Part shown: in pieces, positions 1-64,000 of the stretch | Layout of the letters: every line of letters begins with the position of its first letter | Position numbering within the stretch: position 1 is the stretch's first letter | Assembly: GCA_043228905.1 (NCBI GenBank) | Contig: JBHGNT010000002.1 | Coordinates: 186,001 to 250,000 of the forward strand | From: Azolla caroliniana | Lineage: Eukaryota; Plantae; Polypodiophyta | Reading direction: 5' to 3' | Length of the DNA: 64,000 bases | Position numbers and translations under genes: made by a program | Notes under the pieces: generated by a model | The model's database searches: none | What the model was told of the DNA's origin: nothing | What the model saw: the letters and a program-made list of their open reading frames with translations, nothing else

Positions 1-2689
1 TTCGATTCGCATGTTTGAACACAAATATCCGATATCACACGAGCCAGGTATGAACATTTTCATTTACTCAAGGGCTTCTCTCAACTCAGTCCTCAAATTT
101 GGTAATTTAATCATGTCTCTCGATCTGAGTTTCAAAATCTTGATTTTTCAATTCCATATCATAGCTAGCGTTGTTAGCTTCGAGTCGCATGTTTGAATAC
201 AAAAATCCGATATCACACGAGCCAGGTATGAACATTTTAATTTACTCAAGGGCTCCTCTCAACTCCCTCCTCATGTTTGCTAATTTCGTCGTGTCTCTCG
301 ACCTGAGTTTCAAAATCTTGATATATTAATTCCATATCATAGCTAGCGTTGTTAGCTTCGATTCCCATGTTTGAACACAAAAATCCGATATCACACAAGC
401 CAGGTATGAACATTTTAATTTACTCAAGGGCTCCTCTCAACTCACTAATCATGTTTGCTAATTTCGTCATGTCTCTCGACCTAGGTTTCTAAATCTTGAT
501 TTGTTAATTCCATATCATAGCTAGCGTTGTTAGCTTCGATTCGCATGTTTGAACACAAAAATCCGATATTACACGAGCCAGGTATGAACATTTTAATTTA
601 CTCAAGGGGTCCTCTCAACTCCCTCCTCATGTTTGCTAATTTCTTCGTGTCTCTCGACCTGAGTTTCAAAATCTTGATTTTTCAATTCCATATCATAGCT
701 AGCGTTGTTAGCTTCGATTCGCATGTTTGAACACAAATATCCGATATCACACGAGCCAGGTATGAACATTTTAATTTACTCAAGGGCTCCTCTCAACTCA
801 GTCCTCAAATTTGGTAATTTAATCATGTCTCTCGATCTGAGTTTCAAAATCTTGATTTTCCAATTCCATATCATAGCTAGCGTTGTTAGCTTCGAGTCGC
901 ATGTTTGAACACAAAAATCTGATATCACACGAGCCAGGTATGAACATTTTAATTTACTCAAGGGCTCCTCTCAACTCACTACTCATGTTTGCTAATTTCG
1001 TCGTGTCTCTCGACCTGAGTTTCAAAATCTTGATTTGTTAATTCCATATCATAGCTAGCGTTGTTAGCTTCGATTCCCATGTTTGAACACAAAAATCCGA
1101 TATCACACAAGCCAGGTATGAACATTTTAATTTACCTACTAGCTCTTCTCAACTCACTCCTCAAATTTGGTAATTTCGTCATGTCTCTCGACCTGAGTTT
1201 CAAAATCTTGATTTTTTAATTCCATATCATAGCTAGCGTTGTTAGCTTCGATTCGCATGTTTGAACACAAAAATCCGATATCACACGAGCCAGGTATGAA
1301 CATTTTATTTTACTCAAGGGCTCCTCTCAACTCCCTCCTCATGTTTGCTAATTTTGTCATGTCTCTCGACCTGCGTTTCAAAATCTTGATTTTTTAATTC
1401 CATATCCTGGCTAGCGTTGTTAGCTTCGATTCGCATGTTTGAACAAGAAAATCCGATATCACACGAGCCAGGTATGAACATTTTCATTTACCCACTAGCT
1501 CTTCTAAACTCACTCCTCAAATGTGGTAATTTCGTCATGTCTCTCGACCTGAGTTTCAAAATCTTGATTTTTTAATTCGATATCATAGCTAGCGTTGTTA
1601 GCTTCGATTCGCATGTCTGAACACAAAAATCCGATATTACACGAGCCAGCTATGAACATTTTAATTTACTCAAGGGCTCCTCTCAACTCACTACTCATGT
1701 TTGCTAATTTCGTCATGTCTCTGGACCTGAGTTTCAAAATCTTGATTTTTGAATTCCATATCATAGCTAGCGTTGTTAGCTTCGATTCGCATGTTTGAAC
1801 ACAAAAATCAGATATCACACGAGCCAGGTATGAACATTTTGCTTTACCCACTAGCTCCTCTCAACTCCCTCCTCATGTTTGCTAATTTCGTCGTGTCTCT
1901 GGACCTGAGTTTCAAAATCTTGATTTTTCAATTCCATATCCTAGCTAGCGTTGTTAGCTTCGATTCGCATGTTTGAACACAAAAATCCGATATCACACGA
2001 GCCAGGTATGAACATTTTCATTTACCCACTAGCTCTTCTCAACTCACTACTCCTGTTTGCTAATTTCGTCATATCTCTCGACTTGAGTTTCAAAATCTTG
2101 ATTTTTCAATTCCATATCCTAGCTAGCGTTGTTAGCTTCGATTCGCATGTTTGAATACAAAAATCCGATATCACACGAGCTAGGTATGAACATTTTATTT
2201 TACTCAAGGGCTCCTCTCAACTCCCTCCTCATGTTTGCTAATTTTGTCATGTCTCTCGACTTGCGTTTCAAAATCTTGATTTTTTAATTCCATATCCTGG
2301 CTAGCGTTGTTAGCTTCGATTCGCATGTTTGAACAAGAAAATCCGATATCACACGAGCCAGGTATGAACATTTTCATATACCCACTAGCTCTTCTAAACT
2401 CACTCCTCAAATGTGGTAATTTCGTCATGTCTCTGGACCTGAGTTTCAAAATCTTGATTTTTTAATTCGATATCATAGCTAGCGTTGTTAGCTTCGATTC
2501 GCATGTTTGAACACAAAAATCCAATATCACACGAGCCAAGTATGAACATTTTGCTTTACCCACTAGCTCCTCTCAACTCCCTCCTCATGTTTGCTAATTT
2601 CGTCGTGTCTCTGGACCTGAGTTTCAAAATCTTGATTTTTCAATTCCATATCCTAGCTAGCGTTGTTAGCTTCGAGTCGCATGTTTGAA

Positions 2690-5600
2690 CACAAAAATCC
2701 GATATCACACGAGCCAGGTATGAACATTTTAATTTACATACTAGCTCTTCTCAACTCACTCCTCAAATTTGGTAATTTCGTCATGTCTCTCGACCTGAGT
2801 TTTAAAATCTTGATTTTTTAATTCGATATCATAGATAGCGTTGTTAGCTTCAATTCGCATTTTTGAACACAAAAATCCGATATTACACGAGCCAGGTATG
2901 AACATTTTAATTTACTCAAGGGCTCCTCTCAACTCACTACTCATGTTTACTAATTTCGTCATGTCTCTCGACCTAGGTTTCAAAATCTTGATTTTTTAAT
3001 TCCATATCATAGCTAGCGTTGGTAGCTTCGATTCGCATGTTTGAACACAAAAATCCGATATCACACGAGCCAGGTATGAACATTTTCATTTACCCACTAG
3101 CTCCTCTCAACTCACTCCTCAAATTTGGTAATTTCGTCATGTCTGTCGACCTGAGTTTAAAATCTTGATTTTTGAATTCCATATCATAGCTAGCGTTGTT
3201 AGCTTGGATTCGCATGTTTGAACACAAAAATCCGATATCACACGAGCCAGGTATGAACATTTTCATTTACCCACTAGCTCTTCAGAACTCACTCCTCAAA
3301 TTTGGTAATTTCGTCATGTCTCTCGACCTGAGTTTTAAAATCTTGATTTTTTAATTCCATATCATGGCTAGCGTTGTTAGCTTCGATTCGCATCTTTGAA
3401 CACAAAAATCCGATATTACACGAGCCAGGTATGAACATTTTAATTTACTCAAGGGCTCCTCTCAACTCACTACTCATGTTTGCTAATTTCGTCATGTCTC
3501 TCGACCTAGGTTTCAAAATCTTGATTTTTGAATTCCATATCATAGCTAGCGTTGTTAGCTTCGATTCGCATGTTTGAACACAAAAATCAGATATCACACG
3601 AGCCAGGTATGAACATTTTCATTTACCAACTAGCTCTTCTCAACTCACTCCTCAAATCTGATAATTTCGTCGTGTCTCTGGACCTGAGTTTCAAAATCTT
3701 GATTTTTCAATTCCATATCATAGCTAGCGTTGTTAGCTTCGATTCGCATGTTTGAACACAAAAATCCGATATCACACGAGCCAGGTATGAACATTTTCAT
3801 TTACCCACTAGCTCTTCAGAACTCACTCCTCAAATTTGGTAATTTCGTCATGTCTCTTGACCTGAGTATCAAAATCTTGATTTTTTAATTCGATATCATA
3901 GCTAGCATTGTTAGCTTCAATTCGCATGTCTGAACACAAAAATCCGATATTACACGAGCCAGGTATGAACATTTTCATTTACCCACTAGCTCTTCTCAAC
4001 TCACTCCTTAAATTTGGTATTTTTGTCATGTCTCTCGACCTGAGTTTCAAAATCTTGAATTTTCAATTCCATATCATGGCTAGCGTTGTTAGCTTCGATT
4101 CGCATGTTTGAACACAAAAATCCGATATCACACGAGCCAGGTATGAACATTTTAATTTACCTACTAGCTCTTCTCAAGTCACTCCTCAAATTTGGTAATT
4201 TCATCATGTCTCTCGACCTGACTTTCAAAATCTTGATTTTTCAATTCCATATCATAGCTAGCGTTGTTAGCTTCGATTCGCATGTTTGAACACAAAAATC
4301 CGATATCACACAAGCCAGGTATGAACATTTTAATTTACCTCCTAGCTCTTCTCAACTCAATCCTCAAATTTGGTAATTTCGTCATGTCTCTCGACCTGAG
4401 TTTAGAAATCTTGATTTTTTAATTCGATATCATAGCTAGCATTGTTAGCTTCAATTCGCATGTCTGAACACAAAAATCCGATATTACACGAGCCAGGTAT
4501 GAACATTTTCATTTACCCACTAGCTCTTCTCAACTCCCTCCTTAAATTTGGTATTTTCGTCATGTCTCTCGACCTGAGTTTCAAAATCTTGAATTTTCAA
4601 TTCCATATCATGGCTAGCGTTGTTAGCTTCGATTCGCATCTTTGAACACAAAAATCCGATATCACACGAGCTAGCTATGAACATTTTAATTTACTCAAGG
4701 GCTCCTCTCAACTCACTACTCATGTTTGCTAATTTCGTCATGTCTCTGGACCTGAGTTTCAAAATCTTGATTTTTGAATTCCATATCATAGCTAGCGTTG
4801 TTAGCTTCTATTCGCATCTTTGAACACAAAAATCCGATATTACACGAGCCAGGTATGAACATTTTTATTTACTCAAGGGCTCCTCTCAACTCACTACTCA
4901 TGTTTGCTAATTTCGTCATGTCTCTCGACCTGAGTTTCAAAATCTTGATTTTTGAATTCCATATCATAGCTAGCGTTGTTAGCTTCGATTCGCATGTTTG
5001 AACACAAATATCCGATATCACACGAGCCAGGTATGAACATATTAATTTACTCAAGGGCTTCTCTCAACTCAGTCCTCAAATTTGGTAATTTAATCATGTC
5101 TCTCGATCTGAGTTTCAAAATCTTGATTTTTCAATTCCATATCATAGCTAGCGTCGTTAGCTTCGATTCGCATGTTTGAACACAAAAATCCGATATCACA
5201 CGAGCCAGATCTGAACATTTTAATTTACTCAAGGGCTCCTCTCAACTCCCTCCTCATGTTTGCTAATTTCGTCGTGTCTCTCGACCTGAGTTTCAAAATC
5301 TTGATTTATTAATTCCATATCATAGCTAGCGTTGTTAGCTTCGATTCCCATGTTTGAACACAAAAATCCGATATCATACGAGCCAGGTATGAACATTTTA
5401 ATTTACTCAAGGGCTCCTCTCAACTCACTACTCATGTTTGCTAATTTCGTCATGTCTCTCGACCTGAGTTTCAAAATCTTGATTTTTTAATTCGATATCA
5501 TAGCTAGCGTTGTTAGCTTCAATTCCCATGTTTGAACACAAAAATCCGATATCACACGAGCCAGGTATGAACATTTTAATTTACTCAAGGGCTCCTCTCA

Positions 5601-8600
5601 ACTCACTACTCATGTTTGCTAATTTCGTCATGTCTCTCGACCTAGGTTTCAAAATCTTGATTTTTCAATTCCATATCATAGCTAGCGTTGTTAGCTTCGA
5701 TTCGCATGTTTGAACACAAAATTTCGATATCACACGAGCCACGTATGAACATTTTATTTTACTCAAGGGCTCCTCTCAACTCCCTCCTCATGTTTACTAA
5801 TTTCGTCGTGTCTCTGGACCTGAGTTTCAAAATCTTGATTTTTCAATTCCATATCATAGCTAGCGTTGTTAGCTTCGATTCGCATGTTTCAACACAAATA
5901 TCCGATATCACACGAGCCAGGTATGGACATTTTAATTTACTCAAGGGCTCCTCTCAACTCAGTCCTCAAATTTGGTAATTTAATCATGTCTCTCGATCTG
6001 AGTTTCAAAATCTTGATTTTTCAATTCCATATCATAGCTAGCGTTGTTAGATTCGAGTCGCATGTTTGAACACAAAAATCCGATATCACACGAGCCAGAT
6101 CTGAACATTTTAATTTACTCAAGGGCTCCTCTCAACTCCCTCCTCATGTTTGCTAATTTCGTCGTGTCTCTCGACCTGAGTTTCAAAATCTTGATTTATT
6201 AATTCCATATCATAGCTAGCGTTGTTAGCTTCGATTCCCATGTTTGAACACAAAAATCCGATATCACACAGGCCAGGTATGAACATTTTAATTTACCTAC
6301 TAGCTCTTCTCAACTCACTCCTCAAATTTGGTAATTTCGTCATGTCTCTCGACCTGAGTTTCAAAATCTTGATTTTTTAATTCGATATCATAGCTAGCGT
6401 TGTTAGCTTCGATTCGCATGTTTGAACACAAAAATCCGATATCACACGAGCCAGGTATGAACATTTTATTTTACTCAAGGGCTCCTCTCAACTCCCTCCT
6501 CATGTTTGCTAATTTCTTCGTGTCTCTCGACCTAGGTATCAAAATCTTGATTTTTCAATTCCATATCATAGCTAGCGTTGTTAGCTTCGATTCGCATGTT
6601 TGAACACAAATATCCGATATCACACGAGCCAGGTATGGACATTTTAATTTACCCAAGGGCTCCTCTCAACTCAGTCCTCAAATTTGGTAATTTCGTCGTG
6701 TCTCTGGACCTGAGTTTCAAAATCTTGATTTTTCAATTCCATATCATAGCTAGCGTTGTTAGCTTCGAGTCGCATGTTTGAACACAAAAATCCGATATCA
6801 CACGAGCCAGATATGAACATTTTAATTTACTCAAGGGCTCCTCTCAACTCCCTCCTCATGTTTGCTAATTTCGTCGTGTCTCTCGACCTGAGTTTCAAAA
6901 TCTTGATTTATTAATTCCATATCATAGCTAGCGTTGTTAGCTTCGATTCCCATGTTTGAACACAAAAATCCGATATCACACAAGCCAGGTATGAACATTT
7001 TAATTTACCTACTAGCTCTTCTCAACTCACTCCTCAAATTTGGTATTTTCGTCATGTCTCTCGACCTGAGTTTCAAAATCTTGATTTTTTAATTCGATAT
7101 CATAGCCAGCGTTGTTAGCTTCAATTCGCATTTTTGAACACAAAAATCCGATATTACACGAGCCAGGTATGATCATTTTAATTACTCAAGGGCTCCTCTC
7201 AACTCACTACTCATGTTTGCTAATTTCGTCATGTCTCTCGACCTAGGTTTCAAAATCTTGATTTTTTAATTCCATATCATAGCTAGCGTTGTTAGCTTGG
7301 ATTCGCATGTTTGAACACAAAAATCCGATATCACACGAGCCAGGTATGAACATTTTCATTTACCAACTAGCTCTTCTCAACTCACTCCTCAAATCTGATA
7401 ATTTCGTCGTGTCTCTGGACCTGAGTTTCAAAATCTTGATTTTTCAATTCCATATCATAGCTAGCGTTGTTAGCTTCGATTCGCATGTTTGAACACAAAA
7501 ATCCGATATCACACGAGCCAGGTATGAACATTTTCATTTACCCACTAGCTCCTCTCAACTCACTCCTCAAATTTGGTAATTTCGTCATGTCTGTCGACCT
7601 GAGTTTCAAAATCTTGATTTTTCAATTCCATATCATGGCTAGCGTTGTTAGCTTCGATTCGCATGTTTGAACACAAAAATCAGATATCACACGAGCCAGG
7701 TATGAACATTTTCATTTACCAACTAGCTCTTCTCAACTCACTCCTCAAATCTGATAATTTCGTCGTGTCTCTGGACCTGAGTTTCAAAATCTTGATTTTT
7801 CAATTCCATATCATAGCTAGCGTTGTTAGCTTCGATTCGCATGTTTGAACACAAAAATCCGATATCACACGAGCCAGGTATGAACATTTTCATTTACCCA
7901 CTAGCTCCTCTCAACTCACTCCTCAAATTTGGTAATTTCGTCATGTCTGTCGACCTGAGTTTCAAAATCTTGATTTTTCAATTCCATATCATGGCTAGCG
8001 TTGTTAGCTTCGATTCGCATGTTTGAACACAAAAATCAGATATCACACGAGCCAGGTATGAACATTTTGCTTTACCCACTAGCTCTTCTCAACTCACTCC
8101 TCAAATTTGGTAATTTCGTCATGTCTCTCGACCTGAGTTTCTAAATCTTGAATTTTCAATTCCATATCATGGCTAGTGTTGTTAGCTTTGATTCCCATGT
8201 TTGAACACAAAAATCCGATATCACACGAGCCAGGTATGAACATTTTAATTTACCTACTAGCTCTTCTCAACTCACTCATCAAATTTGGTAATTTCGTCAT
8301 GTCTCTCGACCTGAGTTTCAAAATCTTGATTTTTTAATTCGATATCATAGCTAGCGTTGTTAGCTTCAATTCGCATTTTTGAACACAAAAATCCGATATT
8401 ACACGAGCCAGGTATGATCATTTTAATTACTCAAGGGCTCCTTTCAACTCACTACTTATGTTTGCTAATTTCATCATGTCTCTCGACCTAGGTTTCAAAA
8501 TCTTGATTTTTTAATTCCATATCATAGCTAGCGTTGTTAGCTTGGATTCGCATGTTTGAACACAAAAATCCGATATCACACGAGCCAGGTATGAACATTT

Positions 8601-11465
8601 TCATTTACCAACTAGCTCTTCTCAACCCACTCCTCAAATCTGATAATTTCGTCGTGTCTCTGGACCTGAGTTTCAAAATCTTGATTTTTCAATTCCATAT
8701 CATAGCTAGCGTTGTTAGCTTCGATTCGCATGTTTGAACACAAAAATCCGATATCACACGAGCCAGGTATGAACATTTTCATTTACCTACTAGCTCCTCT
8801 CAACTCACTCCTTAAATTTGGTAATTTCGTCATGTCTGTCGACCTGAGTTTCAAAATCTTGATTTTTCAATTCCATATCATGGCTAGCGTTGTTAGCTTC
8901 GATTCGCATGTTTGAACACAAAAATCAGATATCACACGAGCCAGGTATGAACATTTTGCTTTACCCACTAGCTCTTCTCAACTCACTCCTCAAATTTGGT
9001 AATTTCGTCATGTCTCTCGACCTGAGTTTCAAAATCTTGAATTTTCAATTCCATATCATGGCTAGTGTTGTTAGCTTTGATTCCCATGTTTGAACACAAA
9101 AATCCGATATCACACGAGCCAGGTATGAACATTTTAATTTACATACTAGCTCTTCTCAACTCACTCCTCAAATTTGGTAATTTCGTCATGTCTCTCGACC
9201 TGAGTTTTAAAATCTTGATTTTTTAATTCGATATCATAGATAGCGTTGTTAGCTTCAATTCGCATTTTTGAACACAAAAATCCGATATTACACGAGCCAG
9301 GTATGAACATTTTAATTTACTCAAGGGCTCCTCTCAACTCACTACTCATGTTTACTAATTTCGTCATGTCTCTCGACCTAGGTTTCAAAATCTTGATTTT
9401 TTAATTCCATATCATAGCTAGCGTTGGTAGCTTCGATTCGCATGTTTGAACACAAAAATCCGATATCACACGAGCCAGGTATGAACATTTTCATTTACCC
9501 ACTAGCTCCTCTCAACTCACTCCTCAAATTTGGTAATTTCGTCATGTCTGTCGACCTGAGTTTAAAATCTTGATTTTTGAATTCCATATCATAGCTAGCG
9601 TTGTTAGCTTGGATTCGCATGTTTGAACACAAAAATCCGATATCACACGAGCCAGGTATGAACATTTTCATTTACCCACTAGCTCTTCAGAACTCACTCC
9701 TCAAATTTGGTAATTTCGTCATGTCTCTCGACCTGAGTTTTAAAATCTTGATTTTTTAATTCCATATCATGGCTAGCGTTGTTAGCTTCGATTCGCATCT
9801 TTGAACACAAAAATCCGATATTACACGAGCCAGGTATGAACATTTTAATTTACTCAAGGGCTCCTCTCAACTCACTACTCATGTTTGCTAATTTCGTCAT
9901 GTCTCTCGACCTAGGTTTCAAAATCTTGATTTTTGAATTCCATATCATAGCTAGCGTTGTTAGCTTCGATTCGCATGTTTGAACACAAAAATCAGATATC
10001 ACACGAGCCAGGTATGAACATTTTCATTTACCAACTAGCTCTTCTCAACTCACTCCTCAAATCTGATAATTTCGTCGTGTCTCTGGACCTGAGTTTCAAA
10101 ATCTTGATTTTTCAATTCCATATCATAGCTAGCGTTGTTAGCTTCGATTCGCATGTTTGAACACAAAAATCCGATATCACACGAGCCAGGTATGAACATT
10201 TTCATTTACCCACTAGCTCTTCAGAACTCACTCCTCAAATTTGGTAATTTCGTCATGTCTCTTGACCTGAGTATCAAAATCTTGATTTTTTAATTCGATA
10301 TCATAGCTAGCATTGTTAGCTTCAATTCGCATGTCTGAACACAAAAATCCGATATTACACGAGCCAGGTATGAACATTTTCATTTACCCACTAGCTCTTC
10401 TCAACTCACTCCTTAAATTTGGTATTTTTGTCATGTCTCTCGACCTGAGTTTCAAAATCTTGAATTTTCAATTCCATATCATGGCTAGCGTTGTTAGCTT
10501 CGATTCGCATGTTTGAACACAAAAATCCGATATCACACGAGCCAGGTATGAACATTTTAATTTACCTACTAGCTCTTCTCAAGTCACTCCTCAAATTTGG
10601 TAATTTCATCATGTCTCTCGACCTGACTTTCAAAATCTTGATTTTTCAATTCCATATCATAGCTAGCGTTGTTAGCTTCGATTCGCATGTTTGAACACAA
10701 AAATCCGATATCACACAAGCCAGGTATGAACATTTTAATTTACCTCCTAGCTCTTCTCAACTCAATCCTCAAATTTGGTAATTTCGTCATGTCTCTCGAC
10801 CTGAGTTTAGAAATCTTGATTTTTTAATTCGATATCATAGCTAGCATTGTTAGCTTCAATTCGCATGTCTGAACACAAAAATCCGATATTACACGAGCCA
10901 GGTATGAACATTTTCATTTACCCACTAGCTCTTCTCAACTCCCTCCTTAAATTTGGTATTTTCGTCATGTCTCTCGACCTGAGTTTCAAAATCTTGAATT
11001 TTCAATTCCATATCATGGCTAGCGTTGTTAGCTTCGATTCGCATCTTTGAACACAAAAATCCGATATCACACGAGCTAGCTATGAACATTTTAATTTACT
11101 CAAGGGCTCCTCTCAACTCACTACTCATGTTTGCTAATTTCGTCATGTCTCTGGACCTGAGTTTCAAAATCTTGATTTTTGAATTCCATATCATAGCTAG
11201 CGTTGTTAGCTTCTATTCGCATCTTTGAACACAAAAATCCGATATTACACGAGCCAGGTATGAACATTTTTATTTACTCAAGGGCTCCTCTCAACTCACT
11301 ACTCATGTTTGCTAATTTCGTCATGTCTCTCGACCTGAGTTTCAAAATCTTGATTTTTGAATTCCATATCATAGCTAGCGTTGTTAGCTTCGATTCGCAT
11401 GTTTGAACACAAATATCCGATATCACACGAGCCAGGTATGAACATATTAATTTACTCAAGGGCTC
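2690..11465. repeat. Block of about 13 monomers (about 2690-5060) duplicated at about 9095-11465, offset 6405 bp (36 monomers minus 3 bp)
   Basis: Identical ORF translations at 3374/9779, 3552/9957, 3908/10313, 4086/10491, 4442/10847, 4620/11025 and 4798/11203; private variant aatttacata at 2731/9136. Confidence 0.9.
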
Positions 11466-14115
11466 CTCTCAACTCACTCCTCAAATTTGGTAATTTCATT
11501 ATGTCTCTCCACCTGACTTTCAAAATCTTGATTTTTCAATTCCATATCATAGCTAGCGTTGTTAGCTTCGATTCGCATGTTTGAACACAAAAATCCGATA
11601 TCACACAAGCCAGGTATGAACATTTTAATTTACCTCCTAGCTCTTCTCAACTCAATCCTCAAATTTGGTAATTTCGTCATGTCTCTCGACCTGAGTTTCA
11701 AAATCTTGATTTTTTAATTCCATATCATAGCTAGCGTTGTTAGCTTCGATTCGCATGTTTGAACACAAATATCCGATATCACACGAGCCAGGTATGATCA
11801 TTTTAATTTACTCAAGGGCTCCTTTCAACTCACTCCTCAAATTTGGTAATTTAATCATGTCTCTCGACCTGACTTTCAAAATCTTGATTTTTCAATTCCA
11901 TATCATAGCTAGCGTTGTTAGCTTCGATTCGCATGTTTGAACACAAAAATACGATATCACACAAGCCAGGTATGAACATTTTAATTTACCTCCTAGCTCT
12001 TCTCAACTCAATCCTCAAATTTGGTAATTTCGTCATGTCTCTCGACCTGAGTTTCAAAATCTTGATTTTTTAATTGGATATCATAGCTAGCATTGTTAGC
12101 TTCAATTCGCATGTCTGAACACAAAAATCCGATATTACACGAGCCAGGTATGAACATTTTCATTTACCCACTAGCTCTTCTCAACTCACTCCTTAAATTT
12201 GGTATTTTCGTCATGTCTCTCGACCTGAGTTTCAAAATCTTGAATTTTCAATTCCATATCATGGCTAGCGTTGTTAGCTTCGATTCGCATGTTTGAACAC
12301 AAAAATCCGATATCACACGAGGTAGGTATAAACAATTTAATTTACTCAAGGGCTCCTCTCAACTCCCTCCTCAAATGTGGTAATAAAATCCGATATCACA
12401 CGAGCCAGGTATGAACATTTTAATTTACCCACTAGCTCCTCTCAACTCACTCCTCAAATTTGGTAATTTCGTCATGTCTCTTGACCTGAGTATCAAAATC
12501 TTGATTTTTTAATTCGATATCATAGCTAGCATTGTTAGCTTCAATTCGCATGTCTGAACACAAAAATCCGATATTACACGAGCCAGGTATGAACATTTTC
12601 ATTTACCCACTAGCTCTTCTCAACTCACTCCTTAAATTTGGTATTTTTGTCATGTCTCTCGACCTGAGTTTCAAAATCTTGAATTTTCAATTCCATATTA
12701 TGGCTAGCGTTGTTAGCTTCGATTCGCATGTTTGAACACAAAAATCCGATATCACACGAGCCAGGTATGAACATTTTAATTTACCTACTAGCTCTTCTCA
12801 AGTCACTCCTCAAATTTGGTAATTTCGTCGTGTCTCTCGACCTGAGTTTCAAAATCTTGATTTATTAATTCCATATCATTGCTAGCGTTCTTAGCTTCGA
12901 TTCCCATGTTTGAACACAAAAATCCGATATCACACGAGCTAGCTATGAACATTTTAATTTACTGAAGGGCTCCTCTCAACTCACTACTCATGTTTGCTAA
13001 TTTCGTCATGTCTCTGGACCTGAGTTTCAAAATCTTGATTTTTAAATTCCATATCATAGCTAGCGTTGTTAGCTTCGATTCGCATGTCTGAACACAAAAA
13101 TCCGATATCACACGAGCCAGGTATGACAATTTTCATTTACCAACTAGCTCTTCTCAACTCACTCCTCAAATTTGGTAATTTCGTCATGTGTCTCGACCTG
13201 AGTTTCAAAATCTTGAATTTTCAATTCCATATCATAGCTAGCGTTGTTAGCTTCGATTCGCATGTTTGAACACAAAAATCCGATATCACACGAGCCAGGT
13301 ATGAACATTTTCATTTACCTCCTAGCTCTTCTCAACCCAATCCTCAAATTTGATAATTTCGTCATGTCTCTCGACCTGAGTATCAAAATCTTGATTTTTT
13401 AATTCCATATCATAGCTAGCGTTGTTAGCTTCGATTCGAATGTTTGAACACAAAAATCCGATATCACACGAGCCAGGTATGGACATTTTAATTTACCTCC
13501 TAGCTCTTCTCAACTCAATCCTCAAATTTGGTAATTTCGTCATGTCTCTCGACCTGAGTTTCAAAATCTTGATTTTTGAATTCCATATCATAGCTAGCGT
13601 TGTTAGCTTCGATTCGCATGTTTGAACACAAAAATCCGATATCACACGAGCCAGGTATGAACATTTTAATTTACTCAAGGGCTCCTCTCAACTCACTACT
13701 CATGTTTGCTAATTTCGTCATGTCTCTCGACCTGAGATTCAAAATCTTGATTTTTGAATTCCATATCATAGCTAGCGTTGTTAGCTTCTATTCGCATCTT
13801 TGAACACAAAAATCCGATATTACACGAGCCAGGTATGAACATTTTAATTTACTCAAGGGCTCCTCTCAACTCACTACTCATGTTTGCTAATTTCGTCATG
13901 TCTCTCGACCTGAGTTTCAAAATCTTGGTTTCAAAATCTTGGTTTTTGAATTCCATATCATAGCTAACACAAAAATCCGATATCACACGAGCTAGGTATG
14001 AACAATTTAATTTACTCAAGGGCTCCTCTCAACTCCCTCCTCAAATTTGGTAATAAACTCATGTCTCTCGAACTGAGTTTCAAAATCTTGATTTTTGAAT
14101 TCCATATCATAGCTA

Positions 14116-17100
14116 GTGTTGTTAGCTTCGATTCGCATGTTTGAACACAAAAATCCGATATCACACGAGCCAGGTATGAACATTTTCATTTACCAACTAG
14201 CTCTTCTCAACTCACTCCTTAAATTTGGTATTTTCGTCATGTCTCTCGACCTGAGTTTCAAAATCTTGAATTTTCAATTCAATATCATGGTAGCGTTGTT
14301 AGCTTCGATTCGCATGTTTGAACACAAAAATCCGATATCACACGAGCCAGATATGAACATTTTAATTTACCTACTAGCTCTTCTCAACTCACTCATCAAA
14401 TTTGGTAATTTCGTCATGTCTCTCGACCTGAGTTTCAAAATCTTGATTTTTTAATTCGATATCATATCTAGCGTTGTTAGCTTCGATTCGCATGTCTGAA
14501 CACAAAAATCCGATATTACACGATCCAGCTATGAACATTTTAATTTACTGAAGGGCTCCTCTCAACGCACTACTCATGTTTGCTAATTTCGTCATGTCTC
14601 TGGACCTGAGTTTCAAAACCTTGATTTTTGACTTCCATATCATAGCTAGCATTGTTAGCTTCAATTCGCATGTCTGAACACAAAAATCCGATATCACACG
14701 AGCCAGGTATGAACATTTTCATTTACCCACTAGCTCTTCTCAACTCACTCCTTAAATTTGGTATTTTCGTCATGTCTCTCGACCTGAGTTTCAAAATCTT
14801 GATTTTTTAATTCCATATCATAGCTAGCGTTGTTAGCTTCGATTCGCATGTTTGAACACAAAAATCCGATATCACACGAGCCAGGTATGAACATTTTCAT
14901 TTACTAACTAGCTCTTCTCAACTCACTCCTCAAATTTGGTAATTTTGTCATGTCTCTCGACCTGAGTTTCAAAATCTTGATTTTTAAATTCCATGTCATA
15001 GCTAGCGTTGTTAGCTTCGATTCGCATGTTTGAACACAAAAATCCGATATCACACGAGCCAGGTATCAACATTTTAATTTACTCAAGGGCTCCTCTCAAC
15101 TCAATCCTCAAATTTGCTAATTTCGTCATGTCTCTCGACCTGAGTTTCAAAATCTTGATTTTTGAATTCCATATCATAGCTAGCGTTGTTAGCTTCGATT
15201 CGCATGTTTGAACATAAATATCCGATATCACACGAGCCAGGTATGAACATTTTAATTTACTCAAGGGCTCCTCTCAACTCACTCCTCAAATTTGGTAATT
15301 TCATCATGTCTCTCCACCTGACTTTCAAAATCTTGATTTTTGAATTCCATATCATAGCTAGCGTTGTTAGCTTCGATTCGCATGTTTGAACACAAAAATC
15401 CGATATCACACAAGCCAGGTATGAACATTTTAATTTACCTCCTAGCTCTTCTCAACTCAATCCTCAAATTTGGTAATTTCGTCATGTCTCTCGACCTGAG
15501 TTTCAAAATCTTTATTTTTTAATTCCATATCATAGCTAGCGTTGTTAGCTTCGATTCGCATGTTTGAACACAAAAATCCGATATCACACGAGCCAGGTAT
15601 GAACATTTTCATTTACCAACTAGCTCTTCTCAACTCACTCCTTAAATTTGGTATTTTCGTCATGTCTCTCGACCTGAGTTTCAAAATCTTGAATTTTCAA
15701 TTCCATATCATGGTAGCGTTGTTAGCTTCGATTCGCATGTTTGAACACAAAAATCCGATATCACACGAGCCAGGTATGAACATTTTAATTTACCTACTAG
15801 CTCTTCTCAACTCACTCATCAAATTTGGTAATTTCGTCATGTCTCTCGACCTGAGTTTCAAAATCTTGATTTTTTAATTCGATATCATAGCTAGCGTTGT
15901 TAGCTTCGATTCGCATGTTTGAACACAAAAATCCGATATCACACGAGCCAGGTATCAACATTTTAATTTAGTCAAGGGCTCCTCTCAACTCACTACTCAT
16001 GTTTGCTAATTTCGTCATGTCTCTCGACCTGAGTTTCAAAATCTTGATTTTTGAATTCCATATCATAGCTAGCGTTGTTAGCTTCGATTCGCATGTTTGA
16101 ACATAAATATCCGATATCACACGAGCCAGGTATGAACATTTTAATTTACTCAAGGGCTCCTCTCAACTCACTCCTCAAATTTGGTAATTTCATCATGTCT
16201 CTCCACCTGACTTTCAAAATCTTGATTTTTCAATTCCATATCATAGCTAGCGTTGTTAGCTTCGATTCGCATGTTTGAACACAAAAATCCGATATCACAC
16301 AAGCCAGGTATGAACATTTTAATTTACCTCCTAGCTCTTCTCAACTCAATCCTCAAATTTGGTAATTTCGTCATGTCTCTCGACCTGAGTTTCAAAATCT
16401 TTATTTTTTAATTCCATATCATAGCTAGCGTTGTTAGCTTCGATTCGCATGTTTGAACACAAAAATCCGATATCACACGAGCCAGGTATGAACATTTTCA
16501 TTTACCAACTAGCTCTTCTCAACTCACTCCTTAAATTTGGTATTTTCGTCATGTCTCTCGACCTGAGTTTCAAAATCTTGAATTTTCAATTCCATATCAT
16601 GGTAGCGTTGTTAGCTTCGATTCGCATGTTTGAACACAAAAATCCGATATCACACGAGCCAGGTATGAACATTTTAATTTACCTACTAGCTCTTCTCAAC
16701 TCACTCATCAAATTTGGTAATTTCGTCATGTCTCTCGACCTGAGTTTCAAAATCTTGATTTTTTAATTCGATATCATAGCTAGCGTTGGTAGCTTCGATT
16801 CGCATGTCTGAACACAAAAATCCGATATTACACGAGCCAGCTATGAACATTTTAATTTACTGAAGGGCTCCTCTCAACGCACTACTCATGTTTGCTAATT
16901 TCGTCATGTCTCTGGACCTGAGTTTCAAAAACTTGATTTTTGACTTCCATATCATAGCTAGCATTGTTAGCTTCAATTCGCATGTCTGAACACAAAAATC
17001 CGATATCACACGAGCCAGGTATGAACATTTTCATTTACCCACTAGCTCTTCTCAACTCACTCCTTAAATTTGGTATTTTCGTCATGTCTCTCGACCTGAG

Positions 17101-17900
17101 TTTCAAAATCTTGATTTTTTAATTCCATATCATAGCTAGCGTTGTTAGCTTCGATTCGCATGTTTGAACACAAAAATCCGATATCACACGAGCCAAGTAT
17201 GAACATTTTCATTTACTAACTAGCTCTTCTCAACTCACTCCTCAAATTTGGTAATTTTGTCATGTCTCTCGACCTGAGTTTCAAAATCTTGATTTTTAAA
17301 TTCCATATCATAGCTAGCGTTGTTAGCTTCGATTCGCATGTTTGAACACAAAAATCCGATATCACACGAGCCAGGTATCAACATTTTAATTTACTCAAGG
17401 GCTCCTCTCAACTCACTACTCATGTTTGCTAATTTCGTCATGTCTCTCGACCTGAGTTTCAAAATCTTGATTTTTGAATTCCATATCATAGCTAGCGTTG
17501 TTAGCTTCGATTCGCATGTTTGAACATAAATATCCGATATCACACGAGCCAGGTATGAACATTTTAATTTACTCAAGGGCTCCTCTCAACTCACTCCTCA
17601 AATTTGGTAATTTCATCATGTCTCTCCACCTGACTTTCAAAATCTTGATTTTTCAATTCCATATCATAGCTAGCGTTGTTAGCTTCGATTCGCATGTTTG
17701 AACACAAAAATCCGATATCACACAAGCCAGGTATGAACATTTTAATTTACCTCCTAGCTCTTCTCAACTCAATCCTCAAATTTGGTAATTTCGTCATGTC
17801 TCTCGACCTGAGTTTCAAAATCTTTATTTTTTAATTCCATATCATAGCTAGCGTTGTTAGCTTCGATTCGCATGTTTGAACACAAAAATCCGATATCACA
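14116..17900. repeat. Local higher-order repeats with periods of 2312 bp (13-mer) and 889 bp (5-mer)
   Basis: ORF pairs 15008/17320 and 15186/17498 (2312 bp) and 15542/16431 and 15186/16075 (889 bp); shared 1-bp deletion atcatggtagcg. Confidence 0.8.
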
Positions 17901-19689
17901 CAAGCCAGGTATGAACATTTTAATTTACTCAAGGGCTCCTCTCAACTCCCTCCTCATGTTTGGTAATTTCGTCATGTCTCTCGACCTGAGTTTCAAAATC
18001 TCGATTTTTTAATTCCATATCATAGCTAGCGTTGTGAGCTTCGATTCGCATGTTTGAACACTGATATCCGATATCACACGAGCCAGGTATGAACATTTTA
18101 ATTTACTCAAGGGCTCCTCTCAACTCACTCCTCAAATTTGGTAATTTAATCATGTCTCTCGACCTGACTTTTAAAATCTTGATTTTTCAATTCCATATCA
18201 TAGCTAGCGTTGTTAGCTTCGATTCGCATGTTTGAACACAAAAATCCGATATCACACAAGCTAGGTATGAACATTTTAATTTACCTCCTAGCTCTTCTCA
18301 ACTAAATCCTCAAATTTGGTAATTTCGTCATGTCTCTCGACCTGAGTTTCAAAATCTTGATTTTTTAATTCCATATCATAGCCAGCGTAGTTATCTTCGA
18401 TTCGCATGTTTGAACACAAAAATCCGATATCACACAAGCCAGGTATGAACATTTTAATTTACTCAAGGGCTCCTCTCAACCCCCTCCTCATGTTTGCTAA
18501 TTTCGTCGTGTCTCTCGACCTGAGTTTCAAAATTTTGATTTATTAATTCCATATCATTGCTAGCGTTCTTAGCTTTGATTCGCATATTTCAACACAAAAA
18601 TGCGATATCACACGAGCCAGGTATGACCATTTTAATTTACTCGAGGGCTCTTCTTAACCTTCTCCTCAAATTTGTTAATTTCTTCATGTCTCTCGACCTG
18701 AGTAACAAAATCTTGATTTTTTGATTCCATATCATAGCTAGTGTTGTTAGCTTCGATTCGCATGTTTGAACACAAAAATCCGATATCACACAAGCCAGGT
18801 ACGACTATTTTAATTTACTCACCGGCTTGTCTCAAGTCCCTCCTGAAATTTTCTAATTTCTTCATGTGTCTGGATCTGAGTTTCAAAATCTTGATTTTTT
18901 AATTCCATATCATAGCTAGCGTTTTTAACTTCGATTCGCATGTTTTGACACAAAAATTCGATATCACACAACCAGGTATGACCATTTTAATTTACTCACG
19001 CGCTCTTCTCAAGTCCCTCCTCAAATTTGCTATTTTCTTCATGTCTCTAGACCTGAGTTTCAAAATCTTGATTTTTTAATTCTATATCATAGCTAGCGTT
19101 GTTAATTTCGATACGCATGTTTGAACACAAAAATCCGATATCACACGAGCAAGGTACGACCATTTTAATTTACTCACGGGCTCTTCTCAAGTCCCTCCTC
19201 AAATTTTCTAATTTCTTATGTCTCTCAACCTGAGTTTCAAAATCTTAATTTTTTAATTCCATATCATAGCTAGCGTTGTTGGCTTCGATACGCATGTTTG
19301 AACACAAAAATCTGATATCACACGAGCCCGGTACGACCATTTTAATTTACTAACGCGCTCTTGTCAAATCCCTCCTCCAATTTTCTAATTTCTTCATGTC
19401 TCTCGACCTGAGTTTGAAAATCTTGATTTTCTAATTCCATACCATAGCTAGCATTGTTAGCTTCGATACGCATGCTTGAACACCAAAATCCGATATCACA
19501 CGAGCCAGGTATGCCCATTTTAATTTACTCGAGGGCTCTTCTTAACCTTCTCCTCAAATTTGTTAATTTCTTCATGTCTCTCGACCTGAGTAACAAAATC
19601 TTGATTTTTTGATTCCATATCATAGCTAGCGTTGTTAGCTTCGATTCGCATGTTTGAACACAAAAATCCGATATCACACGAGCCAGGTA

Positions 19690-22600
19690 TGAACATTTTA
19701 ATTCTATATCATAGCTAGCGTTGTTAATTTCGATACGCATGTTTGAACACAAAAATCCGATATCACACGAGCCAGGTACGACCATTTTAATTTACTCACG
19801 GGCTCTTCTCAAGTCCCTCCTCAAATTCTCTAATTTCCTATGTCTCTCAACCTGAGTTTCGAAATCTTAATTTTTTAATTCCATATCATAGCTAGAGTTG
19901 TTAGCTTCGATACGCATGTTTGAACACAAAAATCCGATATCACACGAGCCAGGTACGACCATTTTAATTTACTCAAGGGCTCTTGTCAAATCCCTCCTCC
20001 AATTTTCTAATTTCTTCATGTCTCTCGACCTGAGTTTTTCGAAATCTTGATTTTCTAATTCCATACCATAGCTAGCGTTGTTAGCTTCGATACGCATGTT
20101 TGAACACCAAAATCCGATATCACACGAGCCAGGTATGACCATTTTAATTTACTCACCGGCTTGTCTCAAGTCCCTCCTCAAATTTTCTAATTTCTTCATG
20201 TATCTCGACCTGAGTTTCAAAATCTTGATTTTTTAATTCCATATCATAGCTAGTGTTGTTAACTTCGATTCGCATGTTTGGACACAAAAATCCGATATCA
20301 CACAACCAGGTATGACCATTTTAATTTACTCACGGGCTCTTCTCAAGTCCCTCCTCAAATTTGCTATTTTCTTCATGTCTCTGGACCTAAGTTTGAAAAT
20401 CTTTATTTTTTAATTCTATATCATTGCTAGCGTTGTTAGCTTCGATACGAAGTTTGAACACAGAAATCCGATATCACACGAGCCACCCTAAACCATTTTA
20501 ATTTACTCACGGGCACTTCTCAACTCGCTCCTCAAATTTGCTATTTTCTTCATTTCTCTCGGCCCGATTTTCAAAATCTTGATTTTTTAATTCTATGTCA
20601 TAGCTAGCGTTGTTAACTTCGATTCGCATGTTTGAACACAAAAATCCGATATCACATGAACCAGGTACGACCATTATGATTTACTCACGGGCTCTTCTCA
20701 ACTCCCTCCTGAAATTTTCTAATTTCTTCATGTCTTTTGACCTGAGTTTCAAAATCTTGATTGTTTCAGTCCATATCAAAGCAAGCGTTGTTAGCTTCGA
20801 TTCGCATGTTTGAACACAAAAATCCAATATCACACAAGCCAGGTACGACCATTTTAATTTACTCACCGGATTGTCTCAAGTCCCTCCTCAAATTTTCTAA
20901 TTTCTTCATGTGTCTGGACCTGAGTTTCAAAATCTTGATTTTTTAATTCCATATCATAGCTAGCGTTGTTAACTTCGATTCGCATGTTTTGACACAAAAA
21001 TTCGATATCACACAACCAGGTATGACCATTTTAATTCTATATCATAGCTAGCGTTGTTAATTTCGATACGCATGTTTGAACACAAAAATCCGATATCACA
21101 CGAGCCAGGTACGACCATTTTAATTTACTCACGGGCTCTTCTCAAGTCCCTCCTCAAATTCTCTAATGTCCTATGTCTCTCAACCTGAGTTTCAAAATCT
21201 TAATTTTTTAATTCCATATCATAGCTAGAGTTGTTAGCTTCGATACGCATGTTTGAACACAAAAATCCGATATCACACGAGCCAGGTACGACCATTTTAA
21301 TTTACTCAAGGGCTCTTGTCAAATCCCTCCTCCAATTTTCTAATTTCTTCATGTCTCTCGACCTGAGTTTTTCGAAATCTTGATTTTCTAATTCCATACC
21401 ATAGCTAGCGTTGTTAGCTTCGATACGCATGTTTGAACACCAAAATCCGATATCACACGAGCCAGGTATGACCATTTTAATTTACTCACCGGCTTGTCTC
21501 AAGTCCCTCCTCAAATTTTCTAATTTCTTCATGTATCTCGACCTGAGTTTCAAAATCTTGATTTTTTAATTCCATATCATAGCTAGTGTTGTTAACTTCG
21601 ATTCGCATGTTTGGACACAAAAATCCGATATCACACAACCAGGTATGACCATTTTAATTTACTCACGGGCTCTTCTCAAGTCCCTCCTCAAATTTGCTAT
21701 TTTCTTCATGTCTCTGGACCTAAGTTTGAAAATCTTTATTTTTTAATTCTATATCATTGCTAGCGTTGTTAGCTTCGATACGAAGTTTGAACACAGAAAT
21801 CCGATATCACACGAGCCACCCTAAACCATTTTAATTTACTCACGGGCACTTCTCAACTCGCTCCTCAAATTTGCTATTTTCTTCATTTCTCTCGGCCCGA
21901 TTTTCAAAATCTTGATTTTTTAATTCTATGTCATAGCTAGCGTTGTTAACTTCGATTCGCATGTTTGAACACAAAAATCCGATATCACATGAACCAGGTA
22001 CGACCATTATGATTTACTCACGGGCTCTTCTCAACTCCCTCCTGAAATTTTCTAATTTCTTCATGTCTTTTGACCTGAGTTTCAAAATCTTGATTGTTTC
22101 AGTCCATATCAAAGCAAGCGTTGTTAGCTTCGATTCGCATGTTTGAACACAAAAATCCAATATCACACAAGCCAGGTACGACCATTTTAATTTACTCACC
22201 GGATTGTCTCAAGTCCCTCCTCAAATTTTCTAATTTCTTCATGTGTCTGGACCTGAGTTTCAAAATCTTGATTTTTTAATTCCATATCATAGCTAGCGTT
22301 GTTAACTTCGATTCGCATGTTTTGACACAAAAATTCGATATCACACAACCAGGTATGACCATTTTAATTCTATATCATAGCTAGCGTTGTTAATTTCGAT
22401 ACGCATGTTTGAACACAAAAATCCGATATCACACGAGCCAGGTACGACCATTTTAATTTACTCACGGGCTCTTCTCAAGTCCCTCCTCAAATTCTCTAAT
22501 GTCCTATGTCTCTCAACCTGAGTTTCAAAATCTTAATTTTTTAATTCCATATCATAGCTAGAGTTGTTAGCTTCGATACGCATGTTTGAACACAAAAATC

Positions 22601-25600
22601 CGATATCACACGAGCCAGGTACGACCATTTTAATTTACTCAAGGGCTCTTGTCAAATCCCTCCTCCAATTTTCTAATTTCTTCATGTCTCTCGACCTGAG
22701 TTTTTCGAAATCTTGATTTTCTAATTCCATACCATAGCTAGCGTTGTTAGCTTCGATACGCATGTTTGAACACCAAAATCCGATATCACACGAGCCAGGT
22801 ATGACCATTTTAATTTACTCACCGGCTTGTCTCAAGTCCCTCCTCAAATTTTCTAATTTCTTCATGTATCTCGACCTGAGTTTCAAAATCTTGATTTTTT
22901 AATTCCATATCATAGCTAGTGTTGTTAACTTCGATTCGCATGTTTGGACACAAAAATCCGATATCACACAACCAGGTATGACCATTTTAATTTACTCACG
23001 GGCTCTTCTCAAGTCCCTCCTCAAATTTGCTATTTTCTTCATGTCTCTGGACCTAAGTTTGAAAATCTTTATTTTTTAATTCTATATCATTGCTAGCGTT
23101 GTTAGCTTCGATACGAAGTTTGAACACAGAAATCCGATATCACACGAGCCACCCTAAACCATTTTAATTTACTCACGGGCACTTCTCAACTCGCTCCTCA
23201 AATTTGCTATTTTCTTCATTTCTCTCGGCCCGATTTTCAAAATCTTGATTTTTTAATTCTATGTCATAGCTAGCGTTGTTAACTTCGATTCGCATGTTTG
23301 AACACAAAAATCCGATATCACATGAACCAGGTACGACCATTATGATTTACTCACGGGCTCTTCTCAACTCCCTCCTGAAATTTTCTAATTTCTTCATGTC
23401 TTTTGACCTGAGTTTCAAAATCTTGATTGTTTCAGTCCATATCAAAGCAAGCGTTGTTAGCTTCGATTCGCATGTTTGAACACAAAAATCCAATATCACA
23501 CAAGCCAGGTACGACCATTTTAATTTACTCACCGGATTGTCTCAAGTCCCTCCTCAAATTTTCTAATTTCTTCATGTGTCTGGACCTGAGTTTCAAAATC
23601 TTGATTTTTTAATTCCATATCATAGCTAGCGTTGTTAACTTCGATTCGCATGTTTTGACACAAAAATTCGATATCACACAACCAGGTATGACCATTTTAA
23701 TTCTATATCATAGCTAGCGTTGTTAATTTCGATACGCATGTTTGAACACAAAAATCCGATATCACACGAGCCAGGTACGACCATTTTAATTTACTCACGG
23801 GCTCTTCTCAAGTCCCTCCTCAAATTCTCTAATGTCCTATGTCTCTCAACCTGAGTTTCAAAATCTTAATTTTTTAATTCCATATCATAGCTAGAGTTGT
23901 TAGCTTCGATACGCATGTTTGAACACAAAAATCCGATATCACACGAGCCAGGTACGACCATTTTAATTTACTCAAGGGCTCTTGTCAAATCCCTCCTCCA
24001 ATTTTCTAATTTCTTCATGTCTCTCGACCTGAGTTTTTCGAAATCTTGATTTTCTAATTCCATACCATAGCTAGCGTTGTTAGCTTCGATACGCATGTTT
24101 GAACACCAAAATCCGATATCACACGAGCCAGGTATGACCATTTTAATTTACTCACCGGCTTGTCTCAAGTCCCTCCTCAAATTTTCTAATTTCTTCATGT
24201 ATCTCGACCTGAGTTTCAAAATCTTGATTTTTTAATTCCATATCATAGCTAGTGTTGTTAACTTCGATTCGCATGTTTGGACACAAAAATCCGATATCAC
24301 ACAACCAGGTATGACCATTTTAATTTACTCACGGGCTCTTCTCAAGTCCCTCCTCAAATTTGCTATTTTCTTCATGTCTCTGGACCTAAGTTTGAAAATC
24401 TTTATTTTTTAATTCTATATCATTGCTAGCGTTGTTAGCTTCGATACGAAGTTTGAACACAGAAATCCGATATCACACGAGCCACCCTAAACCATTTTAA
24501 TTTACTCACGGGCACTTCTCAACTCGCTCCTCAAATTTGCTATTTTCTTCATTTCTCTCGGCCCGATTTTCAAAATCTTGATTTTTTAATTCTATGTCAT
24601 AGCTAGCGTTGTTAACTTCGATTCGCATGTTTGAACACAAAAATCCGATATCACATGAACCAGGTACGACCATTATGATTTACTCACGGGCTCTTCTCAA
24701 CTCCCTCCTGAAATTTTCTAATTTCTTCATGTCTTTTGACCTGAGTTTCAAAATCTTGATTGTTTCAGTCCATATCAAAGCAAGCGTTGTTAGCTTCGAT
24801 TCGCATGTTTGAACACAAAAATCCAATATCACACAAGCCAGGTACGACCATTTTAATTTACTCACCGGATTGTCTCAAGTCCCTCCTCAAATTTTCTAAT
24901 TTCTTCATGTGTCTGGACCTGAGTTTCAAAATCTTGATTTTTTAATTCCATATCATAGCTAGCGTTGTTAACTTCGATTCGCATGTTTTGACACAAAAAT
25001 TCGATATCACACAACCAGGTATGACCATTTTAATTCTATATCATAGCTAGCGTTGTTAATTTCGATACGCATGTTTGAACACAAAAATCCGATATCACAC
25101 GAGCCAGGTACGACCATTTTAATTTACTCACGGGCTCTTCTCAAGTCCCTCCTCAAATTCTCTAATGTCCTATGTCTCTCAACCTGAGTTTCAAAATCTT
25201 AATTTTTTAATTCCATATCATAGCTAGAGTTGTTAGCTTCGATACGCATGTTTGAACACAAAAATCCGATATCACACGAGCCAGGTACGACCATTTTAAT
25301 TTACTCAAGGGCTCTTGTCAAATCCCTCCTCCAATTTTCTAATTTCTTCATGTCTCTCGACCTGAGTTTTTCGAAATCTTGATTTTCTAATTCCATACCA
25401 TAGCTAGCGTTGTTAGCTTCGATACGCATGTTTGAACACCAAAATCCGATATCACACGAGCCAGGTATGACCATTTTAATTTACTCACCGGCTTGTCTCA
25501 AGTCCCTCCTCAAATTTTCTAATTTCTTCATGTATCTCGACCTGAGTTTCAAAATCTTGATTTTTTAATTCCATATCATAGCTAGTGTTGTTAACTTCGA

Positions 25601-28600
25601 TTCGCATGTTTGGACACAAAAATCCGATATCACACAACCAGGTATGACCATTTTAATTTACTCACGGGCTCTTCTCAAGTCCCTCCTCAAATTTGCTATT
25701 TTCTTCATGTCTCTGGACCTAAGTTTGAAAATCTTTATTTTTTAATTCTATATCATTGCTAGCGTTGTTAGCTTCGATACGAAGTTTGAACACAGAAATC
25801 CGATATCACACGAGCCACCCTAAACCATTTTAATTTACTCACGGGCACTTCTCAACTCGCTCCTCAAATTTGCTATTTTCTTCATTTCTCTCGGCCCGAT
25901 TTTCAAAATCTTGATTTTTTAATTCTATGTCATAGCTAGCGTTGTTAACTTCGATTCGCATGTTTGAACACAAAAATCCGATATCACATGAACCAGGTAC
26001 GACCATTATGATTTACTCACGGGCTCTTCTCAACTCCCTCCTGAAATTTTCTAATTTCTTCATGTCTTTTGACCTGAGTTTCAAAATCTTGATTGTTTCA
26101 GTCCATATCAAAGCAAGCGTTGTTAGCTTCGATTCGCATGTTTGAACACAAAAATCCAATATCACACAAGCCAGGTACGACCATTTTAATTTACTCACCG
26201 GATTGTCTCAAGTCCCTCCTCAAATTTTCTAATTTCTTCATGTGTCTGGACCTGAGTTTCAAAATCTTGATTTTTTAATTCCATATCATAGCTAGCGTTG
26301 TTAACTTCGATTCGCATGTTTTGACACAAAAATTCGATATCACACAACCAGGTATGACCATTTTAATTCTATATCATAGCTAGCGTTGTTAATTTCGATA
26401 CGCATGTTTGAACACAAAAATCCGATATCACACGAGCCAGGTACGACCATTTTAATTTACTCACGGGCTCTTCTCAAGTCCCTCCTCAAATTCTCTAATG
26501 TCCTATGTCTCTCAACCTGAGTTTCAAAATCTTAATTTTTTAATTCCATATCATAGCTAGAGTTGTTAGCTTCGATACGCATGTTTGAACACAAAAATCC
26601 GATATCACACGAGCCAGGTACGACCATTTTAATTTACTCAAGGGCTCTTGTCAAATCCCTCCTCCAATTTTCTAATTTCTTCATGTCTCTCGACCTGAGT
26701 TTTTCGAAATCTTGATTTTCTAATTCCATACCATAGCTAGCGTTGTTAGCTTCGATACGCATGTTTGAACACCAAAATCCGATATCACACGAGCCAGGTA
26801 TGACCATTTTAATTTACTCACCGGCTTGTCTCAAGTCCCTCCTCAAATTTTCTAATTTCTTCATGTATCTCGACCTGAGTTTCAAAATCTTGATTTTTTA
26901 ATTCCATATCATAGCTAGTGTTGTTAACTTCGATTCGCATGTTTGGACACAAAAATCCGATATCACACAACCAGGTATGACCATTTTAATTTACTCACGG
27001 GCTCTTCTCAAGTCCCTCCTCAAATTTGCTATTTTCTTCATGTCTCTGGACCTAAGTTTGAAAATCTTTATTTTTTAATTCTATATCATTGCTAGCGTTG
27101 TTAGCTTCGATACGAAGTTTGAACACAGAAATCCGATATCACACGAGCCACCCTAAACCATTTTAATTTACTCACGGGCACTTCTCAACTCGCTCCTCAA
27201 ATTTGCTATTTTCTTCATTTCTCTCGGCCCGATTTTCAAAATCTTGATTTTTTAATTCTATGTCATAGCTAGCGTTGTTAACTTCGATTCGCATGTTTGA
27301 ACACAAAAATCCGATATCACATGAACCAGGTACGACCATTATGATTTACTCACGGGCTCTTCTCAACTCCCTCCTGAAATTTTCTAATTTCTTCATGTCT
27401 TTTGACCTGAGTTTCAAAATCTTGATTGTTTCAGTCCATATCAAAGCAAGCGTTGTTAGCTTCGATTCGCATGTTTGAACACAAAAATCCAATATCACAC
27501 AAGCCAGGTACGACCATTTTAATTTACTCACCGGATTGTCTCAAGTCCCTCCTCAAATTTTCTAATTTCTTCATGTGTCTGGACCTGAGTTTCAAAATCT
27601 TGATTTTTTAATTCCATATCATAGCTAGCGTTGTTAACTTCGATTCGCATGTTTTGACACAAAAATTCGATATCACACAACCAGGTATGACCATTTTAAT
27701 TCTATATCATAGCTAGCGTTGTTAATTTCGATACGCATGTTTGAACACAAAAATCCGATATCACACGAGCCAGGTACGACCATTTTAATTTACTCACGGG
27801 CTCTTCTCAAGTCCCTCCTCAAATTCTCTAATGTCCTATGTCTCTCAACCTGAGTTTCAAAATCTTAATTTTTTAATTCCATATCATAGCTAGAGTTGTT
27901 AGCTTCGATACGCATGTTTGAACACAAAAATCCGATATCACACGAGCCAGGTACGACCATTTTAATTTACTCAAGGGCTCTTGTCAAATCCCTCCTCCAA
28001 TTTTCTAATTTCTTCATGTCTCTCGACCTGAGTTTTTCGAAATCTTGATTTTCTAATTCCATACCATAGCTAGCGTTGTTAGCTTCGATACGCATGTTTG
28101 AACACCAAAATCCGATATCACACGAGCCAGGTATGACCATTTTAATTTACTCACCGGCTTGTCTCAAGTCCCTCCTCAAATTTTCTAATTTCTTCATGTA
28201 TCTCGACCTGAGTTTCAAAATCTTGATTTTTTAATTCCATATCATAGCTAGTGTTGTTAACTTCGATTCGCATGTTTGGACACAAAAATCCGATATCACA
28301 CAACCAGGTATGACCATTTTAATTTACTCACGGGCTCTTCTCAAGTCCCTCCTCAAATTTGCTATTTTCTTCATGTCTCTGGACCTAAGTTTGAAAATCT
28401 TTATTTTTTAATTCTATATCATTGCTAGCGTTGTTAGCTTCGATACGAAGTTTGAACACAGAAATCCGATATCACACGAGCCACCCTAAACAATTTTAAT
28501 TTACTCACGGGCACTTCTCAACTCGCTCCTCAAATTTGCTATTTTCTTCATTTCTCTCGGCCCGATTTTCAAAATCTTGATTTTTTAATTCTATGTCATA

Positions 28601-30350
28601 GCTAGCGTTGTTAACTTCGATTCGCATGTTTGAACACAAAAATCCGATATCACATGAACCAGGTACGACCATTATGATTTACTCACGGGCTCTTCTCAAC
28701 TCCCTCCTGAAATTTTCTAATTTCTTCATGTCTTTGGACCTGAGTTTCAAAATCTTGATTGTTTCAGTCCATATCAAAGCAAGCGTTGTTAGCTTCGATT
28801 CGCATGTTTGAACACAAAAATCCGATATCACACAAGCCAGGTACGACCATTTTAATTTACTCACCGGATTGTCTCAAGTCCCTCCTCAAATTTTCTAATT
28901 TCTTCATGTCTCTCGAGCTGAGTTTCAAAATCTTGATTTTTTAATTCTATATCATAGCTAGCGTTGTTAACTTCGATTCGCATGTTTGAACACAAAAATC
29001 CGATATCACACAACCAGGTATGACCATTTTAATTCTATATCATAGCTAGCGTTGTTAATTTCGATACGCATGTTTGAACACAAAAATCCGATATCACACG
29101 AGCCAGGTACGACCATTTTAATTTACTCACGGGCTCTTCTCAAGTCCCTCCTCAAATTCCCTAATGTCCTATGTCTCTCAACCTGAGTTTCAAAATCTTA
29201 ATTTTTTAATTCCATATCATAGCTAGAGTTGTTAGCTTCGATACGCATGTTTGAACACAAAAATCCGATATCACACGAGCCAGGTACGACCATTTTAATT
29301 TACTCAAGGGCTCTTGTCAAATCCCTCCTCCAATTTTCTAATTTCTTCATGTCTCTCGACCTGAGTTTTTCGAAATCTTGATTTTCTAATTCCATACCAT
29401 AGCTAGCGTTGTTAGCTTCGATACGCATGTTTGAACACCAAAATCCGATATCACACGAGCCAGGTATGACCATTTTAATTTACTCACCGGCTTGTCTCAA
29501 GTCCCTCCTCAAATTTTCTAATTTCTTCATGTATCTCGACCTGAGTTTCAAAATCTTGATTTTTTAATTCCATATCATAGCTAGTGTTGTTAACTTCGAT
29601 TCGCATGTTTGGACACAAAAATCCGATATCACACAACCAGGTATGACCATTTTAATTTACTCACGGGCTCTTCTCAAGTCCCTCCTCAAATTTGCTATTT
29701 TCTTCATGTCTCTGGACCTAAGTTTGAAAATCTTTATTTTTTAATTCTATATCATTGCTAGCGTTGTTAGCTTCGATACGAAGTTTGAACACAGAAATCC
29801 GATATCACACGAGCCACCCTAAACCATTTTAATTTACTCACGGGCACTTCTCAACTCGCTCCTCAAATTTGCTATTTTCTTCATTTCTCTCGGCCCGATT
29901 TTCAAAATCTTGATTTTTTAATTCTATGTCATAGCTAGCGTTGTTAACTTCGATTCGCATGTTTGAACACAAAAATCCGATATCACATGAACCAGGTACG
30001 ACCATTATGATTTACTCACGGGCTCTTCTCAACTCCCTCCTGAAATTTTCTAATTTCTTCATGTCTTTTGACCTGAGTTTCAAAATCTTGATTGTTTCAG
30101 TCCATATCAAAGCAAGCGTTGTTAGCTTCGATTCGCATGTTTGAACACAAAAATCCGATATCACACAAGCCAGGTACGACCATTTTAATTTACTCACCGG
30201 CTTGTCTCAAGTCCCTCCTCAAATTTTCTAATTTCTTCATGTCTCTCGAGCTGAGTTTCAAAATCTTGATTTTTTAATTCTATATCATAGCTAGCGTTGT
30301 TAACTTCGATTCGCATGTTTGAACACAAAAATCCGATATCACACGAGCCA
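19690..30350. repeat. Higher-order repeat: 8 near-identical copies of a 1333-bp unit (7 monomers plus a half-monomer)
   Basis: ORF starts at 20610, 21943, 23276, 24609, 25942, 27275, 28608 and 29941 (period 1333); one cattttaattctatatc junction per unit. Confidence 0.97.
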
Positions 30351-32829
30351 AGACGACCATTTTAATTTACTCACGGGCTCTCCTCAAGTCCCTCCTCAAA
30401 TTTTCTAATTTCTTCATGTCTCTTGACCTGAGTTTCAAAACCTTGATTTTTTCATTCCATACCATAGCAAGTGTTGTTAGCTTCGATTCGCAAGCTTGAA
30501 CACAAAAATCCGATATCACACGAGCCAAGTAGGAACATTTTAATTTTCTAACGCGCTCTTCTCCACTACCTCCTCAAATTTGCTAATTTCTTCATGTCTC
30601 TCGACCTGAATTTCAAAACCTTCATTTTTTCATTCCATATCATAGCAAGTGCTGTTAGCTTCGATTCGCAAGCTTGAACACAGAAATCCGATATCACACG
30701 AGCCAGGTAGGAACATTTTAATTTTCTAACGAACTCTTCTCCACTACCTCCTCAAATTTGCTAATTTTTTCATGTCTCTCTACCTGAGTTTCAAAATCTT
30801 GGTTTTTTAATTCCATATTAGAGCTAGCGTTGTTAGCTTCGATACGCATGTTTGGACACAAAAATCTGATATCACACGAGCCAGGTAAGAACATTTTAAT
30901 TTACTCACGGGCTCTTCTCAAGTCCCTCCTCAAATTTGCTATTTTCTTCAAGTCTCTGGACCTGAGTTTGAAAATCTTGATTTTTTAATTCTATATCATA
31001 GCTAGCGTTGTTAGCTTCGATACGCATGTTTGAACACAAAAATCCGATATCACACGAGCCAGGTACGACCATTTTAATTTACTCTCGGGCTCTTGTCAAG
31101 TCCCTCCTCAAATTTTCTAATTTCTTCATGTCTCTCGACCTGAGTTTCAAAATCTTGATTTTCTAATTGCATACCATAGCTAGCGTTGTTAGCTTCGATA
31201 CGCATGTTTGAACACCAAAACCCGATATCACACGAGCCAGGTATGACCATTTTAATTTACTCACGGGCTCTTCTCAACCTTCTCCTCAAATTTTCTAATT
31301 TCTTCATCTCTCTCGACCTGAGTTTCAAAACCTTGATTTTTTCATTCCATACCATAGCAAGTGTTGTTAGCTTCGATTCGCAAGCTTGAACACCAAAATC
31401 CGATATCACACGAGCCAGGTATGACAATTTTAATTTACTCACCGGCTTGTCTCAGGTCCCTCCTCAAATTTTCTAATTTCTTCATGTGTCTGGACCTGAG
31501 TTTCAAAATCTTGATTTTTTAATTCCATATCATAGCTAGCTTTGTTAACTTCGATTCGCATGTTTGGACACAAAAATCCGATATCACACAACCAGGTATG
31601 ACCATTTTAATTTACTCACGGGCTCTTCTCAAGTCCCTCCTCAAATTTGCTAATTTCTTCATGTCTCTCGACGTGAGTTTCAAAATCTTGATTTTTTCAT
31701 TCCATATCATAGCAAGTGTCTTTAGCTTCAATTCGCAAGCTTGAATACAAAAATCCGATATTACACGAGCCAGGTATGAATATTTTAATTTACTAACGCG
31801 CTCTTTTCCACTACCTCCTCAAATTTGCTAATTTCTTCATGTTTCTCTACCTGGATTTCAAAATCTTGGTTTTTTAATTCCATATTAGAGCTAGCGTTGT
31901 TAGCTTCGATACGCATGTTTGGACACAAAAATCCGATATCACACGAGCCAGGTAAGAACATTTTACTTTGCTCACGGGCTCTTCTCAAGTCCCTGCTCAA
32001 ATTTGCTATTTTCTTCATGTCTCTGGACCTGAGTTTGAAAATCTTGATTTTTTAATTCTATATCATAGCTAGCGTTGTTAGCTTCGATACGCATGTTTGA
32101 ACACAAAAATCCGATATCACACGAGCCAGGTACGACCATTTTAATTTACTCTCGGGCTCTTGTCAAGTCCCTCCTCAAATTTTCTAATTTCTTCATGTCT
32201 CTGGACCTGATTTTCAAAATCTTGATTTTCTAATTGCATACCATAGCTAGCGTTGTTAGCTTCGATACGCATGTTCGAACACCAAAATCCCATATCACAC
32301 GAACCAGGTATGACCATTTTAATTTACTCACGGGCTTGTCTCAAGTCCCTCCTCAAATTTTCTAATTTCTTCATGTCTCTCGACGTGAGTTTCAAAATAT
32401 TGATTTTTTAATTCCTTATCATACCTAGCGTTGTTAGCTTAGATACGCATGTTTGGACACAAAAATCCGATATTAGACAACCAGGTATGAACATTTTAGT
32501 TTACTTACGGGCTCTTCTCAAGTCCCTCCTCAAATTTGCTATTTTCTTCATGTCTCTGGACCTGAGTTTCAAAATCTTGATTTTTTAGTTCTATATCATA
32601 GCTAGCGTTGTTAGCTTCGATACGCATGATTGAACACAAAAATCTAATCTCACACGAGCCAGGTACGACCATTTTAATTTACTCACGGGCTCTTCTCAAG
32701 TCCCTCCTCAAATTTTCTAATTTCTTCATGTCTCTCAACCTGAGTTTCAAAATCTTAATTTTTTAATTCCATATCATAGCTAGCGTTGTTAGCTTCGATT
32801 CGCATGTTTGAACACCAAAATCCGATATC

Positions 32830-35800
32830 ACACAAGCCAGGTATGACCATTTTAAGTTACTCACGGTCTCTTCTCAAGTCCCTCCTCAAATTTGCTATTT
32901 TCTTCATGTCTCTGGACCTTAGTTTCAAAATCTTGATTTTTTATTTCTATATCATAGCTAGCGTTGTTAATTTCGATACGCATGATTGAACACAAAAATC
33001 CGAATCTCACACGAGCCAGGTACGACCATTTTAATTTACTCACGGGCTCTTCTCAAGTCCCTCCTCAAATTTTCTAATTTCTTCATGTCTCTCAACCTAA
33101 GTTTCCAAATCTTAATTTTTTAATTCTATATCATAGATAGGGTTGTTAGCTTCGATTCGCATGTTTCAACACAAAAATGCGATATCACACGAGCCAGGTA
33201 TGACCATTTTAATTTACTCGAGGGCTCTTCTCAACCTTCTCCTCAAATTAGTTAATTTCTTCATGTCTCTGGACCTGAGTATCAAAATCTTGATTTTTTG
33301 ATTCCATATCATAGCTAGCGTTGTTAACTTCGATACCCATGATTCAACAAAAAAATCCGATCTCACAGGAGCCAGGTACGACCATTTTAATTTACTCACG
33401 GGCTCTTCTCAAGTCCCTCCTCAAATTTTCTAATTTCTTTATGTCTCTCAACCTGAGTTTCAAAATCTTGATTTTTTAATTCCACATCATAGCTAGCGTT
33501 GTTAGCTTCGATTCGCATGTTTCAACACAAAAATGCGATATCACACGAGCCAGGTATGACCATTTTAATTTACTCGAGGGCTCTTCTCAACCTTCTCCTC
33601 AAATTTGTTAATTTCTTCATGTCTCTCGACCTGAAAATCAAAATCTTGATTTTTTGATTCCATATCATCGCTAGCGTTGTTAGCTTCGATTCGCATGTTT
33701 GAACACAAAAATCCGATCTCACACAAGCCAGGTACGACCATTTTAATTTACTCACCGGATTGTCTCAAGTCCCTCCTCAAATTTTCTAATTTCTTCATGT
33801 GTCTGGACCTGAGTTTCAAAATCTTGATTTTTTAATTCCATATCATAGCTAGGGTTGTTAACTTCGATTCGTATGTTTCGACACAAAAATCCGATATCAC
33901 ACAACCAGGTATGACCATTTTAATTCTATATCATAGCTAGCGTTGTTAATTTCGATACGCATGTTTGAACACAAAAATCCGATATCACACGAGCCAGGTA
34001 CGACCATTTTAATTTACTCACGGGCTCTTCTCAAGTCCCTCCTCAAATTCTCTAATTTCTTATGTCTCTCAACCTGAGTTTCCAAATCTTAATTTTTTAA
34101 TTCCATATCATAGCTAGAGTTGTTAGCTTCGATACGCATGTTTGAACACAAAAATCCGATATCACACGAGCCAGGTACGACCATTTTAATTTACTCAAGG
34201 GCTCTTGTCAAATCCCTCCTCCAATTTTCTAATTTCTTCATGTCTCTCGACCTGAGTTTTTCGAAATCTTGATTTTCTAATTCCATACCATAGCTAGCGT
34301 TGTTAGCTTCGATACGCATGTTTGAACACCAAAATCCGATATCACACGAGCCAGGTATGACCATTTTAATTTACTCACCGGCTTGTCTCAAGTCCCTCCT
34401 CAAATTTTCTAATTTCTTCATGTATCTCGACCTGAGTTTCAAAATCTTGATTTTTTAATTCCATATCATAGCTAGTGTTGTTAACTTCGATTCGCATGTT
34501 TGGACACAAAAATCCGATATCACACAACCAGGTATGACCATTTTAATTTACTCACGGGCTCTTCTCAAGTCCCTCCTCAAATTTGCTATTTTCTTCATGT
34601 CTCTGGACCTAAGTTTGAAAATCTTTATTTTTTAATTCTATATCATTGCTAGCGTTGTTAGCTTCGATACGAAGTTTGAACACAGAAATCCGATATCACA
34701 CGAGCCACCCTAAACCATTTTAATTTACTCACGGGCACTTCTCTACTCGCTCCTCAAATTTGCTATTTTCTTCATTTCTCTCGGCCCGATTTTCAAAATC
34801 TTGATTTTTTAATTCTATGTCATAGCTAGCGTTGTTAATTTTGATTCGCATGTTTGAACACAAAAATCCGATATCACATGAACCAGGTACGACCATTATG
34901 ATTTACTCACGGGCTCTTCTCAACTCCCTCTTGAAATTTTCTAATTTCTTCATGTCTTTTGACCTGAGTTTCAAAATCTTGATTGTTTAATTCCATATCA
35001 AAGCAAGCGTTGTTAGCTTCGATTGGCATGTTTGAACACAAAAATCCGATATCACACAAGCCAGGTACGACCATTTTAATTTACTCACCGGCTTGTCTCA
35101 AGTCCCTCCTCAAATTTTCTAATTTCTTCATGTCTCTCGGGCTGAGTTTCAAAATCTTGATTTTTTAATTCTATATCATAGCTAGCGTTGTTAACTTCGA
35201 TTCGCATGTTTGAACACAAAAATCCGATATCACACAAGCCAGGTATGACCATTTTAAGTTACTCACGGTCTCTTCTCAAGTCCCTCCTCAAATTTGCTAT
35301 TTTCTTCATGTCTCTGGACCTTAGTTTCAAAATCTTGATTTTTTATTTCTATATCATAGCTAGCGTTGTTAATTTCGATACGCATGATTGAACACAAAAA
35401 TCCGAATCTCACACGAGCCAGGTACGACCATTTTAATTTACTCACGGGCTCTTCTCAAGTCCCTCCTCAAATTTTCTAATTTCTTCATGTCTCTCAACCT
35501 AAGTTTCCAAATCTTAATTTTTTAATTCTATATCATAGATAGGGTTGTTAGCTTCGATTCGCATGTTTCAACACAAAAATGCGATATCACACGAGCCAGG
35601 TATGACCATTTTAATTTACTCGAGGGCTCTTCTCAACCTTCTCCTCAAATTAGTTAATTTCTTCATGTCTCTGGACCTGAGTATCAAAATCTTGATTTTT
35701 TGATTCCATATCATAGCTAGCGTTGTTAACTTCGATACCCATGATTCAACAAAAAAATCCGATCTCACAGGAGCCAGGTACGACCATTTTAATTTACTCA

Positions 35801-37635
35801 CGGGCTCTTCTCAAGTCCCTCCTCAAATTTTCTAATTTCTTTATGTCTCTCAACCTGAGTTTCAAAATCTTGATTTTTTAATTCCACATCATAGCTAGCG
35901 TTGTTAGCTTCGATTCGCATGTTTCAACACAAAAATGCGATATCACACGAGCCAGGTATGACCATTTTAATTTACTCGAGGGCTCTTCTCAACCTTCTCC
36001 TCAAATTTGTTAATTTCTTCATGTCTCTCGACCTGAAAATCAAAATCTTGATTTTTTGATTCCATATCATCGCTAGCGTTGTTAGCTTCGATTCGCATGT
36101 TTGAACACAAAAATCCGATCTCACACAAGCCAGGTACGACCATTTTAATTTACTCACCGGATTGTCTCAAGTCCCTCCTCAAATTTTCTAATTTCTTCAT
36201 GTGTCTGGACCTGAGTTTCAAAATCTTGATTTTTTAATTCCATATCATAGCTAGGGTTGTTAACTTCGATTCGTATGTTTCGACACAAAAATCCGATATC
36301 ACACAACCAGGTATGACCATTTTAATTCTATATCATAGCTAGCGTTGTTAATTTCGATACGCATGTTTGAACACAAAAATCCGATATCACACGAGCCAGG
36401 TACGACCATTTTAATTTACTCACGGGCTCTTCTCAAGTCCCTCCTCAAATTCTCTAATTTCTTATGTCTCTCAACCTGAGTTTCCAAATCTTAATTTTTT
36501 AATTCCATATCATAGCTAGAGTTGTTAGCTTCGATACGCATGTTTGAACACAAAAATCCGATATCACACGAGCCAGGTACGACCATTTTAATTTACTCAA
36601 GGGCTCTTGTCAAATCCCTCCTCCAATTTTCTAATTTCTTCATGTCTCTCGACCTGAGTTTTTCGAAATCTTGATTTTCTAATTCCATACCATAGCTAGC
36701 GTTGTTAGCTTCGATACGCATGTTTGAACACCAAAATCCGATATCACACGAGCCAGGTATGACCATTTTAATTTACTCACCGGCTTGTCTCAAGTCCCTC
36801 CTCAAATTTTCTAATTTCTTCATGTATCTCGACCTGAGTTTCAAAATCTTGATTTTTTAATTCCATATCATAGCTAGTGTTGTTAACTTCGATTCGCATG
36901 TTTGGACACAAAAATCCGATATCACACAACCAGGTATGACCATTTTAATTTACTCACGGGCTCTTCTCAAGTCCCTCCTCAAATTTGCTATTTTCTTCAT
37001 GTCTCTGGACCTAAGTTTGAAAATCTTTATTTTTTAATTCTATATCATTGCTAGCGTTGTTAGCTTCGATACGAAGTTTGAACACAGAAATCCGATATCA
37101 CACGAGCCACCCTAAACCATTTTAATTTACTCACGGGCACTTCTCTACTCGCTCCTCAAATTTGCTATTTTCTTCATTTCTCTCGGCCCGATTTTCAAAA
37201 TCTTGATTTTTTAATTCTATGTCATAGCTAGCGTTGTTAATTTTGATTCGCATGTTTGAACACAAAAATCCGATATCACATGAACCAGGTACGACCATTA
37301 TGATTTACTCACGGGCTCTTCTCAACTCCCTCTTGAAATTTTCTAATTTCTTCATGTCTTTTGACCTGAGTTTCAAAATCTTGATTGTTTAATTCCATAT
37401 CAAAGCAAGCGTTGTTAGCTTCGATTGGCATGTTTGAACACAAAAATCCGATATCACACAAGCCAGGTACGACCATTTTAATTTACTCACCGGCTTGTCT
37501 CAAGTCCCTCCTCAAATTTTCTAATTTCTTCATGTCTCTCGGGCTGAGTTTCAAAATCTTGATTTTTTAATTCTATATCATAGCTAGCGTTGTTAACTTC
37601 GATTCGCATGTTTGAACACAAAAATCCGATATCAC
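32830..37635. repeat. Higher-order repeat: 2 copies of a 2402-bp unit (13.5 monomers; contains a 1333-type unit plus 6 monomers)
   Basis: ORF pairs 32786/35188, 33214/35616, 33570/35972 and 34983/37385 all differ by 2402; half-monomer junctions near 33920 and 36322. Confidence 0.93.
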
Positions 37636-37639
37636 ACGA

Positions 37640-40600
37640 GCCAAGACGACCATTTTAATTTACTGACCGGCTCTCCTCAAGTCCCTCCTCAAATTTTCTA
37701 ATTTCTTCATGTCTCTTGACCTGAGTTTCAAAACCTTGATTTTTTCATTCCATACCATAGCAAGTGTTGTTAGCTTCGATTCGCAAGCTTGAACACAAAA
37801 ATCCGATATCACACGAACCAGGTAGGAACATTTTAATTTTCTAACGCGCTCTTCTCCACTACCTCCTCAAATTTGCTAATTTCTTCATGTCTCTCGACCT
37901 GAATTTCAAAACCTAGATTTTTTCATTCCATATCATAGCAAGTGTTGTTAGCTTCGATTCGCAAGCTTGAACACAGAAATCCGATATCACTAGAGCCAGG
38001 TAGGAATATTTTAATTTTCTAACGAACTCTTCTCCACTACCTCCTCAAATTTGCTAATTTCTTCATGTCTCTCTACCTGAGTTTCAAAATCTTGGTTTTT
38101 TAATTCCATATTAGAGCTAGCGTTGTTAGCTTCGATACACATGTTTGGACACAAAAATCCGATATCACACGAGCCAGGTAAGAACATTTTAATTTACTCA
38201 CGGGCTCTTCTCCACTACCTCCTCAAATTTGCTAATTTTTTCATGTCTCTCGACCTGAGTTTCAAAATCCTTAATTTTTAATTCTATATCATAGCAAGTG
38301 TTGTTAGCTTCGATTCGCATGTTTGAACACAAAAATCCGATATCACACGAGCCAGGTATGAACATTTTAATTTACTAACGCGCTCTTTTCCACTAACTCC
38401 TGAAATTTGCTAATTTCTTCATGTCTCTTTACCTGAGTTTGAAAATCTTGGTTTTTTTATTCCACATTAGAGCTAGCGTTGTTATCTTCGATTCGCATGT
38501 TTGAACACAGAAATCCAATATCACATGAGCCAGGTATTTACATTTTAATTTACTAACGCGCTCTTCTGCACTACCTCCTTAAATTTGCTAATTTCTTCAT
38601 GTCTCTCGACCTGAGTTTCAAAATCCTTATTTTCTAATTCCATATCATAGCAAGCGTTGTTAGCTTCGATTTGCATGTTTGATCACAAAAATCCGATATC
38701 ACACGAGCCAGGTATGAATATTTTAATTTTCTAAAGCGTTATTTTCCACTACCTCCTCAAATTTGCTAATTTCTTCATGTCTCTTTACCTGAGTTTCATA
38801 TTCTTGATTTTTTAATTCAATATCATAGCTAGTGTTGTTAGCTTCGATTCGCATCTTTGAACACAAAAATCCGGGATCACATGAGCCAGGTATGAATATT
38901 TTAATTTACTCACACGCTCTTCTCAACTCCCTCCTCAAATTTGGTAATTTCTACATGTCTCTCGACCTGTGTTTCAAAATCTTATTTTTTAATTGCATAT
39001 CATAGCTAGCGTTGTTAGCTTCGAATCGCATGTTTAAACACAGAAATCCGATATCACACGAGCTAGGTATGAACATTTTAATTTATTCACGCGCTCCTCT
39101 CAATTCCCTCCTCAAATTTGGTAATTTCTTCATGTCTCTCGACCTGAGTTTTAAAATCTTGATTTTTTAATTCCATATCATAGGTAGCATTGTTAGCTTC
39201 GATTCCCATGTTTGAACACAAAAATCCGATATCACACGAGCCAGGTATAAACATTTTAATTTACTCACGCGCTCCTCTCAATTCCCTCCTCAAATTTGGT
39301 AATTTCTTCATGTCTCTTGACCTGAGTTTTAAAATCTTGATTTTTTAATTTCATTTCATAGCTAGTGTTGTTAGCTTCCATTCGCATCTTTGAACACAAA
39401 AATCCGGGATCACACGAGCCAGGTATGAACATTTTAATTTACTCACGCGCTCTTCTCAACTCCCTGCTCAAATTTGGTAATTTCTTCATGTCTCTCGACC
39501 TGAGTTTCAAAATCTTGATTTTTTAATTCCATATCATACGTAACGTTGTTAGCTTCGATTCGCATGTTTTAACACTAAAATCCGATATCACATGGGCCAG
39601 GTATGAACATTTTAATTTACTCACGGGCTCTTCTCTACTCCCTCCTGTAATTTGCGAATTTCTTCATGTCTCTCGACTTGAGTTTCAAAATCTTGATTTT
39701 TTAATTCCATATCATTGCTAACGTTGTTAGGTTGGATTTGCATCTTTGGACACAAAAATCCGGGATCACACGACCCAGGTATGAACATTTTAATTTACTC
39801 ACGAGCTCTTCTCAACTCCCTCCTCTAATTTACTAATTTCTTGATGTCTCTCGACCTGAGTTTCAAAATCTTAATTTTTTAATTCCATATCATAGCTAGT
39901 GTTGTTAGCTTCGATTCGCATCTTTGAACACAAAAATCCGGGATCACACGACCGAGGTATGAACATTTTAATTTACTCACGCGCTCTTCTCAACTCCCTC
40001 CTCAAATTTGGTAATTTCTTCATGTCTGTTGACCTTAGGTTCTAAATCTTGATTTTTTAATTCTATATCATAGGTAGCGTTGTTAGCTTCGATTCGCATG
40101 TTTGAACACTAAAATCCGATATCACATGAGCCAGGTATGAACATGTTAATTTAGTCACGCGTTGTTCTCAACTCCCTCCTCAAATTTGGTAATTTCTTCA
40201 TGTCTCTCGACCTGAGTTTCAAAATCTTGATTTTTTAATTCCATATCATAGGTAACATTGTTAGCTTCGATTGGCATGTTTGAACACTAAAATCCGATAT
40301 CACATGGGCCAGGTATGAATATTTTAATTTACTCTTGGGCTCTTCTCTACTCCCTCCTCTAATTTGCGAATTTTTCATGTCTCTCGACGTGAGTTTCAAA
40401 ATCTTGATTTTTTAATTTAATATCATAGTTAGCGTAGTTAGCTTCGATTCGCATGTTTAAACACAAAAATCCGAGATTACACGAGCCAGGTATGAACATT
40501 TTAATTTACTCATGAGCTCTTCTCAACTCCCTCCTCTAATTTACTAATTTCTTGATGTCTGTCGACCTGAGTATTGAAATCTTGATTTTTTAATTTCATA

Positions 40601-41040
40601 TCATAGCTAGTGTTATTAGCTTCGATTCGCATCTTTGAACACAAAAATCCGAGATCACACGGGCCAGGTATGAACATTTTAATTTACTCACGGGCTCTTC
40701 TGAACTCCCTCCTCAAATTTGGCAATTTTTTCATGTCTGTCGACCTGAGTTTCAAAATCTTAATTTTTTAATTCCATATCATAGCTAGCATTGTTAGCTT
40801 CGAATCGCATGTTTTAACACTAAAATCCGATATCACATGGGCCAGGTATGAACATCTTAATTTACTCACGGGCTCTTCTCTACTCCCTCCTCAAATTTGG
40901 TAATTTCTTCATCTCTCGACCTGAGTTTTAAAATCTTGATTTTTTAATTCCATATCATAGCTAGTGTTGTTACCTTCGATTCGCATCTTTGAACACAAAA
41001 ATCCGGGATCACACGACCCAGGTATGAACATTTTAATTTA
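37640..41040. repeat. Diverged monomeric edge of the satellite array
   Basis: Monomers carry many private substitutions (aatccgggatcac, cactaaaatcc, ccactacctcc) and no exact long-period repeat. Confidence 0.8.
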
Positions 41041-41069
41041 TCGGCTCTTATCATAGTCCACGTCCCTGG

Positions 41070-41362
41070 CTTCGATTGATGGTGCATGCTCTGAGATTTT
41101 TCGTTCATGTGGGCACTCTTGTTTGCCCATGTATGACTTCTACCAAAACTTGACTTTTGTCTTCATGTCTCTTTGCCTGTATTGGAAAACTCAGATTTCA
41201 TTGGTTCATATTGTAGCCTACATCGTTGGTTTCGATTCGAGAATTTGAACTCGGAAATCCGATATCATATGAGGACGCTATGAGCATTTTGGTTCATGTT
41301 GGCGCTCTTGTTTGCCCCTGTAATACTTCTACCAAAACTTTGCTTTGTCCTTCATGTCTCTT
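41070..41362. repeat. Relic of a related satellite with a 189-bp period (about 1.5 units)
   Basis: gttcatgt at 41103/41292, ttctaccaaaactt at 41138/41327 and cttcatgtctc at 41161/41350. Segment 41231-41290 (ttcgattcgagaatttgaactcggaaatccgatatcatatgaggacgctatgagcatttt) aligns without gaps to positions 1-60 of the 178-bp monomer. Confidence 0.8.
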
Positions 41363-41707
41363 AACAGAGCGTTGTGAGAAGAACATTACTGTGAGTAAAG
41401 CAGTATAGAGTTTCTGTTGTGTAGAGAGCGTAAAAGAGAATAAGCCAGAGAGTGATAGAGGTTCCATAGCTGAGTGAGGTTAGACGCCAAGAGCCCTACG
41501 TGGTTGATGCACTCTGTACAGAGAATGTTGTATTCTGATCTCATCTTGTATTCTTTGTTGTATAGTGGATCTTTGTTGCTGTGGTTTTTCCCGGTTAGGG
41601 TTTTCGACGTAAAACTGTGTACTGTGCATATTTGTCTATTTTGCTATTTTCTATTCCACGTTGTGTCTTTCTCACAGATTTACGATCCCACCTCAACACT
41701 TTCAACA
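41363..41707 (+). mobile_element. Truncated orphan LTR fragment (Copia-like U5)
   Basis: gtggtttttcccggttagggttttcgacgtaaaac resembles the U5 motif of the Copia B LTR (gtggtttttccctctcagggttttccacgttaaac). It ends in ...ttcaaca, with no PBS or TSD found. Confidence 0.55.
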
Positions 41708-42277
41708 ACCATGGGTAGAAATTTCTCATTAGTATATGTTTGCCTGTTTTTAGCCTACTTAGAAAATTAGCAAACAATACCTCCTCAACTCATGTTTTTG
41801 ACCAAGTATATCAACGTTACGTTTGGTATATGGGAAGTGTTGAGCGAGCAAGCTCAATCGCATCCGGATCGGCTGAATAAGCCAAACCCGGATCGGTGTC
41901 CGCAACGGAGAACCGGATCGGTGTACGGTTGATATCTGGAACCAGGAGCCGGATCGGATTGAAACAAGTAGGCCGTTAGAGGCCTACGGATCCAACCTAG
42001 TACTTAGGCATATCTTTGGGAGTTAGTGTCAGTCGCTCGTATGAGCATTGATGTACCTGTCATTACTTCTGTCAGTCCTTTATGGACTTGTATAAAATTG
42101 CTCTCTGAGCACATTCTATGTACAAAATATTGAGAGTATTATTTTGAATTGAGGTATGTTTATGTTCTGTCTCTCCTGTGTACGCGTACTCTTTGTGTGT
42201 GTTAACCTTTCTTCTCATCTTCTATTGCTATCTGGATGAGCCGGTTTGTCGAACGCTTTCGCACGTTTACTTTGAAA

Positions 42278-42289
42278 TGGTATGAGAGC
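42278..42289 (+). other. Primer binding site of Copia A (tRNA-iMet type, 1 mismatch)
   Basis: tggtatgagagc versus the canonical TGGTATCAGAGC, just after the LTR end. Confidence 0.8.
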
Positions 42290-42382
42290 ACGAGGGTTGA
42301 GAACCTCTGCAGCCGACAGACGCTTCGAAGAAAAACCCTAATAATCGGCAACAACAGATAGAGAACCGAAATGGACAGAGGT

Positions 42383-43151
42383 ATGGCAAGCTCGCTTCCC
42401 ACAGAAAAGCTCGACCGGAGAAACTATGCATCCTAGTCATATAAATTGCACCAGTACTTGTTGGAGCATGGATATTGGAGCTATGTGGAAGGAGCCAACA
42501 AGGTAGCACCGGACCCGGCACACAAGGACTTCCCAACATGGGAGCAAGGAGCGAGCAGAGTATTGTACTACCTTGCATCCAGTGTGCACGATCAGATGCT
42601 CAGCTACATCAAAGATGCAAAAACGCCAGAGGCCTAGGAAAATCTCTGGAAGATTTTCGCCGCTAGTACCATGGCACGGAAGTTGCAGCTCTGACAGAAG
42701 TTCCGGACCCTCCACAAGCAGGGGGAGTCAAGTCGGAGCCGGAAACCGGAAGTTGAAAACCAACACGGAATGCTTGTATTGTGGCATGAAAGTCCACAAA
42801 GAGAGTGAGTGCTGGAAGAAGCGTGCCGATTCGGATAAATCCGGATCCGGCAAGGCCGGACAAGGGAACTGGCAAAGCTCGCACTACGCTGAAGGATCAA
42901 AAGGATCCGGAACCGGGAAAACCAGAAAGGGGCCAACCTTTGTGATGAAACACAAGGTCAACTTGATGAAGAAGACCACTTCTGGACCGGAGGAAGTGTG
43001 GTACGTTGATTCCGGAGCATCTAACCATATGACGAGCCATGAAGAGTGGTTCTCGTTTTTAGAGAAACCGGAACAACCGGGGAATGTCGAAACCGGAGAC
43101 GACACCCCTCACCCAATTGTGCATCTCGGAGAAGTCCCTTTAGGCCATGTT
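42383..43151 (+). pseudogene. Copia A gag and protease (stops, internal deletion)
   Basis: MASSLPTEKLDRRNYAS*SYK...; zinc knuckle CLYCGMKVHKESEC; protease motif WYVDSGASNHMT. Confidence 0.9.
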
Positions 43152-43741
43152 TGTTAGGAGACAGTTCCCTCCGGATTGGAAGTGAGAAGAACCGGATGAG
43201 GAGGACCCGGCTACGTAAGACCCGGTGAGAACCGGATGTGGTGTACCCAGCAAGCGCCGGATGATGCAGGCCCGGTGAGGAGTGCTCACCGGATGAAGGG
43301 ACATATTCGTAAATATGTTTCTGAGAGTCCATCGGGGCTATATTTGTAAATAGCCGAAAAGTCATATTAATATAAATATGACTTAGGGCAAACTCAGAGG
43401 CTGTGAAGTTGTCATTCTTGTTGGTGCAAGAAGAGAGAGCGCGTAACAGTGTACAGAGAGAGAGAGAGAGGTCGTTGCCTCTATTGTAACCGCCGCCTAT
43501 GGTGAAGATCGTGAGCACGAGGTCGTTGCCTCCGTGAGCTCACTATTGTAATCATTGTAATATAGTGATAGTTTGGAGTCTATGGACTCCCGTGGTTTTT
43601 CCCTCTCAGGGTTTTCCACGTTAAACATAATGTGTACTCTTCTCTCCTTTGTGTCGTGCGTTTCATTTCCCGTTTTCTCTGTATGATTCTAAACTCGGTT
43701 GTGGCCGAGCGTTGCACATAGAGAGCGTGCAGTTCCTGTCA
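43152..43741 (+). repeat. Copia B 5' LTR (590 bp)
   Basis: TG...CA termini; direct repeat of 54104-54760 apart from a 65-bp unit and a 2-bp GA difference. Confidence 0.96.
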
Positions 43742-43772
43742 AAGTGGTATCAAAGCGAGGCAACACAGAAAA

Positions 43773-44464
43773 ATGGACGATTCATTGGGAGGCATGTTCA
43801 AGCTCACCGGCTCCAACTATTAAGTGTGGAAGTCGAAGATGAGAGACATGCTCGTGGTTAAAGATCTTTGGCTGCCGGTTCAGTTCAGGGTCAAGAGATC
43901 GGACAAAATCGATGCCACGATATGGGAGGTGATGCACATGAAGACAACAGCCTACATACAGTGCTTCATCGACATGAGCCTATACAACAACTTCAATGAA
44001 GAGAGCAAGGCTCATGAGCTCTAGGAGAAGATCGGCATTATGTTTCAGAACAAAAATGTTGTTAACCAGGTTTCGGTATTCCGGAAGCTAGTAAGACTCC
44101 GATACCAAGATGGCTCCAGCATGGCGGAGCACATGAATGCCTTCCAGGGGCTGATACACCAGGCAACATCATTGGAAGTACCTCTCGCCGATGAGGTACT
44201 ACCGCTACTCTTGCTCAATTCCCTCCCGGATAGCTGGGAGACGTTGGTTGTCACTTTGGGCAACGCCGGGCCGGAAGGGAAACGGTTATCCCTGGCAAGA
44301 GTGAAGTCAAGCTTGCTAGATGAGGAGGCGCGTCGGAAAGATAAGGATACGAGCTCCGACTCCAAAGCGCTCCTTACCGAATCAGAACACGGAAGACAAA
44401 GGAATCGTAGTCCCCAGAACCGGGAAAAGTCGGGGACATGGTCAAAGTCAAGGGGGAGGCCTAC
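43773..44464 (+). pseudogene. Copia B gag (5' part, in-frame stops, interrupted by element C)
   Basis: MDDSLGGMFKLTGSNY*VWKSKM...LLLNSLPDSWETLV. After removing C it continues GRP|TCFYCGKQGHFQKNC (zinc knuckle at 50125 onward). Confidence 0.9.
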
Positions 44465-44557
44465 TGTCAGGAACAGTACTAAGACAGAGAAGGAATTAGT
44501 ACTAAAAGAAGTATTAGTACTAAGAGAGGTGAAGAACTCTCGAGAGAAGGAAAGAGT

Positions 44558-44588
<31 letters not shown>

Positions 44589-44878
44589 TGATGATAAGAA
44601 AATATATATATTATGTGAAGAAAATGTACAATAGCTAGGAGGCTTAAGACTGGCGTTGAACCGATTTGGTTCGAAATAATGCCTTGTGCCTCCTTTTATA
44701 GTGTTCTAAGGAATACTCCTGAAGTTTCTAGAATGTTCCAAAGAAATCTGGAATATACATCAATAAAACATAAATGAAAATAATATTTTATGTATGTATT
44801 ACAATGTATAGTCTAATGGTCAAGAGCTCGACCCATGTAGTATAAGGTCATGGGTTCGAGTCTTGCCATATCATGACA
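44465..44878 (-). repeat. Element C 3' LTR (414 bp, contains a (GA)n tract)
   Basis: Direct repeat of 49680-50119; about 6 substitutions outside the microsatellite (manual count). Confidence 0.96.
44809..44870 (+). promoter_or_regulatory. tRNA-like Pol III A-box/B-box module in the LTR of C (second copy at 50050-50111)
   Basis: TAGTCTAATGG at 44809 and GGTTCGAGTC at 44853, at tRNA spacing (T8 to G53 = 45 nt). Confidence 0.6.
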
Positions 44879-47800
44879 CTATTCCCCCTTTAAAACGACG
44901 AGTGTAACGAGTCGTTTTGGATTGAGGACCCGGTTTGTCTAGATATTGACGATGGAAGTCTTCAAGAAGAGCACGAGCATTGGTGACATTCTCTATCGGT
45001 TCCCAAGTACGCTCGCTGGGACTATATCCTAGCCAGTCGATTAGATAGTAGAGCTTGTTGCGAACAAGCTTGGAATCAAGGATGGCGGCAACCTCGTACT
45101 CAAGTCCATCTTCAAGCTCGATCGGGGGTGGAGGCTCTGTAATACGTCCTGGGATGGTGCTTTCTTGATAGGGTTCGAGGAGAGAACTATGAAACACCGG
45201 ACGTATCCGAAGTTGTGGAGGTAGATCAAGACGAACAGTGACATCATTAATCTTTTCGATAATATGGAAAGGACCTAATCGCCGATAATCCAACTTCTCG
45301 CATGGGCGCGTAGTCTTGATGTGTTGTCGGAGTAGCCATACCCGATCTCCAATGTTAAAACTAGATGGGAGTCGATGACGATCCGCATAAACCTTGTGTG
45401 TTTGTTAAGCTTGTTGGAGATGAGTAGATAAATCTGCTTGTATCTTGCGTAACCTCTCCAAACGATCCTCTGCGCAAGGATTTGTGGACACCTCTAGGGT
45501 TTCAAGTACACACCACCGGGGGTGACATCCCGTATAAGCATAAAATGGCGTAACTTTCGTGGATGCATGGATAGAGTTGTTATAGGCAAATTCGGCGAAG
45601 TGGAGAATATCTGCCCAGTCATCCTAATGATAGCTGAGAAAGCACCGCAGATACTGCTCCAGCGTTTGATTGGTTCATTTGGCTTGGCCGTCGGTTTGTG
45701 GGTGGTAGCCGGAGGAGAGGTTACAAGTGACCTTGAGCATGTTAAAAAGGTGCTTCCAGAATTTTGACACGAACTGGGGTCCATGGTCACTGATGATACT
45801 ATCGGGAAGTCCATGATGCCGACATACTTCACGCATGACAATTTCAGCAGTGTCTTCACTGGAGATCTCCTTAGTACATGGCAAGAAATGAGCGATCTTC
45901 GTATATCGATCGACCACCGTTAGAATCGCATTGAACCCCTTAGAGACTCGAAGATCTGTGATGAAGTCTAGAGCAATGGATTGCCACGGCTTGCTTGGAA
46001 TTGGTAATGGTTCTAATAAACCATATGGATGATGCCTTGGCATTTTCGCTCTGCAACATGTATCACAAGTCCGAACAAAATCCTCGACAAATTGTCCCAT
46101 ACAAGGCCACCAGAATGATCGTTGTACTAAGTGTAGTGTTTTAGTACTACCAAAATGCCCAGTTGTATATGTGTCATGACAGTTTTCTACTACTTGAAGG
46201 CGGCAAGAACCATTAGGAACATACAAAAGTTCTTTAAAGAAGAGTAATCCATCATGGTATTTGAATTGCCGATAGTCCGTACCTGGTGGTTGCGACTGTG
46301 AACACAACGCTCGAGAGAGATCAATTTGTGCTAGTATAGCTTGGGCGAACGCATATGTCTTCAAGTCTTCGCGTATGATATCGATAACGCGGGAATCCAT
46401 GGGCATGTCAAAGATCTTTGTTGCTTGTAGTCGTGTCGGTCCCAAGATGACTTGTTTTTGGTTATCGAAAGTTGGCTCGTCGGGACGGGGTGCTAGGTAC
46501 GAACGCCATGATAATGCATCGGCCTTCCCTTGGTGCTTCCCCAAACGATATGTAATTCTGAAGTCGAAATGCGTGAGGAAGTGGGCCCACCGAGCTTGAC
46601 GTCGATTCAACACACGAGCATCTTGAAAGTAGGCAAGGTTCTTGTGGTCACTAAATACGGTGACCAGATGAGAGGATCCCTCCAGAAAATGCCTCCATTG
46701 CATAAAAGAATCCACTATTGCCAATAGCTCCTTATCATGAATTTCGTAGTTGATTTCGGCGGCGTCAAACTTGCGTGAGTGAAAAGCCACAGGATGTAGC
46801 TTCTCATCATTCCCCTGTTGTGACAGAATGCTCCCCAATGCAAAATCCGATGCGTCAGCTTCGATAATAAATGGTTTTTCCGGATCAACATGAGCTAGAA
46901 TTGGAGCCAATGTAAATGCCTTTTTAAGACTCTCGAAAGCCACATCCGTTTCTTCAGACCAAATGAACGGTTGTCCCTTCCTGGTAAGTTGTGTGAGAGG
47001 TAGAACGATCTTTGAGTAATCTTGTATGAACTTCCGGTAAAAATTGGCAAAGCCTAGGAAGCATTGCACATCCCGCACCGAACGTGGAGTCTGCCATTCT
47101 ACCATTGTTTTGACCTTAGCTGGGTCCATGGAGATGCATTCTGACGAAATGATGTAGCCGAGAAATTCCACTTGGTTGCACCCGAAATTACATTTTTCCA
47201 GCTTTGCATACAGACCATGTTCTCGAAGTCGTTTTAGTACTAATAGTACATGAGAATCATGTTCTTCTTGGGTCTTTGAATAAACCAGTAGATCATCCAA
47301 ATAGATGATCAAACAATCATCCAATAGATCTCAGAATATATCATTAGCCATGTGCTGGAAGACTGTCGGTGCATTAGTGAGGCCGAACGGCATGACCGTA
47401 TACTCGAAGTGCCCATATCTGGTGTGAAACGCGGTCTTCCATTCGTCTCCTGGTCAGATCCGTACGAGGTTATATGCTCCTCGTAAGTCGATCTTCGTGA
47501 AGAACCTTGCACCATTGATCCATTCTAAAAGACTTGAGATAAGGGGAAGAGCATACCTATTCCTGATTGTAACCTTATTCAGGCCACGGTAATCTACAAC
47601 AAGACAAAGCGATCCATCCTTTTTCTTGACAAAGAAAATGGGCGCGCCGGGTGGAGATTTCGAATGTCGGATGAAACCATTTTCCAAATTCTCCTCTATA
47701 TAGGCCCGAAGGACTTCCAGCTCGGTTGGTGACAAATTGTAGATCGGTCCCCATGGCGGCTCTTTTCCCGGTTGTAAATCGATGGGGCAATCGTACGGTC

Positions 47801-48467
47801 GATGATGAGGAAGTGTGTTGGCTTGTACTTTATCGAACACATCGGCGTAATGACGATACTTCTCGGGAAGTTGAACGGTGGATCCTTCTTTAGTGGTGCT
47901 GGAGGGGTTTACTGATATTGCAAAGAGGAACATTTCCTCCTTGTGCCCTTCTTTACGCAACTGACGTAGAGAAATGGTTGCCATCTTCTGAGTTGACCCT
48001 TGGGTTTGTCGACACCGGATTTCTCTTGTTCTCCAATGTATGTCTGGTTTATGTAAGTCGAACCACGGAAATCCTAAAACTATGGGATGTTCTAGGATAC
48101 TAATAATATTAAATGATATTACACATGCTAAGTTATCTAGGACAATATTAATGGGCTCTGACACTTCTATGATATTTCCGGAAGCAATGGGACGTCCATC
48201 AATGACTACTACAGAGGCTGGACACTGGAGTTTTCTTAGGGATATATTATGAGCTTGAGCAAATTTCTTATCCATAAAGCAAGAGTTAGCTCTAGAATCT
48301 AGGAGTGCTAGGACATGTACTAGAGGGGTACTTTTAGTACTAACTATTACTTGGGCTACGAACACATCACTAACTTGCTTAGAGGGAATGGAACCACTAA
48401 TGGGCTGCACAGATCTAGGGCTATCCAACCAAACGGCTCCTATTTTGGTTGGACTTAGTCGTTTAAC
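44871..48467 (-). pseudogene. Element C pol: protease, RT, RNase H, integrase, chromodomain (a few stops and a frameshift)
   Basis: LLDSRANSCFMD (protease), FTKIDLRGAYNLVRI and IYLDDLLVYS (RT), EADASDFALG and YEIHDKELLAIV (RNase H), H..H..CDTC and IISDHGPQF (integrase), YEVAAILDSK...YLIDWLGYSPSERTWEP (chromodomain). Confidence 0.95.
48424..48467 (-). promoter_or_regulatory. Putative -1 ribosomal frameshift signal (slippery G TTA AAC plus stem-loop)
   Basis: (-) strand reads GTTAAAC gactaa g TCCAACCAAA ataggagccg TTTGGTTGGA; the -1 frame is open directly into pol. Confidence 0.8.
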
Positions 48468-49606
48468 TCTTCTTCTAACTGACTAAGGACATCAAATCTG
48501 TTTGCAAGATCTAGGCTATTAGTACTATTAGGACTATCAGATATCCCTACTGAAATAGGCTCGGGTTTAGTACAATTAGAACTAGCGACTATTTGGTTTA
48601 CCTGTCTTCTTGGCCTATGGGGGCAGTTTATTGCAATATGTCTTGGTCCACCGCAGTAAAGACATAGTCGATTTGTACGGCGTCGCTGCTTTTCTTCTTC
48701 GGATAATGGCCCTCGACAACGTGTAGTGTCAATCTCCATCGGAGTCGGAGTATTCGCTGGAGGCGCATTATATGACTCCCTCGGAAAAGGTCTTTCTACC
48801 ACTGAGGCGTAGGTGAGCTCTGATCGTGCCCTCGGCATCTGTAGTTGTCGTTCCGAACGTCGCTCAAAGAGGCGGTTGTCACATCTCACCGTGCGACTGA
48901 TTGCTTCTGTTAAGGACTTTGGCTCTTCGGGGAAGGTCAAGAGTAAATCCTTGACGTCGTTGCGTAAACCATAACAGAATTGCTCCATCAACGCTTGATC
49001 ATCCCAAGGGATATCAGCGGCGAGTAGGCGAAAATCTGCAGCATATGCGGAGGCTGGACGGTCACCTTGGTGTAATCGCCGAATTTTGTTGATTGCGGTC
49101 TTGATGCTGTCAGTATCTCCGAAACATGCTTTAAACTCACCTAGAAACTCTTCAAAATTGTTGAGTAACGGGGATTCCTTTTCTAATAGTGGAGCGAACC
49201 ATGCCAACGTTGAGCCACTTAACAAAGTGCCTACTAAACCCACTCGTGATGCATCGGTGGGATACCGAGAAGGATGCATTTGAATAACTAATCGTACCTG
49301 GTTAAGGAACCCTCTAAACTGCGATCGCGTTCCATCGAACTTTGTGGGAAGGCCAATCTTGGGTTCTTTATGAATCCCTTGTGTTCCGGGCCCTTGTTGT
49401 TGCATCGCTACGATGGTTGCTTCGAGTTGTTGCACGCGTAACGCAAGTTCCCCATGTTGTTGTTGCGTTTGCTGCTTTTCTAAGGAGATTTGTTGAAGAT
49501 CCCCCAGCAACCGTTGGTTTTCTTGTTCCAAAGCATGGAACTTCTCTTTCAAGCATTGAAATTCCGAGAAAACAGATTGATATTCTTCAGCGCTAACAAT
49601 GGCCAT
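48455..49606 (-). CDS. Element C Gag (uninterrupted 383-aa ORF; coiled coil, capsid, CCHC knuckle)
   Basis: KFDGTRSQFRGFLNQV (sushi/PEG10-like capsid), PTPMEID and RRRTNRLCLYCGGPRHIAINCP. Confidence 0.9.
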   Translation of the reverse strand: MAIVSAEEYQSVFSEFQCLKEKFHALEQENQRLLGDLQQISLEKQQTQQQHGELALRVQQLEATIVAMQQQGPGTQGIHKEPKIGLPTKFDGTRSQFRGFLNQVRLVIQMHPSRYPTDASRVGLVGTLLSGSTLAWFAPLLEKESPLLNNFEEFLGEFKACFGDTDSIKTAINKIRRLHQGDRPASAYAADFRLLAADIPWDDQALMEQFCYGLRNDVKDLLLTFPEEPKSLTEAISRTVRCDNRLFERRSERQLQMPRARSELTYASVVERPFPRESYNAPPANTPTPMEIDTTRCRGPLSEEEKQRRRTNRLCLYCGGPRHIAINCPHRPRRQVNQIVASSNCTKPEPISVGISDSPNSTNSLDLANRFDVLSQLEEELND

Positions 49607-49665
49607 GGGATGAAAGAAAAGAGGAATAAGAGATTAGTAGGAAATGAGAGAGACAGAAGGTAGGA

Positions 49666-49677
49666 AAATCGGTTCAA
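49666..49677 (-). other. Non-tRNA primer binding site of element C (self-priming type)
   Basis: TTGAACCGATTT lies 2 nt after the 5' LTR and is the exact complement of AAATCGGTTCAA at 49908-49897 in the LTR. Confidence 0.8.
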
Positions 49678-49679
49678 AC

Positions 49680-49795
49680 TGTCAGGAACAGTACTAAGAC
49701 AGAGAAGGAATTAGTACTAAAAGAAGTATTAGTACTAAGAGAGGTGAAGAACTCTCGAGAGAAGGAAAGAGTGAGTGAGAGGGAGGGAGAGGGAG

Positions 49796-49832
<37 letters not shown>

Positions 49833-50119
49833 TGATAAGAAAATATATATATTATGTGAAGAAAATGTACAATAGCTAGGAGGCTTAAGACTGGCGTTGA
49901 ACCGATTTGGTTCGAAATAATGCCTTGTGCCTTCTTTTATAGTGTTCTAAGAAATACTCCTGAAGTTTCTAGAATGTTCCAGAGAAATCTGGAATATACA
50001 TCAATAAAACATAAATGAAAACAATATTCTATATATGTATTACAATGTATAGTCTAATGGTCAAGAGCTCGACCCATGTAGTATAAGGTCATGGGTTCGA
50101 GTCTTGCCATATCATGACA
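49680..50119 (-). repeat. Element C 5' LTR (440 bp; TATA box near 49941)
   Basis: Direct repeat of 44465-44878; the longer GA-rich tract accounts for the 26-bp length difference. Confidence 0.96.
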
Positions 50120-51432
50120 CCTACTTGCTTCTATTGCGGCAAGCAGGGACACTTCCAAAAGAACTGTCGGTATTTCCGAATAGACAAGGAAACCGACGGT
50201 ACCGATTCGAAGCGGACACCGGACCGGACCGGAAGGGAACGGCGCGGCAATCGCGGCAAGTGAAGAAGAGTTGATGCTCATCACCGAGGAGAGTGAGCTA
50301 AACCTTGTCGGCGACGAGATGACCTGGGTGGTCGAATCCGGAGCGTCGTTCCACCTTACCCCGGACCGGTTTAGGGTGTGTCCGGATGGGGAATGAAGGT
50401 ACATGCCGAATTGTCGGCATAGGAGATGTGTGATTGACAACACCAACCGGATGCAAGCTACTGCTGAAGGATGTCTGACACGTTCCGAAGGTTCGACTGA
50501 ACTTGATATCAGCCGGTCAACTAGATGATGAAGGCTACACGGGTAGCATCCAGAATGGTGTTATGAAGTTCAGCAAAGGGAGCCTGATTGTGGCTCGAGC
50601 CCGGAAGGTAAACACGTTGTACTTGATGAATGCCCGGTTATGTCCGAAAGAAGTGAACATGGCATCCGACACTACCGGTGAGCTGTGGCACAAAAGGTTG
50701 TGTCACATGAGCGAGAAGGGGATGAAGAGGCTTGCAGACGAAAACCTCATTCCAGTGAAGAACATGCACTTGGAGAAGTGCACTGATTGTCTGGCCGGTA
50801 AGCAAAACCGGACCTCCTTCCGACCAAGGCCACCGATGAGACGTAATGCACCACTGGAGTTGGTGCATACTGATGTGTGTCAAGTGGACACGAAGTCACA
50901 TGCAGGATCGCAGTACTTCGTGACGTTCATAGATGACCACAGCCGGAAGCTGTGGGCCACACCGTTGAAGACGAAGGATCAGGTGTTATCCGTCTTCAAA
51001 GAGCTCCACGTGAGAGTGGAAAGAGAAAACGGCCGGAAGCTGAAGGCGGTTTGAGCAGACAACGGAGGTGAATATCGGGGGCAGTTCGAGGAGTACTGTC
51101 GCTCGAAGGGAATCCGGCTCGAATTTACCATGCCGAAGACGCCGGAACTAAACGGGCTGGCCGAGAGGATGAACCAGACCATAATGGAGAGGGTCCGGAG
51201 TATGCTGGCGCATGCAAAATTACCCAAGAAGTTTTGGGCTGAGGCACTGTCGACGGCGACATATGTGATAAACAGATCACCCTCACTACCCTTGGACGGA
51301 GACACGCCGCAAAGAGTATGGACTGGTAAGGAAGTGTCCTACCGGCAACTGAAGGTGTTCAGGTGTCTCATGTACGTGCATGTTGCTAAGGACGGGAGAG
51401 GAAAGTTAGATCCAAAGACCCGGCCATGCATA

Positions 51433-52115
51433 TGACGGGAACCCAACGTTCCTTATGCGCAACGCTCGGCCACAACCGAGATTCTTTTCATACACAGAAA
51501 ACAGGAAACGAAACACAGGACACAAAGGAGAGAAAGATATACGCACACTACACATGAGGTTTACGTGGAAAAACCCCAAACTAGGGGAAAAAACCACGGC
51601 AGCCCACAGGCTACAAACTGTCACTATGTATGAATGTACAAAACAGTGAGTTCACGAAGGCAACGACCTCGGACTCACGATCTTCGCCACAGGCGGTGGT
51701 TACAATAGAGGCAACGACCTCGTCTCTCTCTCTCTCTCTCTATACAGTTACGCACTCTCTCTTCTTCTTGCACCAACAAGGAAGAATGACAACAACAGTT
51801 ACTAAAAGTTTGCCCTAAGTCATATTTATACTAATATGACTTTTCGGCTATTTACAAATATAGCCACGATGGGCTCTCATAAACATATTTATGAATATGT
51901 CTCTTCCTCCGGTTCATACCGGGTCTGCACCATCCGGCTCTCCGTAGCCGAGTACTCCTCATCCGGTTCGTACCGGGCCTGCACCATCCGGCTCTCCGTA
52001 GTCGGGTACTCCTCATCCGGTTCGTACCGGGCCTGCACCATCCGGGTCTCCGTAGCCGGGTACTCCTCATATGGTTTCTTCTCCCTTCCCATCCGGAGGG
52101 ACCTGTCTCTCAACA
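51433..52115 (-). mobile_element. Solo LTR D (683 bp), a relative of the Copia B LTR, antisense in the B integrase
   Basis: TSD GCATA at 51428-51432 and 52116-52120. On (-) it starts tgttgagagacaggtccctccggatgggaag and ends gttcccgtca, like the B LTR. Removing it restores RPCI|FLGY. Confidence 0.95.
51905..52068. repeat. Three 54-bp tandem units in U3 of solo LTR D
   Basis: tactcctcatccggttcgtaccgggcctgcaccatccggctctccgtag repeated; 18-aa periodicity in the ORF track. Confidence 0.9.
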
Positions 52116-54103
52116 GCATATTCCTTGGTTACGGCGACGATGAGTTCGGCTACCGAGTGTGGGACCCGGTCGACAAGAAGGTATTCCGGAGTCGAGATAT
52201 TATCTTCATGGAGGACAAGACACTCGCCGACTGGGAGTCGGAGAAGAAGATAATGAACTTTGAGTCAACTGGTAAGGATCGATTCTACGATGATCAGACC
52301 CAACCGGCAAGAGACCGGTTAGCACTCGGGGAACCAGCCGATTACGGTGAGGATATCAAACCGGCTGAAGAAGAAGTAGAGGAAGTTGTAACCGAAACCA
52401 GCCAAGACCCCGAATCGGATTCAGATGAAGAGCAAATGGAGGAGCCGGTTACCGAAGCCCAAAGACGGAGATATCCTCTCAGAGAGAGAAGGGCCCCCCG
52501 GAGATTTCGGGATGCAGAGCATGTGCTGCTGACCGATGAGGAGGAGCCAGAAAGCTTCGAGGAAGCTAAAAGTGACGCCCACAACCGCAAATGGTTAACT
52601 GCCATGCATGATGAGATGGATTCCCTGCATGAGAACCATACGTACGAATTGGTGGAGTTGCCGAAAGGAAAGTGGGCATTCCAAAACAAGTGGGTGTACA
52701 AGTTGAAACTGAGAGATGCCGGCAACCCCCCGAGATACAAAGCCGGGATCGTGGTGAAGGGGTTCCAGCAAAAGAAGGGCGTGGACTTCGACGAGATATT
52801 TGCCCCGGTAATAAAGATGACCTCCATCCGGACGGTGCTGAGTATAGCGGCAAGCATGGACCTCGAGGTAGAGCAGCTGGATGTGAAGACGGCATTCCTT
52901 CACGGTGACCTCGAAGAGGAGATTTACATGCAGCAACCGGAAGGTTTCGTGAAGAAAGGGAAGGAGCACCTGGTTTGCCGGTTGAAGAAGAGCCTCTACG
53001 GGTTGAAGCAGGCCCCCCGACAATGGTACCGCAAGTTCGACTCCTTCATGACCGATCAAGGGTACCACAAGATGCAGGCCGATCACTGCGTGTTTGTGAA
53101 GAAGTTCGAAGGAGGCGACTTCCTGATACTCCTTCTGTACGTGGACGACATGTTGATCATCGAACGGGACCAAGCCAAAATACGGATGCTAAAGAAGGCT
53201 CTCAATCGAACCTTCGCAGTGAAAGACTGGGGATGCATATCATCCGGAACCGGCCAACGAAGTAGTTGTGGCTGTCATAGGAGAAATACGTGACAAAGGT
53301 GCTTCAACGGTTCAACATGTTAGAAGCGAAACCGGTCGGATCGACACTCCCGGAAAACTGCAAATTATCCGGTAAGCAAAGCCCGAAGACGAAAACAGAG
53401 AAGGTTGATATGATGAAGGCTCCATACGCCTCTGCCGTCAGGAGCTTAATGTACGCAATGGTGTGTACCCGACCGGATATAGGATACGCAGTCGGAGTGG
53501 TGAGCCGGTTTATGAGCAATCCCGGCAAGGAGCATTGGAATGCGGTCAAGTGGATACTCCGATACTTGAAGGGCACTTAGAACATGTGTCTCCGATTCGG
53601 CTCCGGTAAACCTCAACTTGACGGTTTTACCGATTCGGACATGTCAGCTGATGTGGATACCAGCCACTCTACATCCAGGTATGTAATGACATATGCAGGG
53701 GGAGCCGTTTCGTGGCAGTCGAGGCTGCAGAAGACGGTTGCGTTGTCAACCACGGAGGTGGAGTACATGGCGGCTGTGGAAGCCGGCAAGGAAATACTAT
53801 GGATGAAGGACTTCATCGGAGAGCTCGGTATCCGGCAAGATGAATACCGGCTCTATTGCGACAGTCAAAGTGTCATCCACCTTGCTAAGAATGCGGCCTA
53901 CCATTCCCGGAGGAAGCATATCCAGCGAAGGTATCACTGGATCCGGGAAAGAGTAGATGACCAGGAGTTCGCGCTGATGAAGATCCACACGGTCGAGAAC
54001 GGGTCAGATATGTTGACCAAAGTACTGGTACCCGACAAGTTGGATACATGTCGGAAGCGGATCGGACTGGTAAGACATCCCATGCCAGAGTGAAGGGGGA
54101 GTT

Positions 54104-54760
54104 TGTTAGGAGACAGGTCCCTCCGGATGGGAAGTGAGAAGAACCGGATGAGGAGGACCCGGCTACGGAAGACCCGGTGAGAACCGGATGTGGTGTACCC
54201 AGCAAGCGCCAGATGACGAGTACCCGGCTACGGAGGACCCGGTGAGAACCGGATGAAGCGTGCCCGGCAAGCGTCGGATGATGCAGGCCCGGTGAGGAGT
54301 GCTCACCAGATGAAGGGACATATTCGTAAATATGTTTCTGAGAGTCCATCGGGGCTATATTTGTAAATAGCCGAAAAGTCATATTAATATAAATATGACT
54401 TAGGGCAAACTCAGAGACTGTGAAGTTGTCATTCTTGTTGGTGCAAGAAGAGAGAGCGCGTAACAGTGTACAGAGAGAAAGAGAAAGAGGCCGTTGCCTC
54501 TGTTGTAACCGCCGCCTGTGGCGAAGATCGTGAGCACGAGGTCGTTGCCTCCGTGAGCTCACTGTTGTAATCATTGTGATATAGTGATAGTTTGGAGTCT
54601 ATGGACTCCCGTGGTTTTTCCCTCTCAGGGTTTTCCACGTTAAACATCATGTGTACTCTTCTCTCCTTTGTGTCGTGCATTTCATTTCCCGTTTTCTGTG
54701 TATGATTCTAAACTCAGTTGTGGCCGAGCGTTGCACATAGAGAGCGTGCAGTTCCTGTCA
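54104..54760 (+). repeat. Copia B 3' LTR (657 bp)
   Basis: Follows the PPT; carries an extra 65-bp unit at 54211-54275 relative to the 5' LTR. Confidence 0.96.
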
Positions 54761-54765
54761 ATGTT

Positions 54766-57700
54766 GGACAAAAGGGAAAGCTGATGAACATATTACATGT
54801 TTCGGCTATCACAAAGAACCTGCTATCGGTCGGACAAATAGTCGATCAGGGGATGCAGGTGCGGTTTACGCACCTCGGGTGCTTCATCAAGGAAGAAGGC
54901 TGGATAATTGTGCAAGGGCGCAAAGAAGGGAGGATGTTCATCCTCAACACAAATGACGTCAGCACCACCACGTTTGCCAAGGACAGAAGATTGAATCGGA
55001 CATCGATCTCTGGCATAAGCGGATCGGCCACGTCAACTACTGGAGGCTTCAGGACCTGCAATCGAAATAGGTTGTGTTCGGTTTGCCGAAATTCAATAGC
55101 CAGAAGGCCCAAATTTGTGAAGCCTGCCAACTCGGGGAGCAACACCAGCTTCTATTCCCCACCGAACGAAACCAAAGCTGTAACAAGCTTGACTTAATCC
55201 ATTTGGATATATGGGTACCGGCACACAAGAGTCGATATTTCGTCTCCTTCATTGATGACTACAACCGGCACACGTGGATCAACCTCATCGAGAAGAAAAG
55301 CGAAGTCTTCGACTATTTCTGGAACCTTCAAAGCTTAGTCGAAAGTGAAACGGGGAGGAAGATCAAGTGCATGCAGTCAGATGGCAGAAAGGAATACTTT
55401 TCCGGCAAATGCAACTGTTATCTGCAACATGATAGAATTCGGAGAGAACTCAGCTATCGATACACACCGGAACAAAATGGTGTGGCCGAGAGAAAGAACT
55501 GGTTGATTGTCGACGCGGCAAGGGCAATGCTGGAGGAAAAGAGCACGCCCAAATTCTACTGGGTTCAAGCGATCCGGACGGTCGTCTACATCCAAAACCG
55601 GATCGGAGACAAGGAGTCTGCACACGAGCTATATTTCGGGCGCAAGACGAATTTGAGGCACCTTCGGATATTCGGTAGCATAGCATATGTGCATGTACCG
55701 GATGAGAAGTGGAGGAAGTTGGATCCGAAGTCGGAGAAGTGCATCTTAGTCGGTTACTCGCATGAGTAGAATCGGCATCAGGGTACTTTCTACCGACTCC
55801 AACTTCCGACTCCGACCCGATTCTTGAAGATTAGGCTAGTGAGCCCGAAGAGGTCCAGGTAGAAAATGAAGATTTTGGTACTCTAGATGAGAGTTTGATC
55901 TCATTTCGGCTAAGTGGGCTGAATGAGCGGCTAAGTCAAGATGACCAGTCTGATGAAGAACCGCGCAAGTAGTGGAGACTCTGTCGTGCATACATGACTA
56001 AGGTGGCGGAAGTGCGTGAGCCGGAGAGCTACACAGAAGCAGCAAAAGACGCAAATTGGCATGCTGCTATGGAGGAAGAAATGTGGGCACTTGATGCCAA
56101 TGACACATGGAACCTGGTTGACCCTCCCCGATAATGTAAACCGATCGGATGTAAGTGGGTATATAAGGTGAAGTACAATGTCGACGGTTCGGTCAATCGG
56201 TACAAGGCCCTATTAGTGGCAAAGGGATATGCGCAAACCCACGGAATCGACTACGACGAGACCTTCGCTCCGGTAGTGAAGATGACGACATTTCATGTGG
56301 TACTAGTTGTTGCTACGGCAAGGGGATGGCATCTTCACCAAATGGACGTGAAGAATGTGTTTCTTCAAGGTGACCTTGAAGAACGGGTCTATATGATCCA
56401 AACCCCTGGATTCCAATCGGAGATGAACAAGTCGGTAGTATGCCGACTCAAGAAGTCGTTTTACGATCTAAAGCAAGCCCCCCGAGCTTGGAATGCGAAG
56501 ATCATGCACTGGTTGCGTAATATGGGGTTTGCGGCCTCAAAGTCCGACTCTTGCTTGTTCATCCGGAACGGTCCGGAACGGTCCAGTGTGCATCCTGCTA
56601 TATGTAGATGATTTAGTCATCACCGGACCGTGTGAAGTTCCAGATGTCGGACGCATTTGAGATGAAGCACCTAGGGGACCTTCATTATTTCCCTGGGATC
56701 GAGGTGATCCGGACCCCCGACGGCATATTGCTCTCACAACGTCATTATGTGTTGAATATGTTGTACAAGTTCAGCATGACGGAATGCAGACTGATCTCTA
56801 CACCCCTAGATGGGAACCTGAAGCTACATCCCAACTCCGGACCGGTCTGCGATGAGAAACAGTTCCGACAAATTGTCGGGAGCCTTATATACCTGGCGAT
56901 CACCCAACCCGACATTAGTTATCCAGTCGGGGTGATCAACCAATTCATGCAGAAGTCGGCCGTTGATCACCTTCAGTGCGCACACCAGATACTCTGATAT
57001 GTTAGTGACGCGAAGGACCAGGGACTGTTATACCGACACGGTATAACTGAAGAGCTAGTCGGATACACCGATTCTAACTGGGCCGGTGATGCATCGGATC
57101 GTCGATCCACCTCCGGTTACATGTTTTCTCTAGGTAGCGCGGTTGTTGCGTGGAGCAGCAAAAAGCAACCGACAGTGGCTTTGTCGAGCATTGAGGTTGA
57201 GTACCGGAGCGCTACCAATGCCACCTGTGAAGCCATTTGGCTTCGACGACTGCTGCATGACCTCCGGATCGAGGTCCTGACCCCGATCCTGATCTATTGT
57301 GACAACATGAGCAGCATTCAGCTCGCCAAGAACCATGTATTCCATGCTCAGACAAAGCACATAGAAGTGCATTATCACTTCATGCGTAAGCGGGTCCTGA
57401 GCGGTGAAGTTGAACTTCGACATGTTCAGACGGATCAGCAAATTGCAGATATCTTCACCAAACCGCTTGGATTGGACAAGTTGCAACACTTCACTGAAAT
57501 GCTCCGTGTTCAGCATCTCGACGTGCCGCACTTGAGGGGGAGAATAGGAACGGGAACGGATGGCACCAAACAAGGAACCAGAGAGGAAGAAAGAACAAAG
57601 GGGGGAGATAAGCAGAAAAAGGAAGCCGAGTCGACCGAAGGAGTCGGCATCCGAACAAGTCGAAGCAACAGCAGCGGTGGTAGAGTCAAGAAGGACAAAA

Positions 57701-57939
57701 CCGACCGGAAGAAGGCCAAGACCCGGACGTGGTCTGATGTGGTGAAGGGGCTAAAAACGGAAGACGAGTTGGAGACTACCAACTCAAACAAGAGTTGGAA
57801 CGAATCGGAGGCAGCCCGATTTGGTTCAACAGATGGATTCGGAAGAGCCAGATCTACTAAAGGCCAAGCGGACACGAACGCAACGGAAGTTGACGCCAAC
57901 ACGGAGGAGCCGACGGGTCGACAAGCACCGGAGTCGTAG
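54766..57939 (+). pseudogene. Copia A integrase, RT and RNase H with a C-terminal extension (multiple disablements)
   Basis: ICEACQLGEQH, FIDDYNR, TPEQNGVAERKN, HQMDVKNVFLQG, YVDDLVITG (across a frameshift), WSSKKQPTVALSS, KHIEVHYHF and QIADIFTKPL. Confidence 0.93.
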
Positions 57940-58166
57940 CAGCGAGGGAGCTGAAATGGGCCTATTGAGCAAACAAGCCGACCGAGAAGGTCGAGGTGCG
58001 CGAAACCGGGCAAGTCGCAGGAAGCAAAACCGAACCGGGTGAGGAGCGTGAGCAAGGCAGGAGGACACCAGAAGGAGTTGGACGGAAGAACTGGCTACCA
58101 CAGAAACTGATACCACGATCCGACCTCAAGTTGAGCTTGAGGGGGAGTGTTGAGCGAGCAAGCTCA

Positions 58167-58371
58167 GATATCAGGATGGCCCCAGCATTACGGCATATCT
58201 GAGCGCCTTCCAGGGACTGATCAACCAAACCATCTCGTTGGAAGTATCTCTAGCCGACGAGGTATTAGCATTACTATTGTTGGGATCCCTTCTGGGCAGA
58301 TGGGATATTCTCGTTGTCACATTGGGCAACGCCGGACCGAAAGGGAAGCACTTATCCCTAGCAAAGGTGAA
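58167..58371 (+). mobile_element. Isolated gag fragment of a Copia B-family element
   Basis: Aligns with 44101-44305 (EVSLADEVLALLLLGSLLGRWDILVVTLGNAGPKGKHLSLAKV versus EVPLADEVLPLLLLNSLPDSWETLVVTLGNAGPEGKRLSLARV). Confidence 0.9.
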
Positions 58372-60887
58372 TTACATTGGTTTCACATTTGGGTACACAC
58401 GCATGTGTATGTTTGGGCTTCAAAGTCGATGTTTAAAGCAATTGTATCACTTCTTGTTTGAATGGCTTTTGGGGTTTAATTTTCTTGCTTTTTGAAACTT
58501 AGTTATTAGCATCACTTTCATTACACTAGCATACATCACAAGTGAATGGACTCAATAAATTGTAGTACCCGTTGGGTGAAAAAGTTGAAGGAAAAAAAGA
58601 AAAAAATATTGTAATCCTAAAGGATGTGAAAGTGCAGTGAAAGGCAAAGAATGGAGTGGAATGCAAGGTAAGGAAAGGCACAAAAAACGGATATAAAAGG
58701 CTCTTATACTTTTATAATAAGTAAGATTAACTATATACTTTTCCATCTTCATCAAGTTGGCCTTTTTCTTTATTGAAATCATGGGTGGAGCACATTACCA
58801 CAAACATTCTATTATGATGCGTATGAACAAGAAGAAGACGATGAAGAACATTAAAACATTGTTAATGAAAAAGTATCATCATCATCACCCCCTTGGGCAT
58901 TATGAGCCTTAGAGACATATTTATGTAAATGGAGTACATTTTCATCATGGTCATCGCCGCTTATCACATTCCCCAAGTTGTAGCAATATTATTGATATGA
59001 ATTATATAATAAATGGCCTTGTGAGTCCATGAACTACGATACTTTAAAGAGACCATGAAAAAAGGTTCCTCGTTGTCGTCATCCTCACCCTCATCATCAT
59101 CATCAACAACCCCACCATTATCGTAATGATCATGTACAAGCATTCTCATATGTGGAAGCGTGAAAGTCGGGATCGCAGTCCATCACTAGTACCTCCCAAT
59201 GCTTCAATCATATCATATGATGATATATTGACAAAGCAATTTCCACAACATGGTATTATAAACATTGGAGCAACTTGCCATCATCATGGACATTGCAACC
59301 AAAAGCTTTCTCAAGTATGCTCATCTATAAGTTAAGTGCGTGATATGGTCTTACCACACCTCACGGGAGGATAACATCAATGTTGAAAATTATAAAAATC
59401 TGTCAACACCACCACCTAACAATAATATTGTTGGATCAACCTCTCCTTGTGGCATCTATCCTCTCAATGATGTCCGAGGTCTTTCTTATACCCCACCTAC
59501 TTCCAACGTTGGCATGGCCCCATTTGGTCGTGCTATGAACCTAATTGATATCATTGGCCCTTCACATGCCCCCTACCTACAACTAATTATGTTGACAATT
59601 TAATCATATTTCTAAATTAGAAAGCTAATGAGATATACATAACGTCTCATAAAAGATAAACTATTGTTGGAAGAAGCCTAATTTGAAAAGTTACTTTAAA
59701 ACCTATATGTTTTGGAAATTTGGATACCAAAGGTTTGTCAGTCTAAAAGGCACTCATGCATTCAAGACAGTTATTACTTTCTTAAGGCTATAAATTTGGA
59801 AAGCTATCTAAATCCTAATTTTCCGGAAATTGCCACATTGTCTAGAATGTCTATGAAGGCAATGTAGCAATATATTTTTCATATTAATAAACTAGTGCTG
59901 GTAAGCCCAAATATCGCAATTGCATTGGCACGAAAGTAGCTGTACGGCAAAGTTTCCACTGAGCCAAATTTGGTGGGAACCACAACCGAAATAAATGTAT
60001 TATTCGTTTAATTTCTGTGAGATGTTCTACCCCTTGCATATGTCTATATCATAGACATTACAGCAAATTTGTCTTTCCTCTAGAGTCCTAGGTCAACAGT
60101 TTATGGTTAAGGTGCAAAATTTAGATCAATGTGTTTAAAAAACAGAATGTCCTGATGGTTTGAATTTCAGCCATTCCTGCTTAATGCTTCCCGAAGACAA
60201 AGAGTGTATATCTTGAGAAGCGAAAACAAGCTCCTGTGTGCAGCTAAAATTAATTAGGAATACTTGCACAATCCAAATGACAAAACACTTCCACGAGTTT
60301 CATAATTTACAAACTTGGACTATGATTGAAACAATGGTTATATTTCACTAACGAGGCAGTATGCGTAATCATATTTTAATGGAGTCAATTAAGAAGCTAA
60401 ATATGTGACCATCAACTCTACTTCTGTACAAGTCATAACCTGGGTGTCAAATGAATTTTCAGTCTTTTGGGAGGAGATTATGAAACGACAAAGGGCAAAG
60501 CAATGACTTTGACCTCTTTGTTTAATTAATAATGAAATAGAGCAAATGTAAACATCGTGGGCAGCTCACACCGAAAAACAGAGAACTCTGAATAAAAGGG
60601 CTCTTGCAGTAACTCATCTAGCTCCCTATGTAGAACACTGATCTCTTAGAGCAGGGAAAAGACATAGATACATATTAAGCTGGTAGCTCCTACATAGTCC
60701 ATGATTTACAGATGCATTTATTTCCAAGATGGAGATTACCCTTAAGTTATTTATCAAGATGGAACATACAAAGTGCTCATTTCCCATTCATTGTAGAGCA
60801 AGTTTTACATGCACCCTAATCATAGCTCTGGCCCTCCATCATACCTATGGAAAGAATCGTGCTGGCCACACCTCGTTTCTACGGGCA

Positions 60888-62558
60888 CTATCTTGAAGTT
60901 GACTCGACAACAGCATAGCATTCCAAACAGAATGCTCTATCATATCGTTCCTGGAAGCTGAAAGGAAGAGTTGTATGACTTAGAATAAAGAGCAGACATG
61001 CATCAATCAAACTTTTGCAACATCTTACTCTAGTATAGAACACACTGAGCAGAAGTCCTCATCACATCTTGCACACTGCCTGCAACACATTGAACATGCC
61101 TTCCTCCTATTTATCAATACAGAAGTAAACTCCATTAGAGCATGTGGCATGCATCCATGATTACTTATGTGTTTATGCATGTGTTCTCTGCTATTACCTT
61201 TAACGATCTTAATCTCATAACATGATTAGAAACAAATCCACGAAGCAAGCTAAGGAGTAACAAATGGACCACCATAAAATGGATGAGAAAGATAATGAAT
61301 TGGCTAATTTTTCAAGTAAAGACGCCTAAGTAGAATTTTAAAAAAAGGAATCAGATTTAAAAACGTCTAAGATATAGAGTGCTAGATGTGAATCATCTTC
61401 ATTCTAATTTAGGATAAATTGCTTACAACATTACATCAAACACTCAAGCAAGTCACTAGAACAACATTGCTTCTATTGAATTGAGCACTCCATGCTAATG
61501 GAACAGACATCAGTTTTACTTAGAACAAAGAGAGGTATCAGGAAACTAAACCCTGCTTCCTCAAACTAATGCCATGTGCTTGAGGTATCAGGAATGCAAC
61601 AATTTCACTTTATTATATTGGTTTGGCACTCTGGAAACTGAAATTCACAGTGGAGTGAAAATGCATTTCCTCAAACAATAGAAACTTAGTAGCACTTCTG
61701 TGAAGATTTTGGTAAAAAATCACGGATCATACTTATCATAAATCTGTTCACTCTATCTCATTGAAACACAAAAGTTATGTCTGATGTTAAGATAACAACC
61801 TTTCACACATACTAAAGAGGCATATATATGTTTGGAAACATACAGGGTACATTTACTCTAGTAAGTTATGTATGACATGAAGAAAACCAAGTTTCGTTGA
61901 ACTTTAGAAAAGAATTTCTACAACCAAGTTTCGTTTCCAACCAATTGCTGGAGGCTAAAGTCACTTCTGTCATATATGAAGGCAATGTTTTCATATTTTT
62001 TCTTAGCACATATGGCATGTTCAAGAATACATGTGCTTAAAATATTCCAAACGTGAAAGACTGCAAATAACGCGTAAAACGTGTCTTAGAAGTATGAGAG
62101 AGATACAGCCATCACCTGCAATGAAAGCACATGAGGTTGGACGGTACCGTTCCAGATGTGGAGGTGTTGGAAGCAGCTAGATCCACTGATACTATCTTTC
62201 CACTAAAGTTTGAGATGAAGAATGTCCGATTGGTGGAAGAAAGAGGCATATCTTGCCTTGCACACGAACAGCATGTGGCTTCCGATTCTAAACACTTTCC
62301 TCCTACTGCTGCTTTGTTCACTGAACGCATATTTCGGATTGTAGACTCTGTTGTAATAAAAATAATAAAAATTCCCAAGGAGAGCATTCGTTTCCAGGGA
62401 CATCATCATTTAAAGAGATCGACTCAGAGTTAAAATAAGAGTTATCAGGGAAACATAACGAGAACCTTACCGTAAAGAGAGAATGCATCGTCTTTCATCA
62501 ATTTGAGATCTTCCGTTCTTTCTGAGAACGCAGCCGCCGTCCTTTTGAAACCCAGCAT
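60888..62558 (-). CDS. SIVA1: SIVA-like zinc-finger protein, 155 aa; exons 62558-62471, 62347-62116, 61106-61029 and 60957-60888
   Basis: Three GT-AG introns in matching phases (1, 2, 2) give 468 nt without internal stops. The C-terminus CFHC-RRKA-CSMC-CRQ-CARC-DEDF-CSVC-SILDFQERYDRAF-CLEC has the cysteine spacing of the animal SIVA1 C-terminus as I recall it. The symbol is assigned by motif recognition, not by a database search. Confidence 0.8.
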
Positions 62559-62632
62559 ATTCACCTGAGAGAGCAGCCAAGTTGCAGACTGTATGAGTTC
62601 CCGCCAAATAATAATGCTCGATTTCGCAGAAA

Positions 62633-62637
62633 CAGAC

Positions 62638-62686
<49 letters not shown>
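62633..62686. repeat. (GA/CT)n microsatellite upstream of the SIVA-like ATG (5' UTR or promoter)
   Basis: cagacagacagagagagaga...gagacagaga about 75 bp upstream of the start codon. Confidence 0.9.
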
Positions 62687-63090
62687 ATGTGACCAAGAAG
62701 ATGAATACATATTTAGAGAAAGTGAGTTCACACTGGTGCTTTTGAAAACTAACGTAACTAGCTTTTTCCTATTTCGATTTGGGGTGGTCAGTATATGTAC
62801 ATAATACATAATTGTATGCGTCCTATGTTGTTAGTAGGTTACCAAGCTACTAACATCGGTACTTACCATGCACCTGATTTCGTTTTGGGTTCCGATAAGT
62901 ACAATTTGCATGGAGAAATCTTCGCATCTAACCTTTGTGTGGCAATCATTCTGTCGAGACATCCACATAAGCAACTCATGTAGTTCCTTTGTGAAGGCAA
63001 CGTAGTGTTTGCCATTTGAAGCATCGTGAGGAGTGGGGGCCCTTCATCTACATTAGCAACACAAATATCAAGTAGTACGCTATCGTTGAC

Positions 63091-63387
63091 AATGGTTGTA
63101 TGATGAAGAGTTGATGTGCATCGTGGAGTTCCCCTTCGTCTCTCACCATTGTTTGTAGCAAACATGGAGGTTGACACCATTCCTCCTTGGGATCCATGTT
63201 CAGTCTAGGGTTCACATCGTAGACAGTGGTTGTACAATAAAGAGTTGATTTGCATCGTACAGTTCCCCTTCATCTCACACCATTGTTTGTAGCAAATATG
63301 GACACTGACACCGTACCTCATCAGGATCCATGTTTAGCCTAAGGTTCCGCCCAATCCTAGGCTCCATGTTTAGTCTAGGGTTCACAC
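63091..63387. repeat. Diverged 134-bp tandem duplication plus a partial third copy
   Basis: tggttgta at 63093/63227, agagttgat at 63107/63241 and caccattgtttgtagcaaa at 63144/63278. Confidence 0.8.
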
Positions 63388-63917
63388 TAATTTCACCTTC
63401 CCCTTTGTGTCCAATCCACTATACACACTAAAATACTTTGGAGGGAGCGGACTTTATGTTCCTAAAACACCCCTCACATTCAACAAAAAACTATAAATTC
63501 CTAGAATCAAAACCCCTCTCCATATGCCAAACTAAAATACCTACATACACAAACAAGATCTAGGGTTTTGTGTTAATTGTCTTCATCGCGTTGACAAAGT
63601 CGGGTATTCATTCATCACTTTGGTTCGTCCCCACAAGAAAGCAAGCAACTTCTACTTTATTATCCATAGTTGCTTGTCAAGAAGACCTAGGGTTAGTTTT
63701 CCAATATGATTCAAGCTACAATTTCAAACAAGAGTTTTTCTTCATGAAGCAGTGTCACGTAAACACGTGTGCATATGCTACTGAACCGAGAAAGGTGTGA
63801 AGTTATCGAAGCGGTACTTAAAGCCTTTGTGAAACTCTTATCGTGGATGTTCTTGTTAATCCCCCCCTATTGTGTAATTCAAAAGGCACCATGGAAACTA
63901 ACATGCACATGCACAAA

Positions 63918-64000
63918 TGAAGATGACCTCCATCCGAACGGTGCTGAGCATAGCGGCAAGCATGGACCTCGAGGTAGAACAGATGGACGTGAAGACGGCA
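63918..64000 (+). mobile_element. Copia B-family RT fragment running off the window end
   Basis: aagatgacctccatccgaacggtgctgagcatagcggcaagcatggacctcgaggtaga is near-identical to 52814-52894 (KMTSIRTVLSIAASMDLEVEQ). Confidence 0.9.

Follow-up and report, generated by a model that had tools for sequence, protein, structure and literature searches.

Both LTRs of a chromodomain-encoding Ty3/gypsy element in the window (the whole stretch of DNA that was analysed, 64,000 nucleotides) carry, at the outer end of U3, a tRNA-derived module with an A box and a B box, read on the plus strand and antisense to the element. The module is real and conserved: the boxes, their spacing and an AT-rich upstream stretch persist across families with 55–93% identity in the chromodomain region, and the tRNA fold is lost. 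From these features we infer its function. Judging by sequence, the selected property is probably the binding of proteins to DNA as a Pol III type-2 promoter, and such a promoter, facing out of the element, may act as a chromatin boundary.

The chromovirus and its setting

The element lies on the minus strand at positions 44465–50119 of the window, is 5.6 kb long, with LTRs of 414 and 440 nt, and has the following features:

44460–44464 and 50120–50124, no strand: target-site duplication CCTAC, flanking the element
44465–44878, minus strand: 3' LTR, 414 nt, TG...CA
44871–48482, minus strand: pol, in one frame, with five in-frame stops in the window copy
44879–44891, minus strand: polypurine tract
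48455–49633, minus strand: gag ORF (PF03732, PF19259)
49665–49679, minus strand: primer-binding site (PBS) complementary to the start of R, not of the tRNA-3'-end type
49680–50119, minus strand: 5' LTR, 440 nt, TG...CA
49897–49908, minus strand: predicted self-primer at the start of R
49935–49941 (5' LTR), with its 3' LTR copy at 44694–44700, minus strand: TATA box of the predicted Pol II promoter

The pol domains comprise reverse transcriptase, RNase H, integrase, SH3 and chromodomain, the protease-like part and the start of the reverse transcriptase having been assigned by eye. The chromodomain matches HP1-type structures and contains the Y/W/Y residues of an aromatic cage (read by eye). The integrase ORF crosses the polypurine tract and stops at a TGA in the LTR terminus TGTCATGA (44871–44878; in the window's subfamily), and the polypurine tract is therefore coding. 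Six substitutions and one 26-nt microsatellite indel (counted by eye) separate the two LTRs, which are ~98.5% identical outside the indel. The family is very abundant, with 2,027–5,394 contigs per run over one 561-nt stretch, and a search of viral contigs with the integrase found no relative.

The chromovirus is inserted into a copia-like element (GAG-pre-integrase and rve are encoded in the flank), at a distance of 3.4 kb from an array of a 178-bp satellite. Nested copia-like elements surround it at 41340–44464 and 50120–59000, with related LTR-like repeats at ~43.3–43.7, 51.4–51.9 (inverted) and 54.3–54.8 kb. The array fills positions 1–41040 (~41 kb), its units match at 85–89% and, from 19.7 kb on, there are signs of a higher-order repeat of ~1333 bp; should the host be a non-seed plant, a centromere-like satellite with such a unit would merit attention.

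Self-priming and affinity to Tcn1

In all three sequences examined that have both sites (the window, L006 and L017), 12 of the 13 tested bases of the PBS are complementary to the start of R, and these three PBS/R pairs differ from one another by matching changes. The chromovirus is thus predicted to prime itself, which supports the earlier proposal that it needs no tRNA primer. In run X1, 24 contigs have the PBS of the window as a loose end.

The motif at the start of R (window 49890–49912 and the LTRs of the clade described below) is the most conserved stretch of the LTR (identity 0.82; shuffled 0.50). It forms a small GAACC/GGTTC hairpin, contains GGTTCAACGCC, a B-box-like string on the sense strand, and is altered in L005, L006 and L008, in L006 jointly with the PBS. 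The TATA box stands 26–39 nt ahead of this motif in all 10 families.

According to the account cited (PMC6317226), the Tcn1 clade, which belongs to non-seed plants, is recognised by self-priming and by a chromodomain with an aromatic cage. The Ty3/gypsy domain order with a C-terminal aromatic-cage chromodomain and, by sequence complementarity, the self-priming PBS, all Tcn1 features, are present here. By these features the element appears to be Tcn1-like; the tree described below comprises related metagenome loci and the window.

An antisense A- and B-box module in both LTRs

The module and its surroundings comprise:

44759–44808, plus strand: AT-rich stretch of 50 nt (86% AT) leading up to the A box; a CAA lies 7 nt ahead of T8, and TFIIIB is predicted to land here
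44809–44819, plus strand: A box (tRNA positions 8–19), TAGTCTAATGG, in the 3' LTR, antisense to the element
44845–44862, plus strand: variable-loop AGGTC (44845–44849) and T-arm/B box GGTTCGAGTC (44853–44862), in the 3' LTR
44915–44918, plus strand: first TTTT after the 3'-LTR module, where Pol III is predicted to stop
50050–50111, plus strand: identical module in the 5' LTR, pointing out into the flank; A box TAGTCTAATGG at 50050–50060, B box GGTTCGAGTC at 50094–50103; first TTTT at 51232

A preliminary description of this DNA had reported A and B boxes at tRNA spacing, antisense and identical in both LTRs, and we reproduced both the coordinates (44809–44870 and 50050–50111) and the register. 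Counted from the B box in the class-I tRNA register, T8 and G52 are 44 nt apart and AGGTC occupies positions 44–48. No further A+B module was found on either strand of the 64-kb window. Their identity is in itself weak evidence, because the LTRs are nearly identical throughout. The TATA box lies ~108 nt from the A box and faces the opposite way; since the module faces outward, back to back with the TATA/R promoter, it cannot make genomic RNA, and this orientation rules out the accepted explanation, namely the driving of the element's own RNA.

tRNA likeness without a tRNA gene

ARAGORN detected no tRNA gene in the window, Rfam gave no tRNA match to the module at E ≤ 10, and four of the seven acceptor-stem pairs form, so the module is, as stated earlier, not a tRNA gene; a search of 39 other loci found a tRNA gene in none of them (0/39). 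The tRNA cloverleaf was also considered as the feature that is kept, and was ruled out by null covariation (179 of 500 shuffles as high) and by pairing close to that of shuffled sequences (55.4% of cells vs 54.1%). The anticodon stem is 40% paired across the modules.

A pattern derived from the module gave 21 matches in viral contigs, all 21 overlapping ARAGORN tRNA genes, and these span eight isotypes (Glu, Pro, Leu, Met, Trp, Gln, Asn and His). A tRNA profile was then built from 22 further real tRNAs of these viral loci, which the module pattern had not picked out, and run on the window and 80 related loci (231,894 nt in total). It ranked both window modules at the top (E 3.6e-4); its 11 best matches are all antisense modules of the clade or of the sister lineage L035. 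Profile, pattern and the conservation of the boxes (see below) uphold the earlier description of a tDNA mimic, that is, a tRNA-derived module resembling a Pol III type-2 promoter in a chromovirus predicted to prime itself. As regards a SINE insertion, 16–54 variable nt follow the B box, with no shared tail. The module presumably goes back to a single capture, in the ancestor of the clade, of a tRNA gene or of the head of a SINE.

Conservation across the clade

Of 492 metagenome stretches that encode a related chromodomain, the best 80 were taken as relatives, the module playing no part in the choice, and in a tree of these 80 loci and the window 28 rows form one integrase clade (support 100/99). 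Nine loci with <120 nt after the match were dropped (four in the clade and five outside it). A generic A+B scan behind the chromodomain gene, allowing at most three mismatches and assuming no LTR start, found an antisense match in 15 of the 24 clade loci and none on the sense strand (0/24); outside the clade one locus in 48 matched, and the other 47 are without a good A+B match. As for the nine clade loci that were missed, the module is lost in L013, broken internally in L002 and L045 and degenerate in L037, the stretch scanned in L064 was the wrong one, and the boxes of L003, L014, L018 and L019 are weaker. L013 is a natural control, in that most of the module is deleted (804–900) and the TATA box and R motif are kept. 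All clade loci come from nine assemblies of one accession series and probably represent one host group and one origin.

Twenty-one modules were aligned, with LTR starts and modules picked by eye, and the statistics are conditional on that choice. Among 12 lineage representatives, conservation reaches 0.85 at the invariant A-box positions, 0.93 at positions 44–48 and 0.89 in the B box, with 0.54 in the anticodon arm and 0.46–0.50 in the flanks; T8, G18 and G19 are conserved in 10, 11 and 12 of the 12 lineages, respectively. Box positions exceed the other positions by 0.27 (permutation p 5e-5), and the comparison of boxes with spacer across families, suggested beforehand as a check, thus favours the boxes. 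The distance from T8 to position 44 is 35–36 nt in 17 of 20 modules, and the B box stands 16 to 54 nt from the LTR end. Within the window's family, variants at ≥3% in run X5 fall in the 5' flank, the variable A-box positions, the spacer and, which counts against selection on the boxes, C56; the C56-to-T change makes up ~10% of depth in that run (contig depths, not copy counts) and occurs in four of the 21 aligned modules.

In the 10 families with long LTR stretches, identity is 0.65 in the module (shuffled 0.51) and 0.47 in the rest of U3 (shuffled 0.43), and the module lies 97–253 nt from the TATA/R promoter. These values bear on the possibility that the module is a neutral remnant, left from the capture of a tRNA or SINE long ago. 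A single origin, probably in one host group, and the loss of the module in L013 would agree with a relic, but the neighbouring U3 is at near-shuffle identity and ranges from 97 to 253 nt in length while boxes and spacing persist, and we regard this explanation as most improbable.

In all 10 families the 50 nt upstream of the module have a higher AT content than the remainder of U3, compared with 12 of 30 outgroup LTRs (a set from which two clade members were removed), and CAA occurs within 20 nt upstream of T8 in 12 of 20 modules; of the upstream and downstream Pol III features (AT stretch, CAA and T run), only AT-richness has a control. Plant tRNA genes are described as carrying an AT-rich upstream stretch (PMC11700998). 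Such a combination, boxes and an AT-rich upstream stretch but no fold, is what characterises Pol III type-2 promoters, for instance those in SINE heads and in the Helenus elements discussed below.

Some further observations concern the LTRs more generally. The middle of U3 has been swapped wholesale between families, between the same module and the TATA box: GCATGC/CACGTG-rich repeats are present in L016, L018 and L064, and TTCTAGAA repeats, which we take to be heat-shock-element-like, in the window, L005, L008 and L019. In L071, outside the clade, the LTR starts with an 8-bp perfect hairpin around a T-loop-like TTCGAAC (1809–1831), which makes a lone B box at the very LTR terminus. A role of the B box as a second PBS was rejected, since it stays GGTTCAAG in L005 and L008 though the R primer has changed (in L006 the PBS has changed as well). 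A W-box reading of the complementary TGACC was likewise rejected, position 48 being T in four of 20 modules.

The overlapping hairpin

One further feature overlaps the module:

44816–44869, no strand: 20-bp bulged hairpin, strong only in the window's subfamily

The long hairpin that had been reported together with the boxes exists in the window (all 20 pairs Watson-Crick; −27.1 kcal/mol; z of −5.2 and −6.8 for the plus and minus strands, respectively; 0 of 200 shuffles as good), but it does not hold as a conserved feature, with 37% Watson-Crick pairing in 12 distant families and covariation not above that of shuffles (57/500). It could be that the selected feature is a rod-like hairpin at the start of U3 and the tRNA likeness is incidental. 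Apart from the z values in the window, the two nearest loci retain 16–17 of the 20 Watson-Crick pairs, the common within-family variants cluster in the loop, and 67.6% of cells pair in the hairpin register vs 33–45% when slid, although much of this pairing is G-U and due to conserved columns. However, z ≤ −3 on the module strand is reached in only two of 20 modules, and in the distant families with little pairing the B box has at most one mismatch in 11 of 12. Selection on a hairpin is therefore very unlikely and largely refuted for the clade, and may play a role in the window's subfamily; the hairpin is best read as a subfamily addition, secondary to the module.

Putative function as an outward-facing Pol III-type promoter

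The tRNA-derived A and B boxes, retained antisense, at fixed spacing and at the outer edge of U3, would likely bind TFIIIC and TFIIIB, and the bound module would act as a chromatin boundary guarding the Pol II promoter of the LTR itself. At the 5' LTR, these factors would stand between the flanking heterochromatin and the Pol II promoter, ~100–250 nt inward, which would suit an element with an HP1-like chromodomain on its integrase, located 3.4 kb from a satellite array. The Pol III transcript would usually be short (~50–110 nt, from the A box to the first TTTT). In yeast, tDNAs and TFIIIC act as chromatin barriers. Taken as a whole, the reading that the module binds TFIIIC/TFIIIB and protects the LTR Pol II promoter as a boundary comes close to an even call, without quite reaching it; once binding is granted, a barrier or nucleosome-free zone is a fairly likely benefit. 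That this autonomous, heterochromatin-seeking lineage carries at each LTR edge a tDNA insulator of its own, directed outward and derived from a tRNA promoter that was captured and became a mobile TFIIIC barrier, we propose tentatively and with some doubt. A methylated, silenced LTR may bind no TFIIIC at all.

The same promoter could matter through its product. If it is active, a short antisense RNA, complementary to U3, to the polypurine tract and to the final part of the integrase ORF, would tune the activity of the element or feed small-RNA silencing. The promoter anatomy is complete, in 14 of 20 modules no more than 108 nt separate T8 from the first TTTT, CAA precedes T8 in the 12 modules mentioned above, and TTTT interrupts the A–B interval in one of 20 modules vs ~6 in shuffled sequences (a weak control, the sequences being related). 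The predicted 3' ends, however, are not conserved, lying inside the LTR in nine of 20 modules and being absent within ~400 nt in four, and an RNA from the 5' LTR would run into random flank (1.1 kb here). We consider it unlikely that the antisense RNA is what matters. The more specific suggestion of an antisense RNA reading into the chromodomain and integrase found no support for the window copy, in which 106 nt separate the A box from the first TTTT (44915) and the chromodomain is not reached, so that reading into the chromodomain by this copy is unlikely; read-through beyond 108 nt would be possible in six of 20 modules.

Two properties of the module speak against protein binding. Positions 44–48 are as conserved as the B box though they lie outside the canonical boxes, which would also fit pairing with a tRNA, and the same holds for the A–B spacing, which is stricter than TFIIIC would need. 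In genomic RNA, the module is the complement of a tRNA D arm and T arm beside the polypurine tract, and an annealed host tRNA would aid packaging, 5'–3' bridging or strand transfer, as in Ty3. The T arm and D arm of the Ty3 primer tRNA pair with U3 (PMC5371799), the antisense orientation at the 5' end of U3 is the one that such pairing needs, and the conserved block 44–58 is contiguous and extends past the B box. Against this, predicted self-priming leaves no tRNA 3' end anchored at the PBS, the conserved bases are mostly universal tRNA positions while the isotype-specific ones (49–50, 27–43 and 62–72) drift, and the AT-rich upstream stretch is not predicted by pairing, which we thus consider rather unlikely as the selected property. 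The preliminary description had overlooked this rival with the same signature, a Ty3-like pairing of tRNA to U3 (PMC5371799).

A last alternative is that the boxes recruit TFIIIB and TFIIIC as a landing pad, so that Pol III-targeting integrases, the element's own or others', insert beside the LTRs. The self-priming Tj1 integrates just upstream of tRNA genes (PMC4600332), and in L021 and L037 the similarity to other LTRs is lost upstream of the A box. The window copy, however, sits in a copia-like gene, neither the window nor any of 39 loci has a tRNA gene, and the loose ends upstream of the A box (24 of 671 and 13 of 70 rows) resemble homologous AT-rich variants rather than foreign termini; a landing pad is thus hardly likely.

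Returning to the boundary, how chromodomain-guided elements stay expressed in silent chromatin is, to our knowledge, an open question, and we know of little work on TFIIIC barriers in plants. If a mobile barrier is indeed what the module provides, the element would remain capable of expression at the places to which its chromodomain takes it, and would have seeded Pol III-factor sites in very large numbers through pericentromeric chromatin; given the abundance of the family, any TFIIIC binding would be genome-wide. The clade offers a clean test, with a 54-nt module that has natural gain, loss and box variants and is separable from the Pol II promoter.

Comparison with known systems

Tcn1 chromoviruses share with the element described here the Ty3/gypsy type, the chromodomain and predicted self-priming, and SM-Tcn1 resembles it in size (~5.7 kb, 440-bp LTRs and a 5-bp target-site duplication); unlike here, the available parts of the Tcn1 accounts mention no tRNA-like LTR module (PMC6317226, PMC2864245).

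The closest known relative of the module, missed in the preliminary description, is that of Helenus (TRIMp3), in which, as far as the published account was available, a tRNA-derived part that is mostly not a functional tRNA is present in both LTRs and conserved around boxes A and B, and in which AGGTC ahead of the T arm is likewise retained by the one plant family (Kojima 2024, PMC10886601). Helenus elements are, however, non-autonomous, non-coding, 311–1263 bp long and tRNA-primed, and the tRNA part is in sense (in two LTRs of the supplement) and proposed to transcribe the element (PMC10886601), whereas the element here is 5.6 kb long, codes for gag and pol, is predicted to prime itself and has a separate TATA/R promoter, with the module antisense and pointing outwards. 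Membership in Helenus was rejected, the element being neither short nor non-coding and having neither a tRNA-complementary PBS nor a sense-oriented module. In the parts of that account drawn on here, autonomous partners are expected not to share such LTRs, and "not a few" Repbase LTRs are said to resemble part of a tRNA, only TRIMs having been analysed (PMC10886601); the pattern seen here may therefore already be recorded among Repbase LTRs. Cassandra and Ajax also have a Pol III internal promoter in the LTR, as proposed here, but of the 5S type and in non-autonomous TRIMs, and Cassandra is transcribed from its promoter (PMC10886601).

An antisense tRNA promoter in the LTRs of an autonomous chromovirus was not found described in the literature searched, which covered few subscription papers and no Repbase reports, and to this extent the combination still appears to be new. 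With this module, the range of elements with Pol III modules in their LTRs widens from tiny non-autonomous ones to those that code for proteins. Among retroviruses, the U3-R of HIV-1 holds a tRNA-Lys3-like sequence, and HIV-1 uses that tRNA as primer. The bipartite PBS of Ty3 provides, as here, a tRNA-complementary U3 in an autonomous element, but Ty3, unlike the element here, primes with that tRNA (PMC5371799).

As boundaries formed by Pol III-type elements, the barriers of yeast tDNAs and TFIIIC and, in the account cited for them, the boundaries of mouse B2 SINEs, for which CTCF is named (PMC8136502 for B2), resemble the proposed module. Yeast tDNAs and B2 elements are host loci or SINEs, whereas the module here is a fixed part of an autonomous LTR.

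What the first reader, a model, noticed from the sequence alone, without database searches (positions are those of the whole stretch)
49666..49941. Self-priming (tRNA-independent) reverse transcription signature in element C
Seen on (-): no TGG-type PBS follows the 5' LTR. Instead TTGAACCGATTT (49677-49666) is the perfect 12-nt complement of AAATCGGTTCAA (49908-49897), which begins 33 nt downstream of the TATAAAA at 49941, where the transcript 5' end is expected. Known: S. pombe Tf1 primes with the first 11 nt of its own mRNA, and this is proposed for Tcn1-type chromoviruses. Extra detail: the bases just upstream (tcgaacc) can pair with the primer itself (gaacc-aaatc-ggttc), so transcripts starting slightly upstream would hide the primer. 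That could be a start-site-dependent switch between translation and replication (inference).
Basis: partly seen in the sequence, partly recalled or inferred. Interest (0 to 1): 0.75.

Follow-up and report, generated by a model that had tools for sequence, protein, structure and literature searches.

The report
Self-priming plant chromovirus retrotransposon
A broken plant jumping gene carries, where such elements normally dock a host tRNA, 12 letters that match the predicted start of its own RNA, and its relatives keep this match with different letters, so the family likely starts copying itself from its own RNA, a trick known from yeast and already predicted for this plant group.

Summary
Element C (44465-50119, minus strand) is a Ty3/gypsy chromovirus of Tcn1 type, with 440/414-bp LTRs, a GTAGG target duplication and a pol broken by stops. 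It has no TGG site. TTGAACCGATTT starts 2 nt after the 5' LTR and is the exact complement of 49908-49897 (2 of 20,000 shuffles do as well). In 25 of 35 scorable relatives the 12-mer pairs perfectly; letters change on both sides at least 15 times among the close relatives; pairing stops sharply at +1 and +12; +1 lies 32-33 nt after a TATA box on a YR dinucleotide. Tf1-type self-priming is therefore very likely, though no start site or cDNA was mapped. It is not new: Neumann et al. 2019 predicted it for 83% of 1500 Tcn1 elements, and this scan noted it before on other DNA (e1-7364707). The proposed upstream hairpin switch is not supported: no covariation, absent in 8 of 19 contexts, and predicted to lose to the primer duplex in this copy. 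Leftovers: two contigs with a primer-to-antisense-U5 junction, and a possible fern host.

The parts
49680..50119 (-). 5' LTR, 440 bp, TG...CA
   Evidence: TGTCA at 50119, TGACA ending at 49680; 6 substitutions in 414 aligned columns and one 26-bp CT-repeat indel against the 3' LTR
49935..49941 (-). TATA box TATAAAA (predicted)
   Evidence: 32-33 nt before the primer in 34 of 36 sequences
49909..49915 (-). upstream segment tcgaacc, able to pair with the primer (hairpin; function not supported)
49897..49908 (-). predicted self-primer AAATCGGTTCAA, the predicted first 12 nt of the genomic RNA (C|A at -1/+1)
49887..49896 (-). conserved CRCYAGTCTT block after the primer; its GTC can pair with GAC of the LTR end (second helix, inconclusive)
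49666..49677 (-). primer-binding site TTGAACCGATTT, 2 nt after the LTR
48455..49606 (-). gag, open, 383 aa (Retrotrans_gag, Ty3_capsid, DUF4939)
44871..48482 (-). pol (protease region, RT, RNase H, integrase, SH3, chromodomain), overlapping the end of gag in the -1 frame; five premature stops at 47456, 47333, 45677, 45626, 45407
44879..44890 (-). polypurine tract before the 3' LTR
   Evidence: AAAGGGGGAATAG|TGTCA
44465..44878 (-). 3' LTR, 414 bp, with the second copy of the 12-mer at 44667-44656 and the same upstream segment
50120..50124 (-). target-site duplication GTAGG, left copy
44460..44464 (-). target-site duplication GTAGG, right copy

Best explanation
Element C is a Tcn1-type chromovirus whose PBS position holds the exact complement of a 12-mer in its own LTR, and its family likely primes reverse transcription with the first 12 nt of its own RNA, as Tf1 does. 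Steps: (1) inferred: Pol II starts at 49908, 33 nt after the TATA box. (2) Predicted by folding and supported by covariation: nt 1-12 pair with the PBS across a loop of about 219 nt, mostly pyrimidines. (3) Inferred from Tf1: the element's RNase H cuts between nt 12 and 13 and frees a 3'-OH. (4) Inferred: RT extends from there into U5 to make minus-strand strong-stop DNA. (5) Inferred: the retained primer is later copied back into the PBS, which would help keep the two sites matched. This copy cannot do so by itself, because its pol carries five stops (shown).
For: Exact 12-nt complement, 2 of 20,000 shuffles. Primer sites were located by TATA plus a downstream motif, not by pairing: 25 of 35 relatives pair 12/12, and 32 of 36 sequences pair at 11 or more positions counting G-U. 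Across 15 distinct primer/PBS combinations, mean pairs are 11.2 against 8.7 permuted (none of 20,000 permutations as high). On alignment A2, 6 of 12 pairs change on both sides, 35 such cells against 10.4 in shuffles (0 of 500). Parsimony needs at least 15 two-sided changes without the outgroup and 19 with it. Pairing is 26-30 of 30 contexts at +1..+12, but 1-2 of 30 at -2/-1 and 0-1 of 30 at +13..+19. YR at -1/+1 in 33 of 36, matching plant promoters (PMC1832190). No TGG in any of 54 sequences, while the copia element in the same window has a normal TGGTATCA site. Within the family, the only listed variants in primer and PBS are the partner positions 49904 and 49670. Class I chromodomain with the aromatic cage intact. 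The named pol relatives are fungal, vertebrate and algal.
Against: No start site, cleavage or cDNA end was observed; Logan contigs cannot show these. Positions 9-12 were fixed by my search filters and carry no information, and the TATA spacing was searched only within 30-40 nt. Ten of 36 sequences are imperfect. Of 18 further loci without the anchor, L012, L019, L069 and L073 have candidate sites that pair poorly. The 'pairs with a two-sided change' measure alone was not above shuffle (6 vs 4.6, 90 of 500). The relatives are mostly collapsed assembly contigs from one series of assemblies, so they are not independent hosts. The two side helices of the Tf1 pretzel are not clearly present.
Confidence: 0.9

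Rival explanations
1. A host tRNA end, half-tRNA or tRNA fragment primes at this site, and the match to the LTR is incidental.
For: The primer holds GGTTCAA, which resembles a tRNA T-loop (resemblance recalled, from no call). Neumann et al. list tRNA-Met for 5% of Tcn1 elements.
Against: No TGG in 54 of 54 sequences. The PBS takes 19 different sequences among those 54, and the LTR copy follows the changes. Rfam found nothing at E<=1 in 49550-50150. Host tRNAs could not be compared, because no genome is held.
Confidence: 0.03
2. The match is kept at the DNA level by template switching or conversion between two inverted 12-mers, with priming by some other route.
For: Two contigs show an inverted junction at exactly these repeats, so the repeats can join strands. 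Covariation alone does not show an RNA helix.
Against: The match ends exactly at the predicted +1 and 2 nt from the LTR end in about 30 contexts. A DNA-level process would not respect a start site. No other priming site exists.
Confidence: 0.04
3. Add-on to self-priming: the U3 end folds onto the primer and hides it, either in transcripts that start upstream or, more simply, in the 3' LTR copy, where U3 always precedes the 12-mer.
For: The hairpin is -6.1 to -7.7 kcal/mol in 8 of 19 contexts. In 6 of 32 sequences, those with a perfect TTGAACC, a 10-nt extension drops the predicted primer:PBS pairing from above 0.9 to below 0.4. A TTGAACC-type variant at 49914 is common in the family. Local z = -2.2.
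Against: No covariation: 82.6% paired vs 83.1% shuffled, score 232 of 500. Cognate and swapped partners do not differ (p = 0.14). The hairpin is absent in 8 of 19 contexts, including most of the clade whose primer core changed. In the window's copy the 12-bp duplex (-14.5) wins at every extension. TCG/TTG at 49914 is an ordinary CpG transition. AACY|A may simply be initiator context.
Confidence: 0.1

Closest known systems
Tf1/Tf2 of Schizosaccharomyces pombe (PMC7175516 passages; bioRxiv 10.1101/2022.12.06.519325 passages)
   Same: Ty3/gypsy chromovirus with no tRNA site; the PBS next to the 5' LTR is complementary to the 5' end of the element's RNA.
   Different: 12 nt rather than 11; a 2-nt spacer after the LTR; gag and pol overlap in different frames; plant host; the two side duplexes of the Tf1 'pretzel' are only partly evident; cleavage is shown for Tf1 and only inferred here.
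Plant Tcn1 clade, REXdb (Neumann et al. 2019, PMC6317226, passages and Additional file 5)
   Same: Self-priming predicted in 83% of 1500 elements by the criterion this copy meets (a complement of 10 bp or more starting 0-5 bp after the LTR). 5-bp TSD, size inside 5466-9444 bp, overlapping gag/pol, chromodomain with aromatic cage.
   Different: Reported only from moss and club-moss; the host here is an unplaced land plant. In the passages I read, the prediction rests on complementarity alone. The two-sided covariation shown here is extra support, and my one search for it in print found no paper.
SM-Tcn1 of Selaginella moellendorffii (Novikova et al. 2010, PMC2864245, passages and section 7)
   Same: 5.7 kb, 440-bp LTRs, two ORFs, chromodomain, pyrimidine-rich leader.
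   Different: The authors found evidence for neither tRNA priming nor self-priming in it, and their PCR found no Tcn1-like clones in 26 ferns and horsetails.
Tf2 alternative start-site control (Persson et al. 2016, PMC5341516, passages and section 5)
   Same: Start-site choice decides whether the RNA carries a usable self-primer.
   Different: In Tf2 the non-priming RNA starts downstream and lacks the primer. The idea here needs an upstream start and a masking hairpin, which my tests did not support.

Membership tests
Ty3/gypsy chromovirus | Domain order Gag-PR-RT-RH-INT with C-terminal chromodomain; TG..CA LTRs, TSD, PPT | tested here: met
   the protease had no Pfam hit at E 0.001 and is recognised only by its LLDS motif and position
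Tcn1 clade | Class I chromodomain with aromatic cage | tested here: met
   Y, W and Y of the cage align with HP1/CBX5
Tcn1 clade | 5-bp TSD, 5.5-9.4 kb, gag/pol overlapping in different frames | tested here: met
   GTAGG; 5655 bp; overlap 48482-48455
Tcn1 clade | RT/RH/INT cluster with reference Tcn1 elements in a tree | tested here: inconclusive
   No reference Tcn1 sequence was available. The 5 named proteins among the best 120 pol hits are from two fungi, two vertebrates and one alga, none from a seed plant. This fits the Tf1/sushi branch but is not a tree.
Tcn1 clade | Host is a moss or club-moss | tested here: inconclusive
   Neighbouring copia RT has angiosperm named hits at about 40-68% identity and closer unnamed ones: a land plant, group unresolved
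Tf1/sushi self-priming group | No tRNA PBS; PBS complementary to an LTR segment | tested here: met
Tf1/sushi self-priming group | The complementary segment is the RNA 5' end | not testable with these tools
   Only indirect: TATA at 32-33 nt, YR, pairing stops at +1. No raw RNA reads were listed.
Tf1/sushi self-priming group | Three-duplex 'pretzel' 5' UTR | tested here: inconclusive
   Central duplex met. GTC:GAC is 94% paired but shows no two-sided change in A2, and its predicted probability runs from 0 to 0.99 (0.02 in this copy). The leader-to-loop duplex was within the best 5% of shuffles in only 5 of 32 sequences.
Tf1/sushi self-priming group | RNase H cleavage releases the primer | not testable with these tools
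   Needs biochemistry

The most novel reading that the evidence does not exclude
The U3 end works as a built-in mask. It folds over the primer sequence wherever U3 precedes it (always in the 3' LTR copy, and in any upstream-started RNA), so only the exact 5' end can prime. The rare primer-to-antisense-U5 junctions are fossils of the cases where a U3-extended copy primed anyway. If the host is a fern, this sits in a large self-priming Tcn1 radiation in a lineage where the clade was thought absent.
Probability: 0.1. Interest if true: 0.6.

Novelty: new member of a known kind. Interest (0 to 1): 0.3.

Why it matters
Self-priming has been shown by experiment mainly in fission yeast, and for plant Tcn1 elements it was a prediction from complementarity. 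This family supplies natural compensatory mutants (at least 15 two-sided changes in 12 bp) and a base-exact prediction of start site and cut site, so it is a good test case in plants. It does not change what is known about priming mechanisms. A fern host would extend the known range of the clade.

Tried and rejected
No whole genome is held for this window, so other copies and host tRNAs could not be read directly. No RNA holder was listed on record; this says nothing on expression. One search was meant to list every variant in primer and PBS, to separate compensation from CpG decay. It listed no variant within about 35 nt of either end of the stretch, not even 49670 and 49904, so that test failed; one search showed only 40 of 110 variant rows. 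The inverted junction was not found in the 78 loci or the window. Host placement failed: cluster members gave no useful names, the copia RT search was uninformative, the Atlas gave no answer, and the host gene near 60800-62560 has only short exons. The primary Tf1 papers (PMC230564, PMC231564, PMC109269, PMC1369541, PMC6388632) are not held, so Tf1 details come from reviews and later papers. Additional file 1 of PMC6317226, which lists self-primers element by element, was too large to read; it may already hold this PBS type. The B-box-like look of GGTTCAACGCC was considered and dropped because the L013 clade and the outgroup lack it. The hairpin switch was rejected as a family-wide feature.

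Full report
Setting. The window holds a 178-bp satellite from 1 to about 41,040, then nested LTR retrotransposons. Element C lies on the minus strand from 50119 to 44465 (5655 bp), inserted antisense into the gag of a plus-strand Ty1/copia element that has a normal TGGTATCA site at 43745. Its LTRs are 440 and 414 bp, start TGTCA and end TGACA, differ by 6 substitutions in 414 columns plus one CT-repeat indel, and are flanked by GTAGG. Gag is open (383 aa). Pol carries RT, RNase H, integrase, SH3 and chromodomain hits but has five premature stops. The chromodomain keeps the three aromatic cage residues. The five named proteins among the 120 best pol hits come from fungi, vertebrates and an alga. 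This is the profile of the Tf1/sushi branch and its plant clade Tcn1; I could not place it in a tree with reference elements.

Observation. It is exact. TTGAACCGATTT (49677-49666) starts 2 nt after the LTR and complements AAATCGGTTCAA (49908-49897), 33 nt after TATAAAA. Two of 20,000 LTR shuffles reach 12 nt. Folding the predicted 5' UTR gives this helix a probability of 0.91.

Comparative test. A Gag alignment fetched 78 loci from metagenome contigs. I gave 64 of them to the scripts and left out 14 whose match began at the contig edge or deep in gag. Fifty-three of the 64 had the LTR-end motif. In 35 of those 53 the primer site could be placed by a TATA box plus the conserved downstream block, without using complementarity. 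Of these 35, 25 pair 12 of 12; with the window, 32 of 36 pair at 11 or more positions counting G-U. The letters differ between families, for example ATTCCGGTTCAA, AATTCGAATCAA, AGTTCGAGTCAA, AATTCGGATCAA and AAATTGGTTCAA, each with its own complement at the PBS. The 15 distinct combinations average 11.2 pairs against 8.7 when partners are permuted. On a 23-row alignment (window plus 22 of 31 contiguous loci; six near-duplicates, one long insertion and two outgroups left out), 6 of 12 pairs change on both sides, in 35 cells against 10.4 for shuffles (0 of 500). The count of such pairs alone was not above shuffle (90 of 500). Parsimony on a gag tree needs at least 15 two-sided changes among the close relatives and 19 with the outgroup. 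Contig L029 is a natural control: a second family's LTR on it pairs only 10 of 12 with its PBS, while its own LTR pairs 12 of 12. Limits: my filters fixed positions 9-12; most contigs are collapsed repeats from one series of assemblies. Of the 18 loci without the anchor, L011 pairs 12 of 12, L012, L019, L069 and L073 pair poorly, and 13 show no recognisable R region.

Edges. Over 30 distinct contexts, pairing holds at +1 to +12 (26-30 of 30) and fails at -1 and -2 (2 and 1 of 30) and at +13 to +19 (0-1 of 30). The first primer base lies 32-33 nt after the TATA box in 34 of 36 sequences (searched within 30-40 nt) and on a YR dinucleotide in 33 of 36. Plant promoters have CTATAA peaking near -35 and YR at 77% of starts (PMC1832190, passages); here CTATAA starts at -34. 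The helix therefore begins where the RNA is predicted to begin and ends where a Tf1-type cut would fall.

Within the family. Contigs of four DNA runs show one listed variant in the PBS (49670, 33-74% of summed depth) and one in the primer (49904, 14-48%). These two positions are partners (C-G to U-A). The data are unlinked, both sites are CpG, and only 40 of 110 rows were shown; the follow-up failed at the stretch ends. I count this as weak support.

Mechanism. By analogy with Tf1, where the first 11 bases pair with the PBS and RNase H cuts between 11 and 12 (PMC7175516, passages), nt 1-12 would pair, be cut off and prime minus-strand DNA. About half of Tf1 cDNA keeps a copied PBS tail (PMC11042837, passages), so copying of the primer may itself help keep the sites matched; that too implies use as a primer. 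Tf1 needs three duplexes (bioRxiv 10.1101/2022.12.06.519325, passages). Here a 3-bp GTC:GAC helix is 94% paired but shows no two-sided change in the alignment. In the outgroup L067/L071 it reads GTT:AAC. The leader duplex is not above shuffles in most sequences. The pretzel is therefore unproven.

The hairpin. It can form alone (-6.1 kcal/mol), against -14.5 for the primer duplex. In this copy the duplex keeps 0.91-0.93 probability for 5' extensions of 0-60 nt. Across 19 contexts the hairpin is strong in 8, weak in 3 and absent in 8, and cognate partners are no better than swapped ones (p = 0.14). Covariation is at shuffle level. In its favour, 6 of 32 sequences with a perfect TTGAACC do flip to the hairpin when extended. 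If it has a role, masking the 3' LTR copy of the primer, which always has U3 before it, is simpler than a start-site switch (my inference). Start-site control is known for Tf2, by a downstream start (PMC5341516, section 5).

An unexplained junction. One contig in run X11 (DNA, depth 39) and one in X19 (guessed RNA, depth 3.5), from two studies, join 49678 to 49897 on opposite strands. In X19 sense U3 plus primer runs into antisense U5, the geometry of a primed product, but the primer side extends at least 22 nt upstream of +1. Priming by a U3-extended RNA, snap-back of plus-strand strong-stop DNA, or library fold-back would all give this. I cannot tell them apart.

Novelty. Neumann et al. predicted self-priming for 83% of 1500 Tcn1 elements by the same criterion (PMC6317226, passages and Additional file 5). 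Novikova et al. found none in SM-Tcn1 and no Tcn1 in 26 ferns and horsetails (PMC2864245). A search for self-priming with LTR retrotransposon, compensatory and moss found no paper. Searches for Tcn1 with fern gave 4 and 3 papers; in those I opened I saw no report of fern Tcn1, and two of the papers I saw only as listings. The host is a land plant I could not place; other notes of this scan on the same genome suggest a fern (unchecked). The scan has noted the same mechanism in another, moss-like genome. Verdict: a real and unusually well-supported case of a known mechanism.

Noticed in passing
window 49678/49897; runs X11 and X19: Inverted junction joining U3 plus primer (sense) to antisense U5, one contig in each of two studies; may be a primed or snap-back product or a library artefact.
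   Followed up: partly
window 48467-48423 (-); L001-L036: At the gag/pol overlap a conserved (T/C)AAAC heptamer end (GTTAAAC here) is followed after about 6 nt by an 11-bp stem conserved in the relatives shown; a likely -1 frameshift signal. GUUAAAC as a slippery site is recalled from arteriviruses, from no call. The fold is not strongly above shuffles (z -1.5).
   Followed up: partly
window 1-41040: Array of about 230 copies of a 178-bp satellite next to nested LTR elements, possibly a centromere edge; element C has an HP1-like chromodomain.
   Followed up: no
window 49903-49893 (-): GGTTCAACGCC fits the Pol III B-box/T-loop pattern (pattern recalled); the L013 clade and the outgroup lack it.
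   Followed up: partly
window 49740-49685 (-): U5 holds three AGTACT palindromes that can form a 10-bp stem; their number varies in close relatives and they are absent in distant ones.
   Followed up: no
window 60840-62560 (-): Short exons of a probable host gene ending in a cysteine-rich CxxC array, reminiscent of Siva-type proteins (recalled, not searched).
   Followed up: partly
window 43149-43758, 51433-52115, 54101-54777: Three related copia LTR-like segments (94% and about 77% alike, one inverted), suggesting tandem and nested copia copies.
   Followed up: no
L067 and L071: Distant relatives (Gag about 50%) with a 10-11-nt self-complement, a TAACA LTR end and a longer TATA spacing (38); the same design in another host group.
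   Followed up: partly

What the first reader, a model, noticed from the sequence alone, without database searches (positions are those of the whole stretch)
60888..62558. Intact spliced SIVA-like gene, invisible in the ORF track, 20 kb from the satellite
Seen: four exons splice in frame to MLGFKRTAAAFSERTEDLKLMKDDAFSLYESTIRNMRS...LMCFHCRRKACSMCCRQCARCDEDFCSVCSILDFQERYDRAFCLECYAVVESTSR. Known (from memory): animal SIVA1 ends with five CxxC pairs spaced 4, 3, 4 and 13 residues apart, as here, and acts in apoptosis and in PCNA/RAD18 ubiquitination. Inference: a SIVA homologue in a plant that lacks CD27 and p53 suggests an older function, and the family may be patchily retained in land plants.
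Basis: partly seen in the sequence, partly recalled or inferred. Interest (0 to 1): 0.7.

Follow-up and report, generated by a model that had tools for sequence, protein, structure and literature searches.

The report
Spliced plant SIVA zinc-finger gene
This is a real four-exon plant gene whose small zinc-finger protein is very likely a relative of SIVA1, a human cell-death and DNA-repair regulator, and it likely works as a nuclear adaptor in dividing cells rather than in animal-style cell death.

Summary
Confirmed. The four exons join in frame (155 aa). Two splice joints appear in transcript-like contigs of 6 of 7 runs laid and the third in 4 of 7, from six studies. The cysteine domain shows 0 changes in 132 nt against a close relative, where introns differ by 8.5%. 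A full-length fern homologue (Pteridium, 46% identical) just passes the Pfam Siva cut-off (26.5 against 26.2 bits), and the ESM Atlas points to Siva too. Only two blocks are kept between window and fern: an N-terminal predicted helix (15/21 identical) and the five-CxxC domain (37/47). An E2F-like site lies 43 nt before the ATG (weak). My paper searches found no plant SIVA, but the fern protein already carries an automatic Siva label, and this scan noted SIVA earlier in fungi and one green alga. New member of a known family; function inferred; patchy retention in plants not testable here.

The parts
62471..62558 (-). Coding exon 1 (codons 1-29 + 1 nt): ATG, basic KR at residues 5-6, first half of the conserved predicted helix
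   Evidence: covered by contigs of X2, X3, X12, X6; only other ATG within 200 nt upstream is at 62710, beyond the laid contigs
62348..62470 (-). Intron 1, 123 nt, GT-AG, phase 1; interrupts the conserved helix in codon 30
   Evidence: joint in 4 of 7 runs laid; 117 nt GT-AG in L001
62116..62347 (-). Coding exon 2: end of helix, variable linker, extra cysteines 48/55/56/58, first CxxC pair (103/106)
61107..62115 (-). Intron 2, 1009 nt, GT-AG, phase 2
   Evidence: joint in 6 of 7 runs laid
61029..61106 (-). Coding exon 3: CxxC pairs 2-4; matches Pfam Siva positions 129-153
   Evidence: E 0.012; 0 of 78 nt differ from L001
60958..61028 (-). Intron 3, 71 nt, GT-AG, phase 2 in codon 133
   Evidence: joint in 6 of 7 runs laid
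60888..60957 (-). Coding exon 4: conserved Tyr138, last CxxC pair (143/146), TAG
62322..62507 (-). Conserved N-terminal block, residues 18-38 (split by intron 1); predicted helix, candidate counterpart of the SIVA amphipathic helix
   Evidence: 15 of 21 identical to fern; only helix in a low-confidence AlphaFold model of the fern protein; no Pfam hit on its own
60918..62129 (-). Five-CxxC domain, residues 103-146, spread over exons 2-4
   Evidence: 37 of 47 identical to fern over 101-147; fern copy matches Pfam Siva 120-168; 0 of 132 nt changed against L001
62262..62273 (-). Upstream cysteine cluster, residues 55-58; a CxC is kept in fern (62/64); candidate stand-in for the missing first pair of animal SIVA
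   Evidence: role inferred
62601..62608 (-). E2F-like site TTTGGCGG in the 5' untranslated region, 43 nt before the ATG
   Evidence: kept in L001; consensus recalled; chance 0.21 per shuffled 400 nt
62559..62686 (-). 5' untranslated region with CT-repeat (62634-62686)
   Evidence: contigs run on without a joint to 62612-62624; repeat
60555..60887 (-). 3' untranslated region (at least to 60555 in X12; a separate X3 contig reaches 60439)
   Evidence: table 8

Best explanation
The gene is spliced and conserved and encodes a 155-residue protein that is very likely a land-plant member of the SIVA family, and it likely acts as a small nuclear two-ended adaptor in dividing cells. Shown: the splicing, the purifying selection on the cysteine domain, and two blocks kept since the split from ferns (residues 18-38 and 101-147) joined by a fast-changing linker. 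Inferred steps: (1) the five CxxC pairs bind zinc and fold into the SIVA C-terminal domain; the upstream CxC may complete a third zinc site; (2) the basic N-terminus takes the protein into the nucleus, as residues 1-33 do in mouse Siva-1; (3) the N-terminal helix corresponds to the animal SAH helix, which in human SIVA1 overlaps the segment that binds the ubiquitin ligase RAD18, and would grip a ubiquitin ligase or similar partner while the zinc domain grips a second protein; (4) an E2F-like site would tie expression to S phase, as E2F1 sites do for human SIVA1. The likely job is to bring a ligase to a substrate in replication or DNA-damage signalling, without a classical PIP contact to PCNA. 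Family identity about 0.85-0.9; the full mechanism as stated about 0.4.
For: Splice joints. Cys domain 0/132 nt changed against introns 102/1194, Fisher p 2e-5. Fern P0002: 46% identical over 160 columns, E 5e-44; Pfam Siva 26.5 bits, E 6e-6, only family up to E 10. Atlas: three best clusters Siva, first 0.89 with 176 shared features, 10 of 10 best named hits share the family. By the Pfam register the window's last Cys sits at profile 168 and Tyr138 at 160; with a two-residue offset (inferred from the Cys region ending at 170, PMC3935273) that is human Tyr162, a residue named in PMC6171514. Animal SIVA also has four exons and its exon 2 carries most of the SAH helix (PMC6171514, PMC3208582), so its intron 1 falls early in the helix, as the plant intron 1 falls within the conserved helix. 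Mouse Siva-1 begins with KR at 3-4 and LKV at 16-18 (PMC6997380 Table 1); window and fern have KR at 5-6 and LKL at 18-20 / 19-21. Human RAD18-binding segment 40-58 (PMC4068132), SAH 36-55 (PMC2678867), two E2F1 promoter elements (PMC6171514).
Against: The window's own spliced protein was not scored against Pfam; the passing score belongs to the fern protein and clears the cut-off by 0.3 bits. The match covers only profile 120-168; the N-terminal 45 residues of the fern protein, and exons 1, 2 and 4 alone, hit nothing. The Atlas score is under 0.9, which the tool calls a lead only, and a third of shuffled proteins also give ten same-family hits. The helix's amphipathicity is not above shuffles (p 0.12 and 0.15). 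The AlphaFold model is unusable (pLDDT 32). No PIP box. RAD18 is absent from all 4 green plants in PMC3969565 Supplementary Table 3. The E2F consensus is recalled, occurs by chance in 21% of shuffled 400-nt stretches, and its conservation in L001 says little because the whole 5' UTR is 95% alike. Residues 1-100 change almost at the intron rate between close relatives (pN 0.068, p 0.5). No experiment on any plant copy is known to me.
Confidence: 0.42

Rival explanations
1. It is a true SIVA and works just as in human cells, bridging a plant RAD18 to PCNA through a non-canonical PCNA contact.
For: The conserved helix lies where the RAD18-binding segment would be. Siva1 and Rad18 are both on a list of genes shared by bee and vertebrates (PMC2656531). 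The human PIP box is itself described as divergent.
Against: No Q-x-x-[LIMV] in window or L001; the two Q-x-x-hydrophobic stretches in fern are not shared with the window protein; the linker that would hold the box is the least conserved part (16 of 62). RAD18 not detected in 4 of 4 green plants in one survey.
Confidence: 0.12
2. It is a true SIVA but acts outside DNA metabolism, for example in plant programmed cell death or as a cytoplasmic or microtubule-linked adaptor.
For: Animal SIVA1 has many cytoplasmic partners that bind its C-terminal domain, such as stathmin and LPA2 (PMC6171514), and this domain is the most conserved part here.
Against: CD27, p53 and BCL-2 proteins are absent from plants (recalled). 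The basic N-terminus is kept from window to fern (5 of 6 identical). An E2F-like site lies before the ATG.
Confidence: 0.22
3. It is a plant zinc-finger protein unrelated to SIVA; the cysteine spacing is shared by convergence or by a very old generic zinc module.
For: The Pfam score is borderline and confined to the Cys domain; only five of the six animal pairs are at the expected spacing; weak hits to ZZ (E 0.008) and FYVE (E 0.014) domains in the PDB; an unchecked scan note says this Cys pattern is common in prokaryotes and viruses.
Against: Siva is the only Pfam family up to E 10 for the full fern protein; the Atlas agrees; similar length, four exons, basic start, a helix split by intron 1 and a matching tyrosine; the FYVE signature motifs (recalled) are not seen.
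Confidence: 0.12
4. It is a SIVA relic under light constraint: only the zinc fold is kept and the gene is close to dispensable.
For: Residues 1-100 evolve near the intron rate among close relatives; an 18-nt deletion and other indels in exon 2 of one relative; LTR-like sequence abuts the start of intron 2 in L002/L003; no seed-plant homologue was recovered.
Against: Residues 18-38 are 15 of 21 identical to fern; all relatives seen keep frame and splice sites; spliced contigs in six studies.
Confidence: 0.1

Closest known systems
Animal SIVA1 / Siva-1 (Pfam PF05458, CD27-binding protein)
   Same: C-terminal CxxC array matching profile 120-168; similar size (155-165 against 175 aa); four exons; basic N-terminus; a helix split by intron 1; an E2F-type element near the start (human: shown in papers; plant: motif only).
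   Different: Five CxxC pairs at the expected spacing rather than six, with an extra Cys cluster about 45 residues upstream; no PIP box; no detectable match over the SAH/DDHR half; helix about 12 residues closer to the N-terminus; host lacks CD27, p53, BCL-xL (recalled) and perhaps RAD18.
Fern protein EP00250_Pteridium_aquilinum_P004521 (EukProt; P0002)
   Same: 46% identical over the whole length; same two conserved blocks and identical Cys spacing; already carries a precomputed PF05458 label.
   Different: 165 aa; linker 26% identical; transcript-derived, so its introns are not known; no function on record.
FYVE (ZFYVE16, 3t7l) and ZZ (MIB1, 4xi6) zinc fingers
   Same: Runs of CxxC knuckles; weak sequence hits to P0002 (E 0.014 and 0.008).
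   Different: Neither Pfam family scores up to E 10; alignments need gaps; FYVE lipid-binding motifs (recalled) are not present.

Membership tests
Siva (PF05458) | Whole-protein score at or above the gathering cut-off of 26.2 bits | tested here: inconclusive
   Met narrowly by the fern homologue (26.5 bits); the window's spliced product was not scored; exon 3 alone gives 15.8 bits.
Siva (PF05458) | C-terminal CxxC array in register with the profile | tested here: met
   Fern 106-154 against profile 120-168 with equal lengths; window exon 3 against 129-153; spacing 4, 3, 4, 13 in both.
Siva (PF05458) | Six cysteine pairs (three zinc ions) as in mammalian Siva (PMC3208582) | tested here: not met
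   Five pairs in register; the first animal pair lies outside the matched stretch; an upstream Cys cluster (55-58; fern 56, 62, 64) might stand in. Zinc binding not testable here.
Siva (PF05458) | N-terminal amphipathic helix (SAH, human 36-55) | tested here: inconclusive
   Conserved block 18-38 and predicted helix, but no Pfam match and hydrophobic moment not above shuffles.
Siva (PF05458) | Intron positions shared with animal SIVA1 | not testable with these tools
   No animal gene could be fetched. Papers show four exons with exon 2 holding most of the SAH. By recall, unverified, human introns 1 and 3 fall in codons 40 (phase 1) and 157 (phase 2), which would match plant codons 30 and 133.
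SIVA1 as RAD18-PCNA adaptor (PMC4068132) | PIP box starting Q-x-x-hydrophobic in the middle region (human 83-96) | tested here: not met
   None in window or L001 protein; no shared one in fern.
SIVA1 as RAD18-PCNA adaptor (PMC4068132) | A RAD18 partner in the same genome | not testable with these tools
   No genome held; RAD18 absent from 4 of 4 green plants in PMC3969565 Supplementary Table 3; no scan note on RAD18 in this genome.
FYVE / ZZ zinc fingers | Pfam family match | tested here: not met
   No such family up to E 10 for P0002 or the exons; only weak PDB sequence hits.

The most novel reading that the evidence does not exclude
SIVA is as old as the plant-animal split and began as an E2F-driven, S-phase nuclear adaptor for a ubiquitin ligase; land plants kept the ligase-binding helix, the zinc domain and perhaps two ancestral introns, but dropped the PIP box, so the plant protein shows which surfaces carry SIVA's original job and may name the unknown helper of PCNA or fork-protein ubiquitination in plants that lack RAD18.
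Probability: 0.25. Interest if true: 0.68.

Novelty: new member of a known kind. Interest (0 to 1): 0.42.

Why it matters
SIVA1 is studied only in animals in the papers my searches returned, with conflicting roles in apoptosis, p53 control and translesion synthesis, and no solved structure was matched. A copy in plants, which lack CD27, p53 and BCL-2 proteins (recalled), strips away the animal-only partners. The window-fern comparison narrows the essential parts to one helix and one zinc domain. This gives a simple knock-out and pull-down test of SIVA's ancestral role in a tractable non-seed plant. It is a useful extension of a known family, not a new kind of system.

Tried and rejected
No genome is held for the window, so copy number and partner genes (RAD18, PCNA) could not be checked. 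No RNA holder is on record as RNA; all runs are guessed RNA contigs. Word searches with the exon-3 frame (no candidate) and exon 2 (69 candidates, none at E 0.01) failed. phmmer of a 31-residue exon-3 frame against 1.84 billion representatives gave 1 hit, a gene-caller ORF of a close relative. The pooled-exon profile gave 1 hit among 58 candidates at only 34 bits, so blanks for seed plants, mosses or algae say little. P0002 found no relative in viral contigs (1 pattern match) or prokaryote genomes (47 pattern matches); these are exact-peptide scans. AlphaFold on a 6-row alignment gave pLDDT 32, so no fold search was run. The Atlas could not read the window frames, the L001 frame or P0002. An N-terminal extension was rejected: the frame is open upstream in the window, but a 2-nt deletion at 62567 in X3 and X12 breaks it. 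An upstream acceptor near 62564 was rejected: contigs run through it without a joint. A role for the satellite was dropped: only retrotransposon remains lie between. Three papers were not held (Xue 2002; a plant E2F target survey, asked by PMC id and by DOI). No complex prediction was run: no plant partner sequence was at hand.

Full report
Observation. Four minus-strand exons (62558-62471, 62347-62116, 61106-61029, 60957-60888) join to 155 codons and a TAG; the introns are GT-AG, 123, 1009 and 71 nt, phases 1, 2, 2, and poorer in GC than the exons. I laid 7 of the 15 listed runs. The joints of introns 2 and 3 stand in 6 of 7, that of intron 1 in 4 of 7 (two contigs end before it, one run laid nothing), from six studies and five coded organisms. 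One contig has no other letter over 416 nt. The runs are RNA by guess only, but the skipped parts end in canonical dinucleotides, and DNA contigs of relatives keep the introns. Contigs continue 5' of the ATG without a joint, and a 2-nt deletion in two relatives breaks the open frame upstream, so 62558 is the likely start.

Setting. A 178-bp satellite fills 1-41040. Between it and the gene lie Gypsy- and Copia-type retrotransposon remains (4 of 6 ORFs scanned hit such families). I found nothing that ties the gene to the satellite. No genome is held; the host is taken to be a land plant from the fern homologue and was not identified further.

Selection. A metagenome scan gave 3 loci from 159 pattern matches. 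L001 holds the whole gene with the same three introns. Against it, codons 103-146 show 0 changes in 132 nt, whereas introns show 102 in 1194 (Fisher p 2e-5). Residues 1-100 show pN 0.068 and pS 0.104, not different from the intron rate (p 0.5). Of the differences that read laying listed in exons 3-4 (the lists were cut), those inside codons 103-146 are two silent changes and one Arg-to-Thr change; none hits a cysteine.

Homologues. Three protein searches failed or gave only a close relative's ORF. A pooled-exon profile then found 1 protein among 58 candidates: P0002, 165 aa, from the fern Pteridium aquilinum in EukProt, with a precomputed Siva label. It is 46% identical to the spliced product over 160 columns (E 5e-44) and runs straight across all three junctions, which confirms the model a second way. 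Identity is in blocks: residues 1-6 5/6, 7-17 1/11, 18-38 15/21, 39-100 16/62, 101-147 37/47, 148-155 1/8.

Family. P0002 scores 26.5 bits on Pfam Siva (cut-off 26.2, E 6e-6), the only family up to E 10, over profile 120-168 of 173. Window exon 3 alone scores 15.8 bits on 129-153; exons 1, 2, 4 and the fern N-terminal 45 residues hit nothing relevant. The Atlas, asked with P0001, gave three Siva clusters first (0.89, 176 shared features), a lead by the tool's own scale. By the Pfam register Tyr138 falls on profile 160 and the last Cys on 168; with an inferred offset of two these are human Tyr162 and Cys170, positions named in PMC6171514 and PMC3935273. Mammalian Siva has six Cys pairs and binds three zinc ions (PMC3208582, citing Nestler et al.); the plant proteins have five pairs in register plus an upstream cluster with a shared CxC, which may complete the third site (inference). 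Animal Siva also has four exons, and skipping exon 2 removes most of the SAH helix, so intron 1 falls early in that helix; plant intron 1 falls inside the conserved block 18-38. By recall, not checked here, human introns 1 and 3 sit at the matching codons and phases. I put family membership at 0.85-0.9.

Mechanism. The anatomy is that of a two-ended adaptor: basic start, one conserved predicted helix, a free linker, a rigidly kept zinc domain. In mouse, residues 1-33 suffice for nuclear import (PMC3935273). In human cells residues 40-58 bind RAD18 and 83-96 hold a PIP box for PCNA (PMC4068132). The plant protein keeps a block where the first would be and has no PIP box. One automated survey lists no RAD18 in Chlamydomonas, Physcomitrium, rice or Arabidopsis (PMC3969565), though such tables miss orthologues. 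An E2F-like octamer lies 43 nt before the ATG and is kept in L001; human SIVA1 has two E2F1 elements. The loose consensus arises by chance in 21% of shuffled 400-nt stretches; a stricter pattern chosen after seeing the site in 0.3%. I looked for it after reading a scan note on an MCB-flanked fungal Siva-like gene. I commit to: a nuclear adaptor in dividing cells that brings a ubiquitin ligase to a substrate in replication or DNA-damage signalling, without a classical PCNA contact (0.42). Every functional step is inferred. The AlphaFold model (pLDDT 32) adds only a hint of a helix at fern 23-39, and the helix's hydrophobic moment is not above shuffles.

Novelty. Searches for SIVA with plant and Arabidopsis (417 papers, 30 listed, none on the protein by title), SIVA1 with plants and homolog (18 papers), PF05458, 'apoptosis regulatory protein Siva', 'Cd27 binding protein', SIVA1 with evolution or Dictyostelium (25 listed) and SIVA1 with pombe and ortholog showed no paper on a plant SIVA in the listings; subscription papers and most supplements were not searched and may hold one. 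The fern protein is already machine-labelled Siva, and unchecked scan notes report SIVA in chytrids, other early fungi, fission yeast and one green alga. No scan note matches this sequence or place. So this extends a known family to land plants and sharpens which parts are old; it is not a new system. Whether seed plants lost the gene is open: none was found, but the query gave even the fern protein only 34 bits.

Papers and what I saw: PMC3935273, parts 1 and 2 of 3 of the text; PMC4068132, PMC6171514, PMC3208582, PMC2678867, PMC6997380, PMC2656531, PMC8859465, PMC6356670, PMC7761550, PMC13250551 and PMC6794406, passages only; PMC3969565, passages plus rows of Supplementary Table 3 and one other table, its file 1 not searchable. 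Nestler et al., Fortin et al. and the plant E2F consensus were not read (cited second-hand or recalled).

Verdict. Observation confirmed; interpretation partly supported; new member of a known kind; interest 0.42.

Noticed in passing
L002:1-477 and L003:1-188 (joins at window 62111): In two related contigs, sequence like the window's own LTR-type repeats (about 80-89% to 53874-54411 and 43257-43394) abuts the gene a few bases into intron 2; exons 1-2 are not on these contigs. Either a retrotransposon insertion at the donor site in that copy or an assembly join.
   Followed up: partly
window 19432-29123: Tandem Repeats Finder rows recur every 1333 bases within the 178-bp satellite with the same scores, which points to a higher-order repeat of about 7.5 monomers copied some seven times.
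   Followed up: no
window 41040-58400: Nested retrotransposon remains: a Gypsy-type element (44463-50120, terminal repeats 93% alike) inside Copia-type sequence, and a 569-nt repeat pair at 43192-43758 and 54209-54777, 94% alike.
   Followed up: partly
window 63082-63347: Two copies of a 134-bp unit, 83% alike, about 500 bases upstream of the gene.
   Followed up: no
window 62142-62165 (run X3): One relative's transcript contig lacks 18 nt in total here and has 3 nt added at 62294, both frame-keeping, in the variable linker.
   Followed up: no
window 61371-62087 (runs X3, X12): Low-depth contigs cover parts of intron 2, consistent with unspliced precursor or DNA in those runs.
   Followed up: no
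window 58780-59580: AT-rich stretch with His/Asp-type trinucleotide runs and broken frames downstream of the gene, shared with L002/L003 from 59186 on; not identified.
   Followed up: no
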